The notes below the pieces were generated by a model. The model was given only the letters and a program-made list of their open reading frames with translations, did not search any database and was not told where the DNA came from. A stretch of 64,000 nucleotides of DNA from Rickettsiales bacterium. GTDB lineage: Bacteria > Pseudomonadota > Alphaproteobacteria > Rickettsiales > CANDYO01. The first letter of the stretch is position 1; each line of letters begins with the position of its first letter. The stretch lies in contig OZ245841.1 of the NCBI GenBank assembly GCA_965228885.1, positions 483,716 through 547,715 of the forward strand. Reading direction: 5' to 3'. The translations under genes and the position numbers were made by a program. Positions 1 through 64,000 of the stretch are shown here, piece after piece.

Positions 1-814
1 GGTTATATAGCAAGGTTAGTTTATCAATCATATCATTAGCATTATTAGTTGCTGAATCCATTGCCGTCATTCTTGCTCCATGCTCACTAGCAATAGATTC
101 TAATAAAATATAATATATCTGCACTGCCAGATTTAAAGGCAACATCTGCTCTAAAATCACATGCTGCTTAGGCTCATATTCATATAATTGCTCAAGCGGC
201 GCATTATCATTAGAAGCCTCATCAACCAAAGGAATTAACTTGCGAACCATAACATTTTGCTTAACTGCATTTTGAAATTCAGCATAAACAAAACTACATA
301 TATCAAATTCATCTTCTTCAAATAATTTGGCTATTTTATGAGACAGCTCAACCGCCTGTTCATAATCAAGTTTCCTGTTACTAAAACTAGGTATAACTTC
401 AATTACTTTTTCTTTATATGAAGATTTTATTTGATCATATGCTTTTTTCCCTAAGCATAATATTTTATATTTTTTTCCTTCAAGGTTAAGCTTTTGAATA
501 ATGGCTTTAGTTTTCTTTGCGATTGAAGCATTAAACCCTCCACAAAGCCCTTTATCTGAACTAACTAAAACCAATAAATGCATCTGATCTTTGCCATTTC
601 CAGTTAGCAATGGTATTGAATCACCACTTGCAAGAACCGAAGCCGCAATATTTCCCACCATATTAGACATTTTATCAGCATATGGCTTAGCTTGATCTTT
701 CTGTTCTTGAGATTTAAGCAATTTAGATGCAGCAACCATTTTCATGGCTTTAGTTATTTTCTGAGTGGATTTTACTCCTGAAATTCTAAGCTTTAATTGC
801 TTTAAATTGCTCAT
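1..814 (-). CDS. atpG: ATP synthase F1 gamma subunit, 3' end cut by the window edge (absent from the supplied ORF track)
   Basis: Manual minus-strand translation from the ATG at 814..812 gives MSNLKQLKLRISGVKSTQKITKAMKMVAASKL ... SEHGARMTAMDSATNNA, with no stop down to position 1. It directly follows atpA in the atpH-atpA-atpG order. Confidence 0.9.
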   Translation of the reverse strand, partial: MSNLKQLKLRISGVKSTQKITKAMKMVAASKLLKSQEQKDQAKPYADKMSNMVGNIAASVLASGDSIPLLTGNGKDQMHLLVLVSSDKGLCGGFNASIAKKTKAIIQKLNLEGKKYKILCLGKKAYDQIKSSYKEKVIEVIPSFSNRKLDYEQAVELSHKIAKLFEEDEFDICSFVYAEFQNAVKQNVMVRKLIPLVDEASNDNAPLEQLYEYEPKQHVILEQMLPLNLAVQIYYILLESIASEHGARMTAMDSATNNANDMIDKLTLLYN

Positions 815-2374
815 TTAAACCGCTGCCTTATTTGTCATTTCACCAATTAATTTATCTAAAACAGACTTCAGTTTCTTTTCCGTATCTTCGATAATTTTTT
901 GCTCTTTTCTAATTGAATCTAAAATCTTCTTCTCTTTTCCTCTCAAGAGCCTTAGTAAAGATTGCTCAAATTCTTTTAGTTGTTTAACTTCTAAATTATC
1001 AATATATCCATTAACACCGGCATAAAGCACAGCAACTTCTTCTTCCATTTGCAAAGTAGAATATTGATCTTGTTTCAATAATTCTGTAATTCTTTGTCCT
1101 CGATCAATCAGCTTCTTAGTGGAAGCATCAAGATCTGAACCAAATTGAGAAAAAGCTTGCAGCTCTCTAAATTGAGCTAAATCTAATTTAACCGTTCCAG
1201 CAACTTGCTTCATGGCCTTCACTTGCGCTGCAGATCCAACTCGACTCACTGATAAACCAACATTAATCGCAGGACGAATCCCCTTATAAAATAATTCAGT
1301 TTCTAAAAATATCTGCCCATCAGTAATTGAAATTACGTTAGTTGGAATATATGCAGATACATCACCACCTTGAGTCTCAATAATTGGCAGAGCTGTTAAA
1401 GAACCTGCTCCCTTATCATCTGAAAGTTTCGCCGCCCTCTCAAGAAGCCTTGAATGAAGATAGAATACATCACCAGGATATGCTTCACGTCCAGGTGGGC
1501 GCCTTAAAAGCAGAGAAACCTGACGGTAAGCCACCGCATGTTTACTTAAATCATCATAAACAATTAACCCATGACTGCCATTATCACGGAAATATTCACC
1601 CATTGTGCAACCAGCATATGGCACTAAATATTGCATAGGTGCAGGATCAGAAGCATTAGCACAGACAACAATAGTATATTCTAAGGCACCTTCTTCTTGC
1701 AGTCTTTTTACAACTTTGGCAACGGTAGATTTTTTTTGACCAATTGCCACATATACACAATATAGCTTCTTGCTTTCATCATCTAATTTATTGATCTGTT
1801 TTTGGTTAATAATAGCATCAATGGCAATAGCTGTTTTACCGGTCTGACGATCACCAATAATTAATTCTCTTTGTCCACGACCAATTGGAATCAACCCATC
1901 TATGGATTTAATTCCAGTTTGCACTGGTTCACTTACAGATTTTCTTTCAATAATTCCAGGCGCTTTAATATCTAAACTTTTATAGGTTATATCTCCTTTT
2001 AAAGGACCAAGACCATCTATAGGGTTACCCAAAGTATCAACTACTCTCCCCAATAATCCCCTTCCTGTTGGCACTTGCATAATTTTTTTGGTACGTTTTA
2101 CAGTATCACCTTCTTTAATTTTACTATCACTACCAAAAATCATCACCCCAACATTATCAGCTTCCAAATTAATGGCCATCCCCATGGTTTTATTACTAAA
2201 TTCCACCATCTCTCCAGCTTGAACTTGATCAAGCCCATAAACTCTGGCAACACCGTCACCTACTTTAATCACTTCACCAACTTCACTATATTCTACAGTT
2301 TTTCCTAACTGAGAAATTTGATCTTTGATAATTTTTGAAACTTCGGATGTATTTATATCCATATTAGTTGCCAC
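815..2374 (-). CDS. atpA: ATP synthase F1 alpha subunit
   Basis: 519 aa. Walker A motif [18 protein letters not shown]. The sequence is alpha-subunit-like throughout and sits between atpH and atpG. Confidence 0.97.
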
Positions 2375-2377
2375 TCC

Positions 2378-2938
2378 CTATAATAAAGCCATTTTTTTAG
2401 TTACTGAGTCAGTAAGATTCGTAAATTTTGTTCTTAAAGATGCATCAAACATCTTATTATCTGTTTTAACTATAATTCCAGCAAGAATTTTCTCATCTGT
2501 TTTAAAGGATAAGTCAAGCTTAGATGAAAAAACATCTTCCAATTGTTTATTTATTGTTTTTTGCTCAGCTAAAGATACTTCTTCATTGAGCGTAACCTCA
2601 ACAATTTTAGTCCCCAATGATTCATGCATCAGTACTTCAAAATGATCAGCAATTAGTGGAAATAGCTTCAATCTTTTATTTGCAAGCAATACATAGATAA
2701 AATTGATCATTTCCGATGAAAAACCTAGTTTATCAGCAACTACAGACAATAACTTCTGTTGCTCTTGTTTAGAATATACTGGAGCTGCAATATTTTTAAT
2801 AATTGAAGAATCACCAACAAAACATGATTTTAACTTAGTAAATTCTTTAGCTAAACTTGAAATTTTTCCCTTCTCAGAAGCAATCTCAAAAAACGCTGTT
2901 GAGTATAATCTCACCGCATTTGTAAAATATTTTTCCAC
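2378..2938 (-). CDS. atpH: ATP synthase delta (OSCP) subunit
   Basis: 186 aa, the usual size, located immediately upstream of atpA on the same strand. Confidence 0.85.
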   Translation of the reverse strand: MEKYFTNAVRLYSTAFFEIASEKGKISSLAKEFTKLKSCFVGDSSIIKNIAAPVYSKQEQQKLLSVVADKLGFSSEMINFIYVLLANKRLKLFPLIADHFEVLMHESLGTKIVEVTLNEEVSLAEQKTINKQLEDVFSSKLDLSFKTDEKILAGIIVKTDNKMFDASLRTKFTNLTDSVTKKMALL

Positions 2939-3056
2939 GTGCTATTCCCAAAGAATTTTCAATCAACAATAATCTATCATGCTTAACTATTAGAGGCAAT
3001 AGTTGTTTGTTAGTTGGTAGTTTGAATAGAGTAAGATTTTTATACCATCTTTTGAT

Positions 3057-3854
3057 TCAAGCAAATTGTTCTTTTAAAATTCGTTCTTCTAAGCTATGAT
3101 TCTCATCAAATAATAGCCTAATCGCTAAATCTCGACGTTCTTTTACAACAACAGAAGTCACATCGCTAACTTCAAAGAAATCAGCCACCGCATTAACTGG
3201 TCTAAACTCAGGCTCTAATATCGTAAAAGTAACTATGGCGGTATGTGGTAATAAAGCACCTCCCCATTTCTTTGGCCTAAAAGGACTAATCGGGGTAAGA
3301 GCCAATATATCAGAACCAATCGGCAAAATAGGCCCATTAACCGAAGCATTATAAGCGCTGCTTCCAGCAGGGCTTGCAAGCAGCACACCATCGCTAATAA
3401 GTTCTGCTAATCTAACTTCATCATTCACTGAAATTTTTATTACAGCTGCTTGACTAGATTTTCTAAATAAAGAAACTTCATTAATTGCACAGTAACTCTT
3501 GCTAGATCCATCCACAAGCCTAGCTTCCATCTCAAGAGGATGAGTTATTGTTTCTATTGCCCTCTCAAGCCTCTTCATTAAATTATCCACTTCAAAATGA
3601 TTTAATAAAAAGCCTACAGTTCCACAATTCATTCCATAAACGGGAACATTAAAATGAAAATAATTATGCAAACAATGAAGCATAAATCCATCTCCACCTA
3701 ATACTATTATAAGATCAATATCGGTTGTTTTAGGATTTAATTCTAGAAAATGATATTTGCTATTGATTTGCTTCAAACGCTCTTGAGCAATTTTGGTATC
3801 ATCAGCAATGATAGCTATTTTTTTATACTTCATATAGATAACTATAATTTTCAA
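3057..3854 (-). CDS. nadK: NAD kinase
   Basis: GGDGFMLH motif and NAD-kinase-like length. The true start may be the internal Met at 3833 (MKYKKIAIIAD). Confidence 0.85.
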   Translation of the reverse strand: MKIIVIYMKYKKIAIIADDTKIAQERLKQINSKYHFLELNPKTTDIDLIIVLGGDGFMLHCLHNYFHFNVPVYGMNCGTVGFLLNHFEVDNLMKRLERAIETITHPLEMEARLVDGSSKSYCAINEVSLFRKSSQAAVIKISVNDEVRLAELISDGVLLASPAGSSAYNASVNGPILPIGSDILALTPISPFRPKKWGGALLPHTAIVTFTILEPEFRPVNAVADFFEVSDVTSVVVKERRDLAIRLLFDENHSLEERILKEQFA

Positions 3855-3899
3855 TACATTATCATTATATGATTTAGAAAATTAAGAATCAAGTTATAG

Positions 3900-4970
3900 C
3901 TATAACTTTGCTAGAACAACTTCTTTACCGGCGTATATAGTTTCTGCAAAGCTTCTAAATAATTTAGAGAGATTTATTTTTTCTAAGTTAGCCTTTCCTG
4001 CCACTAACTCAACAATGATAGGCTTATCATTAAAATAATTTATAGCTTGCTGCTCTTGCGCTCTTGCAAATGGTTGATTAGATACAATCGCCATCACTAA
4101 TGCCCCTCCCTGTTGTTTTGTAGCAAACTCAGTAATTTCATTACCATAAATATCCCACATTTTTTTGTAAGTATCTACGGTATTGGGTCTAACTAACTCT
4201 CCTGTAGGGCTAAACTTCTTCCCTGCATTAATCACCGGCTTAATTTCTATATTGGATAATTTATCTTTATATTCTTTAATCACCTCTTCCATCATATCAG
4301 TCTCAGTGGGCCAAGTGATTCCTATACTTGTAAAATATTCGATTGACTCTTTCCTAGCTCTTCTAACTTCCAGGCTTATTTCTTCATCGCTTATTTTTTT
4401 ATCAGAACATGAAATTCTATCATTCTCCATTTCAGCTAGTTTGCTAAAAATTTCAGCAAATTTTGTATTTACCTCTATCTTAGATTCTTCGAAGTCCCTG
4501 TTTTGAACTTCAGCAATTCTAGAGGCCAGAAGATTAACCGCCATCGGTTCATAATCGGCCCATAACTCACGCTCTCCACCCAACGGATAAATTGTTTTGG
4601 TGTGATAATTATCATTATTTATGTCTACCACAATATTCATTCTTTCTCGGAAAGCAGTTTCACTTGCTCCTAGCAGCAATTTATTAGCTGTATTATTACC
4701 AGTGATAATTTCATTCGTATATGAGGTTAGTAATGGCAATAGTTGTGATCTTAAGCCTGGATCTATAAATTTATCGCTAATTTGCTGCCTTTCCATTCCT
4801 TGTAATCTAGGAAAACAAGTTTGTAATGTATCACTAAATGCAATTAGAGTTTCTTCAGCAGTTGGATAATTCTCTATCCTACAATTAGCTAGATCAAGGG
4901 CTGCTAATAAATCATGTTGCTGAATATCATTAAAGTCATATAAACCAAGTATCGTATTAATATGAGACAT
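3900..4970 (-). CDS. hypothetical protein (orphan, 356 aa)
   Basis: Long ORF 16 nt downstream of petC on the same strand. I recognise no motif, signal peptide or TM segment. Confidence 0.6.
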   Translation of the reverse strand: MSHINTILGLYDFNDIQQHDLLAALDLANCRIENYPTAEETLIAFSDTLQTCFPRLQGMERQQISDKFIDPGLRSQLLPLLTSYTNEIITGNNTANKLLLGASETAFRERMNIVVDINNDNYHTKTIYPLGGERELWADYEPMAVNLLASRIAEVQNRDFEESKIEVNTKFAEIFSKLAEMENDRISCSDKKISDEEISLEVRRARKESIEYFTSIGITWPTETDMMEEVIKEYKDKLSNIEIKPVINAGKKFSPTGELVRPNTVDTYKKMWDIYGNEITEFATKQQGGALVMAIVSNQPFARAQEQQAINYFNDKPIIVELVAGKANLEKINLSKLFRSFAETIYAGKEVVLAKL

Positions 4971-4986
4971 TTTTTAATCCCGCTTC

Positions 4987-5742
4987 TTAAACTTTAGCCC
5001 AAACTCTCTTTTTGGCAACATAGAACAAACCTGTGAACACTGCTAAAAATAGCAATACTTTAATTCCCATAGACTTGCGCCTTTCCATTTTTGGATCAGC
5101 AGTCCATTGTAAAAAATTAACTATGTCTTTAGACATTTGATCAATACTGGCCTCGGTTCCATCAGTATATTGCACCATGCCTTCCATAAGCGGTGGAGCC
5201 ATAGCAATCTGCCCTCCTGGGAAGTAAGGATTATAATGCATTCCTTCTGATAACTTCATGCCACTTGGCGGAGTTTGATTAAATCCTGTCAATAAAGAAT
5301 AGGCATAATTTGCTCCATCTTCACGAGCACGAATTATTAAAGATAAATCCGGAGGAAATGCACCATTATTAGTGGCTCTAGCTTCTTGCTCATTGGCGTA
5401 AACAAGAGGGAAATAATCATATAATTTTCCAGAACGCTCATACATCTCACCCATATCATTAGGGCCATCTTTAATGCTATATTGTTTGGCAATTTCTTTA
5501 GCTTGAACTTCAGAAAATCCAATTTCTGTTAGATTACGAAAAGCCACTAACTTTAAAGAATGACAAGCTGAACAAACTTCCTTATATACCTGAAAGCCTC
5601 TTTGTGCAGAAGTACGATCAAATGCGCCAAGCATTCCGTCAAAGCTCCACTTCACACTCTTAGGAGTCATTCCATCGCTAGCTGCTATAACCGCTCCACT
5701 GGCAACTAGAATTAAACTTAACAACAACAATACACGCTTCAT
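4987..5742 (-). CDS. petC: cytochrome c1 of the bc1 complex
   Basis: Signal peptide, CSACH heme-binding motif and a C-terminal TM anchor. It follows petB. Confidence 0.93.
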   Translation of the reverse strand: MKRVLLLLSLILVASGAVIAASDGMTPKSVKWSFDGMLGAFDRTSAQRGFQVYKEVCSACHSLKLVAFRNLTEIGFSEVQAKEIAKQYSIKDGPNDMGEMYERSGKLYDYFPLVYANEQEARATNNGAFPPDLSLIIRAREDGANYAYSLLTGFNQTPPSGMKLSEGMHYNPYFPGGQIAMAPPLMEGMVQYTDGTEASIDQMSKDIVNFLQWTADPKMERRKSMGIKVLLFLAVFTGLFYVAKKRVWAKV

Positions 5743-5746
5743 AAAC

Positions 5747-6958
5747 TTACCCCTTCTTTTTTACTTCTGATTCATCAATAGACGCAGGCAGCTCTTCTAC
5801 CGATTCATATTTGCTAGTGAGCGGAATCACTAAAAAGAAATGGGTAAAATAATAGAATGTTGCGATTGTTCCTATAACAGTAAATATTCCTTCAGCGGGT
5901 TGGCTTCCAACATAACCTAACAATAAAGAATCAGCTATAAAGATCCAGAAGAAAAACCTAGATAAAGGACGGTAAGCCAAACTTTTTACTTTTGATTTAT
6001 CAAGCCAAGGCAAAGCTAACAACACTAAAATGGAAGAAATCATTGCAACAACACCAGCTAATTTATTTGGAATGGAACGCAATATTGCATAGAAAGGCAA
6101 GAAATACCATTCTGGAACAATATGAGGAGGAGTCACCATTGGATTTGCTGGAATCAAATTATCTGGATGATTTAAAAAATCTGCATCAAAAAATATAAAA
6201 TAAGCAAATATAATAAAGTAAACTCCAAAACCAACAAAATCTTTTATAGTGTAATAAGGATGGAAAGGAACTGTGTCTTTCTTGGTTTTAACATCAACAC
6301 CTGTGGGATTATTTGAACCATGTTGATGCAAAGCAACTAAATGCAAAGCAACTAATCCAACTATCACAAAAGGCAATAAATAATGCAGAGCAAAGAAACG
6401 ATTTAAGGTTGGATTATCAACAGAAAAACCACCCCATAACCAATTGGTTATGGCCTCACCCATTAAAGGAATTGCTGAGAATAAATTGGTGATCACAGTT
6501 GCTCCCCAGAAACTCATCTGCCCCCAAGGCAACACATATCCCATAAAGGCAGTGGCCATAGTAACTAAGAAAATTATCACCCCTAAAAACCATAATATCT
6601 CTCTAGGTGATTTATATGAACCATAATATACACCTCGCATAATATGAATATAAATAGCCACAAAAAACATAGACGCACCAACAGCGTGAATATTACGAAG
6701 CAGCCAACCATAATTCACATCACGCATTATATGTTCAACACTATCAAAAGCCATAGTTGTTTCAGGAGTATAATGCATTGCCAAAATAATCCCTGTAACA
6801 ATTTGAATCACAAGAGCAATACCAGCTATAGACCCTAAGCTCCATAAATAACTCAAATTCTTAGGCGCTCTATATTCACCCAAATGTTTTATAAAGGTAA
6901 AAACGGGAAGACGATAATCTATCCATTCAATAATTCCACTTTTCTTTTTATTGCTCAT
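5747..6958 (-). CDS. petB: cytochrome b
   Basis: 403 aa polytopic protein with typical cytochrome b segments (WNFGS-like SLGSIAG, conserved His pairs, [13 protein letters not shown]). Confidence 0.97.
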
Positions 6959-6969
6959 TAACTTATCCT

Positions 6970-7509
6970 CTAGCCAATAATAATTTTATTATCATCAACA
7001 AATCTATAGCTTGGTATAAATAAATTTTTAGGCGCTGGCCCTTTTCTAATTCTCCCCGATGAATCATAATCTGACCCATGACAAGGGCAGAAATATCCAT
7101 CATATTCACCTTTGTTCTCAATAGGAACACAACCCAAATGTGTGCAAACCGCTATCATGACCAACCATTGGTCATACCCTTCTTTCACTCTTTCTTGGTC
7201 TGTTTCAGGATCTATTAAATCTGCCATAGGAACAGCTCTCGCTTCTTCAATTTGCTCTTTGGTACGGTGAGTAATAAAAACAGGTTTGCCTCTCCACATC
7301 ACTTTTATGGTCTGTCCCTCTTTTATAGGGCTTAAATCCACTTCTATAGAAGCTTGAGCCAGAACATCTTCAGAAGGATTAAGCGAATCAACCAAAGGTA
7401 ACACACAAGCCGCGGCCCCCACGGCTGCCACTGCAGATGCGGTTAAAACAACAAAGTCTCTCCTATCCCTTTTGGAATCTGAAAGCTTACAGGAATCTTC
7501 TTCAGACAT
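6970..7509 (-). CDS. petA: ubiquinol-cytochrome c reductase Rieske Fe-S subunit
   Basis: Rieske boxes CTHLGC and CPCHGS. First gene of the petABC string. Confidence 0.95.
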
Positions 7510-7664
7510 TATTATCCTCTAATTTAATGAAAAATATCTTTATTATTTAAGCACTCTATCATTATCAAATCAATAGCTGAAATAATAATTTTCTTGAAAT
7601 TATACGATTTATAAAGTTTTGTCCAGAACTCGCAAAAGCAACACTTCATAAATTTTATTAAAAA

Positions 7665-8810
7665 TTATTTTAAGTTGTTGATATACTTATTAACCCCCTG
7701 AACTAAAGCTTGGGTGAATAATTTCTTATGTTTTGTAGAACCAAGAAGTTTTTCTTCTTCTTTATTAGACAAAAACCCTACCTCAATTAATACCGCGGGA
7801 GTATCAACGCCTTTAAGAATCTTTAGCTCTGCAACCCTATGGGATTTTTTTAAAGTTTCAACAGATGATTTATTTAAAGACATCATTATTGCTTTGGCCA
7901 AATTTATCGAAGCATTCTGAGTGTCTTGATAAACCATATTGATTAAAACATTGGCGATTTTTTTGTTTTGATTTAACAGCTGACTATTCTTTAAAACATC
8001 TCCTTTTGCTTTTTTTGCAGATAAATTTGCCGTCTCTTTATCAAGCCCTTCTTTTGATAAAGTGTAAACAGAAGCCCCATGCAATGTAGTATCTTCATTA
8101 AAGTCTGCATGGAGAGACAGAAACAGATCTGCCTTCATTTTTCTAGCTTTTGCCCTACGTTCTTCTGAAGAAAGATAGGCATCAGAATCCCTAGTCATTA
8201 TCACTTTATATTGTGGATATTTCTTAAGCTCCTTATATAGCTCTTTAGCATAGGCCAAAACTAGATCTTTCTCTAAAATATTCAGGCTAGACCCTTTGGT
8301 CCCTTGATCCACTCCCCCATGCCCTGGATCAATCATAATTACAGTTTTTTTAAGCCGCTCCTCTTTTTTTCTTGCCCTGTTTTTCTTATCTTTATTAACA
8401 ACAATTTTGTTATTACTCATCTCTATAGTTACAAACAACCTTCCATCTTGAACCACAGCGTAAGATTTTTCAAATTTAGTATTTTCTGATAGCTCTAAAA
8501 TCATTCTTAAAGTGTTTGCTTCTCTATTAGATTTTAAAATTGCTTTGAGGAATCTTCCATCTAGTCTATGAGATATACTTTCCACAACAAACTCAGTGTT
8601 AGTAAAATCAATAGTTACTTTATCTTCACCTGGAACCACTTGGTAGCTGATCTGCTGATCTAACTCTAACGTGACTCTATATTTATTATCGCCAATCATA
8701 GAGTGATTAATATGAACTAACTTCACTTGGGCAAAAGAACTAACTCCAAGAAACAACACATTAAAAACAAAAAAAATTCTAACAAGTAACATCTTATACT
8801 TTTGTTCCAC
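7665..8810 (-). CDS. N-acetylmuramoyl-L-alanine amidase (AMIN-like N-domain plus Amidase_3)
   Basis: Signal peptide, and IMIDPGHGGVDQGT ... SLHADF ... VLIEVGFLSN motifs of the Amidase_3 family. Confidence 0.85.
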   Translation of the reverse strand: MEQKYKMLLVRIFFVFNVLFLGVSSFAQVKLVHINHSMIGDNKYRVTLELDQQISYQVVPGEDKVTIDFTNTEFVVESISHRLDGRFLKAILKSNREANTLRMILELSENTKFEKSYAVVQDGRLFVTIEMSNNKIVVNKDKKNRARKKEERLKKTVIMIDPGHGGVDQGTKGSSLNILEKDLVLAYAKELYKELKKYPQYKVIMTRDSDAYLSSEERRAKARKMKADLFLSLHADFNEDTTLHGASVYTLSKEGLDKETANLSAKKAKGDVLKNSQLLNQNKKIANVLINMVYQDTQNASINLAKAIMMSLNKSSVETLKKSHRVAELKILKGVDTPAVLIEVGFLSNKEEEKLLGSTKHKKLFTQALVQGVNKYINNLK

Positions 8811-10227
8811 CCACAGTAATTTTTTCTATCAACAAGCTTGGTTGGCCTATTCCAACTGGAACTGACTGTCCATTTTTACCACACATTCCGGCCCCTCGAT
8901 CCAAACTTAAATCATTTCCTATAGCTTCAATTTTTTTCATAACATCTGGGCCATTACCGATTAAACTAGCGCCTTTTATAGGCCTAGTAACCTTGCCGTC
9001 TTCAATTAAAAAAGCATTAGCTGACTCAAAAACAAATTTCCCTGAAGTGATATCAACCTGACCGCCATTAAACTTTGGAAAATAAATACCATTTTTTACC
9101 GAAGTAATCATATCTTCTTGAGTGGTATCTCCCGACAACATAAAAGTATTTGTCATTCTTGGCATTGGCTGATGAGCATAATTCTCTCGTCTACCGTTAC
9201 CTGTTGGCTTCATATTCATTAACCTAGCATTCATTCTGTCTTGCATATAGCTAACTAAAACACCATCTTCAATCAAAATATTTCTTTGCGTAGATGTGCC
9301 TTCGTCATCAAAATTCAAACTACCTCTCCGGTTAGAAATAGTACCATCATCTATAACCGTCACACCTTTTGATGCCACTCGCTTGCCCATAGATTCAGAA
9401 AAAGCAGAAGTCTTCATGCGATTAAAATCACCTTCTAACCCATGCCCAACAGCTTCATGAAGCAACACTCCAGGATCACCTGGCCCTAGCACAACCTTAA
9501 ACTCTCCAGCTGGAGCAGGCTCTGCCTGCAAATTAGTCATTGCTATATCAAGTGCACGATCAGCCATTGCTTGCCAATTTTCTGGGATGAACAAATCATG
9601 GTAAGCTTTCCTGGCACCAGCACTATCCCCACCTGCCTCTAATTTTCCATCTTTTGCTAACACAACAGAAATTGAAAGATGCGTTATTGGCCTAATATCA
9701 GAATATTCTTCGCTCAAGGTTTTAAGTATTGAAATTATAGATCTTCCACCGCCAATTCTAACTGTAACTTGTTTCACAAAAGGGTTTTTACTGCGAACAT
9801 ATTCATCTATATTTTTAGCTATATTAATTTTTTCTTGAAAATCCACTTCTTTAATTGGGTCAAGAGCTTGATATAAACTATGTTTTTTATTACCAGCATC
9901 TATTGCCATATGCACAGGTTGGGCAAATCTTTTAATTGACCTGACCACTTCTCCTGCTTTTTTTAAGGCCTCTTCTGAAAGATCTGTCGAATGAGCAAAA
10001 GATGCTACATCTCCTAAAACTCCTCTCATGCCAAAACCCTTAGAAATATTGAAACTGGCATTATTCACTTTCTGGTCATCATAAACCAACATCTCTGACT
10101 GAGATTCTTGCAGGTATAATTCTCCATCATCAAAGCCATCCAAAATTTGAGTAACTAAATTTTGACAAACATCTTTTGTCCAATTATTTTTGCTAAAAAA
10201 GCAATCATCATTGATGTTAAGAAGCAT
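8794..10227 (-). CDS. tldD: TldD-family metalloprotease
   Basis: 477 aa with the HEAVGHGLEGD motif and TldD-like sequence throughout. It overlaps the amidase start by 17 nt. Confidence 0.9.
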   Translation of the reverse strand: MLLNINDDCFFSKNNWTKDVCQNLVTQILDGFDDGELYLQESQSEMLVYDDQKVNNASFNISKGFGMRGVLGDVASFAHSTDLSEEALKKAGEVVRSIKRFAQPVHMAIDAGNKKHSLYQALDPIKEVDFQEKINIAKNIDEYVRSKNPFVKQVTVRIGGGRSIISILKTLSEEYSDIRPITHLSISVVLAKDGKLEAGGDSAGARKAYHDLFIPENWQAMADRALDIAMTNLQAEPAPAGEFKVVLGPGDPGVLLHEAVGHGLEGDFNRMKTSAFSESMGKRVASKGVTVIDDGTISNRRGSLNFDDEGTSTQRNILIEDGVLVSYMQDRMNARLMNMKPTGNGRRENYAHQPMPRMTNTFMLSGDTTQEDMITSVKNGIYFPKFNGGQVDITSGKFVFESANAFLIEDGKVTRPIKGASLIGNGPDVMKKIEAIGNDLSLDRGAGMCGKNGQSVPVGIGQPSLLIEKITVGGTKV

Positions 10228-10452
10228 TTATTATCTCTAAATATTTTGAAACCGAATATACTATAATTTACAACTCCATAAATTGCTAGTCAAATCCGCA
10301 TTGGATTAACAATTATAAATCATTATTCGTTAGAGAACACAGAACCGTGCTTTAATTAGTTATGGATTCTTGTTTGATTAATTATTGTGTTTTCTCTATT
10401 CATAGAGTATAAATTATGATAATAATTTTATATATCTTTTAAATTTAAGGTT

Positions 10453-11229
10453 GTGTTCATTGTTATGTTTCGTGTCTTAGGGTGTTTATTATGTCTGTTT
10501 CCATCGCTTTGTCTAGCCTTGCCAGAGAATTGGCACATGGGCTTCCAAGAAGCAGCCTCTGTAGCAATGGAAAAATTTGTAAATTTCCATGATTTATTGC
10601 TAATAATTATTACTGGTGTAGTAGTTTTTGTTTTTATTTTATTAGCTTACACCTGCATCAGATTCTATCATAAAAACAATCCTGTTCCTAGAAAGTTCAC
10701 TCATAATGTTGGTATAGAAATTCTATGGACCATAGTTCCTTGTATTCTTTTAATTATTATTGCCATTCCTTCATTTAGATTGCTTTATTATGTAGACACC
10801 ATTGGTAAAATGGATATGACTATTAAGGTAGTGGGAAGACAGTGGTTCTGGCAGTATGAATATCCTGATGAAAACATCGCTTTTGATAGTTATATGATCC
10901 CTGATGACCAATTAAAACCAGGTCAAGTTCGTTTATTAGACGTGGATAACCCTATAGTTCTTCCGGTTGATACGGATGTTAGAATAGTGGTTACAGCAGG
11001 TGATGTAATTCACAGTTTTGCTATGCCATCTCTTGGTCTTAAAATAGATGCAGTGCCTGGAAGAATTAATGAAACTTGGGTTAGGATAACTAAGCCAGGA
11101 CAATATTATGGTCAATGTTCTGAATTATGTGGAGTTGGCCATGGCTTCATGCCCATTTCTTTAAAAGCAGTAAGCAAAGAAGAATATGAAGCTTGGGTAA
11201 AAGATGCAAAAGAAAAATTTGCTAGCTAA
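10453..11229 (+). CDS. coxB: cytochrome c oxidase subunit II
   Basis: CuA site HSFAMPSLG ... CSELCGVGHGFMP. GTG start at 10453, or ATG at 10465. Confidence 0.95.
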   Translation: MFIVMFRVLGCLLCLFPSLCLALPENWHMGFQEAASVAMEKFVNFHDLLLIIITGVVVFVFILLAYTCIRFYHKNNPVPRKFTHNVGIEILWTIVPCILLIIIAIPSFRLLYYVDTIGKMDMTIKVVGRQWFWQYEYPDENIAFDSYMIPDDQLKPGQVRLLDVDNPIVLPVDTDVRIVVTAGDVIHSFAMPSLGLKIDAVPGRINETWVRITKPGQYYGQCSELCGVGHGFMPISLKAVSKEEYEAWVKDAKEKFAS

Positions 11230-12831
<1,602 letters not shown>

Positions 12832-12847
12832 GTAATTAAATGCCTTT

Positions 12848-13765
12848 ATGGACAGCAACTCCCCTTTTGATGCAAACGACGTTAAACAGGCGATGATCTT
12901 AAGTGAGTTATCATATAAGGAATTGCAAAATAATAATATCCGTACTTTTTCTAAAAAAGATGGAACTCCAATAGGAATAGTCAAAAAAAAAGAAAACAAA
13001 TTATTTATATGTTTTAGAGGGACCACCACCTATGAAGAAGCAATAAATGACTTAAATATTAAACCCGCATCTATTACTAGCCAAAACGAAGATCCTATTC
13101 ATGTTCATAAAGGATTCCATGATCTATACAAAGATTGTGAAGAGTCTATGAATAATGCAATTACTGAGCTAAGCAAGAATAGCGACATCAAAGAAATGAT
13201 TTTCACAGGCCATAGCGCAGGGGCCGCTCTGTCTCAAGTGGCATCTTTAAATCATAAACTGCAAAATTCTGGTACAGACGTTAAAAATATAACTTTTGGT
13301 GGCCCTCGGGTGTTCTTTAAAAATGGAGCGCAAAAATACAATAAACATCTAGGATCCAATACTTTACTAGTTCAACAAAAAAGAGATCCCGTTGTTCATT
13401 TGCCCCCACCTCCACTTTTTTCTCATGCTGGATATCATAGAATAAAGATGGAAGTTACAGATAAATCATTAGACACCCATCAACCCCAAGCCTACCTTAA
13501 CATCTGCAAAGAAATCACTGATAGAACCTTACAAGCAACTCATGCCAAAGCCATAGAAATAGAACACCGTATGAATCTTTCTCTAGAGAAAAAAAGATTA
13601 GAAAAATTAATCAAAAAGGATCGCTCAGAAAGAATAAAAAAAGCCTTGCAAGAAGCATCTAAATTAAATATAAAAGACTCTCTATCTATAATTCTAGATG
13701 GCAGAAAACGAAACTCATATAGAAAAGCACAAAAGAATATAAATAGTAAATCGAGAAGTCGATAA
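12848..13765 (+). CDS. class-3 (fungal-type) lipase family alpha/beta hydrolase with a basic C-terminal tail
   Basis: FICFRGT, HKGFHDLY, nucleophile elbow GHSAGAALS and RDPVVHLPPPP, in the order typical of the Lipase_3 family. The last ~90 aa are Lys/Arg-rich and end in KSRSR. Confidence 0.75.
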   Translation: MDSNSPFDANDVKQAMILSELSYKELQNNNIRTFSKKDGTPIGIVKKKENKLFICFRGTTTYEEAINDLNIKPASITSQNEDPIHVHKGFHDLYKDCEESMNNAITELSKNSDIKEMIFTGHSAGAALSQVASLNHKLQNSGTDVKNITFGGPRVFFKNGAQKYNKHLGSNTLLVQQKRDPVVHLPPPPLFSHAGYHRIKMEVTDKSLDTHQPQAYLNICKEITDRTLQATHAKAIEIEHRMNLSLEKKRLEKLIKKDRSERIKKALQEASKLNIKDSLSIILDGRKRNSYRKAQKNINSKSRSR

Positions 13766-13774
13766 GTCAATTTT

Positions 13775-15007
13775 TCACAACAAGGATTTTAAATCCCCTA
13801 TTTTTACAACTTGTTCAATTCGAGTATCTAAATTTTTTAATTTCACGGAAGAGCTCTTCAATTCTTCTTCGCCAATGAATATAGCAAATTGACAGTTGTT
13901 TTTAACTGCATTTTTTAAGGCTTTATCAAATTTTATAGAGCCATCAAACTGCACAGCAATATCGTTATTTCTTAAATCATTGACTATTCTTAGCGCTTGT
14001 TTTTGAGCCATTTTATCTTGAAGAATCACAGCACAAGGGCGAGAAACTTCTTCAGGCAAATTACATAATAAAGCTAATCGTTCTATTCCGGCTGCAAAGC
14101 CTATTCCTTCTGTCTCATCTCCACCTAGTAATTTAATTAAACCATTATATCTCCCGCCACCAAGAACAGTGCCTTGAGCTCCAAGTTCTGAAGTCGTAAA
14201 TTCAAATGCAGTATGGTTATAATAATCAAGGCCACGAACAAGTTTTGAATTAACCCTAAATTCAATCCCAAGCAGAACTAAATATTCCTGCAATTTAGCA
14301 AAGAAATCTTCTGCCTCAGCTGTAAAATGGTCATTAATTTTAGGTGCTTTAGCTATAAGTTTTTTATCTCCTTCATCTTTAGAATCTAAAATCCTTAGAG
14401 GGTTTTTATAGAGTCTAATTTTGCTATCATGAGACAAATCATTTTCAAATTCTTTTAAATATTCTACTAAAACATTCTGATAGTTCTTGCGAGTTTGAGC
14501 GCAACCTAAAGAATTTAACTCTAAGCTAGTATGTTTCAATACATCAATTTTATCCAGCAAAGATGCTGCCATAGCAATCATTTCTGCATCAACCTCAGGG
14601 CTTGCTGCCCCTAAAAATTCATAATTTAACTGATGAAATTGTCTTTGTCTTCCCTTTTGGGGGCGCTCGTAACGAAATAATGGACCATGAGTAAATAATT
14701 TTAATGGCAATAACTGTTTAAATCCATTAGAAATATAGGACCTACAAACACTTGCGGTAAATTCAGGACGCAAAGTGATTTCCTCTCCTCCTTTATCAAG
14801 AAAACTATACATTTCTTTGCCAACAACGTCTGAAGATTCACCTAAGCTACGTTTAAACACATTGCTAAATTCAAAAATTGGCGTTGAAATGCCTTGATAT
14901 CCGTAGAGACTTGCTGTTCTTTTGGCGCTATCTATAATGTATTCATGCTTGGCATAATCTTCGCCAAAAAGGTCTTTTGTTCCACGAACGGGCTGTAATT
15001 TTTCCAT
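13775..15007 (-). CDS. hisS: histidine--tRNA ligase
   Basis: 410 aa with class II motifs (FRYERPQKGRQRQFHQ, GGGRYNGL). Confidence 0.95.
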   Translation of the reverse strand: MEKLQPVRGTKDLFGEDYAKHEYIIDSAKRTASLYGYQGISTPIFEFSNVFKRSLGESSDVVGKEMYSFLDKGGEEITLRPEFTASVCRSYISNGFKQLLPLKLFTHGPLFRYERPQKGRQRQFHQLNYEFLGAASPEVDAEMIAMAASLLDKIDVLKHTSLELNSLGCAQTRKNYQNVLVEYLKEFENDLSHDSKIRLYKNPLRILDSKDEGDKKLIAKAPKINDHFTAEAEDFFAKLQEYLVLLGIEFRVNSKLVRGLDYYNHTAFEFTTSELGAQGTVLGGGRYNGLIKLLGGDETEGIGFAAGIERLALLCNLPEEVSRPCAVILQDKMAQKQALRIVNDLRNNDIAVQFDGSIKFDKALKNAVKNNCQFAIFIGEEELKSSSVKLKNLDTRIEQVVKIGDLKSLL

Positions 15008-15019
15008 AGAGATTCTCTA

Positions 15020-16495
15020 TTATTGCTTTACTCTTATTGTATAATAAGTAAAGTAAAAAGCAATGCCTGTTCCAATCCAAATCATTGCATATAACCCCAC
15101 TTCCTTCATTGCAGCAATCAACAGAACAGAACATAGCAACACTCCCATTGTACTGACAAAATAAACCCAAGGACATTTGAACGGACGCTTAACTTTTGGA
15201 TATTTATGACGAAGTACAACTAAAGCCAGTCCCACAACTATGAAAGAAAACAACGTTCCCACACTTGACAAAGTGCCCACAACATCCAAAGGAACAAAAC
15301 CAGCAATAAAAGAGGCAATCACCCCAAAGGTTATAGTGGCCATATGAGGAGTACGATATTTTTTATGAACTTTAGCTAAAAAGGAAGGAAGCAATCCATC
15401 TCTTGCAGTGGCCAATATGATTCTTGATAAAGCAAAAAGATGTACCAAGATCACAGCTAACATACCAACAATCACGCCAGCTGAAATTACTGATGCCATA
15501 ATGCTATGCCCCTTGATACTTAAAGCGCTAGAAAGTGGGCTGCTAATATCAATTAAGTCAAATGGTACCATTCCAACTAATAAAGCTGACACAAACATAT
15601 ATAAAATCATACATACTGACAAAGATCCTAATATAGCAATCATTAAATCTCGCTTAGGACGCTTACATTCCTCAGCTGTAGATGCAATTGCATCAAAGCC
15701 ATTATAGGCAAAAAACACAAAAGCAGCTCCTGTCATAACACCAGAAACACCAAATGGCATAAAAGGGCTGCTTAATAATATATCAGGCTGAAATGGATGA
15801 TTATGTTCAAACCAATTAGTTGCATCAAAATGGGGAATTGCCACATATACAAATAAAGCAATAGCAATAACTTTAGTTGCCACTAATATTAAGGTAATGG
15901 AAACACTTTCTTTAGTACCTCTAACTAATATCGCCGCAATGAATAAACAAATAATACTAGCTGGTAAATTTATTATTCCTCCCTGGGCGGGAGATTGAGC
16001 TAAATACAGAGGGAAATCTATACCTCCTTCGCTTAACATACTAACCATATATCCAGACCAACTAACAGCCACTGTTGCTGCTGATGTTACAAAATAAAGA
16101 GTCATCATCCAGGAAACTATCCAAGCAACAATCTCTCCAAAAGCAACAAAAGCGTATGAATATGCACCACCTGAACTTGGAATCATCGAAGCAATTTCAG
16201 TATATACCAAGGCTATAAAAATTGCCGTAACTCCAGCAATTGCATAAGATGCTATCACCGCCGGACCAGACATTTGGCTAGCGGCAACTCCAGTCATACT
16301 AAATATTCCAGTACCAATAATGGCTCCAAAAGCTAGCAAAAGCAGATGCCAAACGCTCAAAGTTTTAGTCAAGCCGCTCTTTCTACCTGTATTCTCTAAT
16401 GCTTCTTTTATAGTTTTTAGCTTGAATATATTCATATTTTGTCTCTTTAAATAAACAGAAAGGAATTGACAAACAGGATAGAGCAAAAGAGACAT
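15020..16495 (-). CDS. APC-family amino acid permease
   Basis: Polytopic membrane protein of about 12 TM segments with an APC-like N-terminal region (LTKTLSVWHLLLLAFGAIIGTGIF). A likelier start is the Met at 16435 (MNIFKLK). Confidence 0.85.
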   Translation of the reverse strand: MSLLLYPVCQFLSVYLKRQNMNIFKLKTIKEALENTGRKSGLTKTLSVWHLLLLAFGAIIGTGIFSMTGVAASQMSGPAVIASYAIAGVTAIFIALVYTEIASMIPSSGGAYSYAFVAFGEIVAWIVSWMMTLYFVTSAATVAVSWSGYMVSMLSEGGIDFPLYLAQSPAQGGIINLPASIICLFIAAILVRGTKESVSITLILVATKVIAIALFVYVAIPHFDATNWFEHNHPFQPDILLSSPFMPFGVSGVMTGAAFVFFAYNGFDAIASTAEECKRPKRDLMIAILGSLSVCMILYMFVSALLVGMVPFDLIDISSPLSSALSIKGHSIMASVISAGVIVGMLAVILVHLFALSRIILATARDGLLPSFLAKVHKKYRTPHMATITFGVIASFIAGFVPLDVVGTLSSVGTLFSFIVVGLALVVLRHKYPKVKRPFKCPWVYFVSTMGVLLCSVLLIAAMKEVGLYAMIWIGTGIAFYFTYYTIRVKQ

Positions 16496-16789
16496 TTGTC
16501 AATGTGGATGAATTTTTTAATTATTTAACATAAGCAAAGCTCAATTGGAATCTAATCTTTCTTGCTGACAACAAAGATGATAATTGGCATTAACAAAAAT
16601 TCTAAATATGGATCAATAACCCTAAAAGGTGAAACTATTGATGATTTAGAATACTTTAAAACGTATGAACCAGCAGGAAGTAACGCTAAGCAAAAAGTTG
16701 TAATATACGATTCACTATCCCAAGTAACATTTTATTACTAGCTGTATATCCGGTGCAATCCCCCCCCCTAGCTTAAACCTGTAAAAACT

Positions 16790-18427
16790 TCACTCTTCTT
16801 TAATTAGGCTCAAGGCTGCTTGCATAGCTGGTTCGGTAATATTAATACCAGCCAGCATGCGGGCTATTTCTTTAGTTTTCTCCTCAAAACTTAAATCATT
16901 GATATTCGTTTGAGCAATAGTTCCTGTAGATTTAGCTGCCAATAAATGTTGGCTTGCTTTCGAAGCCACCTGTGGTTGGTGAGAAATGGCTATAATTTGA
17001 TTACTTTCTGCTAGCTTTTTCATTCTATTGCCAATGGTTTGAGCAACTGCACCGCCAGTTCCTGAATCTATTTCATCAAATATTATGGTGGTTTTTAGGT
17101 TAATTTCAGCTAGAGCAACTTTGAAAGCCAGCATTATTCTTGATAATTCACCACCAGAGGCAATCTCATTTATCCCCGCAAAAGAAAATCCCTTATTGGT
17201 TTTTATTAAGAAGCTAGCTTGATCTATGCCTTTTATGTGAATAGGTCTTAATTCATCTGAGTTAATTTCTATTTTAAACTCAACCTGTTCTAATTTTAGC
17301 TGCTGTAATTCTTTTAAAATCCTGCTTTCTAATTTTTTGGCGGCCTGTTTTCTCTTCTGCGACAATGCCTCTGCCTTTATAAAATATTCTTTTAATAAAG
17401 CGTCTTTTTTTGCCGTTTTTTCTTTTATAAATTGTTCAATATTAGCTAATTTGCTCAGTTTATCTTGTTCTTCTTTGCCAACATTCAATAACTGATCAGA
17501 TGTACAGCGATATTTTCTAGATAATTCTTTTATTTTAGAAAGTCTCTCTTCAATATCTTCTATACTATCATTAGAATCAAAATCCCTTAACTTAGATTCT
17601 GCCATAGCTTGCAGTTCATCTAAATGAAATATTGTTGATTCTATTTTTTCATCTAATTCTGCACTATATTCTAATTTACTTAAATTTCTTTGCGATCTAA
17701 CTAATTTTTGAATAATTCCATCATCCCGACCAAAAGCAGAGATTAAACCTTCTATTGCAGAGATTATTTTTATTCTATCATTGAATAATTTCTTTTTGCC
17801 TATCAACTCTAATTCTTCACCTTCTTGAAGATTAAGAGCCTCTATCTCATTAAATGAATGTTCTATGAATTCTTTATTTTTTTCTAATTCATGTTTTTCC
17901 TTTAAAGACTCTTCAATATCAGCATTTAACTTTGTAATCTGTTGATAAAATGAGTAAACCTCTTCTAACAAAATATTTTCATTAGCAAATTGATCAATTA
18001 TATTAAGGCAATTACTCTGAGAAAAAGCCTCTAATTGTTTATGCTGTGAGTGAAACTCCACTAATTCTTCACTAACTTTCTTCAAATATTTTAAAGTGAC
18101 CGGAACGTCATTAATAAATGCTTTGCCTTTATTAGATGAATTTAATACTCGTCTGAGAATAACCTCATTATCCTCTATCTCTATATCATTTTCATTTAAT
18201 ATTTGAATTAAATTTTGATTATCTTGATTTAATCTAAATTGAGCAATTACAGATACGTCTAAAGGATCTGTAATATCCAATTTTTCTCCCAATACAAATC
18301 GCAAAGCTTTAATAAGCATAGATTTACCAGAACCTGTCTCTCCTGTAATAGCAGTAAAATTGCCATTAAAAGAAATCTCCTGTTTTTTAAAAAGTAGAAA
18401 ATTATTTATCCTGAGAAACTGAAGCAT
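16790..18427 (-). CDS. recN: DNA repair protein RecN
   Basis: N-terminal Walker A GETGSGKSM, a long coiled-coil middle, and a C-terminal SGGELSRIMLA signature with Walker B (IIFDEIDSG). Confidence 0.93.
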   Translation of the reverse strand: MLQFLRINNFLLFKKQEISFNGNFTAITGETGSGKSMLIKALRFVLGEKLDITDPLDVSVIAQFRLNQDNQNLIQILNENDIEIEDNEVILRRVLNSSNKGKAFINDVPVTLKYLKKVSEELVEFHSQHKQLEAFSQSNCLNIIDQFANENILLEEVYSFYQQITKLNADIEESLKEKHELEKNKEFIEHSFNEIEALNLQEGEELELIGKKKLFNDRIKIISAIEGLISAFGRDDGIIQKLVRSQRNLSKLEYSAELDEKIESTIFHLDELQAMAESKLRDFDSNDSIEDIEERLSKIKELSRKYRCTSDQLLNVGKEEQDKLSKLANIEQFIKEKTAKKDALLKEYFIKAEALSQKRKQAAKKLESRILKELQQLKLEQVEFKIEINSDELRPIHIKGIDQASFLIKTNKGFSFAGINEIASGGELSRIMLAFKVALAEINLKTTIIFDEIDSGTGGAVAQTIGNRMKKLAESNQIIAISHQPQVASKASQHLLAAKSTGTIAQTNINDLSFEEKTKEIARMLAGINITEPAMQAALSLIKEE

Positions 18428-19172
18428 TTTCTTCCATTAAAAATTCGTAATTATACTCATACCACTTACTATCTGGATAGTTATCTCCTAAAACCGCAGC
18501 ATATCTTTTGGCTTGCACTTTAACACCTAAACTATAATAACACATAGATAATCTATATAAAGCCTCTTCAATGTGAGTGGTGGTTTGATATTGATCAACC
18601 ACAACTTTAAAACGATTAATCGCCGCAATAACATCCCCCTTTTGTAAATAGAAGCGCCCTATTTCCATCTCTTTACCAGCTAAATGATCCAGCACCAGAT
18701 TAATCTTAAACCTTGCATCCCTAGAATATTCACTATCTGGAAATCTGTTTATAAGATCTGTTAATGCGTCTTTCGCCTTTTCTGTTATTTGCTGATCTAA
18801 TTTGATAGTCACAATCTGATCATAATAACATATAGCCTTTAAATAATAAGCATATTCTATACTTTTCTCTCCTGGATATAAACTTATATAGTCATTTAAG
18901 CCTGCAATTGCATATTCAAATTTACTTAACTTGTAATAAGCATAGCATTCCATTAACTGAGCCTCTCCTGCTATTGTGGAGTAAGGATATTCCTGACCTA
19001 TTCTTTCAAAATATTTAATAGATTCAGCATATGATCCTTTCTTTAAATAAACCATTCCATCACTATATAACTGTTCAGGTGTTAAATTTGCTAATTTATC
19101 CTCTTTTGTCTTAGCGCACCCCAAAACCAAACAACATAGTAATATAGCTATAATTTTATTAAAAATTTTCAT
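18402..19172 (-). CDS. bamD: outer membrane protein assembly factor BamD (YfiO) lipoprotein
   Basis: Lipobox LVLGC followed by TPR-like repeats. Size and context are typical. Confidence 0.8.
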   Translation of the reverse strand: MKIFNKIIAILLCCLVLGCAKTKEDKLANLTPEQLYSDGMVYLKKGSYAESIKYFERIGQEYPYSTIAGEAQLMECYAYYKLSKFEYAIAGLNDYISLYPGEKSIEYAYYLKAICYYDQIVTIKLDQQITEKAKDALTDLINRFPDSEYSRDARFKINLVLDHLAGKEMEIGRFYLQKGDVIAAINRFKVVVDQYQTTTHIEEALYRLSMCYYSLGVKVQAKRYAAVLGDNYPDSKWYEYNYEFLMEENASVSQDK

Positions 19173-19184
19173 ATAAAATCTCTT

Positions 19185-19856
19185 TTAATTATTCCAAATT
19201 GGTTCTTTTATAGTTTTAACAAACTCAGCATGAGCCTCTAATTCTTCCTTAGAAGCATTATAATTACGCGCTTCTCTAAACTCCTTTTTAATAATCACTC
19301 CCTTAGCTTTATTCTCCACATCATTTTCTGTTTTAATTAATAGGTGTTTTTCTAAAAGATGAAGATAAACTTCATAAAGGAGCTCCACATCTATTATTGC
19401 TCCATGCTTATCTCTCTTTGATAGAGAAATTTTAAACCTTTTACATAAGGCATCTAGATTCGCTGGAGATCCTGGGAATTTTCTTCTTGCCAAGCTTAAA
19501 GTATCCACCACTTCATTTAAGTTGATCAATGGATGTCCTAATTCTTTTAATTCATAATTTAAGAAACCAACGTCAAATTTTGCATTATGAATCACCAAAG
19601 TAGAGTCCTTGATAAACTCAACAAATTCAGCCGCAATTTCAGAAAAAACTTTTTTATCTAATAAAAACTCTGTAGAAATTCCATGAACTTTAAAAGCTCC
19701 TTCAGGAACATCTCTCTTAGGGTTTATATATGTATGAAATATATTTCCTGTTTTAACTCCATCAACAACTTCCATTGCACAAATTTCTATTAATTTATGT
19801 CCTTCTTCTGGCTTTAAACCTGTTGTCTCTGTATCAAGAATTATTTCTCTTTTCAT
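19185..19856 (-). CDS. dnaQ: DNA polymerase III epsilon subunit (3'-5' exonuclease)
   Basis: Exo I motif ILDTETTGL, plus HNAKFDVGFL and HGAIIDVELL motifs. Confidence 0.92.
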   Translation of the reverse strand: MKREIILDTETTGLKPEEGHKLIEICAMEVVDGVKTGNIFHTYINPKRDVPEGAFKVHGISTEFLLDKKVFSEIAAEFVEFIKDSTLVIHNAKFDVGFLNYELKELGHPLINLNEVVDTLSLARRKFPGSPANLDALCKRFKISLSKRDKHGAIIDVELLYEVYLHLLEKHLLIKTENDVENKAKGVIIKKEFREARNYNASKEELEAHAEFVKTIKEPIWNN

Positions 19857-20443
19857 AAAGCTTCCTGCTCTTTAAATAAAATTTCTTCTATCTGCTTTCT
19901 TGTGTAATCTTCTGATACCTCAGTATAAACAATATAATCAGTTAATAAAGCCTTAAGATTGATGGGCATCTGCTGTTTTATTATAAAATTAAATCTATCA
20001 CTATCTATGTTTTTTCTAGATAAAGCTCTTTCTCTTTGTACTCTCTCGCTACAATATGTGGTTATAACTTTATTGCAATATTTTTTATAGTTTTTTTCAA
20101 AAAGAAGCGGTATTTCTAATACTATAATTTTATCTAATTCTTTGCTTTTTATAAAATCTTGAGCTTCTTTTTCCACTAAAGGATGTAAAATCTTTTCTAA
20201 AGATACTAAAGCTTCTTTGTCATTAAATACTGTTTTAGATAATAACTTCTTATCAACTTTATTGTCTAGTATTGCTAAAGATAATTTAGAACAATTCTTT
20301 ATAAGATTTATAACTTCTTGTGATTCCAATAACTTAGCAACTTCAAAATCAGAATCAAATACGGCCATATTTTTCTCTTTAAATATATCCGCAACAAAGC
20401 TTTTTCCAGTTGCTATTGATCCAGTTAACCCTATCACTATCAT
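19853..20443 (-). CDS. coaE: dephospho-CoA kinase
   Basis: P-loop GLTGSIATGKS at the N-terminus, 196 aa, with a 4-nt overlap with dnaQ. Confidence 0.9.
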   Translation of the reverse strand: MIVIGLTGSIATGKSFVADIFKEKNMAVFDSDFEVAKLLESQEVINLIKNCSKLSLAILDNKVDKKLLSKTVFNDKEALVSLEKILHPLVEKEAQDFIKSKELDKIIVLEIPLLFEKNYKKYCNKVITTYCSERVQRERALSRKNIDSDRFNFIIKQQMPINLKALLTDYIVYTEVSEDYTRKQIEEILFKEQEAL

Positions 20444-20445
20444 AT

Positions 20446-21261
20446 TTATAAGGAATTCCTTTGATTATAAATTGTTATAATATTAGCAGCCACTTCCTCA
20501 ACTGATTTTCTAGTTACATCAATAATTGGCCAATTATTCTGTTTATATATTTTTTTGACCTCTGCCAATTCTTGATAAACTAAATCATGATCTACATAAC
20601 CATGATTACTAATATCATTTATATTAACTAATCTATTTTTTCTAATGTCCACTAATCTTTCTGGGTTAATTAATAATCCCACTACCAATGTCTTTTCCAT
20701 TTTTTTTAGTGAATCTGGAAGGTTTTGTCCAAGTACATATGGTATATTTGCTGTTTTATACCCTCTATATGCCAAATAAACTGAAGTTGGAGATTTTGAA
20801 GTTCTTGATGGACCGATTAAGATAATATCAGCAGACTCAAGATCCATGCTAATTTGGCCATCATCATGAGCCAAAGAGAAATTAATTGCATTCATTCTTT
20901 TAAAATATTCTTCATCAAGAGCATGCTGTCTTCCTGAGTGATTGATAGCTTTTATTTTTAAATATCCAGATAAAGATTTAACAACTTCAGATAAAACAGG
21001 TATAGCTAATATATGTAGTTTAGAGCAAATTTCACTTAAATATTCTTTTAACTCATCGTTAGCCATAGTAAACATTACAATTCCATGATCTTTTTCCAAT
21101 GCCTTAGCAAGTCTGTCTATTTGCCCTTTTGTTCTAACCAAAGACCATAAATGTTCTTCCACTCTTACCCCATCAAAATGAGCCAAGGAAGATCTAGCAA
21201 CACTTAAAACTGTTTCACCTGTAGAGTCTGATACTAAATATATATGAACTGTTTTTTTCAT
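20446..21261 (-). CDS. pyruvate,phosphate dikinase regulatory protein-like kinase/pyrophosphorylase (DUF299, RP001/CC0001 homolog)
   Basis: VSDSTGET near the N-terminus, and P-loop GPSRTSKSPTSVYLAYRGYKTANIPYV. Confidence 0.88.
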   Translation of the reverse strand: MKKTVHIYLVSDSTGETVLSVARSSLAHFDGVRVEEHLWSLVRTKGQIDRLAKALEKDHGIVMFTMANDELKEYLSEICSKLHILAIPVLSEVVKSLSGYLKIKAINHSGRQHALDEEYFKRMNAINFSLAHDDGQISMDLESADIILIGPSRTSKSPTSVYLAYRGYKTANIPYVLGQNLPDSLKKMEKTLVVGLLINPERLVDIRKNRLVNINDISNHGYVDHDLVYQELAEVKKIYKQNNWPIIDVTRKSVEEVAANIITIYNQRNSL

Positions 21262-21487
21262 TGTTTTATCTCTTGTGAATAAATAACTGTATAACTCACT
21301 GTAAATCCCTTTGTATAATTATGTTACAAAGTTGCTAACAATTTTCACTACATATTACTACAAACAGATTACACATGTTAATAATTTATTTTTAATCTAT
21401 GTGGATATTGTGAATGTTTTTTTTATTATATCATTGGAAGCCTTTTAAAATATAATTTTTTAGCATAATATTTGAAATATCAATATC

Positions 21488-21496
21488 TGTGGATAA
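21488..21496 (-). promoter_or_regulatory. DnaA box, perfect (TGTGGATAA, complement of TTATCCACA)
   Basis: Exact 9/9 match read from the sequence. Confidence 0.6.
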
Positions 21497-21512
21497 CTTT
21501 GTTGATTTATTT

Positions 21513-21521
21513 TTATCCACA
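21513..21521 (+). promoter_or_regulatory. DnaA box, perfect (TTATCCACA)
   Basis: Exact 9/9 match, inverted relative to the box at 21488..21496 and separated from it by 16 bp. Confidence 0.6.
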
Positions 21522-21576
21522 TAATACAGTAGCCTACTAACAACTACTATTCTTAAAAAAAGAAAATATATATTAT

Positions 21577-22608
21577 ATGTCTAAATCTATCTTGGAAACT
21601 TTTAACAAAAATAATAAAACTACAGATATCCCCATTTGGCTAATGAGACAAGCAGGAAGATACTTGCCTGAATATAGAAAAGTTAGATCTGAAACAAAGG
21701 GGTTCTTAGATTTATGTTATAATTCAGATTTAGCTTGTGAAGTTACACTTCAACCAATTAGAAGATTTAAGCTTGATGCAGCAATAATATTTTCAGATAT
21801 TTTAGTTGTTCCAGACGCTATGGGGGTGAAAGTAGACTTTAAAGAAAATCATGGCCCTATTTTAGAAAAAATTCAAACTAAAGAATCTTTAGAATTAGCC
21901 TTAAATAAACAGGATAACAATAAATTATCCCCTATTTATCAGGCAATAAAAAAAACTAAAGAGCAATTGCCTAAAGATATAGCTTTAATAGGTTTTTCTG
22001 GAGCAGTTTGGACTATAGCTTCATATATGGTGGAAGGAAAATTATCTAGAGATTTATCGGTAATAAAACCTATTTATTATAATGATAAAAAATTCTTTGA
22101 AATGTTAATAGATCATTTAGTAGAAAATATCTCACAACATTTAATTAACCAGGTAAAGGCGGGAGTTGAGGTATTACAAATTTTTGATAGTTGGGCTGGA
22201 ATGTTAATTGGTGAAGATTACGAAAATTTAATTATAAAACCAACTCAAAGAATCATTGAAAAGGTTAAAGCAGTCTATCCTGATATACCAATTATTTGTT
22301 TCCCTAGAATGAGTGGTTTACAATATGAAAAATTTTGTCAAGAAGTGGATTGTCAGGCTATTGGAATTGATCAATATATGTCATTAGACTGGATAAGAAA
22401 GCATAATAATGGAAAAATTATCCAAGGAAATTTAGATCCTCTGGTTTTGTTAAGTCAATCAAAGGATTTTATAAAAAGAAGAGTCGATCAAATTTTAAAC
22501 TCTATGAAAGGAGAAAAATTTATTTTTAACCTAGGGCATGGAGTTATTCCCAATATCCCTCCAGAAAACGTAGAATTTTTAGTAAATCATATAAAAATAC
22601 ACAAATAG
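21577..22608 (+). CDS. hemE: uroporphyrinogen decarboxylase
   Basis: PIWLMRQAGRYLPEY motif, 343 aa. Confidence 0.95.
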   Translation: MSKSILETFNKNNKTTDIPIWLMRQAGRYLPEYRKVRSETKGFLDLCYNSDLACEVTLQPIRRFKLDAAIIFSDILVVPDAMGVKVDFKENHGPILEKIQTKESLELALNKQDNNKLSPIYQAIKKTKEQLPKDIALIGFSGAVWTIASYMVEGKLSRDLSVIKPIYYNDKKFFEMLIDHLVENISQHLINQVKAGVEVLQIFDSWAGMLIGEDYENLIIKPTQRIIEKVKAVYPDIPIICFPRMSGLQYEKFCQEVDCQAIGIDQYMSLDWIRKHNNGKIIQGNLDPLVLLSQSKDFIKRRVDQILNSMKGEKFIFNLGHGVIPNIPPENVEFLVNHIKIHK

Positions 22609-22618
22609 AGAGTGTTTA

Positions 22619-31840: not shown

Positions 31841-32794
31841 CTATCTTCTCATGCCTTTATCTGCTTTTCTTTTTTGTCCTCTAACCGTGGATACAGCGGT
31901 ACTTTGTATTGAGCTAAGTTTTTCTCTCATTTTGCTAGCCATTGATTTAGCTTTTTGAGCTGCTCTGCTTCTCAAGCTATCTTTTCCTAAGGTTTTACCT
32001 ATGTTTTTAGCCATATTTCTAAGATTGTCATGTTGATCGTGATTTTTTCCTATTATTTTTATTGGAGGAGCCACCTTACCAATTGCTTTTTGATATTCCC
32101 GCAGCACTTTATTTGCTTCCTTTAAGTCTTCTTGATTTGGTCCTCTAGTTTCTTTCACCAACAGACCTATTTCCTCTTCGGCCTTTGGGTCCTTTGACTC
32201 TTTTAGGGCTTTAATTTTTTGAACCGCTATAGCGGGGTATTGAGATATTTCTTCTCCTCTATATATTTCTTTTCCTTGCATTAATTGAGTAGCTTTATAT
32301 ATGTTGTTCTCTTCAAGAAAATTATTTATTTCAGTAATTTTTTCGTTAGATAATTTTGCTGGATCTGCTAGAGAAATAGCAGCAGTTTTTGGTATTTTCT
32401 CTGTAAGATTTTTTTCTTCTTGCTCATATTGATTATCTGTAAAGCGGAATGCTTGCAAATTGAGATTTATTTGTTTGTCAATAATAAAATTTCTCATTCC
32501 ATCTGTTAGCTCTTTGGAGCTATCTAATCTAGAGTTTTGAGATTTATATCCCAAGGATTTAGCTAGTTTGATAGCTGCATTTGTCGCATTTTGCTTCTTT
32601 GTGACTAACTCCTCGCCTGCTGTAGCAAGGGTTTCTTCTCTTTCTTGCAGTAATTGTTGTTGCTCTATCGTTGTAGACATTTTCAGTAATTGCGCTTTCT
32701 CATTTAGAGCAAATTCAATTTTCTGAAGCTGTGATTTATAGTCTTTACAAGCTTTCTCAAATTCTTCTTTCTTAGTAGCTTCACTTTTTTTCAT
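31841..32794 (-). CDS. hypothetical Lys/Glu-rich coiled-coil protein with a basic C-terminus (orphan, 317 aa)
   Basis: Long ORF with no signal peptide. The C-terminus is ...TVRGQKRKADKGMRR. MITE-like clusters flank it on both sides. Confidence 0.6.
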   Translation of the reverse strand: MKKSEATKKEEFEKACKDYKSQLQKIEFALNEKAQLLKMSTTIEQQQLLQEREETLATAGEELVTKKQNATNAAIKLAKSLGYKSQNSRLDSSKELTDGMRNFIIDKQINLNLQAFRFTDNQYEQEEKNLTEKIPKTAAISLADPAKLSNEKITEINNFLEENNIYKATQLMQGKEIYRGEEISQYPAIAVQKIKALKESKDPKAEEEIGLLVKETRGPNQEDLKEANKVLREYQKAIGKVAPPIKIIGKNHDQHDNLRNMAKNIGKTLGKDSLRSRAAQKAKSMASKMREKLSSIQSTAVSTVRGQKRKADKGMRR

Positions 32795-32914
32795 AAACTA
32801 CTCTCTTAATTAAAAATTTCATAATAGAAAAATAATATTACAAGTTAATGAACAAAAGGTTAACATTTTATGCTTTAGTCACTATAAGGAGTAATCAGCC
32901 GCCGGTCATCCCCT

Positions 32915-33076
32915 CGTCATTCTTGAAAACCGATGGGTTTTCGAGAATCCAGTATAAATAAAACATTAGACTTTTTGTCTAATTCATCTTTCTTTTAAAT
33001 GTTCCCAGTGGTGGAACCTAAGACAAAACCAGACCCAACTGGATTCTCGTCAAACTGTTGTTTGACAAGAATGACG
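32915..33076 (+). mobile_element. MITE-like element, full copy C (162 bp), with an alternative 5'-arm hairpin
   Basis: Same brackets and interior as copies A and D, but the 5' arm carries gaaaacc-gatg-ggttttc instead of gctaaac-tgcaa-gtttagc. Confidence 0.8.
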
Positions 33077-33185
33077 CAATTTATCGCCTAAGGGTAATCT
33101 TCGCCCATTACCTAAGAGCAATTAGTCGTCACCCATCTTTCCCCATGGGGCATCTAAGAGTAATTAGCCGCCGGTCATCCCCTCT

Positions 33186-33346
33186 CGTCATTCAGAGCTA
33201 AACTGCAAGTTTAGCGTGGAATCCAGTATAAATAAAACATTAGACTTTTTGTCTAATTCATCTTTCTTTTAAATATTCCCAGTGGAACCTAAGGCAAAAC
33301 CAGACCCAACTGGATTCTCGTCAAACTGTTGTTTGACAAGAATGAC
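33186..33346 (+). mobile_element. MITE-like element, full copy D (161 bp)
   Basis: Both arms are identical to copy A. The interior matches copy C apart from a 3-bp indel and a few substitutions. Confidence 0.8.
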
Positions 33347-33376
33347 GCAATTAGTCGTCCACCTCCCCCCACCTTC

Positions 33377-33421
33377 CGTCATTCAGAGCTATGAGGTGTT
33401 AACCGAATAGCGTGGAATCCA
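33377..33421 (+). repeat. solo 5' arm of the MITE-like element (variant b hairpin)
   Basis: cgtcattcagagctatgaggtgttaaccgaatagcgtggaatcca, equal to the arm at 31758..31803. Confidence 0.7.
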
Positions 33422-33495
33422 TCCTTAAACTTTATGCTAGTAAATTTTAAGAATCCAGATAAAATACAGCTAATTAACTAATCAATTATTGTTTT

Positions 33496-34254
33496 ATGGC
33501 TGAAGAGAGAATTGCTAAAATCATTGCCAGAGCTGGAATTTGCTCCAGACGAGAAGCTGAAAGACTTATCACCGAAGGTAGAGTAACTTATAAAGGAGAA
33601 GTAATTGAAACTCCTGCGCTTAAATTCACCTGTATGAAGGGCATTAAAGTTGATGGATATTCTTTAGAAAAGCCCCAAAGTAAATTATGGTTATACCATA
33701 AGCCATTTGGGCTAATAGTTTCCCATCAAGATGACCAAGGAAGGGAAACAATCTTTGATAATCTCCCCATCAATGAAAGAGTCATTTCTGTGGGTAGGTT
33801 AGATAAAAACACCTCAGGTCTTCTGCTTTTAACCAATGATGGAGAATTAGCCAGAAAGCTAGAGCTTCCAGAAAATAATTTCAAACGTGTATATATGGTT
33901 AGGGTTTTTGGTCAGCTTAATTTCCCTCTAATAAAAAAAGAATTATCAAAGCCAATCACCATAGATGGCGTAACTTATCGCCCAGTAAAAATTGAATTAG
34001 AACATAAAGGCCCACAAAACCACTGGCTTCGCTTAACCATAACAGAAGGAAAAAACCGAGAAATTCGTAATATTCTCAATCATTTTGATCTTAGGATTAA
34101 TAAACTTATCCGTATCCAATACGGCCCCTTCGAATTGCTAGATCTAAAATTAGAGCATGTTTATGAAGTGAGCGATTGGAAAAAAGTCCTGAAAAATAAG
34201 TTAATTCAAGGAACTAGTGCAACAAAAAAGTTTTTTAAAGAAAATATATTGTGA
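33496..34254 (+). CDS. rluB: RsuA/RluB-family rRNA pseudouridine synthase
   Basis: N-terminal S4-like RIAKIIARAGICSRREAERLI and catalytic GRLDKNTSGLLLLTNDGEL. Confidence 0.85.
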   Translation: MAEERIAKIIARAGICSRREAERLITEGRVTYKGEVIETPALKFTCMKGIKVDGYSLEKPQSKLWLYHKPFGLIVSHQDDQGRETIFDNLPINERVISVGRLDKNTSGLLLLTNDGELARKLELPENNFKRVYMVRVFGQLNFPLIKKELSKPITIDGVTYRPVKIELEHKGPQNHWLRLTITEGKNREIRNILNHFDLRINKLIRIQYGPFELLDLKLEHVYEVSDWKKVLKNKLIQGTSATKKFFKENIL

Positions 34255-34300
34255 ATATGCTATGCTGTAACAATCGTTAATAATAAAAAGGAGATATAAA

Positions 34301-34627
34301 ATGATTGACTATTCTGATTGCTCAAGTGAAATGCTTTTGATCAAAAAATTGAATATTATTGATGGAGCCTTCAATAATCTAAAGAAGTCTATAACAAAAT
34401 TTTTAGATAATGGATCTTTTAACACTTATAAAGAGGAGATCCTCCCCCAGATGGATTCAATAAATTCAGATTTACAGAATTTATATATGGGAAAATCTAT
34501 TTATGACCTTGTTGAAAACTGCCATAGAGACATAATATCAAATTATATTTCCAGTTCAAATACAGCATCTATCAATAACTGTATTGGGCAAATAGAAATT
34601 CAGGCGGCAGAATATTGCAGCAGCTAA
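34301..34627 (+). CDS. hypothetical protein (108 aa)
   Basis: ORF with AGGAG 8 nt upstream. No recognisable motif. Confidence 0.45.
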   Translation: MIDYSDCSSEMLLIKKLNIIDGAFNNLKKSITKFLDNGSFNTYKEEILPQMDSINSDLQNLYMGKSIYDLVENCHRDIISNYISSSNTASINNCIGQIEIQAAEYCSS

Positions 34628-34649
34628 CAGCTTCTAAAGATAAACTGTT

Positions 34650-35285
34650 TTAATGATCTAACCCATACATGCAATAAGCATATGCAGCCCCAGCCCCATC
34701 ATCACAAGACTGTGCTTCAAAACATCCTCCATCAGAGCTGTAGCTTATGTATATTCTCTCACCTCTACAACTTCCATCATGATTGAAGGCTGCCCATATA
34801 ATACATTTTTGTGCCTGCTGGAACATTTCTGCTAATGAAGTTGAACCAGTAGCAATCAAAGTTGGGCTAGTATCAGAAGTGCTAGTACATGAGTAAGATG
34901 AACCTAATGTTCCAATTGGAGTATAAGTTCCACCACTAGCATCTAACTCATTCACCGCCTTTGATAAATCTTTATTTGTGGTGGTTAAGTCTGTATTTCC
35001 AACTTTCTTCTTAAGGTAAATATCGCTTGGAGTTTCTCCTCCGGCTGCAGTAACTGCCGCGCTTATGGAGTCAGCCACTGCTTGCGGTGGAGGGCTATTT
35101 TCTAAACCTGCTTTAGTTGAAAAACTGCAACCACATAATTTATCAAGTTTGGTTAAAAGCTCAGGAATATTATTAGAATACTGTGTCAGCATCTTCTGGG
35201 CAAGTCTTAAGTCATCCTTATCATAACTAAACACTGTATTTATTGCGTTATTAAAAAACGTTTGTTCCTCTGCTGTTATTGCCAT
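34650..35285 (-). CDS. hypothetical protein with a Cys-rich C-terminal half (211 aa)
   Basis: ORF with AGGAG about 9 nt upstream, 30 nt downstream of the OMP gene on the same strand. No signal peptide recognised. Confidence 0.5.
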   Translation of the reverse strand: MAITAEEQTFFNNAINTVFSYDKDDLRLAQKMLTQYSNNIPELLTKLDKLCGCSFSTKAGLENSPPPQAVADSISAAVTAAGGETPSDIYLKKKVGNTDLTTTNKDLSKAVNELDASGGTYTPIGTLGSSYSCTSTSDTSPTLIATGSTSLAEMFQQAQKCIIWAAFNHDGSCRGERIYISYSSDGGCFEAQSCDDGAGAAYAYCMYGLDH

Positions 35286-35315
35286 TGTTTTTTACTCCTT
35301 TTTTAAAAACAAATT

Positions 35316-36041
35316 TTAGAATTTATATTTAACTCCAAGAGTTACTGCTTGCTCTCTTAGGTAACCAACTTTAGGCCCACTATCACTTTCGTAAATGGTT
35401 TCACCATCAGAATATACAAGCTTATATCCATTCTTTGTTTTAAATTTTCCACGATCAATATAGGCATATTCTATATTAGCATCTATTGATTTGGTTATGG
35501 CCATATTGCCACCAATGGCTGCCTGCCAAGCCAATTTTGTGCTTAAATTAGATCCCCAAAATTTTGAGTTTCTGGTAGAGGTATATTCATATTCACCCGC
35601 TTCATTCCTTGAGGCTCCAACACCAAGCTTCACATATGGCCTAACTGCAGCATCAGTTATTATATCAACCGCAGCATTAAGCATTAAAGTGTTAGCCTTA
35701 ACAGACCATTCATTAACAACAGCCCCTGCACTGGAAGTGTCTTTAATATCACTTTCTCCTCTGTTCATATATTCGAATTCAACAGCAAAGCGGTCTTTAA
35801 TTTTTCTTCCCACAGAGAATCCTAATGTATAATTTGCATCGGGTGACAACGCTTGTAAGTCAGTATTTCCATTGACTTTTAATGGAAAAATTCCACCTGC
35901 TCTACCGCCAACATAATTATAATCTGAATCTGTGCTCTCAGGCATAAATGAAAGCATCTTTGCGCTTGCGCTAGCTGTGGATAATAAAATCAATGAACTA
36001 ATGACTGCCTTAGCAGACCTGCTCATATTTACTTTAGTCAT
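35316..36041 (-). CDS. small outer-membrane beta-barrel protein (OmpA-like/OMP_b-brl type)
   Basis: Signal peptide ending ASASA-K, alternating amphipathic strands (FAVEFEYMNRG, PYVKLGVGASR, IDANIEYAYI) and a C-terminal YKF. Confidence 0.75.
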   Translation of the reverse strand: MTKVNMSRSAKAVISSLILLSTASASAKMLSFMPESTDSDYNYVGGRAGGIFPLKVNGNTDLQALSPDANYTLGFSVGRKIKDRFAVEFEYMNRGESDIKDTSSAGAVVNEWSVKANTLMLNAAVDIITDAAVRPYVKLGVGASRNEAGEYEYTSTRNSKFWGSNLSTKLAWQAAIGGNMAITKSIDANIEYAYIDRGKFKTKNGYKLVYSDGETIYESDSGPKVGYLREQAVTLGVKYKF

Positions 36042-36195
36042 AAAAACTCCTTTTTAAAAGGATTAATATAAGTTATTATTAAGCAATAAATAGTAGCAAG
36101 AGCAAAAAAAATTAGCAACTAAAAATCAACAGGAAAGGGCGATTATTTTAGCTATTTTTTGAGAAGTTGCGTTATTAATACATAGGAGGGCAATT

Positions 36196-36447
36196 ATGAT
36201 TTTTACAGATATATATCGTGGTGCTGAAAAGGCTCTAGCATTCACAATGATAGGGATGGTTATAAACTTTAATTATCCTATTAGTAAGTCCATTTTAAAA
36301 ACCGCAACTATAATTGCAGGAGTAAATTGTTTACTTGATTATAATTCTAAAAATTACGAGTCCATTGCTGCTTGCTCAATTATAGCTCCAATTTACTTAA
36401 TCCATAATACTTTCTTTGGCGAATCGAGTGCTGATTACTGTGAATAG
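36196..36447 (+). CDS. hypothetical small membrane protein (83 aa)
   Basis: AGGAGG 5 nt upstream and two hydrophobic segments. Confidence 0.45.
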   Translation: MIFTDIYRGAEKALAFTMIGMVINFNYPISKSILKTATIIAGVNCLLDYNSKNYESIAACSIIAPIYLIHNTFFGESSADYCE

Positions 36448-36449
36448 GT

Positions 36450-36839
36450 CTAAATTATAAACATATCGCTTAAATGAATTTTTAGTGATAAATCAAGCAC
36501 TGAATCAAATGCCAAAACTTCCCCTAATAAACAACTGCTCACTTTATCTGAATCATAACAAGGAATTTCTTGGGATTCTTTGAAGCATTTTTGCTCTTCA
36601 CCTTTATAGTATAAATCACCATCTCTTAAGGAATAACCAATCATAGCACCACTAATAATTAGCTTAGCAAAAGCTATTGAACGAACTGCATATTTATAAT
36701 CAACAATAAACTTATGGTGGTATTCTTGATTCTGAAATAGAGTTGAAGAAAAAAGAACAGACATAGAAATAAAATTACCAACCAATGGTGGAGAAGATAT
36801 TATAGCTCCCATATTGCTTAGCCTAAATACACTATTCAT
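36450..36839 (-). CDS. hypothetical membrane protein (129 aa)
   Basis: The start lies 2 nt after the parB stop on the same strand, and the protein has hydrophobic segments. No motif recognised. Confidence 0.4.
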   Translation of the reverse strand: MNSVFRLSNMGAIISSPPLVGNFISMSVLFSSTLFQNQEYHHKFIVDYKYAVRSIAFAKLIISGAMIGYSLRDGDLYYKGEEQKCFKESQEIPCYDSDKVSSCLLGEVLAFDSVLDLSLKIHLSDMFII

Positions 36840-36841
36840 AG

Positions 36842-37708
36842 TTATTTTATAGAACCAGTTAGCTTTCTAATAATCAAATCCAGTTCTTCTAATCCATCAC
36901 AAAATAATGATACTTTGGCTCCATCGTTATGGCAATCAACCTTAACTTTTATCTGCCCTCCAAGAGAAGCATTAAGCGCCTTCTCAATGGCTAATAAATC
37001 GTAATCATCTCCCATATGTTGTATGTATTTTTTACCAGAAGGCTTGGGAATTCTTGAGCTTTGTTTTGTCGATTTAATCAGCTGCTCAGTTTCTCTAACG
37101 TTAAGATCATTTTTTATAATTTGATCGGCAATTTCTTCAGCATTTGGAAGATTCATTAGTAACTTAGCATGTCCCACATTTATTGAGCCATCTTTAAGAT
37201 GCTTCTTCACCCCATCTGGCAAGCTAAGTAGCCTGATTAAATTGCCTATATGGCTTCTGCTTTTGCTAACCACAGCGCCCAGTTTCTCTTGGCTATAGCC
37301 ATATTCCTTTATCAGTTTGCTATAACTTTCAGCCTCTTCTAATGCAGATAAATCTTCACGCTGAACATTCTCTATCAAAGCCAACTCTAAAGACTTTAGC
37401 TCATCTGCATTCTTAATAATTGCTGGAATATAAGCTAATCCCAGGGCCTTAGAAGCTCTCCATCTTCTCTCTCCGGCAATAAGTTTATATTTACCAAAAT
37501 CTACAGGCCTAATTAAAATTGGCTGTAATACTCCATTTTGAGCGATTGAATTTTGCAGCTCTTCAAGCTCTTCTAATTTAAAATCAGTTCTTGGCTGACT
37601 AGAATTAGGAAAAATATCTGATATTAACACTTCACTTAATCTTTCATTTTCTTTGTCTGTATCTCCTATAAGAGCTGAAAGTCCTTTGCCTAAACCTCTT
37701 GATCTCAT
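36842..37708 (-). CDS. parB: chromosome partitioning protein ParB
   Basis: ParB box LIAGERRWRA and HTH region, with a 4-nt overlap with parA. Confidence 0.93.
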   Translation of the reverse strand: MRSRGLGKGLSALIGDTDKENERLSEVLISDIFPNSSQPRTDFKLEELEELQNSIAQNGVLQPILIRPVDFGKYKLIAGERRWRASKALGLAYIPAIIKNADELKSLELALIENVQREDLSALEEAESYSKLIKEYGYSQEKLGAVVSKSRSHIGNLIRLLSLPDGVKKHLKDGSINVGHAKLLMNLPNAEEIADQIIKNDLNVRETEQLIKSTKQSSRIPKPSGKKYIQHMGDDYDLLAIEKALNASLGGQIKVKVDCHNDGAKVSLFCDGLEELDLIIRKLTGSIK

Positions 37709-38484
37709 GATTTTTCCTCTTTTTCTAGAATTTCTTTAACTAACTCTATATATGCTAAAGACCCTGCGCATCTTACATCATAAATAATTGCTGGCTTTCC
37801 ATGCGATGGAGCTTCAGAAACTCGAACATTTCTAGGAATGATTGTGTTAAACACTGCGTCACCTAAATATCCCCTAACATCATCTTCTACTTGGGTGGTT
37901 AAGTTATAACGCCTATCATACATAGTTAGTAATACACCTTCTATGGACAGTCTTGGATTGAGCTTTTTCTGAACTAAATTGATAGTTTTTAATAGATGGC
38001 TTAATCCTTCTAGGGCAAAAAATTCGCATTGTAACGGTATTAAAACTGACTTTGCTATTACTAATGCATTCACAGTTAAAAGACCTAGAGATGGCGGGCA
38101 ATCAATAAAAATGTAATCATATTGATCAATAACCGGAGCTAATCTGTCTTTTAAAACAAACTCTCTGCCCTTTTCTTCCACCAACTCCACTTCAGCCCCT
38201 GAAAGGTCAACGGTAGCCACTACAACATCTATATTGTTAATTTCGCTAGATTTTATAACTTTCTTTGCTGGAGTTTTTTCCACTAACAAATCATAGACTG
38301 TTAAGTCTCTTTTGTCTCTATCAAATCCCATTCCTGTGCTAGCATTTCCCTGTGGATCAAGATCAACTAGCAAAACTTTATGGTCAATTGCAGCCATAGC
38401 TGTAGCTAAATTTACTGCAGTGGTTGTTTTTCCAACTCCACCTTTTTGATTGACAATTGCAATAATTTTAACATTTTTTATCAT
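37705..38484 (-). CDS. parA: chromosome partitioning ATPase ParA/Soj
   Basis: Deviant Walker A NQKGGVGKTTTAVNLA, 259 aa. Confidence 0.95.
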   Translation of the reverse strand: MIKNVKIIAIVNQKGGVGKTTTAVNLATAMAAIDHKVLLVDLDPQGNASTGMGFDRDKRDLTVYDLLVEKTPAKKVIKSSEINNIDVVVATVDLSGAEVELVEEKGREFVLKDRLAPVIDQYDYIFIDCPPSLGLLTVNALVIAKSVLIPLQCEFFALEGLSHLLKTINLVQKKLNPRLSIEGVLLTMYDRRYNLTTQVEDDVRGYLGDAVFNTIIPRNVRVSEAPSHGKPAIIYDVRCAGSLAYIELVKEILEKEEKS

Positions 38485-39046
38485 TATGTCTTAACTCTAA
38501 AACGCCCCCATCTTCGGAGGTTTGGCTTTTATGTATTATATACTGAAAACTCCATTTTTCTGAAGCCTTTTTTATTTCATCTCGAATATTTTTTCCCTTC
38601 AGCAGAATATACCTTGTGTTTTTCTTAGCTATTCCTTCAGTTAAAGAAAGAACATTGTCTAAACTTGCAAGCCCTCTAGCTGTTATCACATCACATTTAT
38701 CCACCTTCATTTCTTTAACATTTTTGCTATGAATGTTCACTTTGTTTTCTGAGATAGACCTTGCTACAGCTAGAAAATCAGCTTTCTTCTTTACTTTCTC
38801 AACAAGATTGACTTCCTTAATTCCAGCAAAAGAAAGCATTAACCCCGGGAAGCCAGCCCCAGAACCTATATCGTAAACAATCTCTGATTCTTTTATGTAA
38901 TTTGTAAGCTGTAATGAATCCAAGATATGCCTATCTACAAGCTCCTGCTTGTTTCTAATGGATACTAGATTTATTTTTTTATTCCAAGCTAGAAGCAATT
39001 CTATATATTTCTCGATTGCTCCACGTGGAGCATTTTTATAATCCAT
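38468..39046 (-). CDS. rsmG: 16S rRNA (guanine527-N7)-methyltransferase
   Basis: [13 protein letters not shown] motif, in the gidA-gidB-parA-parB order. Confidence 0.9.
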
Positions 39047-40880
39047 ACTCTTTCCTTAAATAAACAACCAAAGACACAACCGCTGCTGGAGTCACCCCAG
39101 CTACTCTACTAGCCGCCCCTATGCTAAAAGGCTTGCTGGCATTGAGCTTCTCTTTTGCTTCATTAGAAAGACTCTCAATCAAGTTGTAATTTATATCAGC
39201 TGGAATTTGCATAGACTCATACTCTTTGAAAAGCTTAATATCTTCGCTTTGCCTTGCTAAATAAAATTGATATTTAGCTTCAGTAACAAGCCTAGACCTA
39301 ATATATTCTGGGATAAAGTCTAATTCTGGCCAAAATTTAAGAACATCTCTAAAGCCAATATTTGGATAAGCCAAAAGCCTAAAAGCTGATTTGTGCACTC
39401 CATCTTGAGCAATATTAATTCCATAGGAAGATAGCTTACTTGGAGTAGCGGTTAATTGCTGAAGCTTATTTCTTCCTTCGTTCAACAAAGATAAATTTTT
39501 CTCAAATATCTCTACTTGATCAGCAGACAAAAGACCTCTTGATATAGCCATATGTGAAAGTCGCAAATCGGCATTGTCTGCTCTTAAGGACAGTCGATAT
39601 TCAGACCTAGAAGTGAGTACCCTATAGGGCTCTGACGCACCAAAAGTTATTAGGTCGTCAATCATGACACCAATATATCCTTGAGATCTGTCAAGAATAA
39701 AACTTTCTGATGATCCGGCGTTTAACCCTGCAACCAATCCCTGGCCCGCCGCCTCTTCATAGCCGGTTGTACCATTAATTTGTCCCGCCAAAAACAAACC
39801 TTTAATCTTTTTGGTTTCCAGGGTTGGCTTTATCTCGCTTGGATGAACATGATCATATTCTATAGCATAGCCATATTTTAATACCCTAACATTCTCAAGT
39901 CCTAAAATTGTACGAAGAAACTCTAACTGAGCCTCTTCCGGCAAAGAAGTGGAAATTCCGCTAGGATAGATAACATCACTATCTAGACCTTCTGGCTCAA
40001 GAAAAATCTGATGCGATTTCTTATGAGCAAAACGAGTAATCTTATCTTCAATTGAGGGGCAATAGCGCGGACCATTCCCTTCAAACTCCCCCTGAAACAT
40101 AGGAGAATTATGAGCATTGTCCATGATAATTTGATGGCTCTTCTCATTAGTATGGGTGATATAACAATCAATTTGTGGCAGTTCTATTTTGTCAGTAAAA
40201 CTTGAAAAAGGCTTAGGAGGGTTGTCTCCTGGCTGCTTCTCTAAAAGATTCCAATTGATGCTACTGGCATCAAGCCTAGCAGGAGTGCCAGTCTTCAAGC
40301 GACCAAGCTTAAAACCTATTCTTTTTAAAGTATTTGCTAAACCAATGGACGGGTCTTCACCTGCTCTACCTGCTGGAATTTTTGTAGAGCCAACTCTAAT
40401 CAAACCATTTAAGAAAGTTCCTGTTGTTAGAATAACTTTAGAAGAAAAAATCTTCTCTCCATTTGCTAAAATAACAGCTTTAACCTCTTCGTTTTCAACA
40501 ACAAGGTCCTCAACTGAAGTATATTTAATTTCAAGATTCTTAGTTGCCGAAAGAATAGACTGCACAGCTTTACGGTATAAAACTCGATCAGCCTGGGCCC
40601 TCGGGCCATGCACCGCCGCACCTTTGCTGGCGTTTAAAATCTTAGAATGAATGCTTGCCTTATCAATGGCTCTGGCCATTACTCCACCAAGGGCATCCAC
40701 TTCCTTAACAATTATTCCCTTGGCAACTCCTCCAATGGAAGGATTACAGGACATTTCACCAAGATTATCCTGCTTTAATGTGATGAGTAAAGTATTAGCA
40801 CCAGACCTAGCAGCGCTAGAAGCAGCCTCAACACCTGCATGTCCACCGCCAATAATAATCACGTCATAGGAACTTGTCAT
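39036..40880 (-). CDS. mnmG: tRNA uridine 5-carboxymethylaminomethyl modification enzyme MnmG (GidA)
   Basis: N-terminal FAD fold [15 protein letters not shown], 614 aa, GidA-like throughout. Confidence 0.96.
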
Positions 40881-41037
40881 AAGAGCTTAAAACTTTAAAG
40901 AATAATCAATGGAATATAAGCTGTTAGGGGCAAAATGTCAAGTTCATTAACTTAAGCTTAACGGCAATGCTAAATAAGGATAGTTTTTAATAGTAAATAG
41001 GTGTATAGTAATAGTCATATAACCATCAATAGGAGGA

Positions 41038-41991
41038 TATAGTATTTCCTCTTTATAAATAGATCGATATTTGCTATAATAATATTTATTTATACAACTA
41101 TTATAGCAGGTATTTTGATGAGTTATGGTAATGATTTTAGGCAGTGTGTTTTAGATAACATTTCAGAAGGAATGTCTTGGAGTAAAGCTTGCAAAGTATT
41201 TTCTATTAGCCGAGGTAGCATTGCTTCATGGCTAAAGAAAGTCCAAACAACAGGCGAAGTTTCTGACCCTCCTCGCAAAGCGTATAAGGTTCGGAAGATA
41301 GATTCGGATCTTCTATTAGCAGCTTTTAATAAAACTCCAGATGCAACATTAGAAGAAATTGCCAAACAATTCAATTGCTGGCCTCAGTCAATCCACAAAC
41401 GTTGTGTAAAGTTAGGTATAACTCGTAAAAAAAACAACATTATACGCGGAACGAAATGAAGAAAAAAGACAAGAATTTCTATCCAAGATAGAGCAAATCG
41501 ACCCTGCTAAGTTAGTGTGGCTTGATGAATCTGGAATTGATGAATTCCTTCAACGTAATTATGCCAGAGCACCACGTGGAAAGCAAGTAATATCAGAGGT
41601 TTACGGAAGAAAGTATGGAAGAATTTCAATTATAGCAGCTTGGTTATCTAAGAAGAAAGAGATGATAGCTCCTTATGTTTTTACTGGTTATACTGATTCA
41701 CGAAGGTTTAATATATGGCTCGAGAAATATCTACTTCCAGAACTTAAAGAAGGTCAAGTTGTGATTATGGATAACGCTGCCTTCCATAAATCACCCAGAA
41801 CAAAAGAGCTTATAGAATCAGTTGGTTGCAGCCTGCTGTATCAACCATCATATTCTCCAGACTTAAATCCAATTGAAAATCAATGGGCTGTATTAAAGAG
41901 AAAATTTAAAAAATATAAACACAAATTTGAAAATTTCAATGACGCTGTAGATTATGCATTTCAGGTCTAATTATAAAGGGGAAACACTATA
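41038..41991 (+). mobile_element. IS630-family insertion sequence (954 bp) nested in the IS1 left end
   Basis: The TIRs tatagtatttcctctttataaata (41038..41061) and taattataaaggggaaacactata (41968..41991) match at 21/24 positions as inverted repeats. TA dinucleotides sit at both tips. Confidence 0.85.
41115..41970 (+). pseudogene. IS630-family DDE transposase split into two frames at an A8 tract
   Basis: The HTH part (41115..41459) and the DDE_3 part (LVWLDESG ... IMDNAAFHK ... YSPDLNPIENQW) lie in different frames. Reading with A7 instead of A8 at 41427..41434 gives a continuous ...ITRKKTTLYAERNEEKRQEFL... Confidence 0.7.
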
Positions 41992-41993
41992 AT

Positions 41994-42407
41994 ATGACAT
42001 TAATATGCAAGCATTGCGGAGATAGCAACTATCGTAAAGCTGGATTTTCTAAGGGAAAGCAAAGATATAAGTGCAAAAATTGCGAGAGACTTTTTAGCGA
42101 AGGCGACAAAAGAGAGAGATATTCAATAGAACAAAGACTTAAAGCAATAAAGCTATATACAGAAGGCGTGGGGCTGAGGACAATCGAGCGAGCCGAAGGA
42201 ATTTCTACGCCGCTATTAATTCATTGGATTAGAAAGTTAGGAAGAATGCTTAAGGCGCATTTGGTCAGCTCAGATATTCCAGAACACGCAAAAGATATCG
42301 CCATATTGGAAGTTGATGAGCTTTTTACTTTTTACCAAAAAAAGAGCAAAAAGCTTACGTATGGCTTGCTGTGGACAGAAACAGGAATAAAATTATTGAT
42401 ATTGTAG
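41994..42407 (+). CDS. insA: IS1-family transposase N-terminal part (InsA-like: zinc finger plus HTH)
   Basis: CKHCGDSNYRKAGFSKGKQRYKCKNCERLF zinc-finger-like motif followed by an HTH. It ends shortly after an A7 slippery run. Confidence 0.75.
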   Translation: MTLICKHCGDSNYRKAGFSKGKQRYKCKNCERLFSEGDKRERYSIEQRLKAIKLYTEGVGLRTIERAEGISTPLLIHWIRKLGRMLKAHLVSSDIPEHAKDIAILEVDELFTFYQKKSKKLTYGLLWTETGIKLLIL

Positions 42408-42709
42408 TTAGTCGTAATCGAGAAAAATGGGTTTATGTTAGAATGGCCCAAAGACTCCAAAAGAAAGGCTACAAAGTTCAAATACTTTGTACTGATGGCT
42501 ACGAAGGTTATGGTTGCTATAAATTAGCTAAACGGCACGTAGTTAGTAAAGCCGAAACATCATTAGTAGAGTCTAAAAACTCATTAATAAGGTTAAATCT
42601 TGCTAGATTCAATAGAAAGACGCGCAGATTTTCAAAAGCATTCGATATGATTTTTGCTTCTTTGATTGTTTTAGTTTATAAATCTGAAGCGCTAGATATC
42701 CTTGTTTAG
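42371..42709 (+). CDS. insB: IS1-family transposase catalytic part (InsB-like), in the -1 frame relative to insA
   Basis: The -1 frame reads ...KKEQKAYVWLAVDRNRNKIIDIVVSRNRE ... LCTDGYEGY ... SKAETSLVESKNSLIRLNLARFNRKTRRFSK. The frame is open back to the A7 run at 42337..42343. Confidence 0.75.
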   Translation: MDRNRNKIIDIVVSRNREKWVYVRMAQRLQKKGYKVQILCTDGYEGYGCYKLAKRHVVSKAETSLVESKNSLIRLNLARFNRKTRRFSKAFDMIFASLIVLVYKSEALDILV

Positions 42710-42823
42710 CATTGCCAGCTTAACAATGGTATGGATTGTTAATTTTACGATACTGTATGTTCCCTTTTTATTATTTGTTTGTCCTGGATTCTGGTTTTAG
42801 GTTTACTGGGCCCTCGGCCCTTC

Positions 42824-43104
42824 GGGCCAAGGGTGACGGAAGAGGAGAGGCGGGCCAAGGGTGACGGAAGAGGAGAGGTGGGCCAAGGGTGACGGAAGAG
42901 GAGAGGTGGGCCAAGAGTGACGGAAGAGGATAGGTGGTCCAAGGGTGACGGAAGAAGGGGTACAATGGTGGCGGAAGAAGGGGTGCAATGGTGGCGGAAG
43001 AAGGGGGGTACGATGGCGACGGAAGAGGAGAGGTGGTCCAAGGGTGACGGAAGAGGGAGCACAATGGCGATGAAGGAGGGCAAGGATGACGGAAGAAGGT
43101 AGGT
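42824..43104. repeat. purine-rich (plus strand) GC-rich tandem array: four near-perfect 28-bp units followed by about seven degenerate 19-31-bp units
   Basis: gggccaagggtgacggaagaggagagg[c/t] occurs at 42824, 42852, 42880 and 42908. Variants sharing the core g[at/gc]gacggaaga[ag]g follow. The composition contrasts sharply with the flanking AT-rich DNA. Confidence 0.9.
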
Positions 43105-43195
43105 GAATTAAGGGAAGGTAGTGGCTAAGGATAAGAGATAAAGATGGAAAATAGATATGATGGTTATGAAAGCTTAAACTGAGCAATAAAAAGAA

Positions 43196-43280
43196 GATGA
43201 ATTAGACCAAAGAGTCTCTAATAGAGTTTTTTCTGGTAGAGTTTTTTCTGGATTCTTGAAAACCTAACGGTTTTCGAGAG
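43196..43280 (-). repeat. reversed, degenerate partial copy of the MITE-like element
   Basis: gatgaattagaccaaagagtctctaat is the reverse complement of the internal palindrome region. ctggattcttgaaaacctaacggttttcgagag is the reverse complement of the variant c arm. Confidence 0.65.
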
Positions 43281-43392
43281 TTGTGATGCTATATTTAAAA
43301 TAGCTGGAGTTATTTTTGAATATGTTTTTGTTATTTTTATTGTCTCCATTTATAAATGAGCTAATTCCTAGCGTATATGATTATGATGGAGG

Positions 43393-44718
43393 TTATTTTC
43401 CTATACAAAACTTGATGAATATTTCATCTAATATGGCTTCAACGTCAATATTTCCAACTATTTGTCCTAAAGCTCTGGCAGCCAGGCGCAAATCTTCACA
43501 GGCAAGTTCTAATTGATTGTCCAGTGTAAAGCAATTTAGGCTCTCTAAACAATCATTTAAGTAACGGCGATGACGTTCTCTGGTGATTATTGGATCAGAA
43601 GAGGGGGAGAATTTATTAGAAATTTCTGAAGATAATTTCTCTAAAAATAAATCTAGTCCTAAATTTTCTTTAACTGATATTTCAATAGCATCTTCATGCT
43701 TCACAACAGAATCTTGATCTATTTTATTAATAACTATGATGGTGTTTTTATCCATTATTGCAGATATTTCTGGGGCTAGACTTTTTTTATCATTGGCTGC
43801 CATTATAACAATTTTTATATCTGCATTTTCAGCTTTCATATGAGCCCTATCAATGCCTTCTCTTTCTATTATATCTTCACTTTCTCTAATTCCTGCAGTG
43901 TCTGCTATGGTTACAGGATATCCCGCTAAGTCTAAATGAACTTCTATGATATCTCTGGTGGTTCCAGCGATGCTTGAAACAATAGCCACATCTCTTTTTG
44001 CTAAATAATTTAGTAAACTAGATTTACCAACATTAGGTGCGCCTAAAATGGCCACATGAATTCCTCGACGAAGAATTTCGCCTCGATTATTGTCATTTAA
44101 ATGAGACTCTAGATTTTTTTTTAAAAGAGTTACCTCATTATTAACCTGGTCTATTACTTCGTTTGGAATATCATCTTCTGGAAAGTCAAGAAAAGCTTCG
44201 ATTAGAGCCAAGACATGAATTAGCTTGAGTTTCCAATCTTCATATAAATTTGCTAAATTTCCTTGCATTTGCCTCATGGCCTGCTGCTGCTGGATTATAG
44301 TTTCTGATTCAATTAAATCTGCCAGACCTTCTGCAGCGGTTAAATCCATTTTTCCATTCAAGAAAGCGCGCTTTGAAAACTCGCCAGGATTAGCTAAGCG
44401 AAAATTTGTAAAACCAGCTAAAATTTTTACGAGAAGATTGATGATTGCTTTACTACCGTGAATATGTAATTCAACCACATCTTCGCCTGTAAAGCTATTT
44501 GGGGAAGAAAAAGTTAATATTACCGCTTTATCAATGAGCTGATTAGTGATAGGATTAATTATGTTCCTCAAAGTTGCCTGTCGTGCTTTGGGAGGATCTT
44601 TTTTTGTTAGTTGGTTTATGCAGCTAAAGGCATTAGGGCCTGAGATACGGATGATGGCAACCCCTGATTTTCCAGGAGGTGTGGCAAGAGCAAAGATTGT
44701 TTTTTTGTCATTAAGCAT
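43393..44718 (-). CDS. mnmE: tRNA modification GTPase MnmE (TrmE)
   Basis: G-domain GAPNVGKSSLLN ... DTAGIR ... NKID and the C-terminal CIGK motif. Confidence 0.95.
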   Translation of the reverse strand: MLNDKKTIFALATPPGKSGVAIIRISGPNAFSCINQLTKKDPPKARQATLRNIINPITNQLIDKAVILTFSSPNSFTGEDVVELHIHGSKAIINLLVKILAGFTNFRLANPGEFSKRAFLNGKMDLTAAEGLADLIESETIIQQQQAMRQMQGNLANLYEDWKLKLIHVLALIEAFLDFPEDDIPNEVIDQVNNEVTLLKKNLESHLNDNNRGEILRRGIHVAILGAPNVGKSSLLNYLAKRDVAIVSSIAGTTRDIIEVHLDLAGYPVTIADTAGIRESEDIIEREGIDRAHMKAENADIKIVIMAANDKKSLAPEISAIMDKNTIIVINKIDQDSVVKHEDAIEISVKENLGLDLFLEKLSSEISNKFSPSSDPIITRERHRRYLNDCLESLNCFTLDNQLELACEDLRLAARALGQIVGNIDVEAILDEIFIKFCIGK

Positions 44719-44758
44719 ATAGTTATTATAAATATATAAACATTAAAGAGCATACAAT

Positions 44759-47700
44759 ATGGAAAAATATGACTTCACAATGCAGCATCTTTATGGTGAG
44801 AACCATCACCATATTACAAAAATTATAAACATTCTTCAAGCTAGTAACCTTGAAGAAACGTTTATACGCAAGTTTTATGCAACAATTCCTATGCTAAATC
44901 TCAAAGAAAGTGACTATAGATTATATGCAGATCTTGTGAGAAATGCTTTCAATTTTCTTCAGAGACATGACGCTTCGAAAGCAAAAGTAAAGCTATATCA
45001 AAGCTCTGGTGAAGACGCTGATGACGATTATACAATTATTGAAATATTAAGTCGTGATATGCCTTTCATATTTGATTCAGCCATGTGTTTGCTTAACAGA
45101 CTAGATATATCTGTAGATAGAGCGGCTCATCCTACTATCTTTGTTAGTAGAGATGGAGATGGAAAATTATTATCAATTGATGAGGCATTAGCTAAAGATG
45201 GTGAAGAAGAGATTATAATTCAGATTCTAACCTCTCATGCATTAGCTGAAGATCTTGCTGTAAAAGTGGAAACAGAACTTAATTCTATTCTTTCTTTGGT
45301 TGAAGCTGCAGTTTACGATTGGAGAAAAACCTTAGACAAATTACAGATGCATATAGATGCATTTGATAAAGCTCCTTATCTTGAAGAAGAGAAGTTGCAT
45401 TATGAGCAAAAAGAATTCCTTGAAAAGGTGCGAGATAAGTATTTTGTTTTCTTAGGAGCTGTGGAATATAGTTTTAATCATAAAAAAACAAAGGTTGAAG
45501 ATTCTGCTTTAGGGATTTTAAGGCTTGCTCCAGATCAATTTGATGAAGATATAGATGAGGTGGTTTTTGACTCTGGTTTTTTTGAAGATAAAAATCTTAT
45601 TTCTATTAGTAAATTAAATAAAGCTTCTGTTGTGCATCGTGATGCTATTCTTGACTGTTTATGTATAAAAACTTTAGATAAAAAAGGAAATATAAAAAAC
45701 GCCTCTATCTTTATAGGTTTATTTACTTCTATTTTATATTATCAAAGCGCCACGTTAATTCCTATTATCAGAGATAAGTTACGTTTTGTTCTAAAAAAGG
45801 CAAATTTTAGCCCACATAGCTATGCAGGAAAAGAGTTAGTTTCTATTATTGAAGCCTTGCCTAGAGATGAATTATTTGAAATTTCATCTGAGGAGTTATA
45901 TCCCCTGGTAATGGAGATATATGCCTTATTATTTGCCGCTGAATTAAGAGTGTTTTTACGCAAAAGAGGGGGGCATTTAAGCTGTTTGCTGTTTTTGCCA
46001 ACGGAATTGGCAAACTCTGAAAATGTGAAGAAGCTTAAAGCTAATTTAACTTTTGAATATGGTCCTATAATTAGCCATTCTTTTGCTCAAATTAATTCCT
46101 CTAGATTATGTTACTATTCTTTTATAATAGATTCTAAAGATGCTAATATTAACACCGCAGATCTTACTCAAATAGAAAAAGATCTTCGCTCTGTAATAAG
46201 GCCTTGGGATAGTTCTTTAAAAAAGTTGTTATTGAAAGAATATCCTAAACATAAAGCTCTAGATGTTTTTGCAAAATTCCAATTAGCATTCCCTGTTTCT
46301 TACCAAGAAAAGACAAATTATAGCAAAACCATTATTGAGGATATTGAAAATATATCTTCTGTTGTAGAGAACAAAAAAATAATTTTTAAGATTAGCCCAA
46401 GTATTGAAGGAAAAGTTAATTTAGCTCAATTAAAAATTTATCACCTAGAGGGATTAAATCTCTCTGAAATTATGCCAATGTTACAGAACATGGGGCTAAA
46501 TGTTGTGGCAGAACAAATTCATATAGTTGAACCTTTTGGCAATCAAGGGGAAATATGGCTTCATCAATTTGTTTTAAAAGTTGATAAAGAAGTAACCCAA
46601 ATGATAGAAAATGCTCAAGAAAACATAGAAGAAGCATTTTATGCTATATGGTATGAAAAATGTCAGAATGACCCATATAATCAGTTGATCCTTAAAGCTA
46701 ATTTAACCTATAGGCAGGTTACTATGCTTATGGCTCTCTCTGAATATTTATGCCAAATTAAAATTGGTTATAGTCATGAATATATAGGACAGGTTCTTAA
46801 TAAACATTCTAAAATTTCTAAGCTTCTAGTATCGCTGTTTTATAGTATGTTTAATGTTAAGTTAACTGGAGAAGAGCGCCTCAAAAAATCTGAATCAATA
46901 CGTTCAAACATAGAAAAAGAACTAACTCTTATTCATGATAATGTTGAAGATCAAATTTTAAGAAGATTTATCAATGTTTTAAATAATACTTTAAGAACCA
47001 ACTACTTTTTGCGTGATGAAAATGGCAAAGAAAAAGATTATATGTCTTTCAAAATTGATTCTGCTAAGATTATTAATATTCCTCCGCCAAGTCCATATAG
47101 AGAAATATTTGTTTATTCAGCTAGCTTTGAGGCTATACACCTTAGAGGGGGAAAGGTTGCAAGAGGTGGCTTAAGATGGTCTGATCGCAGTGAGGATTAT
47201 CGCACCGAGGTTTTAGGACTAATGAAAACTCAAGTAGTTAAGAATGCTGTAATTGTTCCTACTGGATCAAAAGGTGGATTTGTTTTAAAGAACACAGCTG
47301 GACTAAGCAGAGACGAGTTTATGGCCAAAGGAAAAGAATGTTACAAGAACTTTCTTAGAGGAATGCTGGATATCACTGATAATATAATTGATGGGAAAGT
47401 TCATCATCCTAAACATATTGTTAGATATGATAAAGATGATGCATATCTAGTGGTGGCTGCAGATAAAGGAACGGCAACTTTCTCAGATATTGCTAATTCA
47501 ATATCAGATGAATATAAGTTCTGGTTAGGTGATGCTTTTGCCTCTGGGGGGTCAAAAGGATATGATCATAAAAAAATGGCTATTACTGCAAGAGGAGCAT
47601 GGATTTCTGTTGCCAGACATTTCCGTGAAATTGGCGTTGATGTAGATAAAGATGATTTCACAGTTGTTGGAATTGGTGATATGTCAGGGGACGTATTTGG

Positions 47701-49546
47701 TAATGGTATGTTGCTTTCTAAACATATAAGGCTGGTTGCTGCATTTAACCATATGCATATATTTGTGGATCCTAATCCTGATAGTGCCAAAAGCTTTGTT
47801 GAAAGAGAGAGATTGTTTAATTTACCAAGGTCAACTTGGGAAGACTATAGCACGAAAGCCTTATCTAAAGGAGGTAGAATTTATAGCCGTAGTGAAAAAT
47901 CTCTTGCGCTTACTCCAGAAATTAAAGAAAGATTTAATCTTAAATGTGATAGCATCTCTCCAAATAATTTAATCAAAGTTTTGTTGACAGCTGAAGTGGG
48001 TTTACTTTGGAATGGGGGAATTGGAACTTATGCTAAAGCCAAATTTGAAACTCATGAACAAGTTGGTGACAAAGCAAATGACAATCTCAGATGTAATGCT
48101 GAAGACCTGCGCTGTAAAATTATTGGGGAAGGAGGAAATTTAGGCCTGACCCAGCATGCAAGAATTGAATATGCACGAAAAGGTGGGCGCATTAATACTG
48201 ATGCTATAGATAATTCTGCAGGTGTGGATTGTTCAGATCATGAGGTTAATCTTAAGATTGCCTTAAAAGAGCTTATGAACAAAGGTCTAATGACTGAAAA
48301 TAAAAGAGTGGCTCTGCTTGAATCTATGACTGATGATATTGCAGAATTATGCTTGAAAGATAATCGTACCCAAACCAGGGCTCTAACAATTGCCTCTCAA
48401 CAGGGAGTTGATATTTTGGGGGCGCAAGAACATTTTATTAACATTTTAGAAGAGCAAAAAATTCTCGATCGTGAATTAGAATGTCTTCCAACAAGACAGC
48501 AATTTACTCAATTATATGCTAGTAAACAAGGTTTAACGCGACCTGAATTATCCGTGTTGTTAGCTTATAGTAAGAATGCTATTTATGATAATTTAATTAA
48601 TACTAATTTAGCTGAAGATCCTTATTTCACAGATGATTTATTATTATATTTCCCAGAAAAAATGAGGAAAAAATATTCAGAAATATTAATATCACATCCT
48701 TTACGCAAAGAAATTATTACCACTAGCATTACTAATAGCATGGTTAATAGGGTTGATACTTTCTATTTGCATTTAGCCGTGGAGTCAACAGGGCATAATT
48801 TTTCTGACATTGCTAGAGCATATACCGTTACTAGGGATGTGTTTGGAATTCGAGAATTATGGAAAGAGATAAATAAACTTGATGGAATAGTGAAAGTTAA
48901 GGACCAAGTGGAGCTTTCTATAATTATCAAAAAATTTGTGATGAGAGCTACTAGCTGGTTACTTAGAAATTATTACCATAAGATTAATATAGCCTCTGTT
49001 GTTCAAGAATATCAGGAGCAGGTGAAGAAGCTAAAGAAAACTATAGAACCTTCTTTGGTGCGTAACTTTAAGCAAAGTTTTGATGATGACTTAGAAAATT
49101 TCAAATCAATGAATGTGCCCGCAGAACTAGCTCATAAAATTGCGCTTTTAGGGCCGTTATCTTCAGCTTATAATATTGCTGAGATCTCTAACAGAAAGAA
49201 AGTTCCTGTTGATAAAGTTTGTAAAATTTATTTTGAATTAGGATATCGTTTTAATGTTGATTGGTTGCGTCATGTTTCTAGAAAACTGGTTGGAGAAAAT
49301 AATTGGCAGAAATTGGCTATTCAAGGATTTAAAGATGAATTATACGACACCCATCGCAAGATTGTTGCTTCAGCTGTTGAAAGTGCCGAGAAACATGATC
49401 ATAAATTAGATTATTGGTATAAAATAAATAACAAACAGATTAAGTTATTCGATCGTTTTATTGCTGATGTTAAATCTCAAGCTGATGTTGAATATGCAAT
49501 GGTGGAATTAAGTTTGAAGAAATTGAGTAATCTTTTGGTAAAATAA
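44759..49546 (+). CDS. gdhB: large NAD-specific glutamate dehydrogenase (Bac_GDH family, 1595 aa)
   Basis: Size plus the catalytic core RGGLRWSDR ... VPTGSKGGFV ... VVAADKGTATFSD ... GNGMLLS, typical of the ~180-kDa NAD-GDH class. Confidence 0.9.
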   Translation: MEKYDFTMQHLYGENHHHITKIINILQASNLEETFIRKFYATIPMLNLKESDYRLYADLVRNAFNFLQRHDASKAKVKLYQSSGEDADDDYTIIEILSRDMPFIFDSAMCLLNRLDISVDRAAHPTIFVSRDGDGKLLSIDEALAKDGEEEIIIQILTSHALAEDLAVKVETELNSILSLVEAAVYDWRKTLDKLQMHIDAFDKAPYLEEEKLHYEQKEFLEKVRDKYFVFLGAVEYSFNHKKTKVEDSALGILRLAPDQFDEDIDEVVFDSGFFEDKNLISISKLNKASVVHRDAILDCLCIKTLDKKGNIKNASIFIGLFTSILYYQSATLIPIIRDKLRFVLKKANFSPHSYAGKELVSIIEALPRDELFEISSEELYPLVMEIYALLFAAELRVFLRKRGGHLSCLLFLPTELANSENVKKLKANLTFEYGPIISHSFAQINSSRLCYYSFIIDSKDANINTADLTQIEKDLRSVIRPWDSSLKKLLLKEYPKHKALDVFAKFQLAFPVSYQEKTNYSKTIIEDIENISSVVENKKIIFKISPSIEGKVNLAQLKIYHLEGLNLSEIMPMLQNMGLNVVAEQIHIVEPFGNQGEIWLHQFVLKVDKEVTQMIENAQENIEEAFYAIWYEKCQNDPYNQLILKANLTYRQVTMLMALSEYLCQIKIGYSHEYIGQVLNKHSKISKLLVSLFYSMFNVKLTGEERLKKSESIRSNIEKELTLIHDNVEDQILRRFINVLNNTLRTNYFLRDENGKEKDYMSFKIDSAKIINIPPPSPYREIFVYSASFEAIHLRGGKVARGGLRWSDRSEDYRTEVLGLMKTQVVKNAVIVPTGSKGGFVLKNTAGLSRDEFMAKGKECYKNFLRGMLDITDNIIDGKVHHPKHIVRYDKDDAYLVVAADKGTATFSDIANSISDEYKFWLGDAFASGGSKGYDHKKMAITARGAWISVARHFREIGVDVDKDDFTVVGIGDMSGDVFGNGMLLSKHIRLVAAFNHMHIFVDPNPDSAKSFVERERLFNLPRSTWEDYSTKALSKGGRIYSRSEKSLALTPEIKERFNLKCDSISPNNLIKVLLTAEVGLLWNGGIGTYAKAKFETHEQVGDKANDNLRCNAEDLRCKIIGEGGNLGLTQHARIEYARKGGRINTDAIDNSAGVDCSDHEVNLKIALKELMNKGLMTENKRVALLESMTDDIAELCLKDNRTQTRALTIASQQGVDILGAQEHFINILEEQKILDRELECLPTRQQFTQLYASKQGLTRPELSVLLAYSKNAIYDNLINTNLAEDPYFTDDLLLYFPEKMRKKYSEILISHPLRKEIITTSITNSMVNRVDTFYLHLAVESTGHNFSDIARAYTVTRDVFGIRELWKEINKLDGIVKVKDQVELSIIIKKFVMRATSWLLRNYYHKINIASVVQEYQEQVKKLKKTIEPSLVRNFKQSFDDDLENFKSMNVPAELAHKIALLGPLSSAYNIAEISNRKKVPVDKVCKIYFELGYRFNVDWLRHVSRKLVGENNWQKLAIQGFKDELYDTHRKIVASAVESAEKHDHKLDYWYKINNKQIKLFDRFIADVKSQADVEYAMVELSLKKLSNLLVK

Positions 49547-49552
49547 GAAATC

Positions 49553-49588
49553 GGAAGGAGGTTTGAAATAAATCCTCATTCCTTTTTT
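49553..49588 (+). terminator. candidate intrinsic terminator downstream of gdh
   Basis: Stem ggaaggagg / cctcattcc (8 of 9 positions pair), a 12-nt loop, then TTTTTT. It lies between convergent genes. Confidence 0.45.
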
Positions 49589-49594
49589 ATACAA

Positions 49595-50386
49595 TCAACC
49601 TCCAAGATCATCACAATATTCATAGTCTGCGCTTGATAATGAGCTTCCTAATAACTCCAGAATCAAGGCTTCTCTTTGAGGTTCGCTATCTTGTAATTGG
49701 GGTTTTATTTTATCCAAATATTGATCAATGCCTAAAGCAAAGGGATCAACTTCAAAATGAACTCCTGAGAGAATAACTTTGCCCTGGCCATAATTAGTTT
49801 TAATAATTGAAGCTAGGTTATTTTCTTTATAGCGAGCTATAATTTCAATATTGGGGTAGTCTTCTGGTTTTTCAAAATATCCTCCGCCATTATAATAAAT
49901 TTTTAAAGACTCTAAACCTGTAATGTTAGTTTCTATCTCTGCGGATCTGGCGCCACTATTTGTTAAATAACTATATTTAGCTAATATTGGACCAATTGAT
50001 TTACCAGGGAAGAATTTTAGCTCTCTCTCTCCTAAAACTTCAAATATTCCTGATTTATCAAATTCAACATAGCCTGAAGAATAATAAGCTCCTGCACAGA
50101 TTCCTAAATAAGTTCCACCATTTTCTACATAGTTTTTTATAACGTTATTTCCTGCTCCATTAAGTTTAGCAACATATGGAAGATCAGCTCCACCAGGTAT
50201 TACAAGAAGGGAAGCATTATAAGCCCAGTCTCCCTGAATTAAATCAGAGGCTTCTAAAGTTTTAATTTGGTTGTTAGAGAAAAAATTACTAAAAGAGAAT
50301 ATGGTATGCTTTACCATGTTTCTACTAGCTCCTAAATCATTATATATATAAATAGTGGATTTATTGTTCATAATATATTTCTCCAA
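49595..50386 (-). CDS. BPL_N-like / class I glutamine-amidotransferase-like protein
   Basis: LLVIPGGADLPY ... GGTYLGICAGAYY resembles the biotin-protein-ligase N-terminal (GATase1-like) domain. Confidence 0.55.
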   Translation of the reverse strand: MEKYIMNNKSTIYIYNDLGASRNMVKHTIFSFSNFFSNNQIKTLEASDLIQGDWAYNASLLVIPGGADLPYVAKLNGAGNNVIKNYVENGGTYLGICAGAYYSSGYVEFDKSGIFEVLGERELKFFPGKSIGPILAKYSYLTNSGARSAEIETNITGLESLKIYYNGGGYFEKPEDYPNIEIIARYKENNLASIIKTNYGQGKVILSGVHFEVDPFALGIDQYLDKIKPQLQDSEPQREALILELLGSSLSSADYEYCDDLGG

Positions 50387-50460
50387 AAGTTTAATTAATT
50401 CTTGAAAGAGATACTGGCTCTTTATACTATCAAATTGTTATTTTTACAAAGAGAAAAATT

Positions 50461-50862
50461 ATGGAGCATAGAACAAAATTTGAAGTTAGAGATAATGAAA
50501 TAGACATTCAAGGAGTGGTAAATAACGCTAATTATTTTATTTATATGCAGCATAGCCGCCATAAATATCTAACTGAAGTGTTGAATATTGATTACATTGA
50601 AATGGCTAAACAAAACATACATCTATTCTTGGTGGGTGCTAATGTTGAATTTAAAAAGTCTTTACTTCCTGATGACAAGTTTTATGTTACTTGTAAATTA
50701 TCTCCTAAGGGTAAGATTCGATTCCTCTTTGAGCAAGAGATTAGATTAGTTGCAAATGATGTTTTAATTGCCAGGGGTGAAAATATTGGGGTATGCATGG
50801 ACGGAAACACGAATAAACCTTTTATTCCAGAGATAATTCAAAAAACTCTTAAAAAATCTTAG
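50461..50862 (+). CDS. hotdog-fold acyl-CoA thioesterase (4HBT/YbgC-like)
   Basis: 133 aa. The N-terminal VRDNEIDIQGVVNNANYFIYMQHSR pattern is typical of the 4HBT family. Confidence 0.7.
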   Translation: MEHRTKFEVRDNEIDIQGVVNNANYFIYMQHSRHKYLTEVLNIDYIEMAKQNIHLFLVGANVEFKKSLLPDDKFYVTCKLSPKGKIRFLFEQEIRLVANDVLIARGENIGVCMDGNTNKPFIPEIIQKTLKKS

Positions 50863-51021
50863 CATTCTATCGTCGTTTTAATATTTAGTGTTTTCGAAAT
50901 ATTGTAGTAAATAAATTAAAACTGGTCCAAATTCATATTTTATTAAAAATATTGATGAAAAGTTGAGCAAATTTAGGTAGTATTGTAACTATTAGATGTG
51001 TTTAACTAAAGGGAGGTTGAT

Positions 51022-51318
51022 ATGGCTGGTGGTGGTAGACTAAAACTTGATCCATTATTTGTTGGTTTAACAAGGCCCACTTTGATTTTTGGGGTAAGCC
51101 AAATGTTTTTTATTTTTAATGCAATGGGTTGCATGGGGTATTATGTTATGGCCAATGACTTTAAGGCCCTTGGGTTGTTAGCAGTGAATCATCTAGTTGG
51201 TTATATAGTTTGTGCGAAAGAACCGCTATTTATTGAGTTATTTCTACTAAAAACTCAAAAATGCAATGTTTGCAGAAATAAATTTTATCATGGTGCCAAT
51301 TCCTATGATATGTATTAA
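51022..51318 (+). CDS. virB3: type IV secretion system protein VirB3
   Basis: 98 aa with DPLFVGLTRPTLIFGV and two TM segments. AGGGAGG lies upstream, and the gene directly precedes virB4. Confidence 0.88.
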   Translation: MAGGGRLKLDPLFVGLTRPTLIFGVSQMFFIFNAMGCMGYYVMANDFKALGLLAVNHLVGYIVCAKEPLFIELFLLKTQKCNVCRNKFYHGANSYDMY

Positions 51319-51344
51319 GTTTTTATAATTACACTAGGACCACG

Positions 51345-53768
51345 ATGATACAAATTTCTAAATATCAAACAAAAAAACAAGCTCATGCAGACAAAGAGGT
51401 GAATACCTCTATGTTCATTCCTTATGCTTGTCATTATAACAGCAAAGCTATTTTAACGAAAAATAAAGAATTAATGCAGGTTATAAAAGTTGGAGGATTT
51501 TCCTTTGAAACAGCTGATGATGAAGATGTTGATATTAAGAAAAGCATTCTAAATCTATTGTTTAAGGGCTTCCAAACCGGTGGATTTTTACTTTACTTTC
51601 ACACCCTTAGGAGAAGAGCAGATCCTTTGGAAGGGGAAGTTACTTCTACAGATCCTTATATAACCAGGCCCAAAAGCTTTAGCGATTATGTGGCTCAAGA
51701 ATGGGATAAAAAATATTCTAGTAGACAGTCTTTTGTAAATGAGCTTTATGTTTCAGTAATAAAAAGACCTGATACTAGAGGAGCTGCAATTGTTGAGCAT
51801 TTAATTAAAAAATTTAAGGCTACAGCAGATAAAAAAGCATGGGAAGAAGATATTCGTGATGCATTTGAAGAATTGGAAGAGGCCACCGGAAGAATATTAA
51901 GTACTTTAAGGGATTATAATCCTGAAGTATTGGGAGTGAAAGTAAAAGAGAATGGGGCTTTCTGTGAGATATTAGAATTTCTAGGAAAACTGGTAAATTG
52001 TGGTTCTTCTTCGCCAATGTTGGTTCCTACAACTAGTATAGATAAACACTTGCCCATAAATCGTCTTTATTTTGGTAGTAAGGCTATTGAAATAAGAGGA
52101 GGCGATAGAAACAGAATGGCCGGTATATTAAGCATTAAGGAATATGGTCCAACTTCTAATGCCGGGATGATTGATGGTTTCTTGCAAATGCCTTTTGAGT
52201 TGATTATCTCACAATCTTTTAACTTTGCTAATCGTCAAGTTGCAATTGGTAAGATGCAATTACAGCAAAATAGGATGGTTCAGGCAGAAGATAAAGCTGT
52301 TTCACAAATTGCTGAAATTAATCAGGCCCTTGATATGGCAATGAGTGGAGACATCGCCTTTGGAGAACATCATTTAACTATTTTATGTATTAATGATGGT
52401 CTTAAATCTTTAGAAAGTTCTATTTCAATGGCTTCAGTAGAGCTGCAAAATGTAGGTGGTCAGCCAGTGCGTGAGAAGGTAAATATGGAGCCTGCATATT
52501 GGGCTCAACTTCCTGGAAATGATGATTTTATTGTACGGAAATCTACAGTCAACTCTTTGAATTTAGCAGGCTTTGCCTCCTTACATAATTATCCTACGGG
52601 AAAAGCGAAGGGTAATCATTGGGGGGATTCTGTAGCTGTGTTTGATACTACATCTGGTACTCCTTATCATTTTAACTTTCACTTAAGAGATGTTGGGCAT
52701 TCCTTAATTATAGGTCCTACTGGAGCTGGTAAAACAGTGTTGATGAACTTCTTATGTGCCATGTCACAGAAATTTAAATGTAGAATGTTCTTTTTTGATA
52801 AAGATAGAGGTGCGGAGATTTTTATTCGAGCCTTGGGAGGTGTTCATACTATTATTGACCCAAGTAAAAGATCAAATTTCAATCCATTTCAATTGCCGGA
52901 TAATGGTACAAACCGTACCTTCTTATTAGATTTGTTAAAGTTATTAGTTACTGTAAATGGTGAGGAAATTTCTGCGGAAGATATAATGGCTTTAACTCAA
53001 GCTGTTGCTGGTAATTATAAATTAGCAAAAAAAGATAGATGTTTATCAAATATTGTGCCTTTCTTGGGGATTGAGGGCCCTGGAAGTTTAGCTACAAGGA
53101 TAGCTATGTGGCATTCTAAAGGTTCTCATGCAAATGTTTTTGATAACCCTGAAGATGCTTTAGATTTAGATACTGATCGAATCTTTGGTTTTGAGATGGC
53201 AGAATTACTTAAAGATACTATTTGTTTAGGTCCTGTCTTGTTATATATTTTCCATCGTATTAATATATCTCTTGATGGAACGGCAACCATGATAGTGCTC
53301 GATGAGGCTTGGGCTTTAATAGATAATCCTATCTTCGCTCCTAGAATTAAAGATTGGCTTAAAGTTTTACGTAAGCTTAATACTTTCGTAATTTTTGCGA
53401 CACAAAGTGTTGAAGATGCTAGTAAAAGTGAGATAAGTGATACCTTAATTCAACAAACTGCTACTCAAATTTTCTTACCGAATCTTAAAGCAACTGATGT
53501 TTATAAAACTGTGTTTATGTTAAGCCAACGTGAGTTTACGCTTATTAAAACAACTGATCCTAGTAGCCGTTATTTCTTAATAAAACAGGGGCCAAGTGCT
53601 GTGGTGGCCAGAATAGATTTAAGCGGCATGCCAGATATTATAAATGTGCTTTCAGGCAGAACAGAAACTGTTTTACTTGTGGATAAATTAAGAGAAAAAT
53701 ATGGTGAAAATCCTGACAAATGGCTCCATCATTTTTATGAGCAATTGCAACAGGCGCCGAAGAAATGA
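51345..53768 (+). CDS. virB4: type IV secretion system ATPase VirB4
   Basis: 807 aa, Walker A GPTGAGKTV and Walker B MIVLDEAW. Confidence 0.95.
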   Translation: MIQISKYQTKKQAHADKEVNTSMFIPYACHYNSKAILTKNKELMQVIKVGGFSFETADDEDVDIKKSILNLLFKGFQTGGFLLYFHTLRRRADPLEGEVTSTDPYITRPKSFSDYVAQEWDKKYSSRQSFVNELYVSVIKRPDTRGAAIVEHLIKKFKATADKKAWEEDIRDAFEELEEATGRILSTLRDYNPEVLGVKVKENGAFCEILEFLGKLVNCGSSSPMLVPTTSIDKHLPINRLYFGSKAIEIRGGDRNRMAGILSIKEYGPTSNAGMIDGFLQMPFELIISQSFNFANRQVAIGKMQLQQNRMVQAEDKAVSQIAEINQALDMAMSGDIAFGEHHLTILCINDGLKSLESSISMASVELQNVGGQPVREKVNMEPAYWAQLPGNDDFIVRKSTVNSLNLAGFASLHNYPTGKAKGNHWGDSVAVFDTTSGTPYHFNFHLRDVGHSLIIGPTGAGKTVLMNFLCAMSQKFKCRMFFFDKDRGAEIFIRALGGVHTIIDPSKRSNFNPFQLPDNGTNRTFLLDLLKLLVTVNGEEISAEDIMALTQAVAGNYKLAKKDRCLSNIVPFLGIEGPGSLATRIAMWHSKGSHANVFDNPEDALDLDTDRIFGFEMAELLKDTICLGPVLLYIFHRINISLDGTATMIVLDEAWALIDNPIFAPRIKDWLKVLRKLNTFVIFATQSVEDASKSEISDTLIQQTATQIFLPNLKATDVYKTVFMLSQREFTLIKTTDPSSRYFLIKQGPSAVVARIDLSGMPDIINVLSGRTETVLLVDKLREKYGENPDKWLHHFYEQLQQAPKK

Positions 53769-55930
53769 TTAAGATTAGAGTATTAGTTTTAACTTTCCTT
53801 TTATCCTTATCCTTTAACCAATTTGCTTATTCATATGGTGATGATAATTCTTTAGATGATACTTGCACTGAAGGTACTGGAATTTTAAATAGAATAGTGG
53901 CTGATATTACTTCTTTAGGCCTTTTTTCTGCTTATAGTGAAACTTTTTATATAGAAGGCGCCAATGGTCGTGGTGACGAAAGGGGTTGTGAAAAAGACTT
54001 TTATGCATCAAGCGGAACTAGCTTCAGTGATGGAGAATGGCATAAAGGTAAATATTGTGAAGATGGAGATACTTCTGCCGAGTGTAACCCTAGCTATGCT
54101 GAATGTGACCCTGAAGGTGGACTTTTTTATTGTTATCAACAAGACTATGTACCATATGGAGATTATGGATGCAGCTCATTTGAGGGCTGCACAAATATGG
54201 ATGTATGTGAATGGGCCCAGGATGGATATGGTCCCAAGTGGTTCTGGACACCTCCAGGAACTATTCGAGTAGCCAAATTTGGTGATAAGTTATGTGTACA
54301 ATTTGATACTACTTTATCATATCAGTCTATTGGCTGTAAATATCTTCCCCAATGTGAGACTTTTGAACTAGAAGAAGATTGTTTTGTTGCTCCATCTTGT
54401 TCTGACCCAAAGGCTCAAGAATCTATTACTATGTTGCCGTTAACTGGAATCATAATCCAATGTATTAGCGAAAGTCTCACCAGTTTATTTGTTCAGGATG
54501 AAGCCTGTACTGATGGTGGAAGCTATACAGTAACTTCTTTTCCTGCTTTTCAAGACGCTATGCGCAATGTTGTAAGAAGTTGTTTAATGCTATATGTGAT
54601 ACTTTATGGTTTAAAAATTGTTCTTGGAGCTGATGTTCCTAATAAGAAAGAAATGTTTGTTTTTGGAGCTAAATTTGTTTTGGTTATGTATTTCTCCGTA
54701 GGTATTAATATACATATTAATGAAGATAAAAAAGCGGAGTATTCTGATGGTATAACCACTTATATGTTGCCTCTTTATTTTAATGGATCATCCGAATTAG
54801 CTAATATGGTTTATTCTTCGGGAGGATCGGAAGGTCTTTGCTCTTATGATGACGAAGTTTATCCTGATGGATATTCTTATCTTTCTCTTTGGGACAGCAT
54901 AGATTGTAGAATATTATATTATTTTGGTATAGATCAAAGTAATTTTGCTGGTCAAACTGATATTGATTTATCAAATTTTGAGCCTAATTTATTAGGCTTG
55001 TTATTACCTGCAATATTCTCTTTCCAATTAGTATTCCTAGTGTTTAGTATAATGTTTTTTGTTTTTTTCCTCTCGATAGTGATTTATTTTGTTAATATTA
55101 CAGTAATTTCTCTAATATTAATGAATATTCTAATATATTTGGCTCCTGTTTTTGTTCCAATGGTGCTTTTTGAAGTGACAAAAGGTTATTATGACAGTTG
55201 GTTAAAGCTAGTGACTTCATATGCTTTGCAGCCCATGATAATAGCAGTTTATATTGCTATGATGATGACAATTTATGATCAAACAATGTTCGGTGATTGT
55301 AAGTTTACAAAATCTACTGCTAATGTGACATTGGGTGGTTATACAAGAAGTGATGTTCCTATTTTTACAATATGTGATCCAGCTAATGATAGTGCTTGTA
55401 CAACCTCTGCAAATGTTTGTGAAGCAGATGATGAAAATTGTGAAGCGGATAGTAATATTACACCATGTGAGGATAGCATAGGTTATATATTAAACCCTAT
55501 CATTCCTGATCCAAAATATACACAAGATATTGATGCTATATTTTTTACAATTACAATTTTGAAATCAAATGTGGTGACGGATATGCTTAATGGTCTTGTT
55601 ACGTTATGCTTGTTTGGATATTTATTCTATAAATTTGCTGATATGTTAAGTGAGATTACTGGAGAATTAACAGGTGGTCCTCCTATAGGGGCAGCCGCTG
55701 GCAGTCCTATGGCACTGGTAGACAAAGCAGGAGGTGCAGTCAAGTCTGCTGCTAAAGCTGCGATAGGAGGCGGTGGTAAAGGTGGCTCCGGTGCGTCTTC
55801 ATCTGATGAAGGGGGAAAACCAAGATCTGGAGCAGAAAGTAGTGCCCAAGGTGGAGGTGGTTCCGGAGCTTCTTCGTCTGCTGCAGGTGGTAAAAAATCC
55901 GAGGGTGACAAATCTGAAGATAATAAATAA
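53765..55930 (+). CDS. virB6: VirB6/TrbL-like polytopic T4SS protein, paralog 1 (Cys-rich exported N-domain, Gly/Ser-rich tail)
   Basis: Signal peptide, about 260-aa Cys-rich N-domain, a block of TM helices (VLVMYFSVG ..., LLPAIFSFQLVFLVFSIMFFVFF ...). ATGA overlap with virB4. Confidence 0.8.
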   Translation: MIKIRVLVLTFLLSLSFNQFAYSYGDDNSLDDTCTEGTGILNRIVADITSLGLFSAYSETFYIEGANGRGDERGCEKDFYASSGTSFSDGEWHKGKYCEDGDTSAECNPSYAECDPEGGLFYCYQQDYVPYGDYGCSSFEGCTNMDVCEWAQDGYGPKWFWTPPGTIRVAKFGDKLCVQFDTTLSYQSIGCKYLPQCETFELEEDCFVAPSCSDPKAQESITMLPLTGIIIQCISESLTSLFVQDEACTDGGSYTVTSFPAFQDAMRNVVRSCLMLYVILYGLKIVLGADVPNKKEMFVFGAKFVLVMYFSVGINIHINEDKKAEYSDGITTYMLPLYFNGSSELANMVYSSGGSEGLCSYDDEVYPDGYSYLSLWDSIDCRILYYFGIDQSNFAGQTDIDLSNFEPNLLGLLLPAIFSFQLVFLVFSIMFFVFFLSIVIYFVNITVISLILMNILIYLAPVFVPMVLFEVTKGYYDSWLKLVTSYALQPMIIAVYIAMMMTIYDQTMFGDCKFTKSTANVTLGGYTRSDVPIFTICDPANDSACTTSANVCEADDENCEADSNITPCEDSIGYILNPIIPDPKYTQDIDAIFFTITILKSNVVTDMLNGLVTLCLFGYLFYKFADMLSEITGELTGGPPIGAAAGSPMALVDKAGGAVKSAAKAAIGGGGKGGSGASSSDEGGKPRSGAESSAQGGGGSGASSSAAGGKKSEGDKSEDNK

Positions 55931-56008
55931 CTTAATCTATAGGGTGATCAAAATTGATAAAATTATATAAGTTTATTAAAAAAAATATGGATAATAAAGG
56001 CATGTGAA

Positions 56009-58627
56009 GTGAAAAAGCTATATCTATATTCATTGCTTATAGTCTTATTTATCTTATCGGGTTGTAGTTGTGGTACTGATGCAGTAACAGGAGACACGGA
56101 TAATTATATAACTTATAACTCCTCAGTAAATATTTTTGCAGATGGGTGTAGCGATATTAATGGCTCTACGTCCATGAGTCAAACAGGAAATTCTAGCACC
56201 TCTTCTGTTTATTCTCCAACAGGAGAATGTGATGATTACTATGGAGGAGCAGGAAGTTGGGCTAATCGTGGACGTTGGATAAAAGTACCAGGTGATGCTT
56301 CTTCGGTGTTAAATGGAGATAATTTTTCTGTTACAGTTCACGGCAATATTAATTATTGCTCCTATGGGTATGACAATAAAAATCCTTCTCCTTTAATTAC
56401 CGCTGTACCTAATAACTCTATGCAAACGTGGTTTGAATATGACGCTACATTATATAGCGAAGGTGAACTGCCAGCTCCCACACAATTGCCTGTTCAGGCA
56501 GGGCAATTAATTGTTCTAGAAATATCCCAGACTCCTCTTACTACAGGAATATCACTAGCTAAAGCTTCTGACAATATAACAGATATTTGTGCTGACACTG
56601 ACTATGATGGTTTTGTCGCCGGAACTTGCAGAGGTATAAACGGATTCGGTTTAACTATTTACGTTGGTGATGATAATTCTGGTTACAAAGAAGTGGTTAC
56701 TCTTGATAATAAAGCTTCAAGTGATTCAACTTATACAGCAGCTACATCTAGATATCCTGATATGTTTAAGCCTCTAATAAGCACAAGGTATTATGATGAC
56801 GCTACGCAGACATGGGTTACAACTACATATGATAATGCATTAGAGAATTTTGATGAGTGGGTTTTTGACAAATATGGAGTTGAAAGTATTTCTACTATAG
56901 GTCCTGGAAAATATGTTTTTAAGGTTCCTGAAGACATGAATGGAGTTTTAGGTTTTTCTATTGCTCAAGGCACCGTGTTTTCATCAGAAGCAGTAAATGA
57001 TTATGACGGATACTATACTATAAATGTTTTATCTGCACATCCTGGTTGCCATGTTAGAGATTCTGTTGTTAGTGATCCTGGAAGTAGAGGAGCTATGCAA
57101 ATTTTACTTGCAGAGCCTGGGCTTAATCCTAACATTGAAGATACAACTACAGAGTTTCCAGATAATACAACAACTATTACTGAATATTATCCTGAATTAC
57201 TTAAATTTATATCACAAAATGCAGGTATAACTATAGAAAGTGATGCTGAAGTATTAGGTGACTTGGCTGCTTATTCAGAATATGAACAAACTTTGATTTT
57301 AGTAGATTCTCAAGAATATAGTGGAAGAGCGCCTGGAACTGGAGATCTTTGGTTAAAAGTGCGAGACGATTATTATCATGATAATGTAGGCCAATATCAG
57401 GCGGATGTGGAGGTGACCACAAAAAAGCAAACTTTAGTTTCGAGTTTCTTAGCTGATATATCTGATCCAATTATTGATTCTCTTAATACTACTACTAAAA
57501 TTATTTATGATAGCTTTTCTACAAGTTCGAATTGGATAAACATAATGCAGATGTCATTATTTCTGTATATTATTATTTATGGAGCTGGGTTTATATTAGG
57601 AATTGCTCAAACATCTGCAAATGACATGGTAATTAGAGTTATAAAAATAGGTGTTGTTACTGTATTATTTGAGCCGAATAGTTGGGACTTCTTTAATACT
57701 TATTTTTTCAAGTTGTTTACTGACGGTAAAGATTATTTGATTTCGGCTGTAACTGGCGATACATCAAGTGATTTATCAGGAGTTTTTGGTTTTATTGATG
57801 ATATGTTCTATACATTCTTTTCCCAATATACTTGGGAAAAGCTAGCAGCTCTTGTTCCTTACCTGATTGGCATTGTGTATATATTTATTTTTTTAACCAC
57901 AATGGTTTTATATATGGTGGCTATGTCTCAGGTATTTATTGTTTATCTTTTAACTATAATTGGAATTTCATTGTTATTATCCATAGCCCCGTTATTTATG
58001 GTTACTCTGTTATTTGAAAGAACTAGAACAATCTTTCTCAATTGGGTGAAATATCTTGCAGATTACGCTATGCAACCTGTAATACTTTTTGCTACTTTAT
58101 ATGTAATGAATGAAATCTTCATGACATTCTGGAATACTGCGCTTGATATAGATATTAGATATGGAGGAGTATGGGAGCTAGACTTTTTTGGAGTGGATGG
58201 TTGGACTTATGGATGGATTCCTTCTTTTAGCTTTGGTTGTGTGCAATTTTGGTATATTGATGGGGGGCTTGATGTATATAGTATGTTTGTTAGTGTGCTG
58301 ATATTGTATATATTTGTTTATACAATTCAAGCAATACTTGCACATATTCCTCAGTTGACCGAGCATCTTATGAGTACATCCACTGCATCTAGTACTTTTG
58401 GTACTGCTGGTAGAGTAATGCAACAAGCTGTTAACTTTGCTCAAGGGGGAGACCCGGTAGCAAAAATGCATTATAGAAAAGGGTTAGAAGAAAGAGCTAA
58501 GAAAGAAGAGAAAGATAATGCATATTATAAAGAAAAAGTGGATAGTATAAGGGGAAGGGGCAAAGACGTACCAGATGCTGGTAAAAACAAACAAAAACCA
58601 AATGAAGATAAAGAAGAAATGAAGTAG
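56009..58627 (+). CDS. virB6: VirB6/TrbL-like T4SS protein, paralog 2 (lipoprotein signal, about 480-aa N-domain)
   Basis: GTG start and lipobox LSGC. The TM block aligns with paralog 3 (NSWDFFNTYFFKLFTDG versus DSWTLFNNYFFKFFTSG). Confidence 0.8.
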   Translation: MKKLYLYSLLIVLFILSGCSCGTDAVTGDTDNYITYNSSVNIFADGCSDINGSTSMSQTGNSSTSSVYSPTGECDDYYGGAGSWANRGRWIKVPGDASSVLNGDNFSVTVHGNINYCSYGYDNKNPSPLITAVPNNSMQTWFEYDATLYSEGELPAPTQLPVQAGQLIVLEISQTPLTTGISLAKASDNITDICADTDYDGFVAGTCRGINGFGLTIYVGDDNSGYKEVVTLDNKASSDSTYTAATSRYPDMFKPLISTRYYDDATQTWVTTTYDNALENFDEWVFDKYGVESISTIGPGKYVFKVPEDMNGVLGFSIAQGTVFSSEAVNDYDGYYTINVLSAHPGCHVRDSVVSDPGSRGAMQILLAEPGLNPNIEDTTTEFPDNTTTITEYYPELLKFISQNAGITIESDAEVLGDLAAYSEYEQTLILVDSQEYSGRAPGTGDLWLKVRDDYYHDNVGQYQADVEVTTKKQTLVSSFLADISDPIIDSLNTTTKIIYDSFSTSSNWINIMQMSLFLYIIIYGAGFILGIAQTSANDMVIRVIKIGVVTVLFEPNSWDFFNTYFFKLFTDGKDYLISAVTGDTSSDLSGVFGFIDDMFYTFFSQYTWEKLAALVPYLIGIVYIFIFLTTMVLYMVAMSQVFIVYLLTIIGISLLLSIAPLFMVTLLFERTRTIFLNWVKYLADYAMQPVILFATLYVMNEIFMTFWNTALDIDIRYGGVWELDFFGVDGWTYGWIPSFSFGCVQFWYIDGGLDVYSMFVSVLILYIFVYTIQAILAHIPQLTEHLMSTSTASSTFGTAGRVMQQAVNFAQGGDPVAKMHYRKGLEERAKKEEKDNAYYKEKVDSIRGRGKDVPDAGKNKQKPNEDKEEMK

Positions 58628-58632
58628 GCGAT

Positions 58633-61600
58633 ATGATTAAATTTATAAAAAATACATATTATACTGCCTCTAGCAAGCTATTAAAGCTAATATTGCTATT
58701 TTTAGCTAGTCTTCTAATTTCTGCCTGCGATCAAGATCTTCCTCCTATTGAGGCAGATGATTTTGGCTATCCCAAAGTTACCGTTTATGCAAAAGGAGAG
58801 AATGTTTCAGGTGAAGAGGAGAATCAATTATCTGAATGGGTGCCCACTGGCTATAAATACAATGGCGATAAGATTGTAATAATGGTATATAATCCCGCCT
58901 ATAGTTATGGTGGTAGTCAGCCTCCTCTGAAATATACCTGGAATTCGTGGCTTTGTGAAGGAGAGAGTGATATATGTTCATCTATGTATAACTCGCCAGC
59001 TTGCAATTTTCCACAAGGTTATTGTCATTCCCCAACAGATAAATATGAAACAATTGACAATGCTCCATGTTATCTATCTCAGGGACAAGGTTTATATCTT
59101 CTTGTGACATATCCTGGTGGCGATGTTGATGATCCTAATACTTATGAAAGTATTAACAGATTACCATCTGAAGCTAAAATGTATACTAAGAGTTTGTGGG
59201 ATCCTCCTGTTTCTGGTGCTGAGATGTATAACAATGGCTCAGCAGCTTATGGATTTAGTGGGGAGTTAGAGCCTAATCCAACTATTAGCACTGATTATGA
59301 GACTAAAGTAACAACTGAAATTCCAAGTGATTTAAGCCAAAGTGATTATGTAGGTGGGAGAGCATATTTTAAAATTCTTGATCGATATTATGGTGATAAT
59401 TCTGGCAATCAATATGCTGTTATGAAACGAGGTTTTGATTCCGTGGTGCCTCCTCCAATAGCTACTGTTATTGAATTTGTGACTGAAACTATGGATAGAA
59501 TGTCAGAATCTTTATATAAAGAAATTGTAAATAATTATGACTTCCGACTTTCAATAAAAACCTTATTAGTTTTATATATTATTGTTCACGGGGTTTTATT
59601 CATTGGTGGGGCATCGGACATGACTCAAAGTGAGTTAGTGTCTTTGTTTATAAAGCTAGTTATAGTAATTCAACTCCTAACAGGAGAAGATAGCTGGACA
59701 TTATTTAATAATTATTTCTTCAAGTTTTTTACTTCGGGGCTGGATGAAATGATTAGTATCGTCACCTCTAATATAGATCAAAGTGACAATGGATTCACGT
59801 TCTTTGATACTTTACTTAGTTTGTTGTTCTCTTATGAAACCAGTATGAAAATTCAAGCTTTAGTCTGGAGCTTTCCTTCTGGATTTTTGGTAACTTTTAT
59901 AATATATGCAGGCTTTGCTTTATTTACTGTTGCTATAGCTAAAGCGGTAATGATTTATTTACTAGCATATATGGCTATTGCATTATTGATTATTGTAGCG
60001 CCTATTTTTATATGCTTTATGTTATTTAATCAGACCAGACCATTATTTGAAACATGGCTTAATGCATTTGCTAATTATTTTCTACAAGCGGTATTAGTTA
60101 TGGCCGCCTTGAATTTATTAGGGCAGATAATAGTGGATCAAATATATATGATTTTAGGATTTAAAGCCTGTTTTGAAGATAATCCTTCATTAACAATTGG
60201 CACTTGGTGTTTTTCTAAATCTTGGTTCATTTGTTCTGACCTTTCTACCGGACTTGTTCCTACTGAAGTTCCTGGATATGGATATAATACTACTACTACT
60301 GTAAATTGTGATGCTAGTTCCGGCTTTGAATGTCAAGACACAAGTGTATATTGTGAACCGTTTGAATGTATTGATGATCGTTACCCAGATCTACCATTTC
60401 TTGATCCAGAGATAGAAAAGGAACATGACTTAATCGATAATTTTAAGTCTCTAAATTCATTAAGTATACCGATGCTTTACGAATCTTCTGTGTTATTGTT
60501 AATGTGTTATTTGATGATGAAATTTAATGATGTTGTTCCAGGATTAGGTAAAGGTTTAGCGAAAGGAGGAAGTGCTGGAAGAACTGCTCTTGGAGCTACG
60601 GCCAGCTCGTCTATGACTGATTTCAAGAATACATTATCAGGAATGAAAAATGCTAGTTTGAAATTAGCAACTGGAAAATCTGAATTAGAGAGGGGAATTG
60701 CTAGAAGAGAAAAGTTTAATGAAGCTGTTAATGTAGTCAAAAGGGACGTTATTAGGGCAGTCGCATTAACAAAGGCAACTGCAAAAGGTTTAGACAAAGC
60801 CGCAAGCAATGCATACAAAAAATCTGGTAAGCTAAAAGCTCTCTTTTATCCGGTAAAGAAAGTGAAGCAATTAGCAGTTCTTGCTGCTAAATCCCCTGTT
60901 CTTGTTCTAAAAGGGGGGCTCATAGGAGCTAGTCTCTTGAAGGATACGATTCTTAAACCAGGAAATTTAATGATAGGAACTCCTGAAGAAATTGCGGCTA
61001 GAAACAAGGCTGTTAAGGAGGCTAAAGCATATAATAGAGCAAAAGATGCATCCGAAGGCAAACAAGTTTCTCTATCCTATAAAGAAAAACTCACAAAAAG
61101 CATACAAGATAAAACTGGCATAACAAAATTCAATCAGAGAGTTGCTGATTTTGATGAAAAATACACGAAAGATGGGAAGCTTCACTTAAGATCTGTTGGT
61201 GGAGCAATGAGAAGAGGTGTTGGAAGAGCTCTTTATAATACACGACCAGGGAAAGCTGTTTATGACGGTGCTACACGCTTGAAAGATTCTATTAAAGAAG
61301 AATATAGGGCTAGATTTACTGAACAAGGTAGAATAGATCGAGAAAATTCTAGAAGAAAAGACAATCAAATTCGTGCTCTTGCAGAACAATATCAGAAGGA
61401 TGCTCCAGAAAGAAATAGAAGAGAAAAACTAGATCGCCTTGCATCTGAAGCTTTGGAACAGCATTGTAAAAATTTAAATCTTGATAAAGAGTTATTATTA
61501 GGAATGTCTCAAGAAGACCAAGAACTATATATTAAAAGAGCCTATGCAGAACTTCCTGAACATCTTAGAAGTTCTATCGCAGCCACAACTTCCTTTGATA

Positions 61601-64000: not shown

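Follow-up and report, generated by a model that had tools for sequence, protein, structure and literature searches.

A 315-bp gap (21262-21576) separates the divergent genes for DUF299 and hemE, and it raises the question of whether the chromosome starts its replication there. We analysed the 64-kb stretch of DNA that contains the gap (hereafter the window; all positions are counted from its first letter). It encodes ankyrin proteins and has palindromic repeats and a virB4 gene with very large ORFs after it, features that point to a Rickettsiales-like organism.

The first-pass annotation had proposed the gap as a candidate oriC. Three kinds of evidence now support that proposal: the gene context, the conservation of the junction and its DnaA boxes, and a shift in skew that does not depend on gene strand. 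We consider it highly likely that 21262-21576 is the oriC of an uncultured Rickettsiales-like alphaproteobacterium, with positional and partial sequence homology to the Caulobacter hemE/COG1806 origin and to the predicted origin of R. prowazekii. The evidence is set out below, together with a second switch in strand composition elsewhere in the window and the other readings of the locus that have to be weighed.

The DUF299/hemE gap and its DnaA boxes

The genes on both sides of the gap can be assigned by family matches (Table 1), and the arrangement described in the first-pass annotation, a hemE/DUF299 junction with coaE and dnaQ nearby, is indeed present. Leftward of DUF299 the genes all lie on the minus strand (coaE, dnaQ, bamD, recN, an amino-acid permease gene and hisS), and rightward of hemE they all lie on the plus strand (a 506-aa ORF, hemH, an MscS-like ORF and an ankyrin-repeat ORF). 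A flip in gene orientation at this point had been reported. It holds as described for the five plus-strand genes at 21577-29544, while the count of eight minus-strand genes at 13775-21261 has to be lowered to seven, with DUF299 as the last of them. The gene dnaA was not found in the 64-kb window.

The gap has a GC content of 21.9%, compared with 34.3% for the whole window, which bears out the earlier description of the boxes as lying in very AT-rich DNA. It is the lowest-GC stretch of 315 bp in the window (bottom 0.12% of all 315-bp stretches). Two perfect DnaA boxes had been described, at 21488-21496 and 21513-21521, in inverted orientation and 16 bp apart, and both were found again by direct reading of the sequence and by a box scan. 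Two 8/9 boxes had been described with them; tgtggatat is at 21400-21408 as given, and tgtgaataa is present at 21274-21282, not at 21284-21292. The gap thus holds several boxes: two that are perfect, two with one mismatch, and further weak boxes in tandem with these. Among relatives, the tandem pair 2/2b has the consensus TGTGGATATTGTGGAT. The box-like site 4b has four mismatches to the DnaA box in the window (TAATACAGT) and three in the consensus (TTATACAGT).

Such a cluster is exceptional in the window and in shuffled DNA of the same composition. The whole window contains 31 boxes with at most one mismatch (19.4 expected), and four of the 31 fall in the gap, the sole 315-bp stretch with that many. 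Ten intergenic regions of the 64-kb window are at least 150 bp long, and the gap is the only one of them with more than one box; the other AT-rich gaps of the window have zero or one each. When the gap was shuffled 20,000 times with its dinucleotides preserved, the mean was 0.15 boxes, four boxes were never reached (P<5e-5), and two perfect boxes appeared in 0.005% of the shuffles.

Table 1. Coordinates of the genes bounding the gap and of the sites described within it (positions in the window; strand. where a feature has none)
Feature	Position	Strand	Sequence	Basis or remark
dnaQ	19185-19856	-		
coaE	19853-20443	-		
PpsR-like kinase/phosphorylase gene (DUF299, COG1806), left boundary; RP001/CC0001 homologue	20446-21261	-		NCBIfam NF003742, E=2.9e-94; PF03618 in relatives
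Candidate DnaA box 1	21274-21282	-	TTATTCACA	One mismatch; 13 nt upstream of the DUF299 start codon
Left-module blocks, within 21332-21381	21332-21340; 21355-21364; 21371-21379	-	TTGCTAACA; TTACTACAAA; ACACATGTT	Alignments A1, A3
Promoter-like site for DUF299	21381-21376 (-35); 21357-21352 (-10)	-	TTAACA, 18 nt, TAATAT	Promoter scan; overlaps the left-module blocks
Candidate tandem boxes 2 and 2b	21400-21417	-	TGTGGATAT; TGTGAATGT	One mismatch; three mismatches
AT-rich spacer of variable length, second candidate unwinding region	21418-21487	.		Mean conservation 0.54, 2nd percentile for the gap, indels; 30-mer 21444-21473 among the least stable 0.25% of the window
Candidate box 3	21488-21496	-	TGTGGATAA	Perfect; box scan
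Degenerate box 3b	21500-21508	-	TGTTGATTT	Adjoins box 3
Candidate box 4	21513-21521	+	TTATCCACA	Perfect; box scan
Box-like site 4b	21522-21530	+	TAATACAGT (window); TTATACAGT (consensus)	Directly after box 4
CTA-repeat block	21534-21555	+	CTACTA-ACAA-CTACTATTCTTA, contains AACTACTAT	DnaA-trio-like CTA repeats or hemE -10 element
Promoter-like site for hemE	21545-21550 (-10)	+	TATACA (-35), 16 nt, TACTAT (-10)	
AT tract adjoining hemE, favoured candidate unwinding region	21548-21577	.		Nearest-neighbour dG
hemE, uroporphyrinogen decarboxylase gene, right boundary	21577-22608	+		TIGR01464, E=1.1e-118
hemH	24232-25254	+		

Conservation of the junction and the switch in strand composition

Homologues of hemE can be followed through a series of uncultured metagenome relatives, whose identity falls from 99% to 56%, and then to Rickettsia and Tisiphia at ~50%. 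The loci fetched for comparison come from one near-identical strain (L001/L002) and from seven independent metagenome lineages (L003, L004, L005/6, L007, L008/9, L090 and L091), with hemE 60-88% identical. In all of these relatives bamD-dnaQ-coaE-DUF299 is kept, divergent from hemE-hemH, and the DUF299/hemE gap measures 272-322 bp, or 272-312 bp in the seven lineages taken alone, with 18-24% GC. Genes beyond this core differ among the lineages; thus, what is conserved is the junction itself. The same DUF299|hemE junction is found in R. prowazekii as well. As a synteny benchmark only, we also used 80 assorted alphaproteobacterial hemE loci from a contig search with the hemE alignment (at most 49% identity among the matches listed). 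A divergent DUF299 neighbour is present in 45 of these 80, again among the matches listed, a count that agrees with the published use of the junction as an origin marker (PMC1914354).

Within the gap, the positions of the boxes are kept across the seven lineages. One box lies ~10-20 nt from the DUF299 start; counting back from the hemE ATG, a tandem pair lies at ~170-190 nt, a further box at 77-89 nt and one of opposite orientation at 49-64 nt. The box near the DUF299 start is perfect in five lineages; perfect TTATCCACA occupies the box 1 position in L005-L009 and L090, and in R. prowazekii it is found 17 nt from RP001. The conservation of box 4 is at the 97th percentile. Box 3 follows another pattern, in that the window, L003 and L090 have a good box at position 3, and L005, L007, L008 and L091 have a good box at position 3b with position 3 degenerate. 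The good box has therefore moved between neighbouring sites, and its presence at either one suggests selection for binding, not for one fixed sequence.

Taken as a whole, the gap is made up of a conserved left module (21330-21417) and a conserved right module (21488-21555), with the poorly conserved spacer between them. The blocks of the left module are conserved at the 80th-97th percentile, and the 9-mer AACTACTAT of the right module (21542-21550) shows no variation among the six closer lineages of alignment A1.

Raw GC skew in the window depends on the strand of the genes and was for that reason rejected as evidence on its own. Skew was measured at third codon positions (GC3), with comparisons across the gap made between genes of like orientation. 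The plus-strand genes of the window have GC3 skews of -0.31 (coxA) and -0.29 (a lipase-like ORF) to the left of the gap, and of +0.10 to +0.31 just to its right. In the relatives, minus-strand genes range from -0.15 to -0.40 on the left and from -0.04 to +0.15 on the right. Across the seven lineages the shift from negative to positive was seen in all same-orientation comparisons (13/13). A skew shift of the kind used to recognise alphaproteobacterial origins (PMC1914354) is accordingly seen at the gap in the window and in its seven relatives, whichever strand the genes are on.

A binomial change-point fit was also made on the genes of the window. With gene orientation only, the negative log-likelihood is 2902.1. 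The best single-switch model (2873.4) places the switch near 41 kb and fits better than a switch at 21.4 kb, while the best three-switch model (2846.7) places switches at 21261|21577, at 29.5 kb or, with almost the same fit, at 31.4-31.8 kb, and at 40.9|41.1 kb. Composition thus truly switches at the hemE gap, and with the polarity of an origin, but the window contains at least one more such switch.

Proposed unwinding, regulatory motifs and comparison with known origins

If the gap is used as an origin, DnaA would bind the high-affinity boxes 1, 2, 3 and 4 and then spread to the adjoining weak tandem boxes 2b, 3b and 4b, forming two arrays that flank the 70-bp AT-rich spacer. An AT-rich tract would then melt, most likely 21548-21577, after box 4/4b and the CTA repeats, or alternatively the spacer at 21418-21487. 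Forks would depart both ways, leftward through DUF299-coaE-dnaQ and rightward through hemE-hemH. No 30-mer of the gap is less stable than 21548-21577, for which the nearest-neighbour calculation gives -26.5 kcal/mol; it belongs to the least stable 0.05% of the window and is the 6th least stable site in 64 kb. The tract adjoining hemE is favoured over the central spacer as the putative melting site.

The part of the gap next to hemE can be compared with the basal unwinding system (BUS) of B. subtilis and other bacteria, which comprises DnaA boxes, a GC cluster, DnaA-trios and an AT-rich tract (PMC8287927, PMC6669920, PMC8235120). The published search rule requires a DnaA box with at most two mismatches, optionally with a tandem second box of at most four mismatches, and, beginning 0-16 nt from the box, a run of three or more DnaA-trios (3'-NAN-5', CTA-like on the box strand), the commonest spacing being 10-13 nt (PMC8287927). 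Rightward of box 4, the gap reads TTATCCACA, TAATACAGT, AGC, CTACTA, ACAA, CTACTATTCTTA, an A/T tract and the hemE ATG, so that a box, a weak tandem box, AGC, CTA repeats and the least stable AT tract are in the same order and polarity as in a BUS. Box 4 is perfect and 4b has four mismatches, both within the box rule. CTA CTA begins 12 nt past box 4 but supplies only two trios; a run of four, CTA CTA TTC TTA (21544-21555), begins 22 nt past box 4 in a register that is not conserved. Right after the trios comes an easily melted AT tract, 21548-21577. CTACTA occurs twice in the gap, with 0.07 occurrences expected.

There are also differences from a BUS. The trio run is interrupted here as well as unconserved in register, the CTACTA block is absent from L091 and R. 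prowazekii, and the same block also fits a -10 promoter element. The sequence used for this comparison was that of B. subtilis. By our own estimate, AT-rich DNA conforms to the trio rule by chance very often, and the BUS search rule, too permissive at 78% AT, was not relied on.

Both conserved blocks of CTACTA type fall on -10-like hexamers (DUF299, TAATAT/TAGTAT; hemE, TACTAT), and box 4/4b overlaps the hemE -35 position. By analogy with Caulobacter, where the hemE promoter lies inside the origin, divergent hemE and DUF299 promoters probably lie inside this one.

Other regulatory motifs are missing from the gap. No perfect TTAA-N7-TTAA site for CtrA is present in the gap of the window, in accord with the first-pass annotation, or in the seven related gaps; matches with one mismatch number 2, fewer than the 3.9 expected by chance. 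None of the eight gaps has a match to the IHF consensus (WATCAANNNNTTR), which is loose enough that a divergent IHF site may be present, or a GANTC site, and a scan for canonical parS gave no match.

Brassinga et al. (2001, 2002), as summarised in PMC1914354, defined a class of alphaproteobacterial origins from Caulobacter Cori. Its members are recognised by a gap beside hemE and/or COG1806, with DnaA boxes, CtrA sites, an IHF site, raised AT and a skew shift; elsewhere in the genome, intergenic regions should not match the gap in its number of sites (PMC1914354). The gap described here lies between hemE and COG1806, has several boxes, an AT content above average and a skew shift, and stands alone in its number of boxes among the ten longer intergenic regions of the 64-kb window; CtrA and IHF sites, both of which belong to the description of the Caulobacter and Rickettsia origins, are lacking, a point against the assignment. 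Published members of the class vary widely in CtrA sites, and some have none (PMC1914354); thus, the absence of CtrA and IHF sites is taken here as a difference in regulation that does not exclude the gap from the class.

Experiments have mapped the Caulobacter origin to the hemE/COG1806 junction (PMC1914354). Cori of Caulobacter crescentus (hemE CC3763 / CC0001) has the same boundary genes in the same divergent orientation, hemH beside hemE, an AT-rich gap, a few hundred bp long, that contains DnaA boxes and coincides with a skew switch, and parAB within ~15 kb. Unlike Cori, the gap described here and those of the seven relatives are without TTAA-N7-TTAA, the IHF consensus and GANTC, and the gap is shorter at 315 bp. 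The boxes differ too, being of the E. coli type TTATCCACA, whereas Caulobacter uses weaker G and W boxes.

The predicted oriC of R. prowazekii (RP001 / hemE RP885) can be compared at the level of sequence, in that its RP001|hemE gap aligns over the right module, which is partly homologous (…ATAACTATGT…TTAAT..ACAT.AT…). Shared features are a box beside the DUF299 start, a tandem minus-strand box pair (TGTGGATAAAATTGTGAATAA, analogous to boxes 2/2b), TGTTGATAACTATGTT at 89 nt before the hemE ATG, which is the distance of box 3, and hemE-hemH downstream. The R. prowazekii gap differs in its length (384 bp), its 17% GC, one perfect TTAA-N7-TTAA and the absence of CTACTA blocks, and left of DUF299 there are thioredoxin and ABC transporter genes where coaE-dnaQ-bamD are found here.

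In Wolbachia, Ehrlichia and Anaplasma, the predicted origins pair hemE with COG1253/tlyC (Ioannidis et al. 2007, PMC1914354). They resemble the gap in the hemE boundary, in having about three boxes in an AT-rich gap of 300-600 bp, and in box positions that are more conserved than the rest, but they have lost the hemE-DUF299 junction, which is still present here. CtrA and IHF motifs are retained in most of them but not in some, such as those of the pseudoscorpion Wolbachia and E. ruminantium (PMC1914354), so the absence of these motifs has precedent. Very probably the gap is an ordinary new example of the Caulobacter/Rickettsia origin type and no new kind of origin; judged by its motifs, it differs from the known class in lacking those for CtrA and IHF.

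The second composition switch and other readings of the gap

The second switch of origin type in the window lies at ~40.9-43.4 kb, between mnmG and mnmE, two minus-strand genes with GC3 skews of -0.19 and +0.27. To its left, the block at ~33.5-40.9 kb (a pseudouridine synthase gene, small ORFs, an outer-membrane protein gene, parB, parA, rsmG and mnmG) has left-replichore composition irrespective of gene strand. To its right, mnmE (43.4 kb) and everything beyond it have positive skew, minus-strand genes included. The boundary itself contains an IS630/IS1 composite (40963-42716), 28-nt tandem repeats and an inverted, diverged copy of the palindromic repeat that is abundant at 31.4-33.5 kb, a combination that suggests a rearrangement scar.

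The most plausible reading of the second switch is that the mnmG-parAB block was rearranged locally, either by a recent inversion or by a strand-preserving transfer across the origin. In L091, mnmG-rsmG-parA-parB is on the minus strand to the left of the hemE gap, with transcription heading away from the gap; the block thus occupies no fixed place relative to the origin within this lineage. If the block was rearranged, parAB would have been left head-on to replication. Homologous recombination between the flanking repeats was considered as the cause of an inversion and is unsubstantiated, since the copies share just 72% identity across 93 nt. A breakpoint between mnmE and mnmG is disfavoured by the present gene order, mnmE-IS-mnmG-rsmG-parA-parB, which is close to that of the canonical operon. 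A search of metagenomes with mnmG for a relative in which the 33.5-43 kb block is reversed returned relatives of at most 59% identity only.

Could the origin lie at this second switch instead, beside mnmG as the E. coli oriC lies beside gidA/mnmG, with the hemE gap a relic or a regulatory region? GC3 does turn from negative to positive there regardless of gene strand, the best single-switch model chooses that position, and mnmG-rsmG-parA-parB would then be co-directional with replication. The boxes are not where such an origin would have them, however: none with at most one mismatch is present in 40881-41114 or 42710-43392, the only such box in the mnmG/mnmE interval sits inside an IS, and 40881-41114, the gap upstream of mnmG, has none even at up to two mismatches and so lacks the box cluster expected of an origin of gidA/mnmG type. 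The interval is filled by the IS630/IS1 composite, the tandem repeats and the repeat-element copy. The other lineages, all seven of them, have their switch at the hemE gap, and in L091 the mnmG-parB block lies to the left of that gap. An origin at the second switch would further need an inversion of the hemE-hemH side that broke exactly at the ancestral, universally conserved DUF299|hemE junction, and because of that coincidence we regard it as very improbable.

Another reading takes the boxes as DnaA operators of the divergent hemE and DUF299 promoters and puts the real origin elsewhere, for example beside dnaA, which the window does not contain and next to which a rival box cluster may lie. 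In its favour, the CTACTA blocks match -10-like hexamers with plausible -35 elements 16-18 nt away, and box 4/4b lies over the hemE -35 position. Operators would leave unexplained a skew switch, independent of orientation, at the exact junction in eight lineages, as well as six or more boxes spread over 250 bp and the extreme AT richness; the same junction is, moreover, the mapped Caulobacter origin (PMC1914354). Promoters inside an origin are compatible with an origin, so the two explanations are not exclusive, and we think it improbable that the boxes are operators in place of one. Chance, finally, might be expected to produce words like TTATCCACA, AT-rich as they are, in a gap of 78% AT, or the gap might encode a small RNA or a leader structure. 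The shuffles, the other AT-rich gaps with none or one box, and the conservation of box positions across lineages speak against chance. Rfam gave no match to the gap at gathering scores, and folding the alignment of the gap, 411 columns long, yielded no consensus RNA structure, at -4.8 kcal/mol and with a covariation term that was unfavourable; the only predicted 'helices' were DnaA boxes that pair with each other. Both readings were rejected and carry a negligible probability.

With the hemE gap taken as the origin, a more far-reaching interpretation can be formulated, which we hold to be rather unlikely. The origin would have lost all control by CtrA, IHF and CcrM, and a Bacillus-like basal unwinding module (box 4, 4b, a short GC cluster, CTA repeats and AT tract) would be fused to the hemE promoter, with unwinding within ~30 bp of the hemE start codon; separately, the partition/mnmG block would have moved very recently into a head-on position.

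The origin call fixes the start of replication and the two replichores for an uncultured, Rickettsiales-like lineage known only from metagenome contigs. A fixed start point helps in genome finishing, in estimates of growth from read depth and in the interpretation of strand bias. The missing CtrA motifs bear on how far CtrA control of initiation reaches within the Rickettsiales. The range over which the hemE/DUF299 junction serves as a marker of alphaproteobacterial origins now includes this lineage, whose gap is recognisably homologous in sequence to the Rickettsia origin.

The mnmG-parAB block and the second skew switch

Despite lying to the right of the hemE gap (the candidate origin region), the block that carries mnmG and parAB has the third-codon-position GC skew of the left replichore, so that a second origin-type skew switch falls between mnmG and mnmE. 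In the related metagenome lineage L091, the same block is found across the hemE gap, on the opposite side from the one it occupies in the window. Where it now stands, its parAB genes would be head-on to replication. Despite the presence of parAB, a scan of the whole window for the canonical parS palindrome TGTTTCACGTGAAACA gave no match at three or fewer mismatches; possible reasons are a divergent centromere sequence in this lineage or a centromere located outside the window.

Features in and around the mnmG-parAB block and to the right of the hemE gap
Feature	Coordinates	Strand	Remarks
Methyltransf_24 ORF, 506 aa	22619-24139	+	between hemE and hemH
Ankyrin-repeat protein, 987 aa	26581-29544	+	
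Palindromic repeat element family	31416-31840, 32867-33464, 43187-43279		dispersed
mnmG-parAB block	33496-43392		pseudouridine synthase gene, OMP gene, parB, parA, rsmG, mnmG
parB	36842-37708		
parA	37705-38484		
Composite mobile element	40963-42716		inserted between mnmG and mnmE
Bounding inverted repeats, 20 nt	40963-40982 and 42697-42716		
IS630-family transposase	41115-41970		in composite element; broken into two ORFs
IS1-like ORFs	41994-42709		in composite element
G-rich tandem repeat array	42814-43100		about ten units
NAD-specific glutamate dehydrogenase, large bacterial type, 1595 aa	44759-49546	+	adjoins mnmE
virB4, then three very large ORFs	51345-64000		

Repeats in the window

The G-rich array has a period of 28 nt, with some units of 23-25 nt, and overlaps two short minus-strand ORFs. 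The dispersed palindromic repeats are reminiscent of Rickettsia palindromic elements; several copies in the window are 82-100% alike, and an inverted, diverged copy (72% over 93 nt) adjoins mnmE.

Variable and very large ORFs

The sister contig L001, which is 99% identical, lacks the Methyltransf_24 ORF; hemE and hemH overlap there, and the ORF looks like a recent insertion directly beside the origin. The ankyrin-repeat protein, weakly similar to Dot/Icm Ank effectors of Legionella and Coxiella, is kept in L003, another related metagenome lineage, and is cut down to a 40-aa ORF in L001. At the right end of the window, virB4 precedes ORFs of 721 aa and 872 aa and a third, cut off by the window end, of at least 1796 aa; none of the three has a family match. 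The layout of virB4 and these large ORFs is similar to that of the rvh type IV secretion cluster of the Rickettsiales, which has multiple virB6-like genes.
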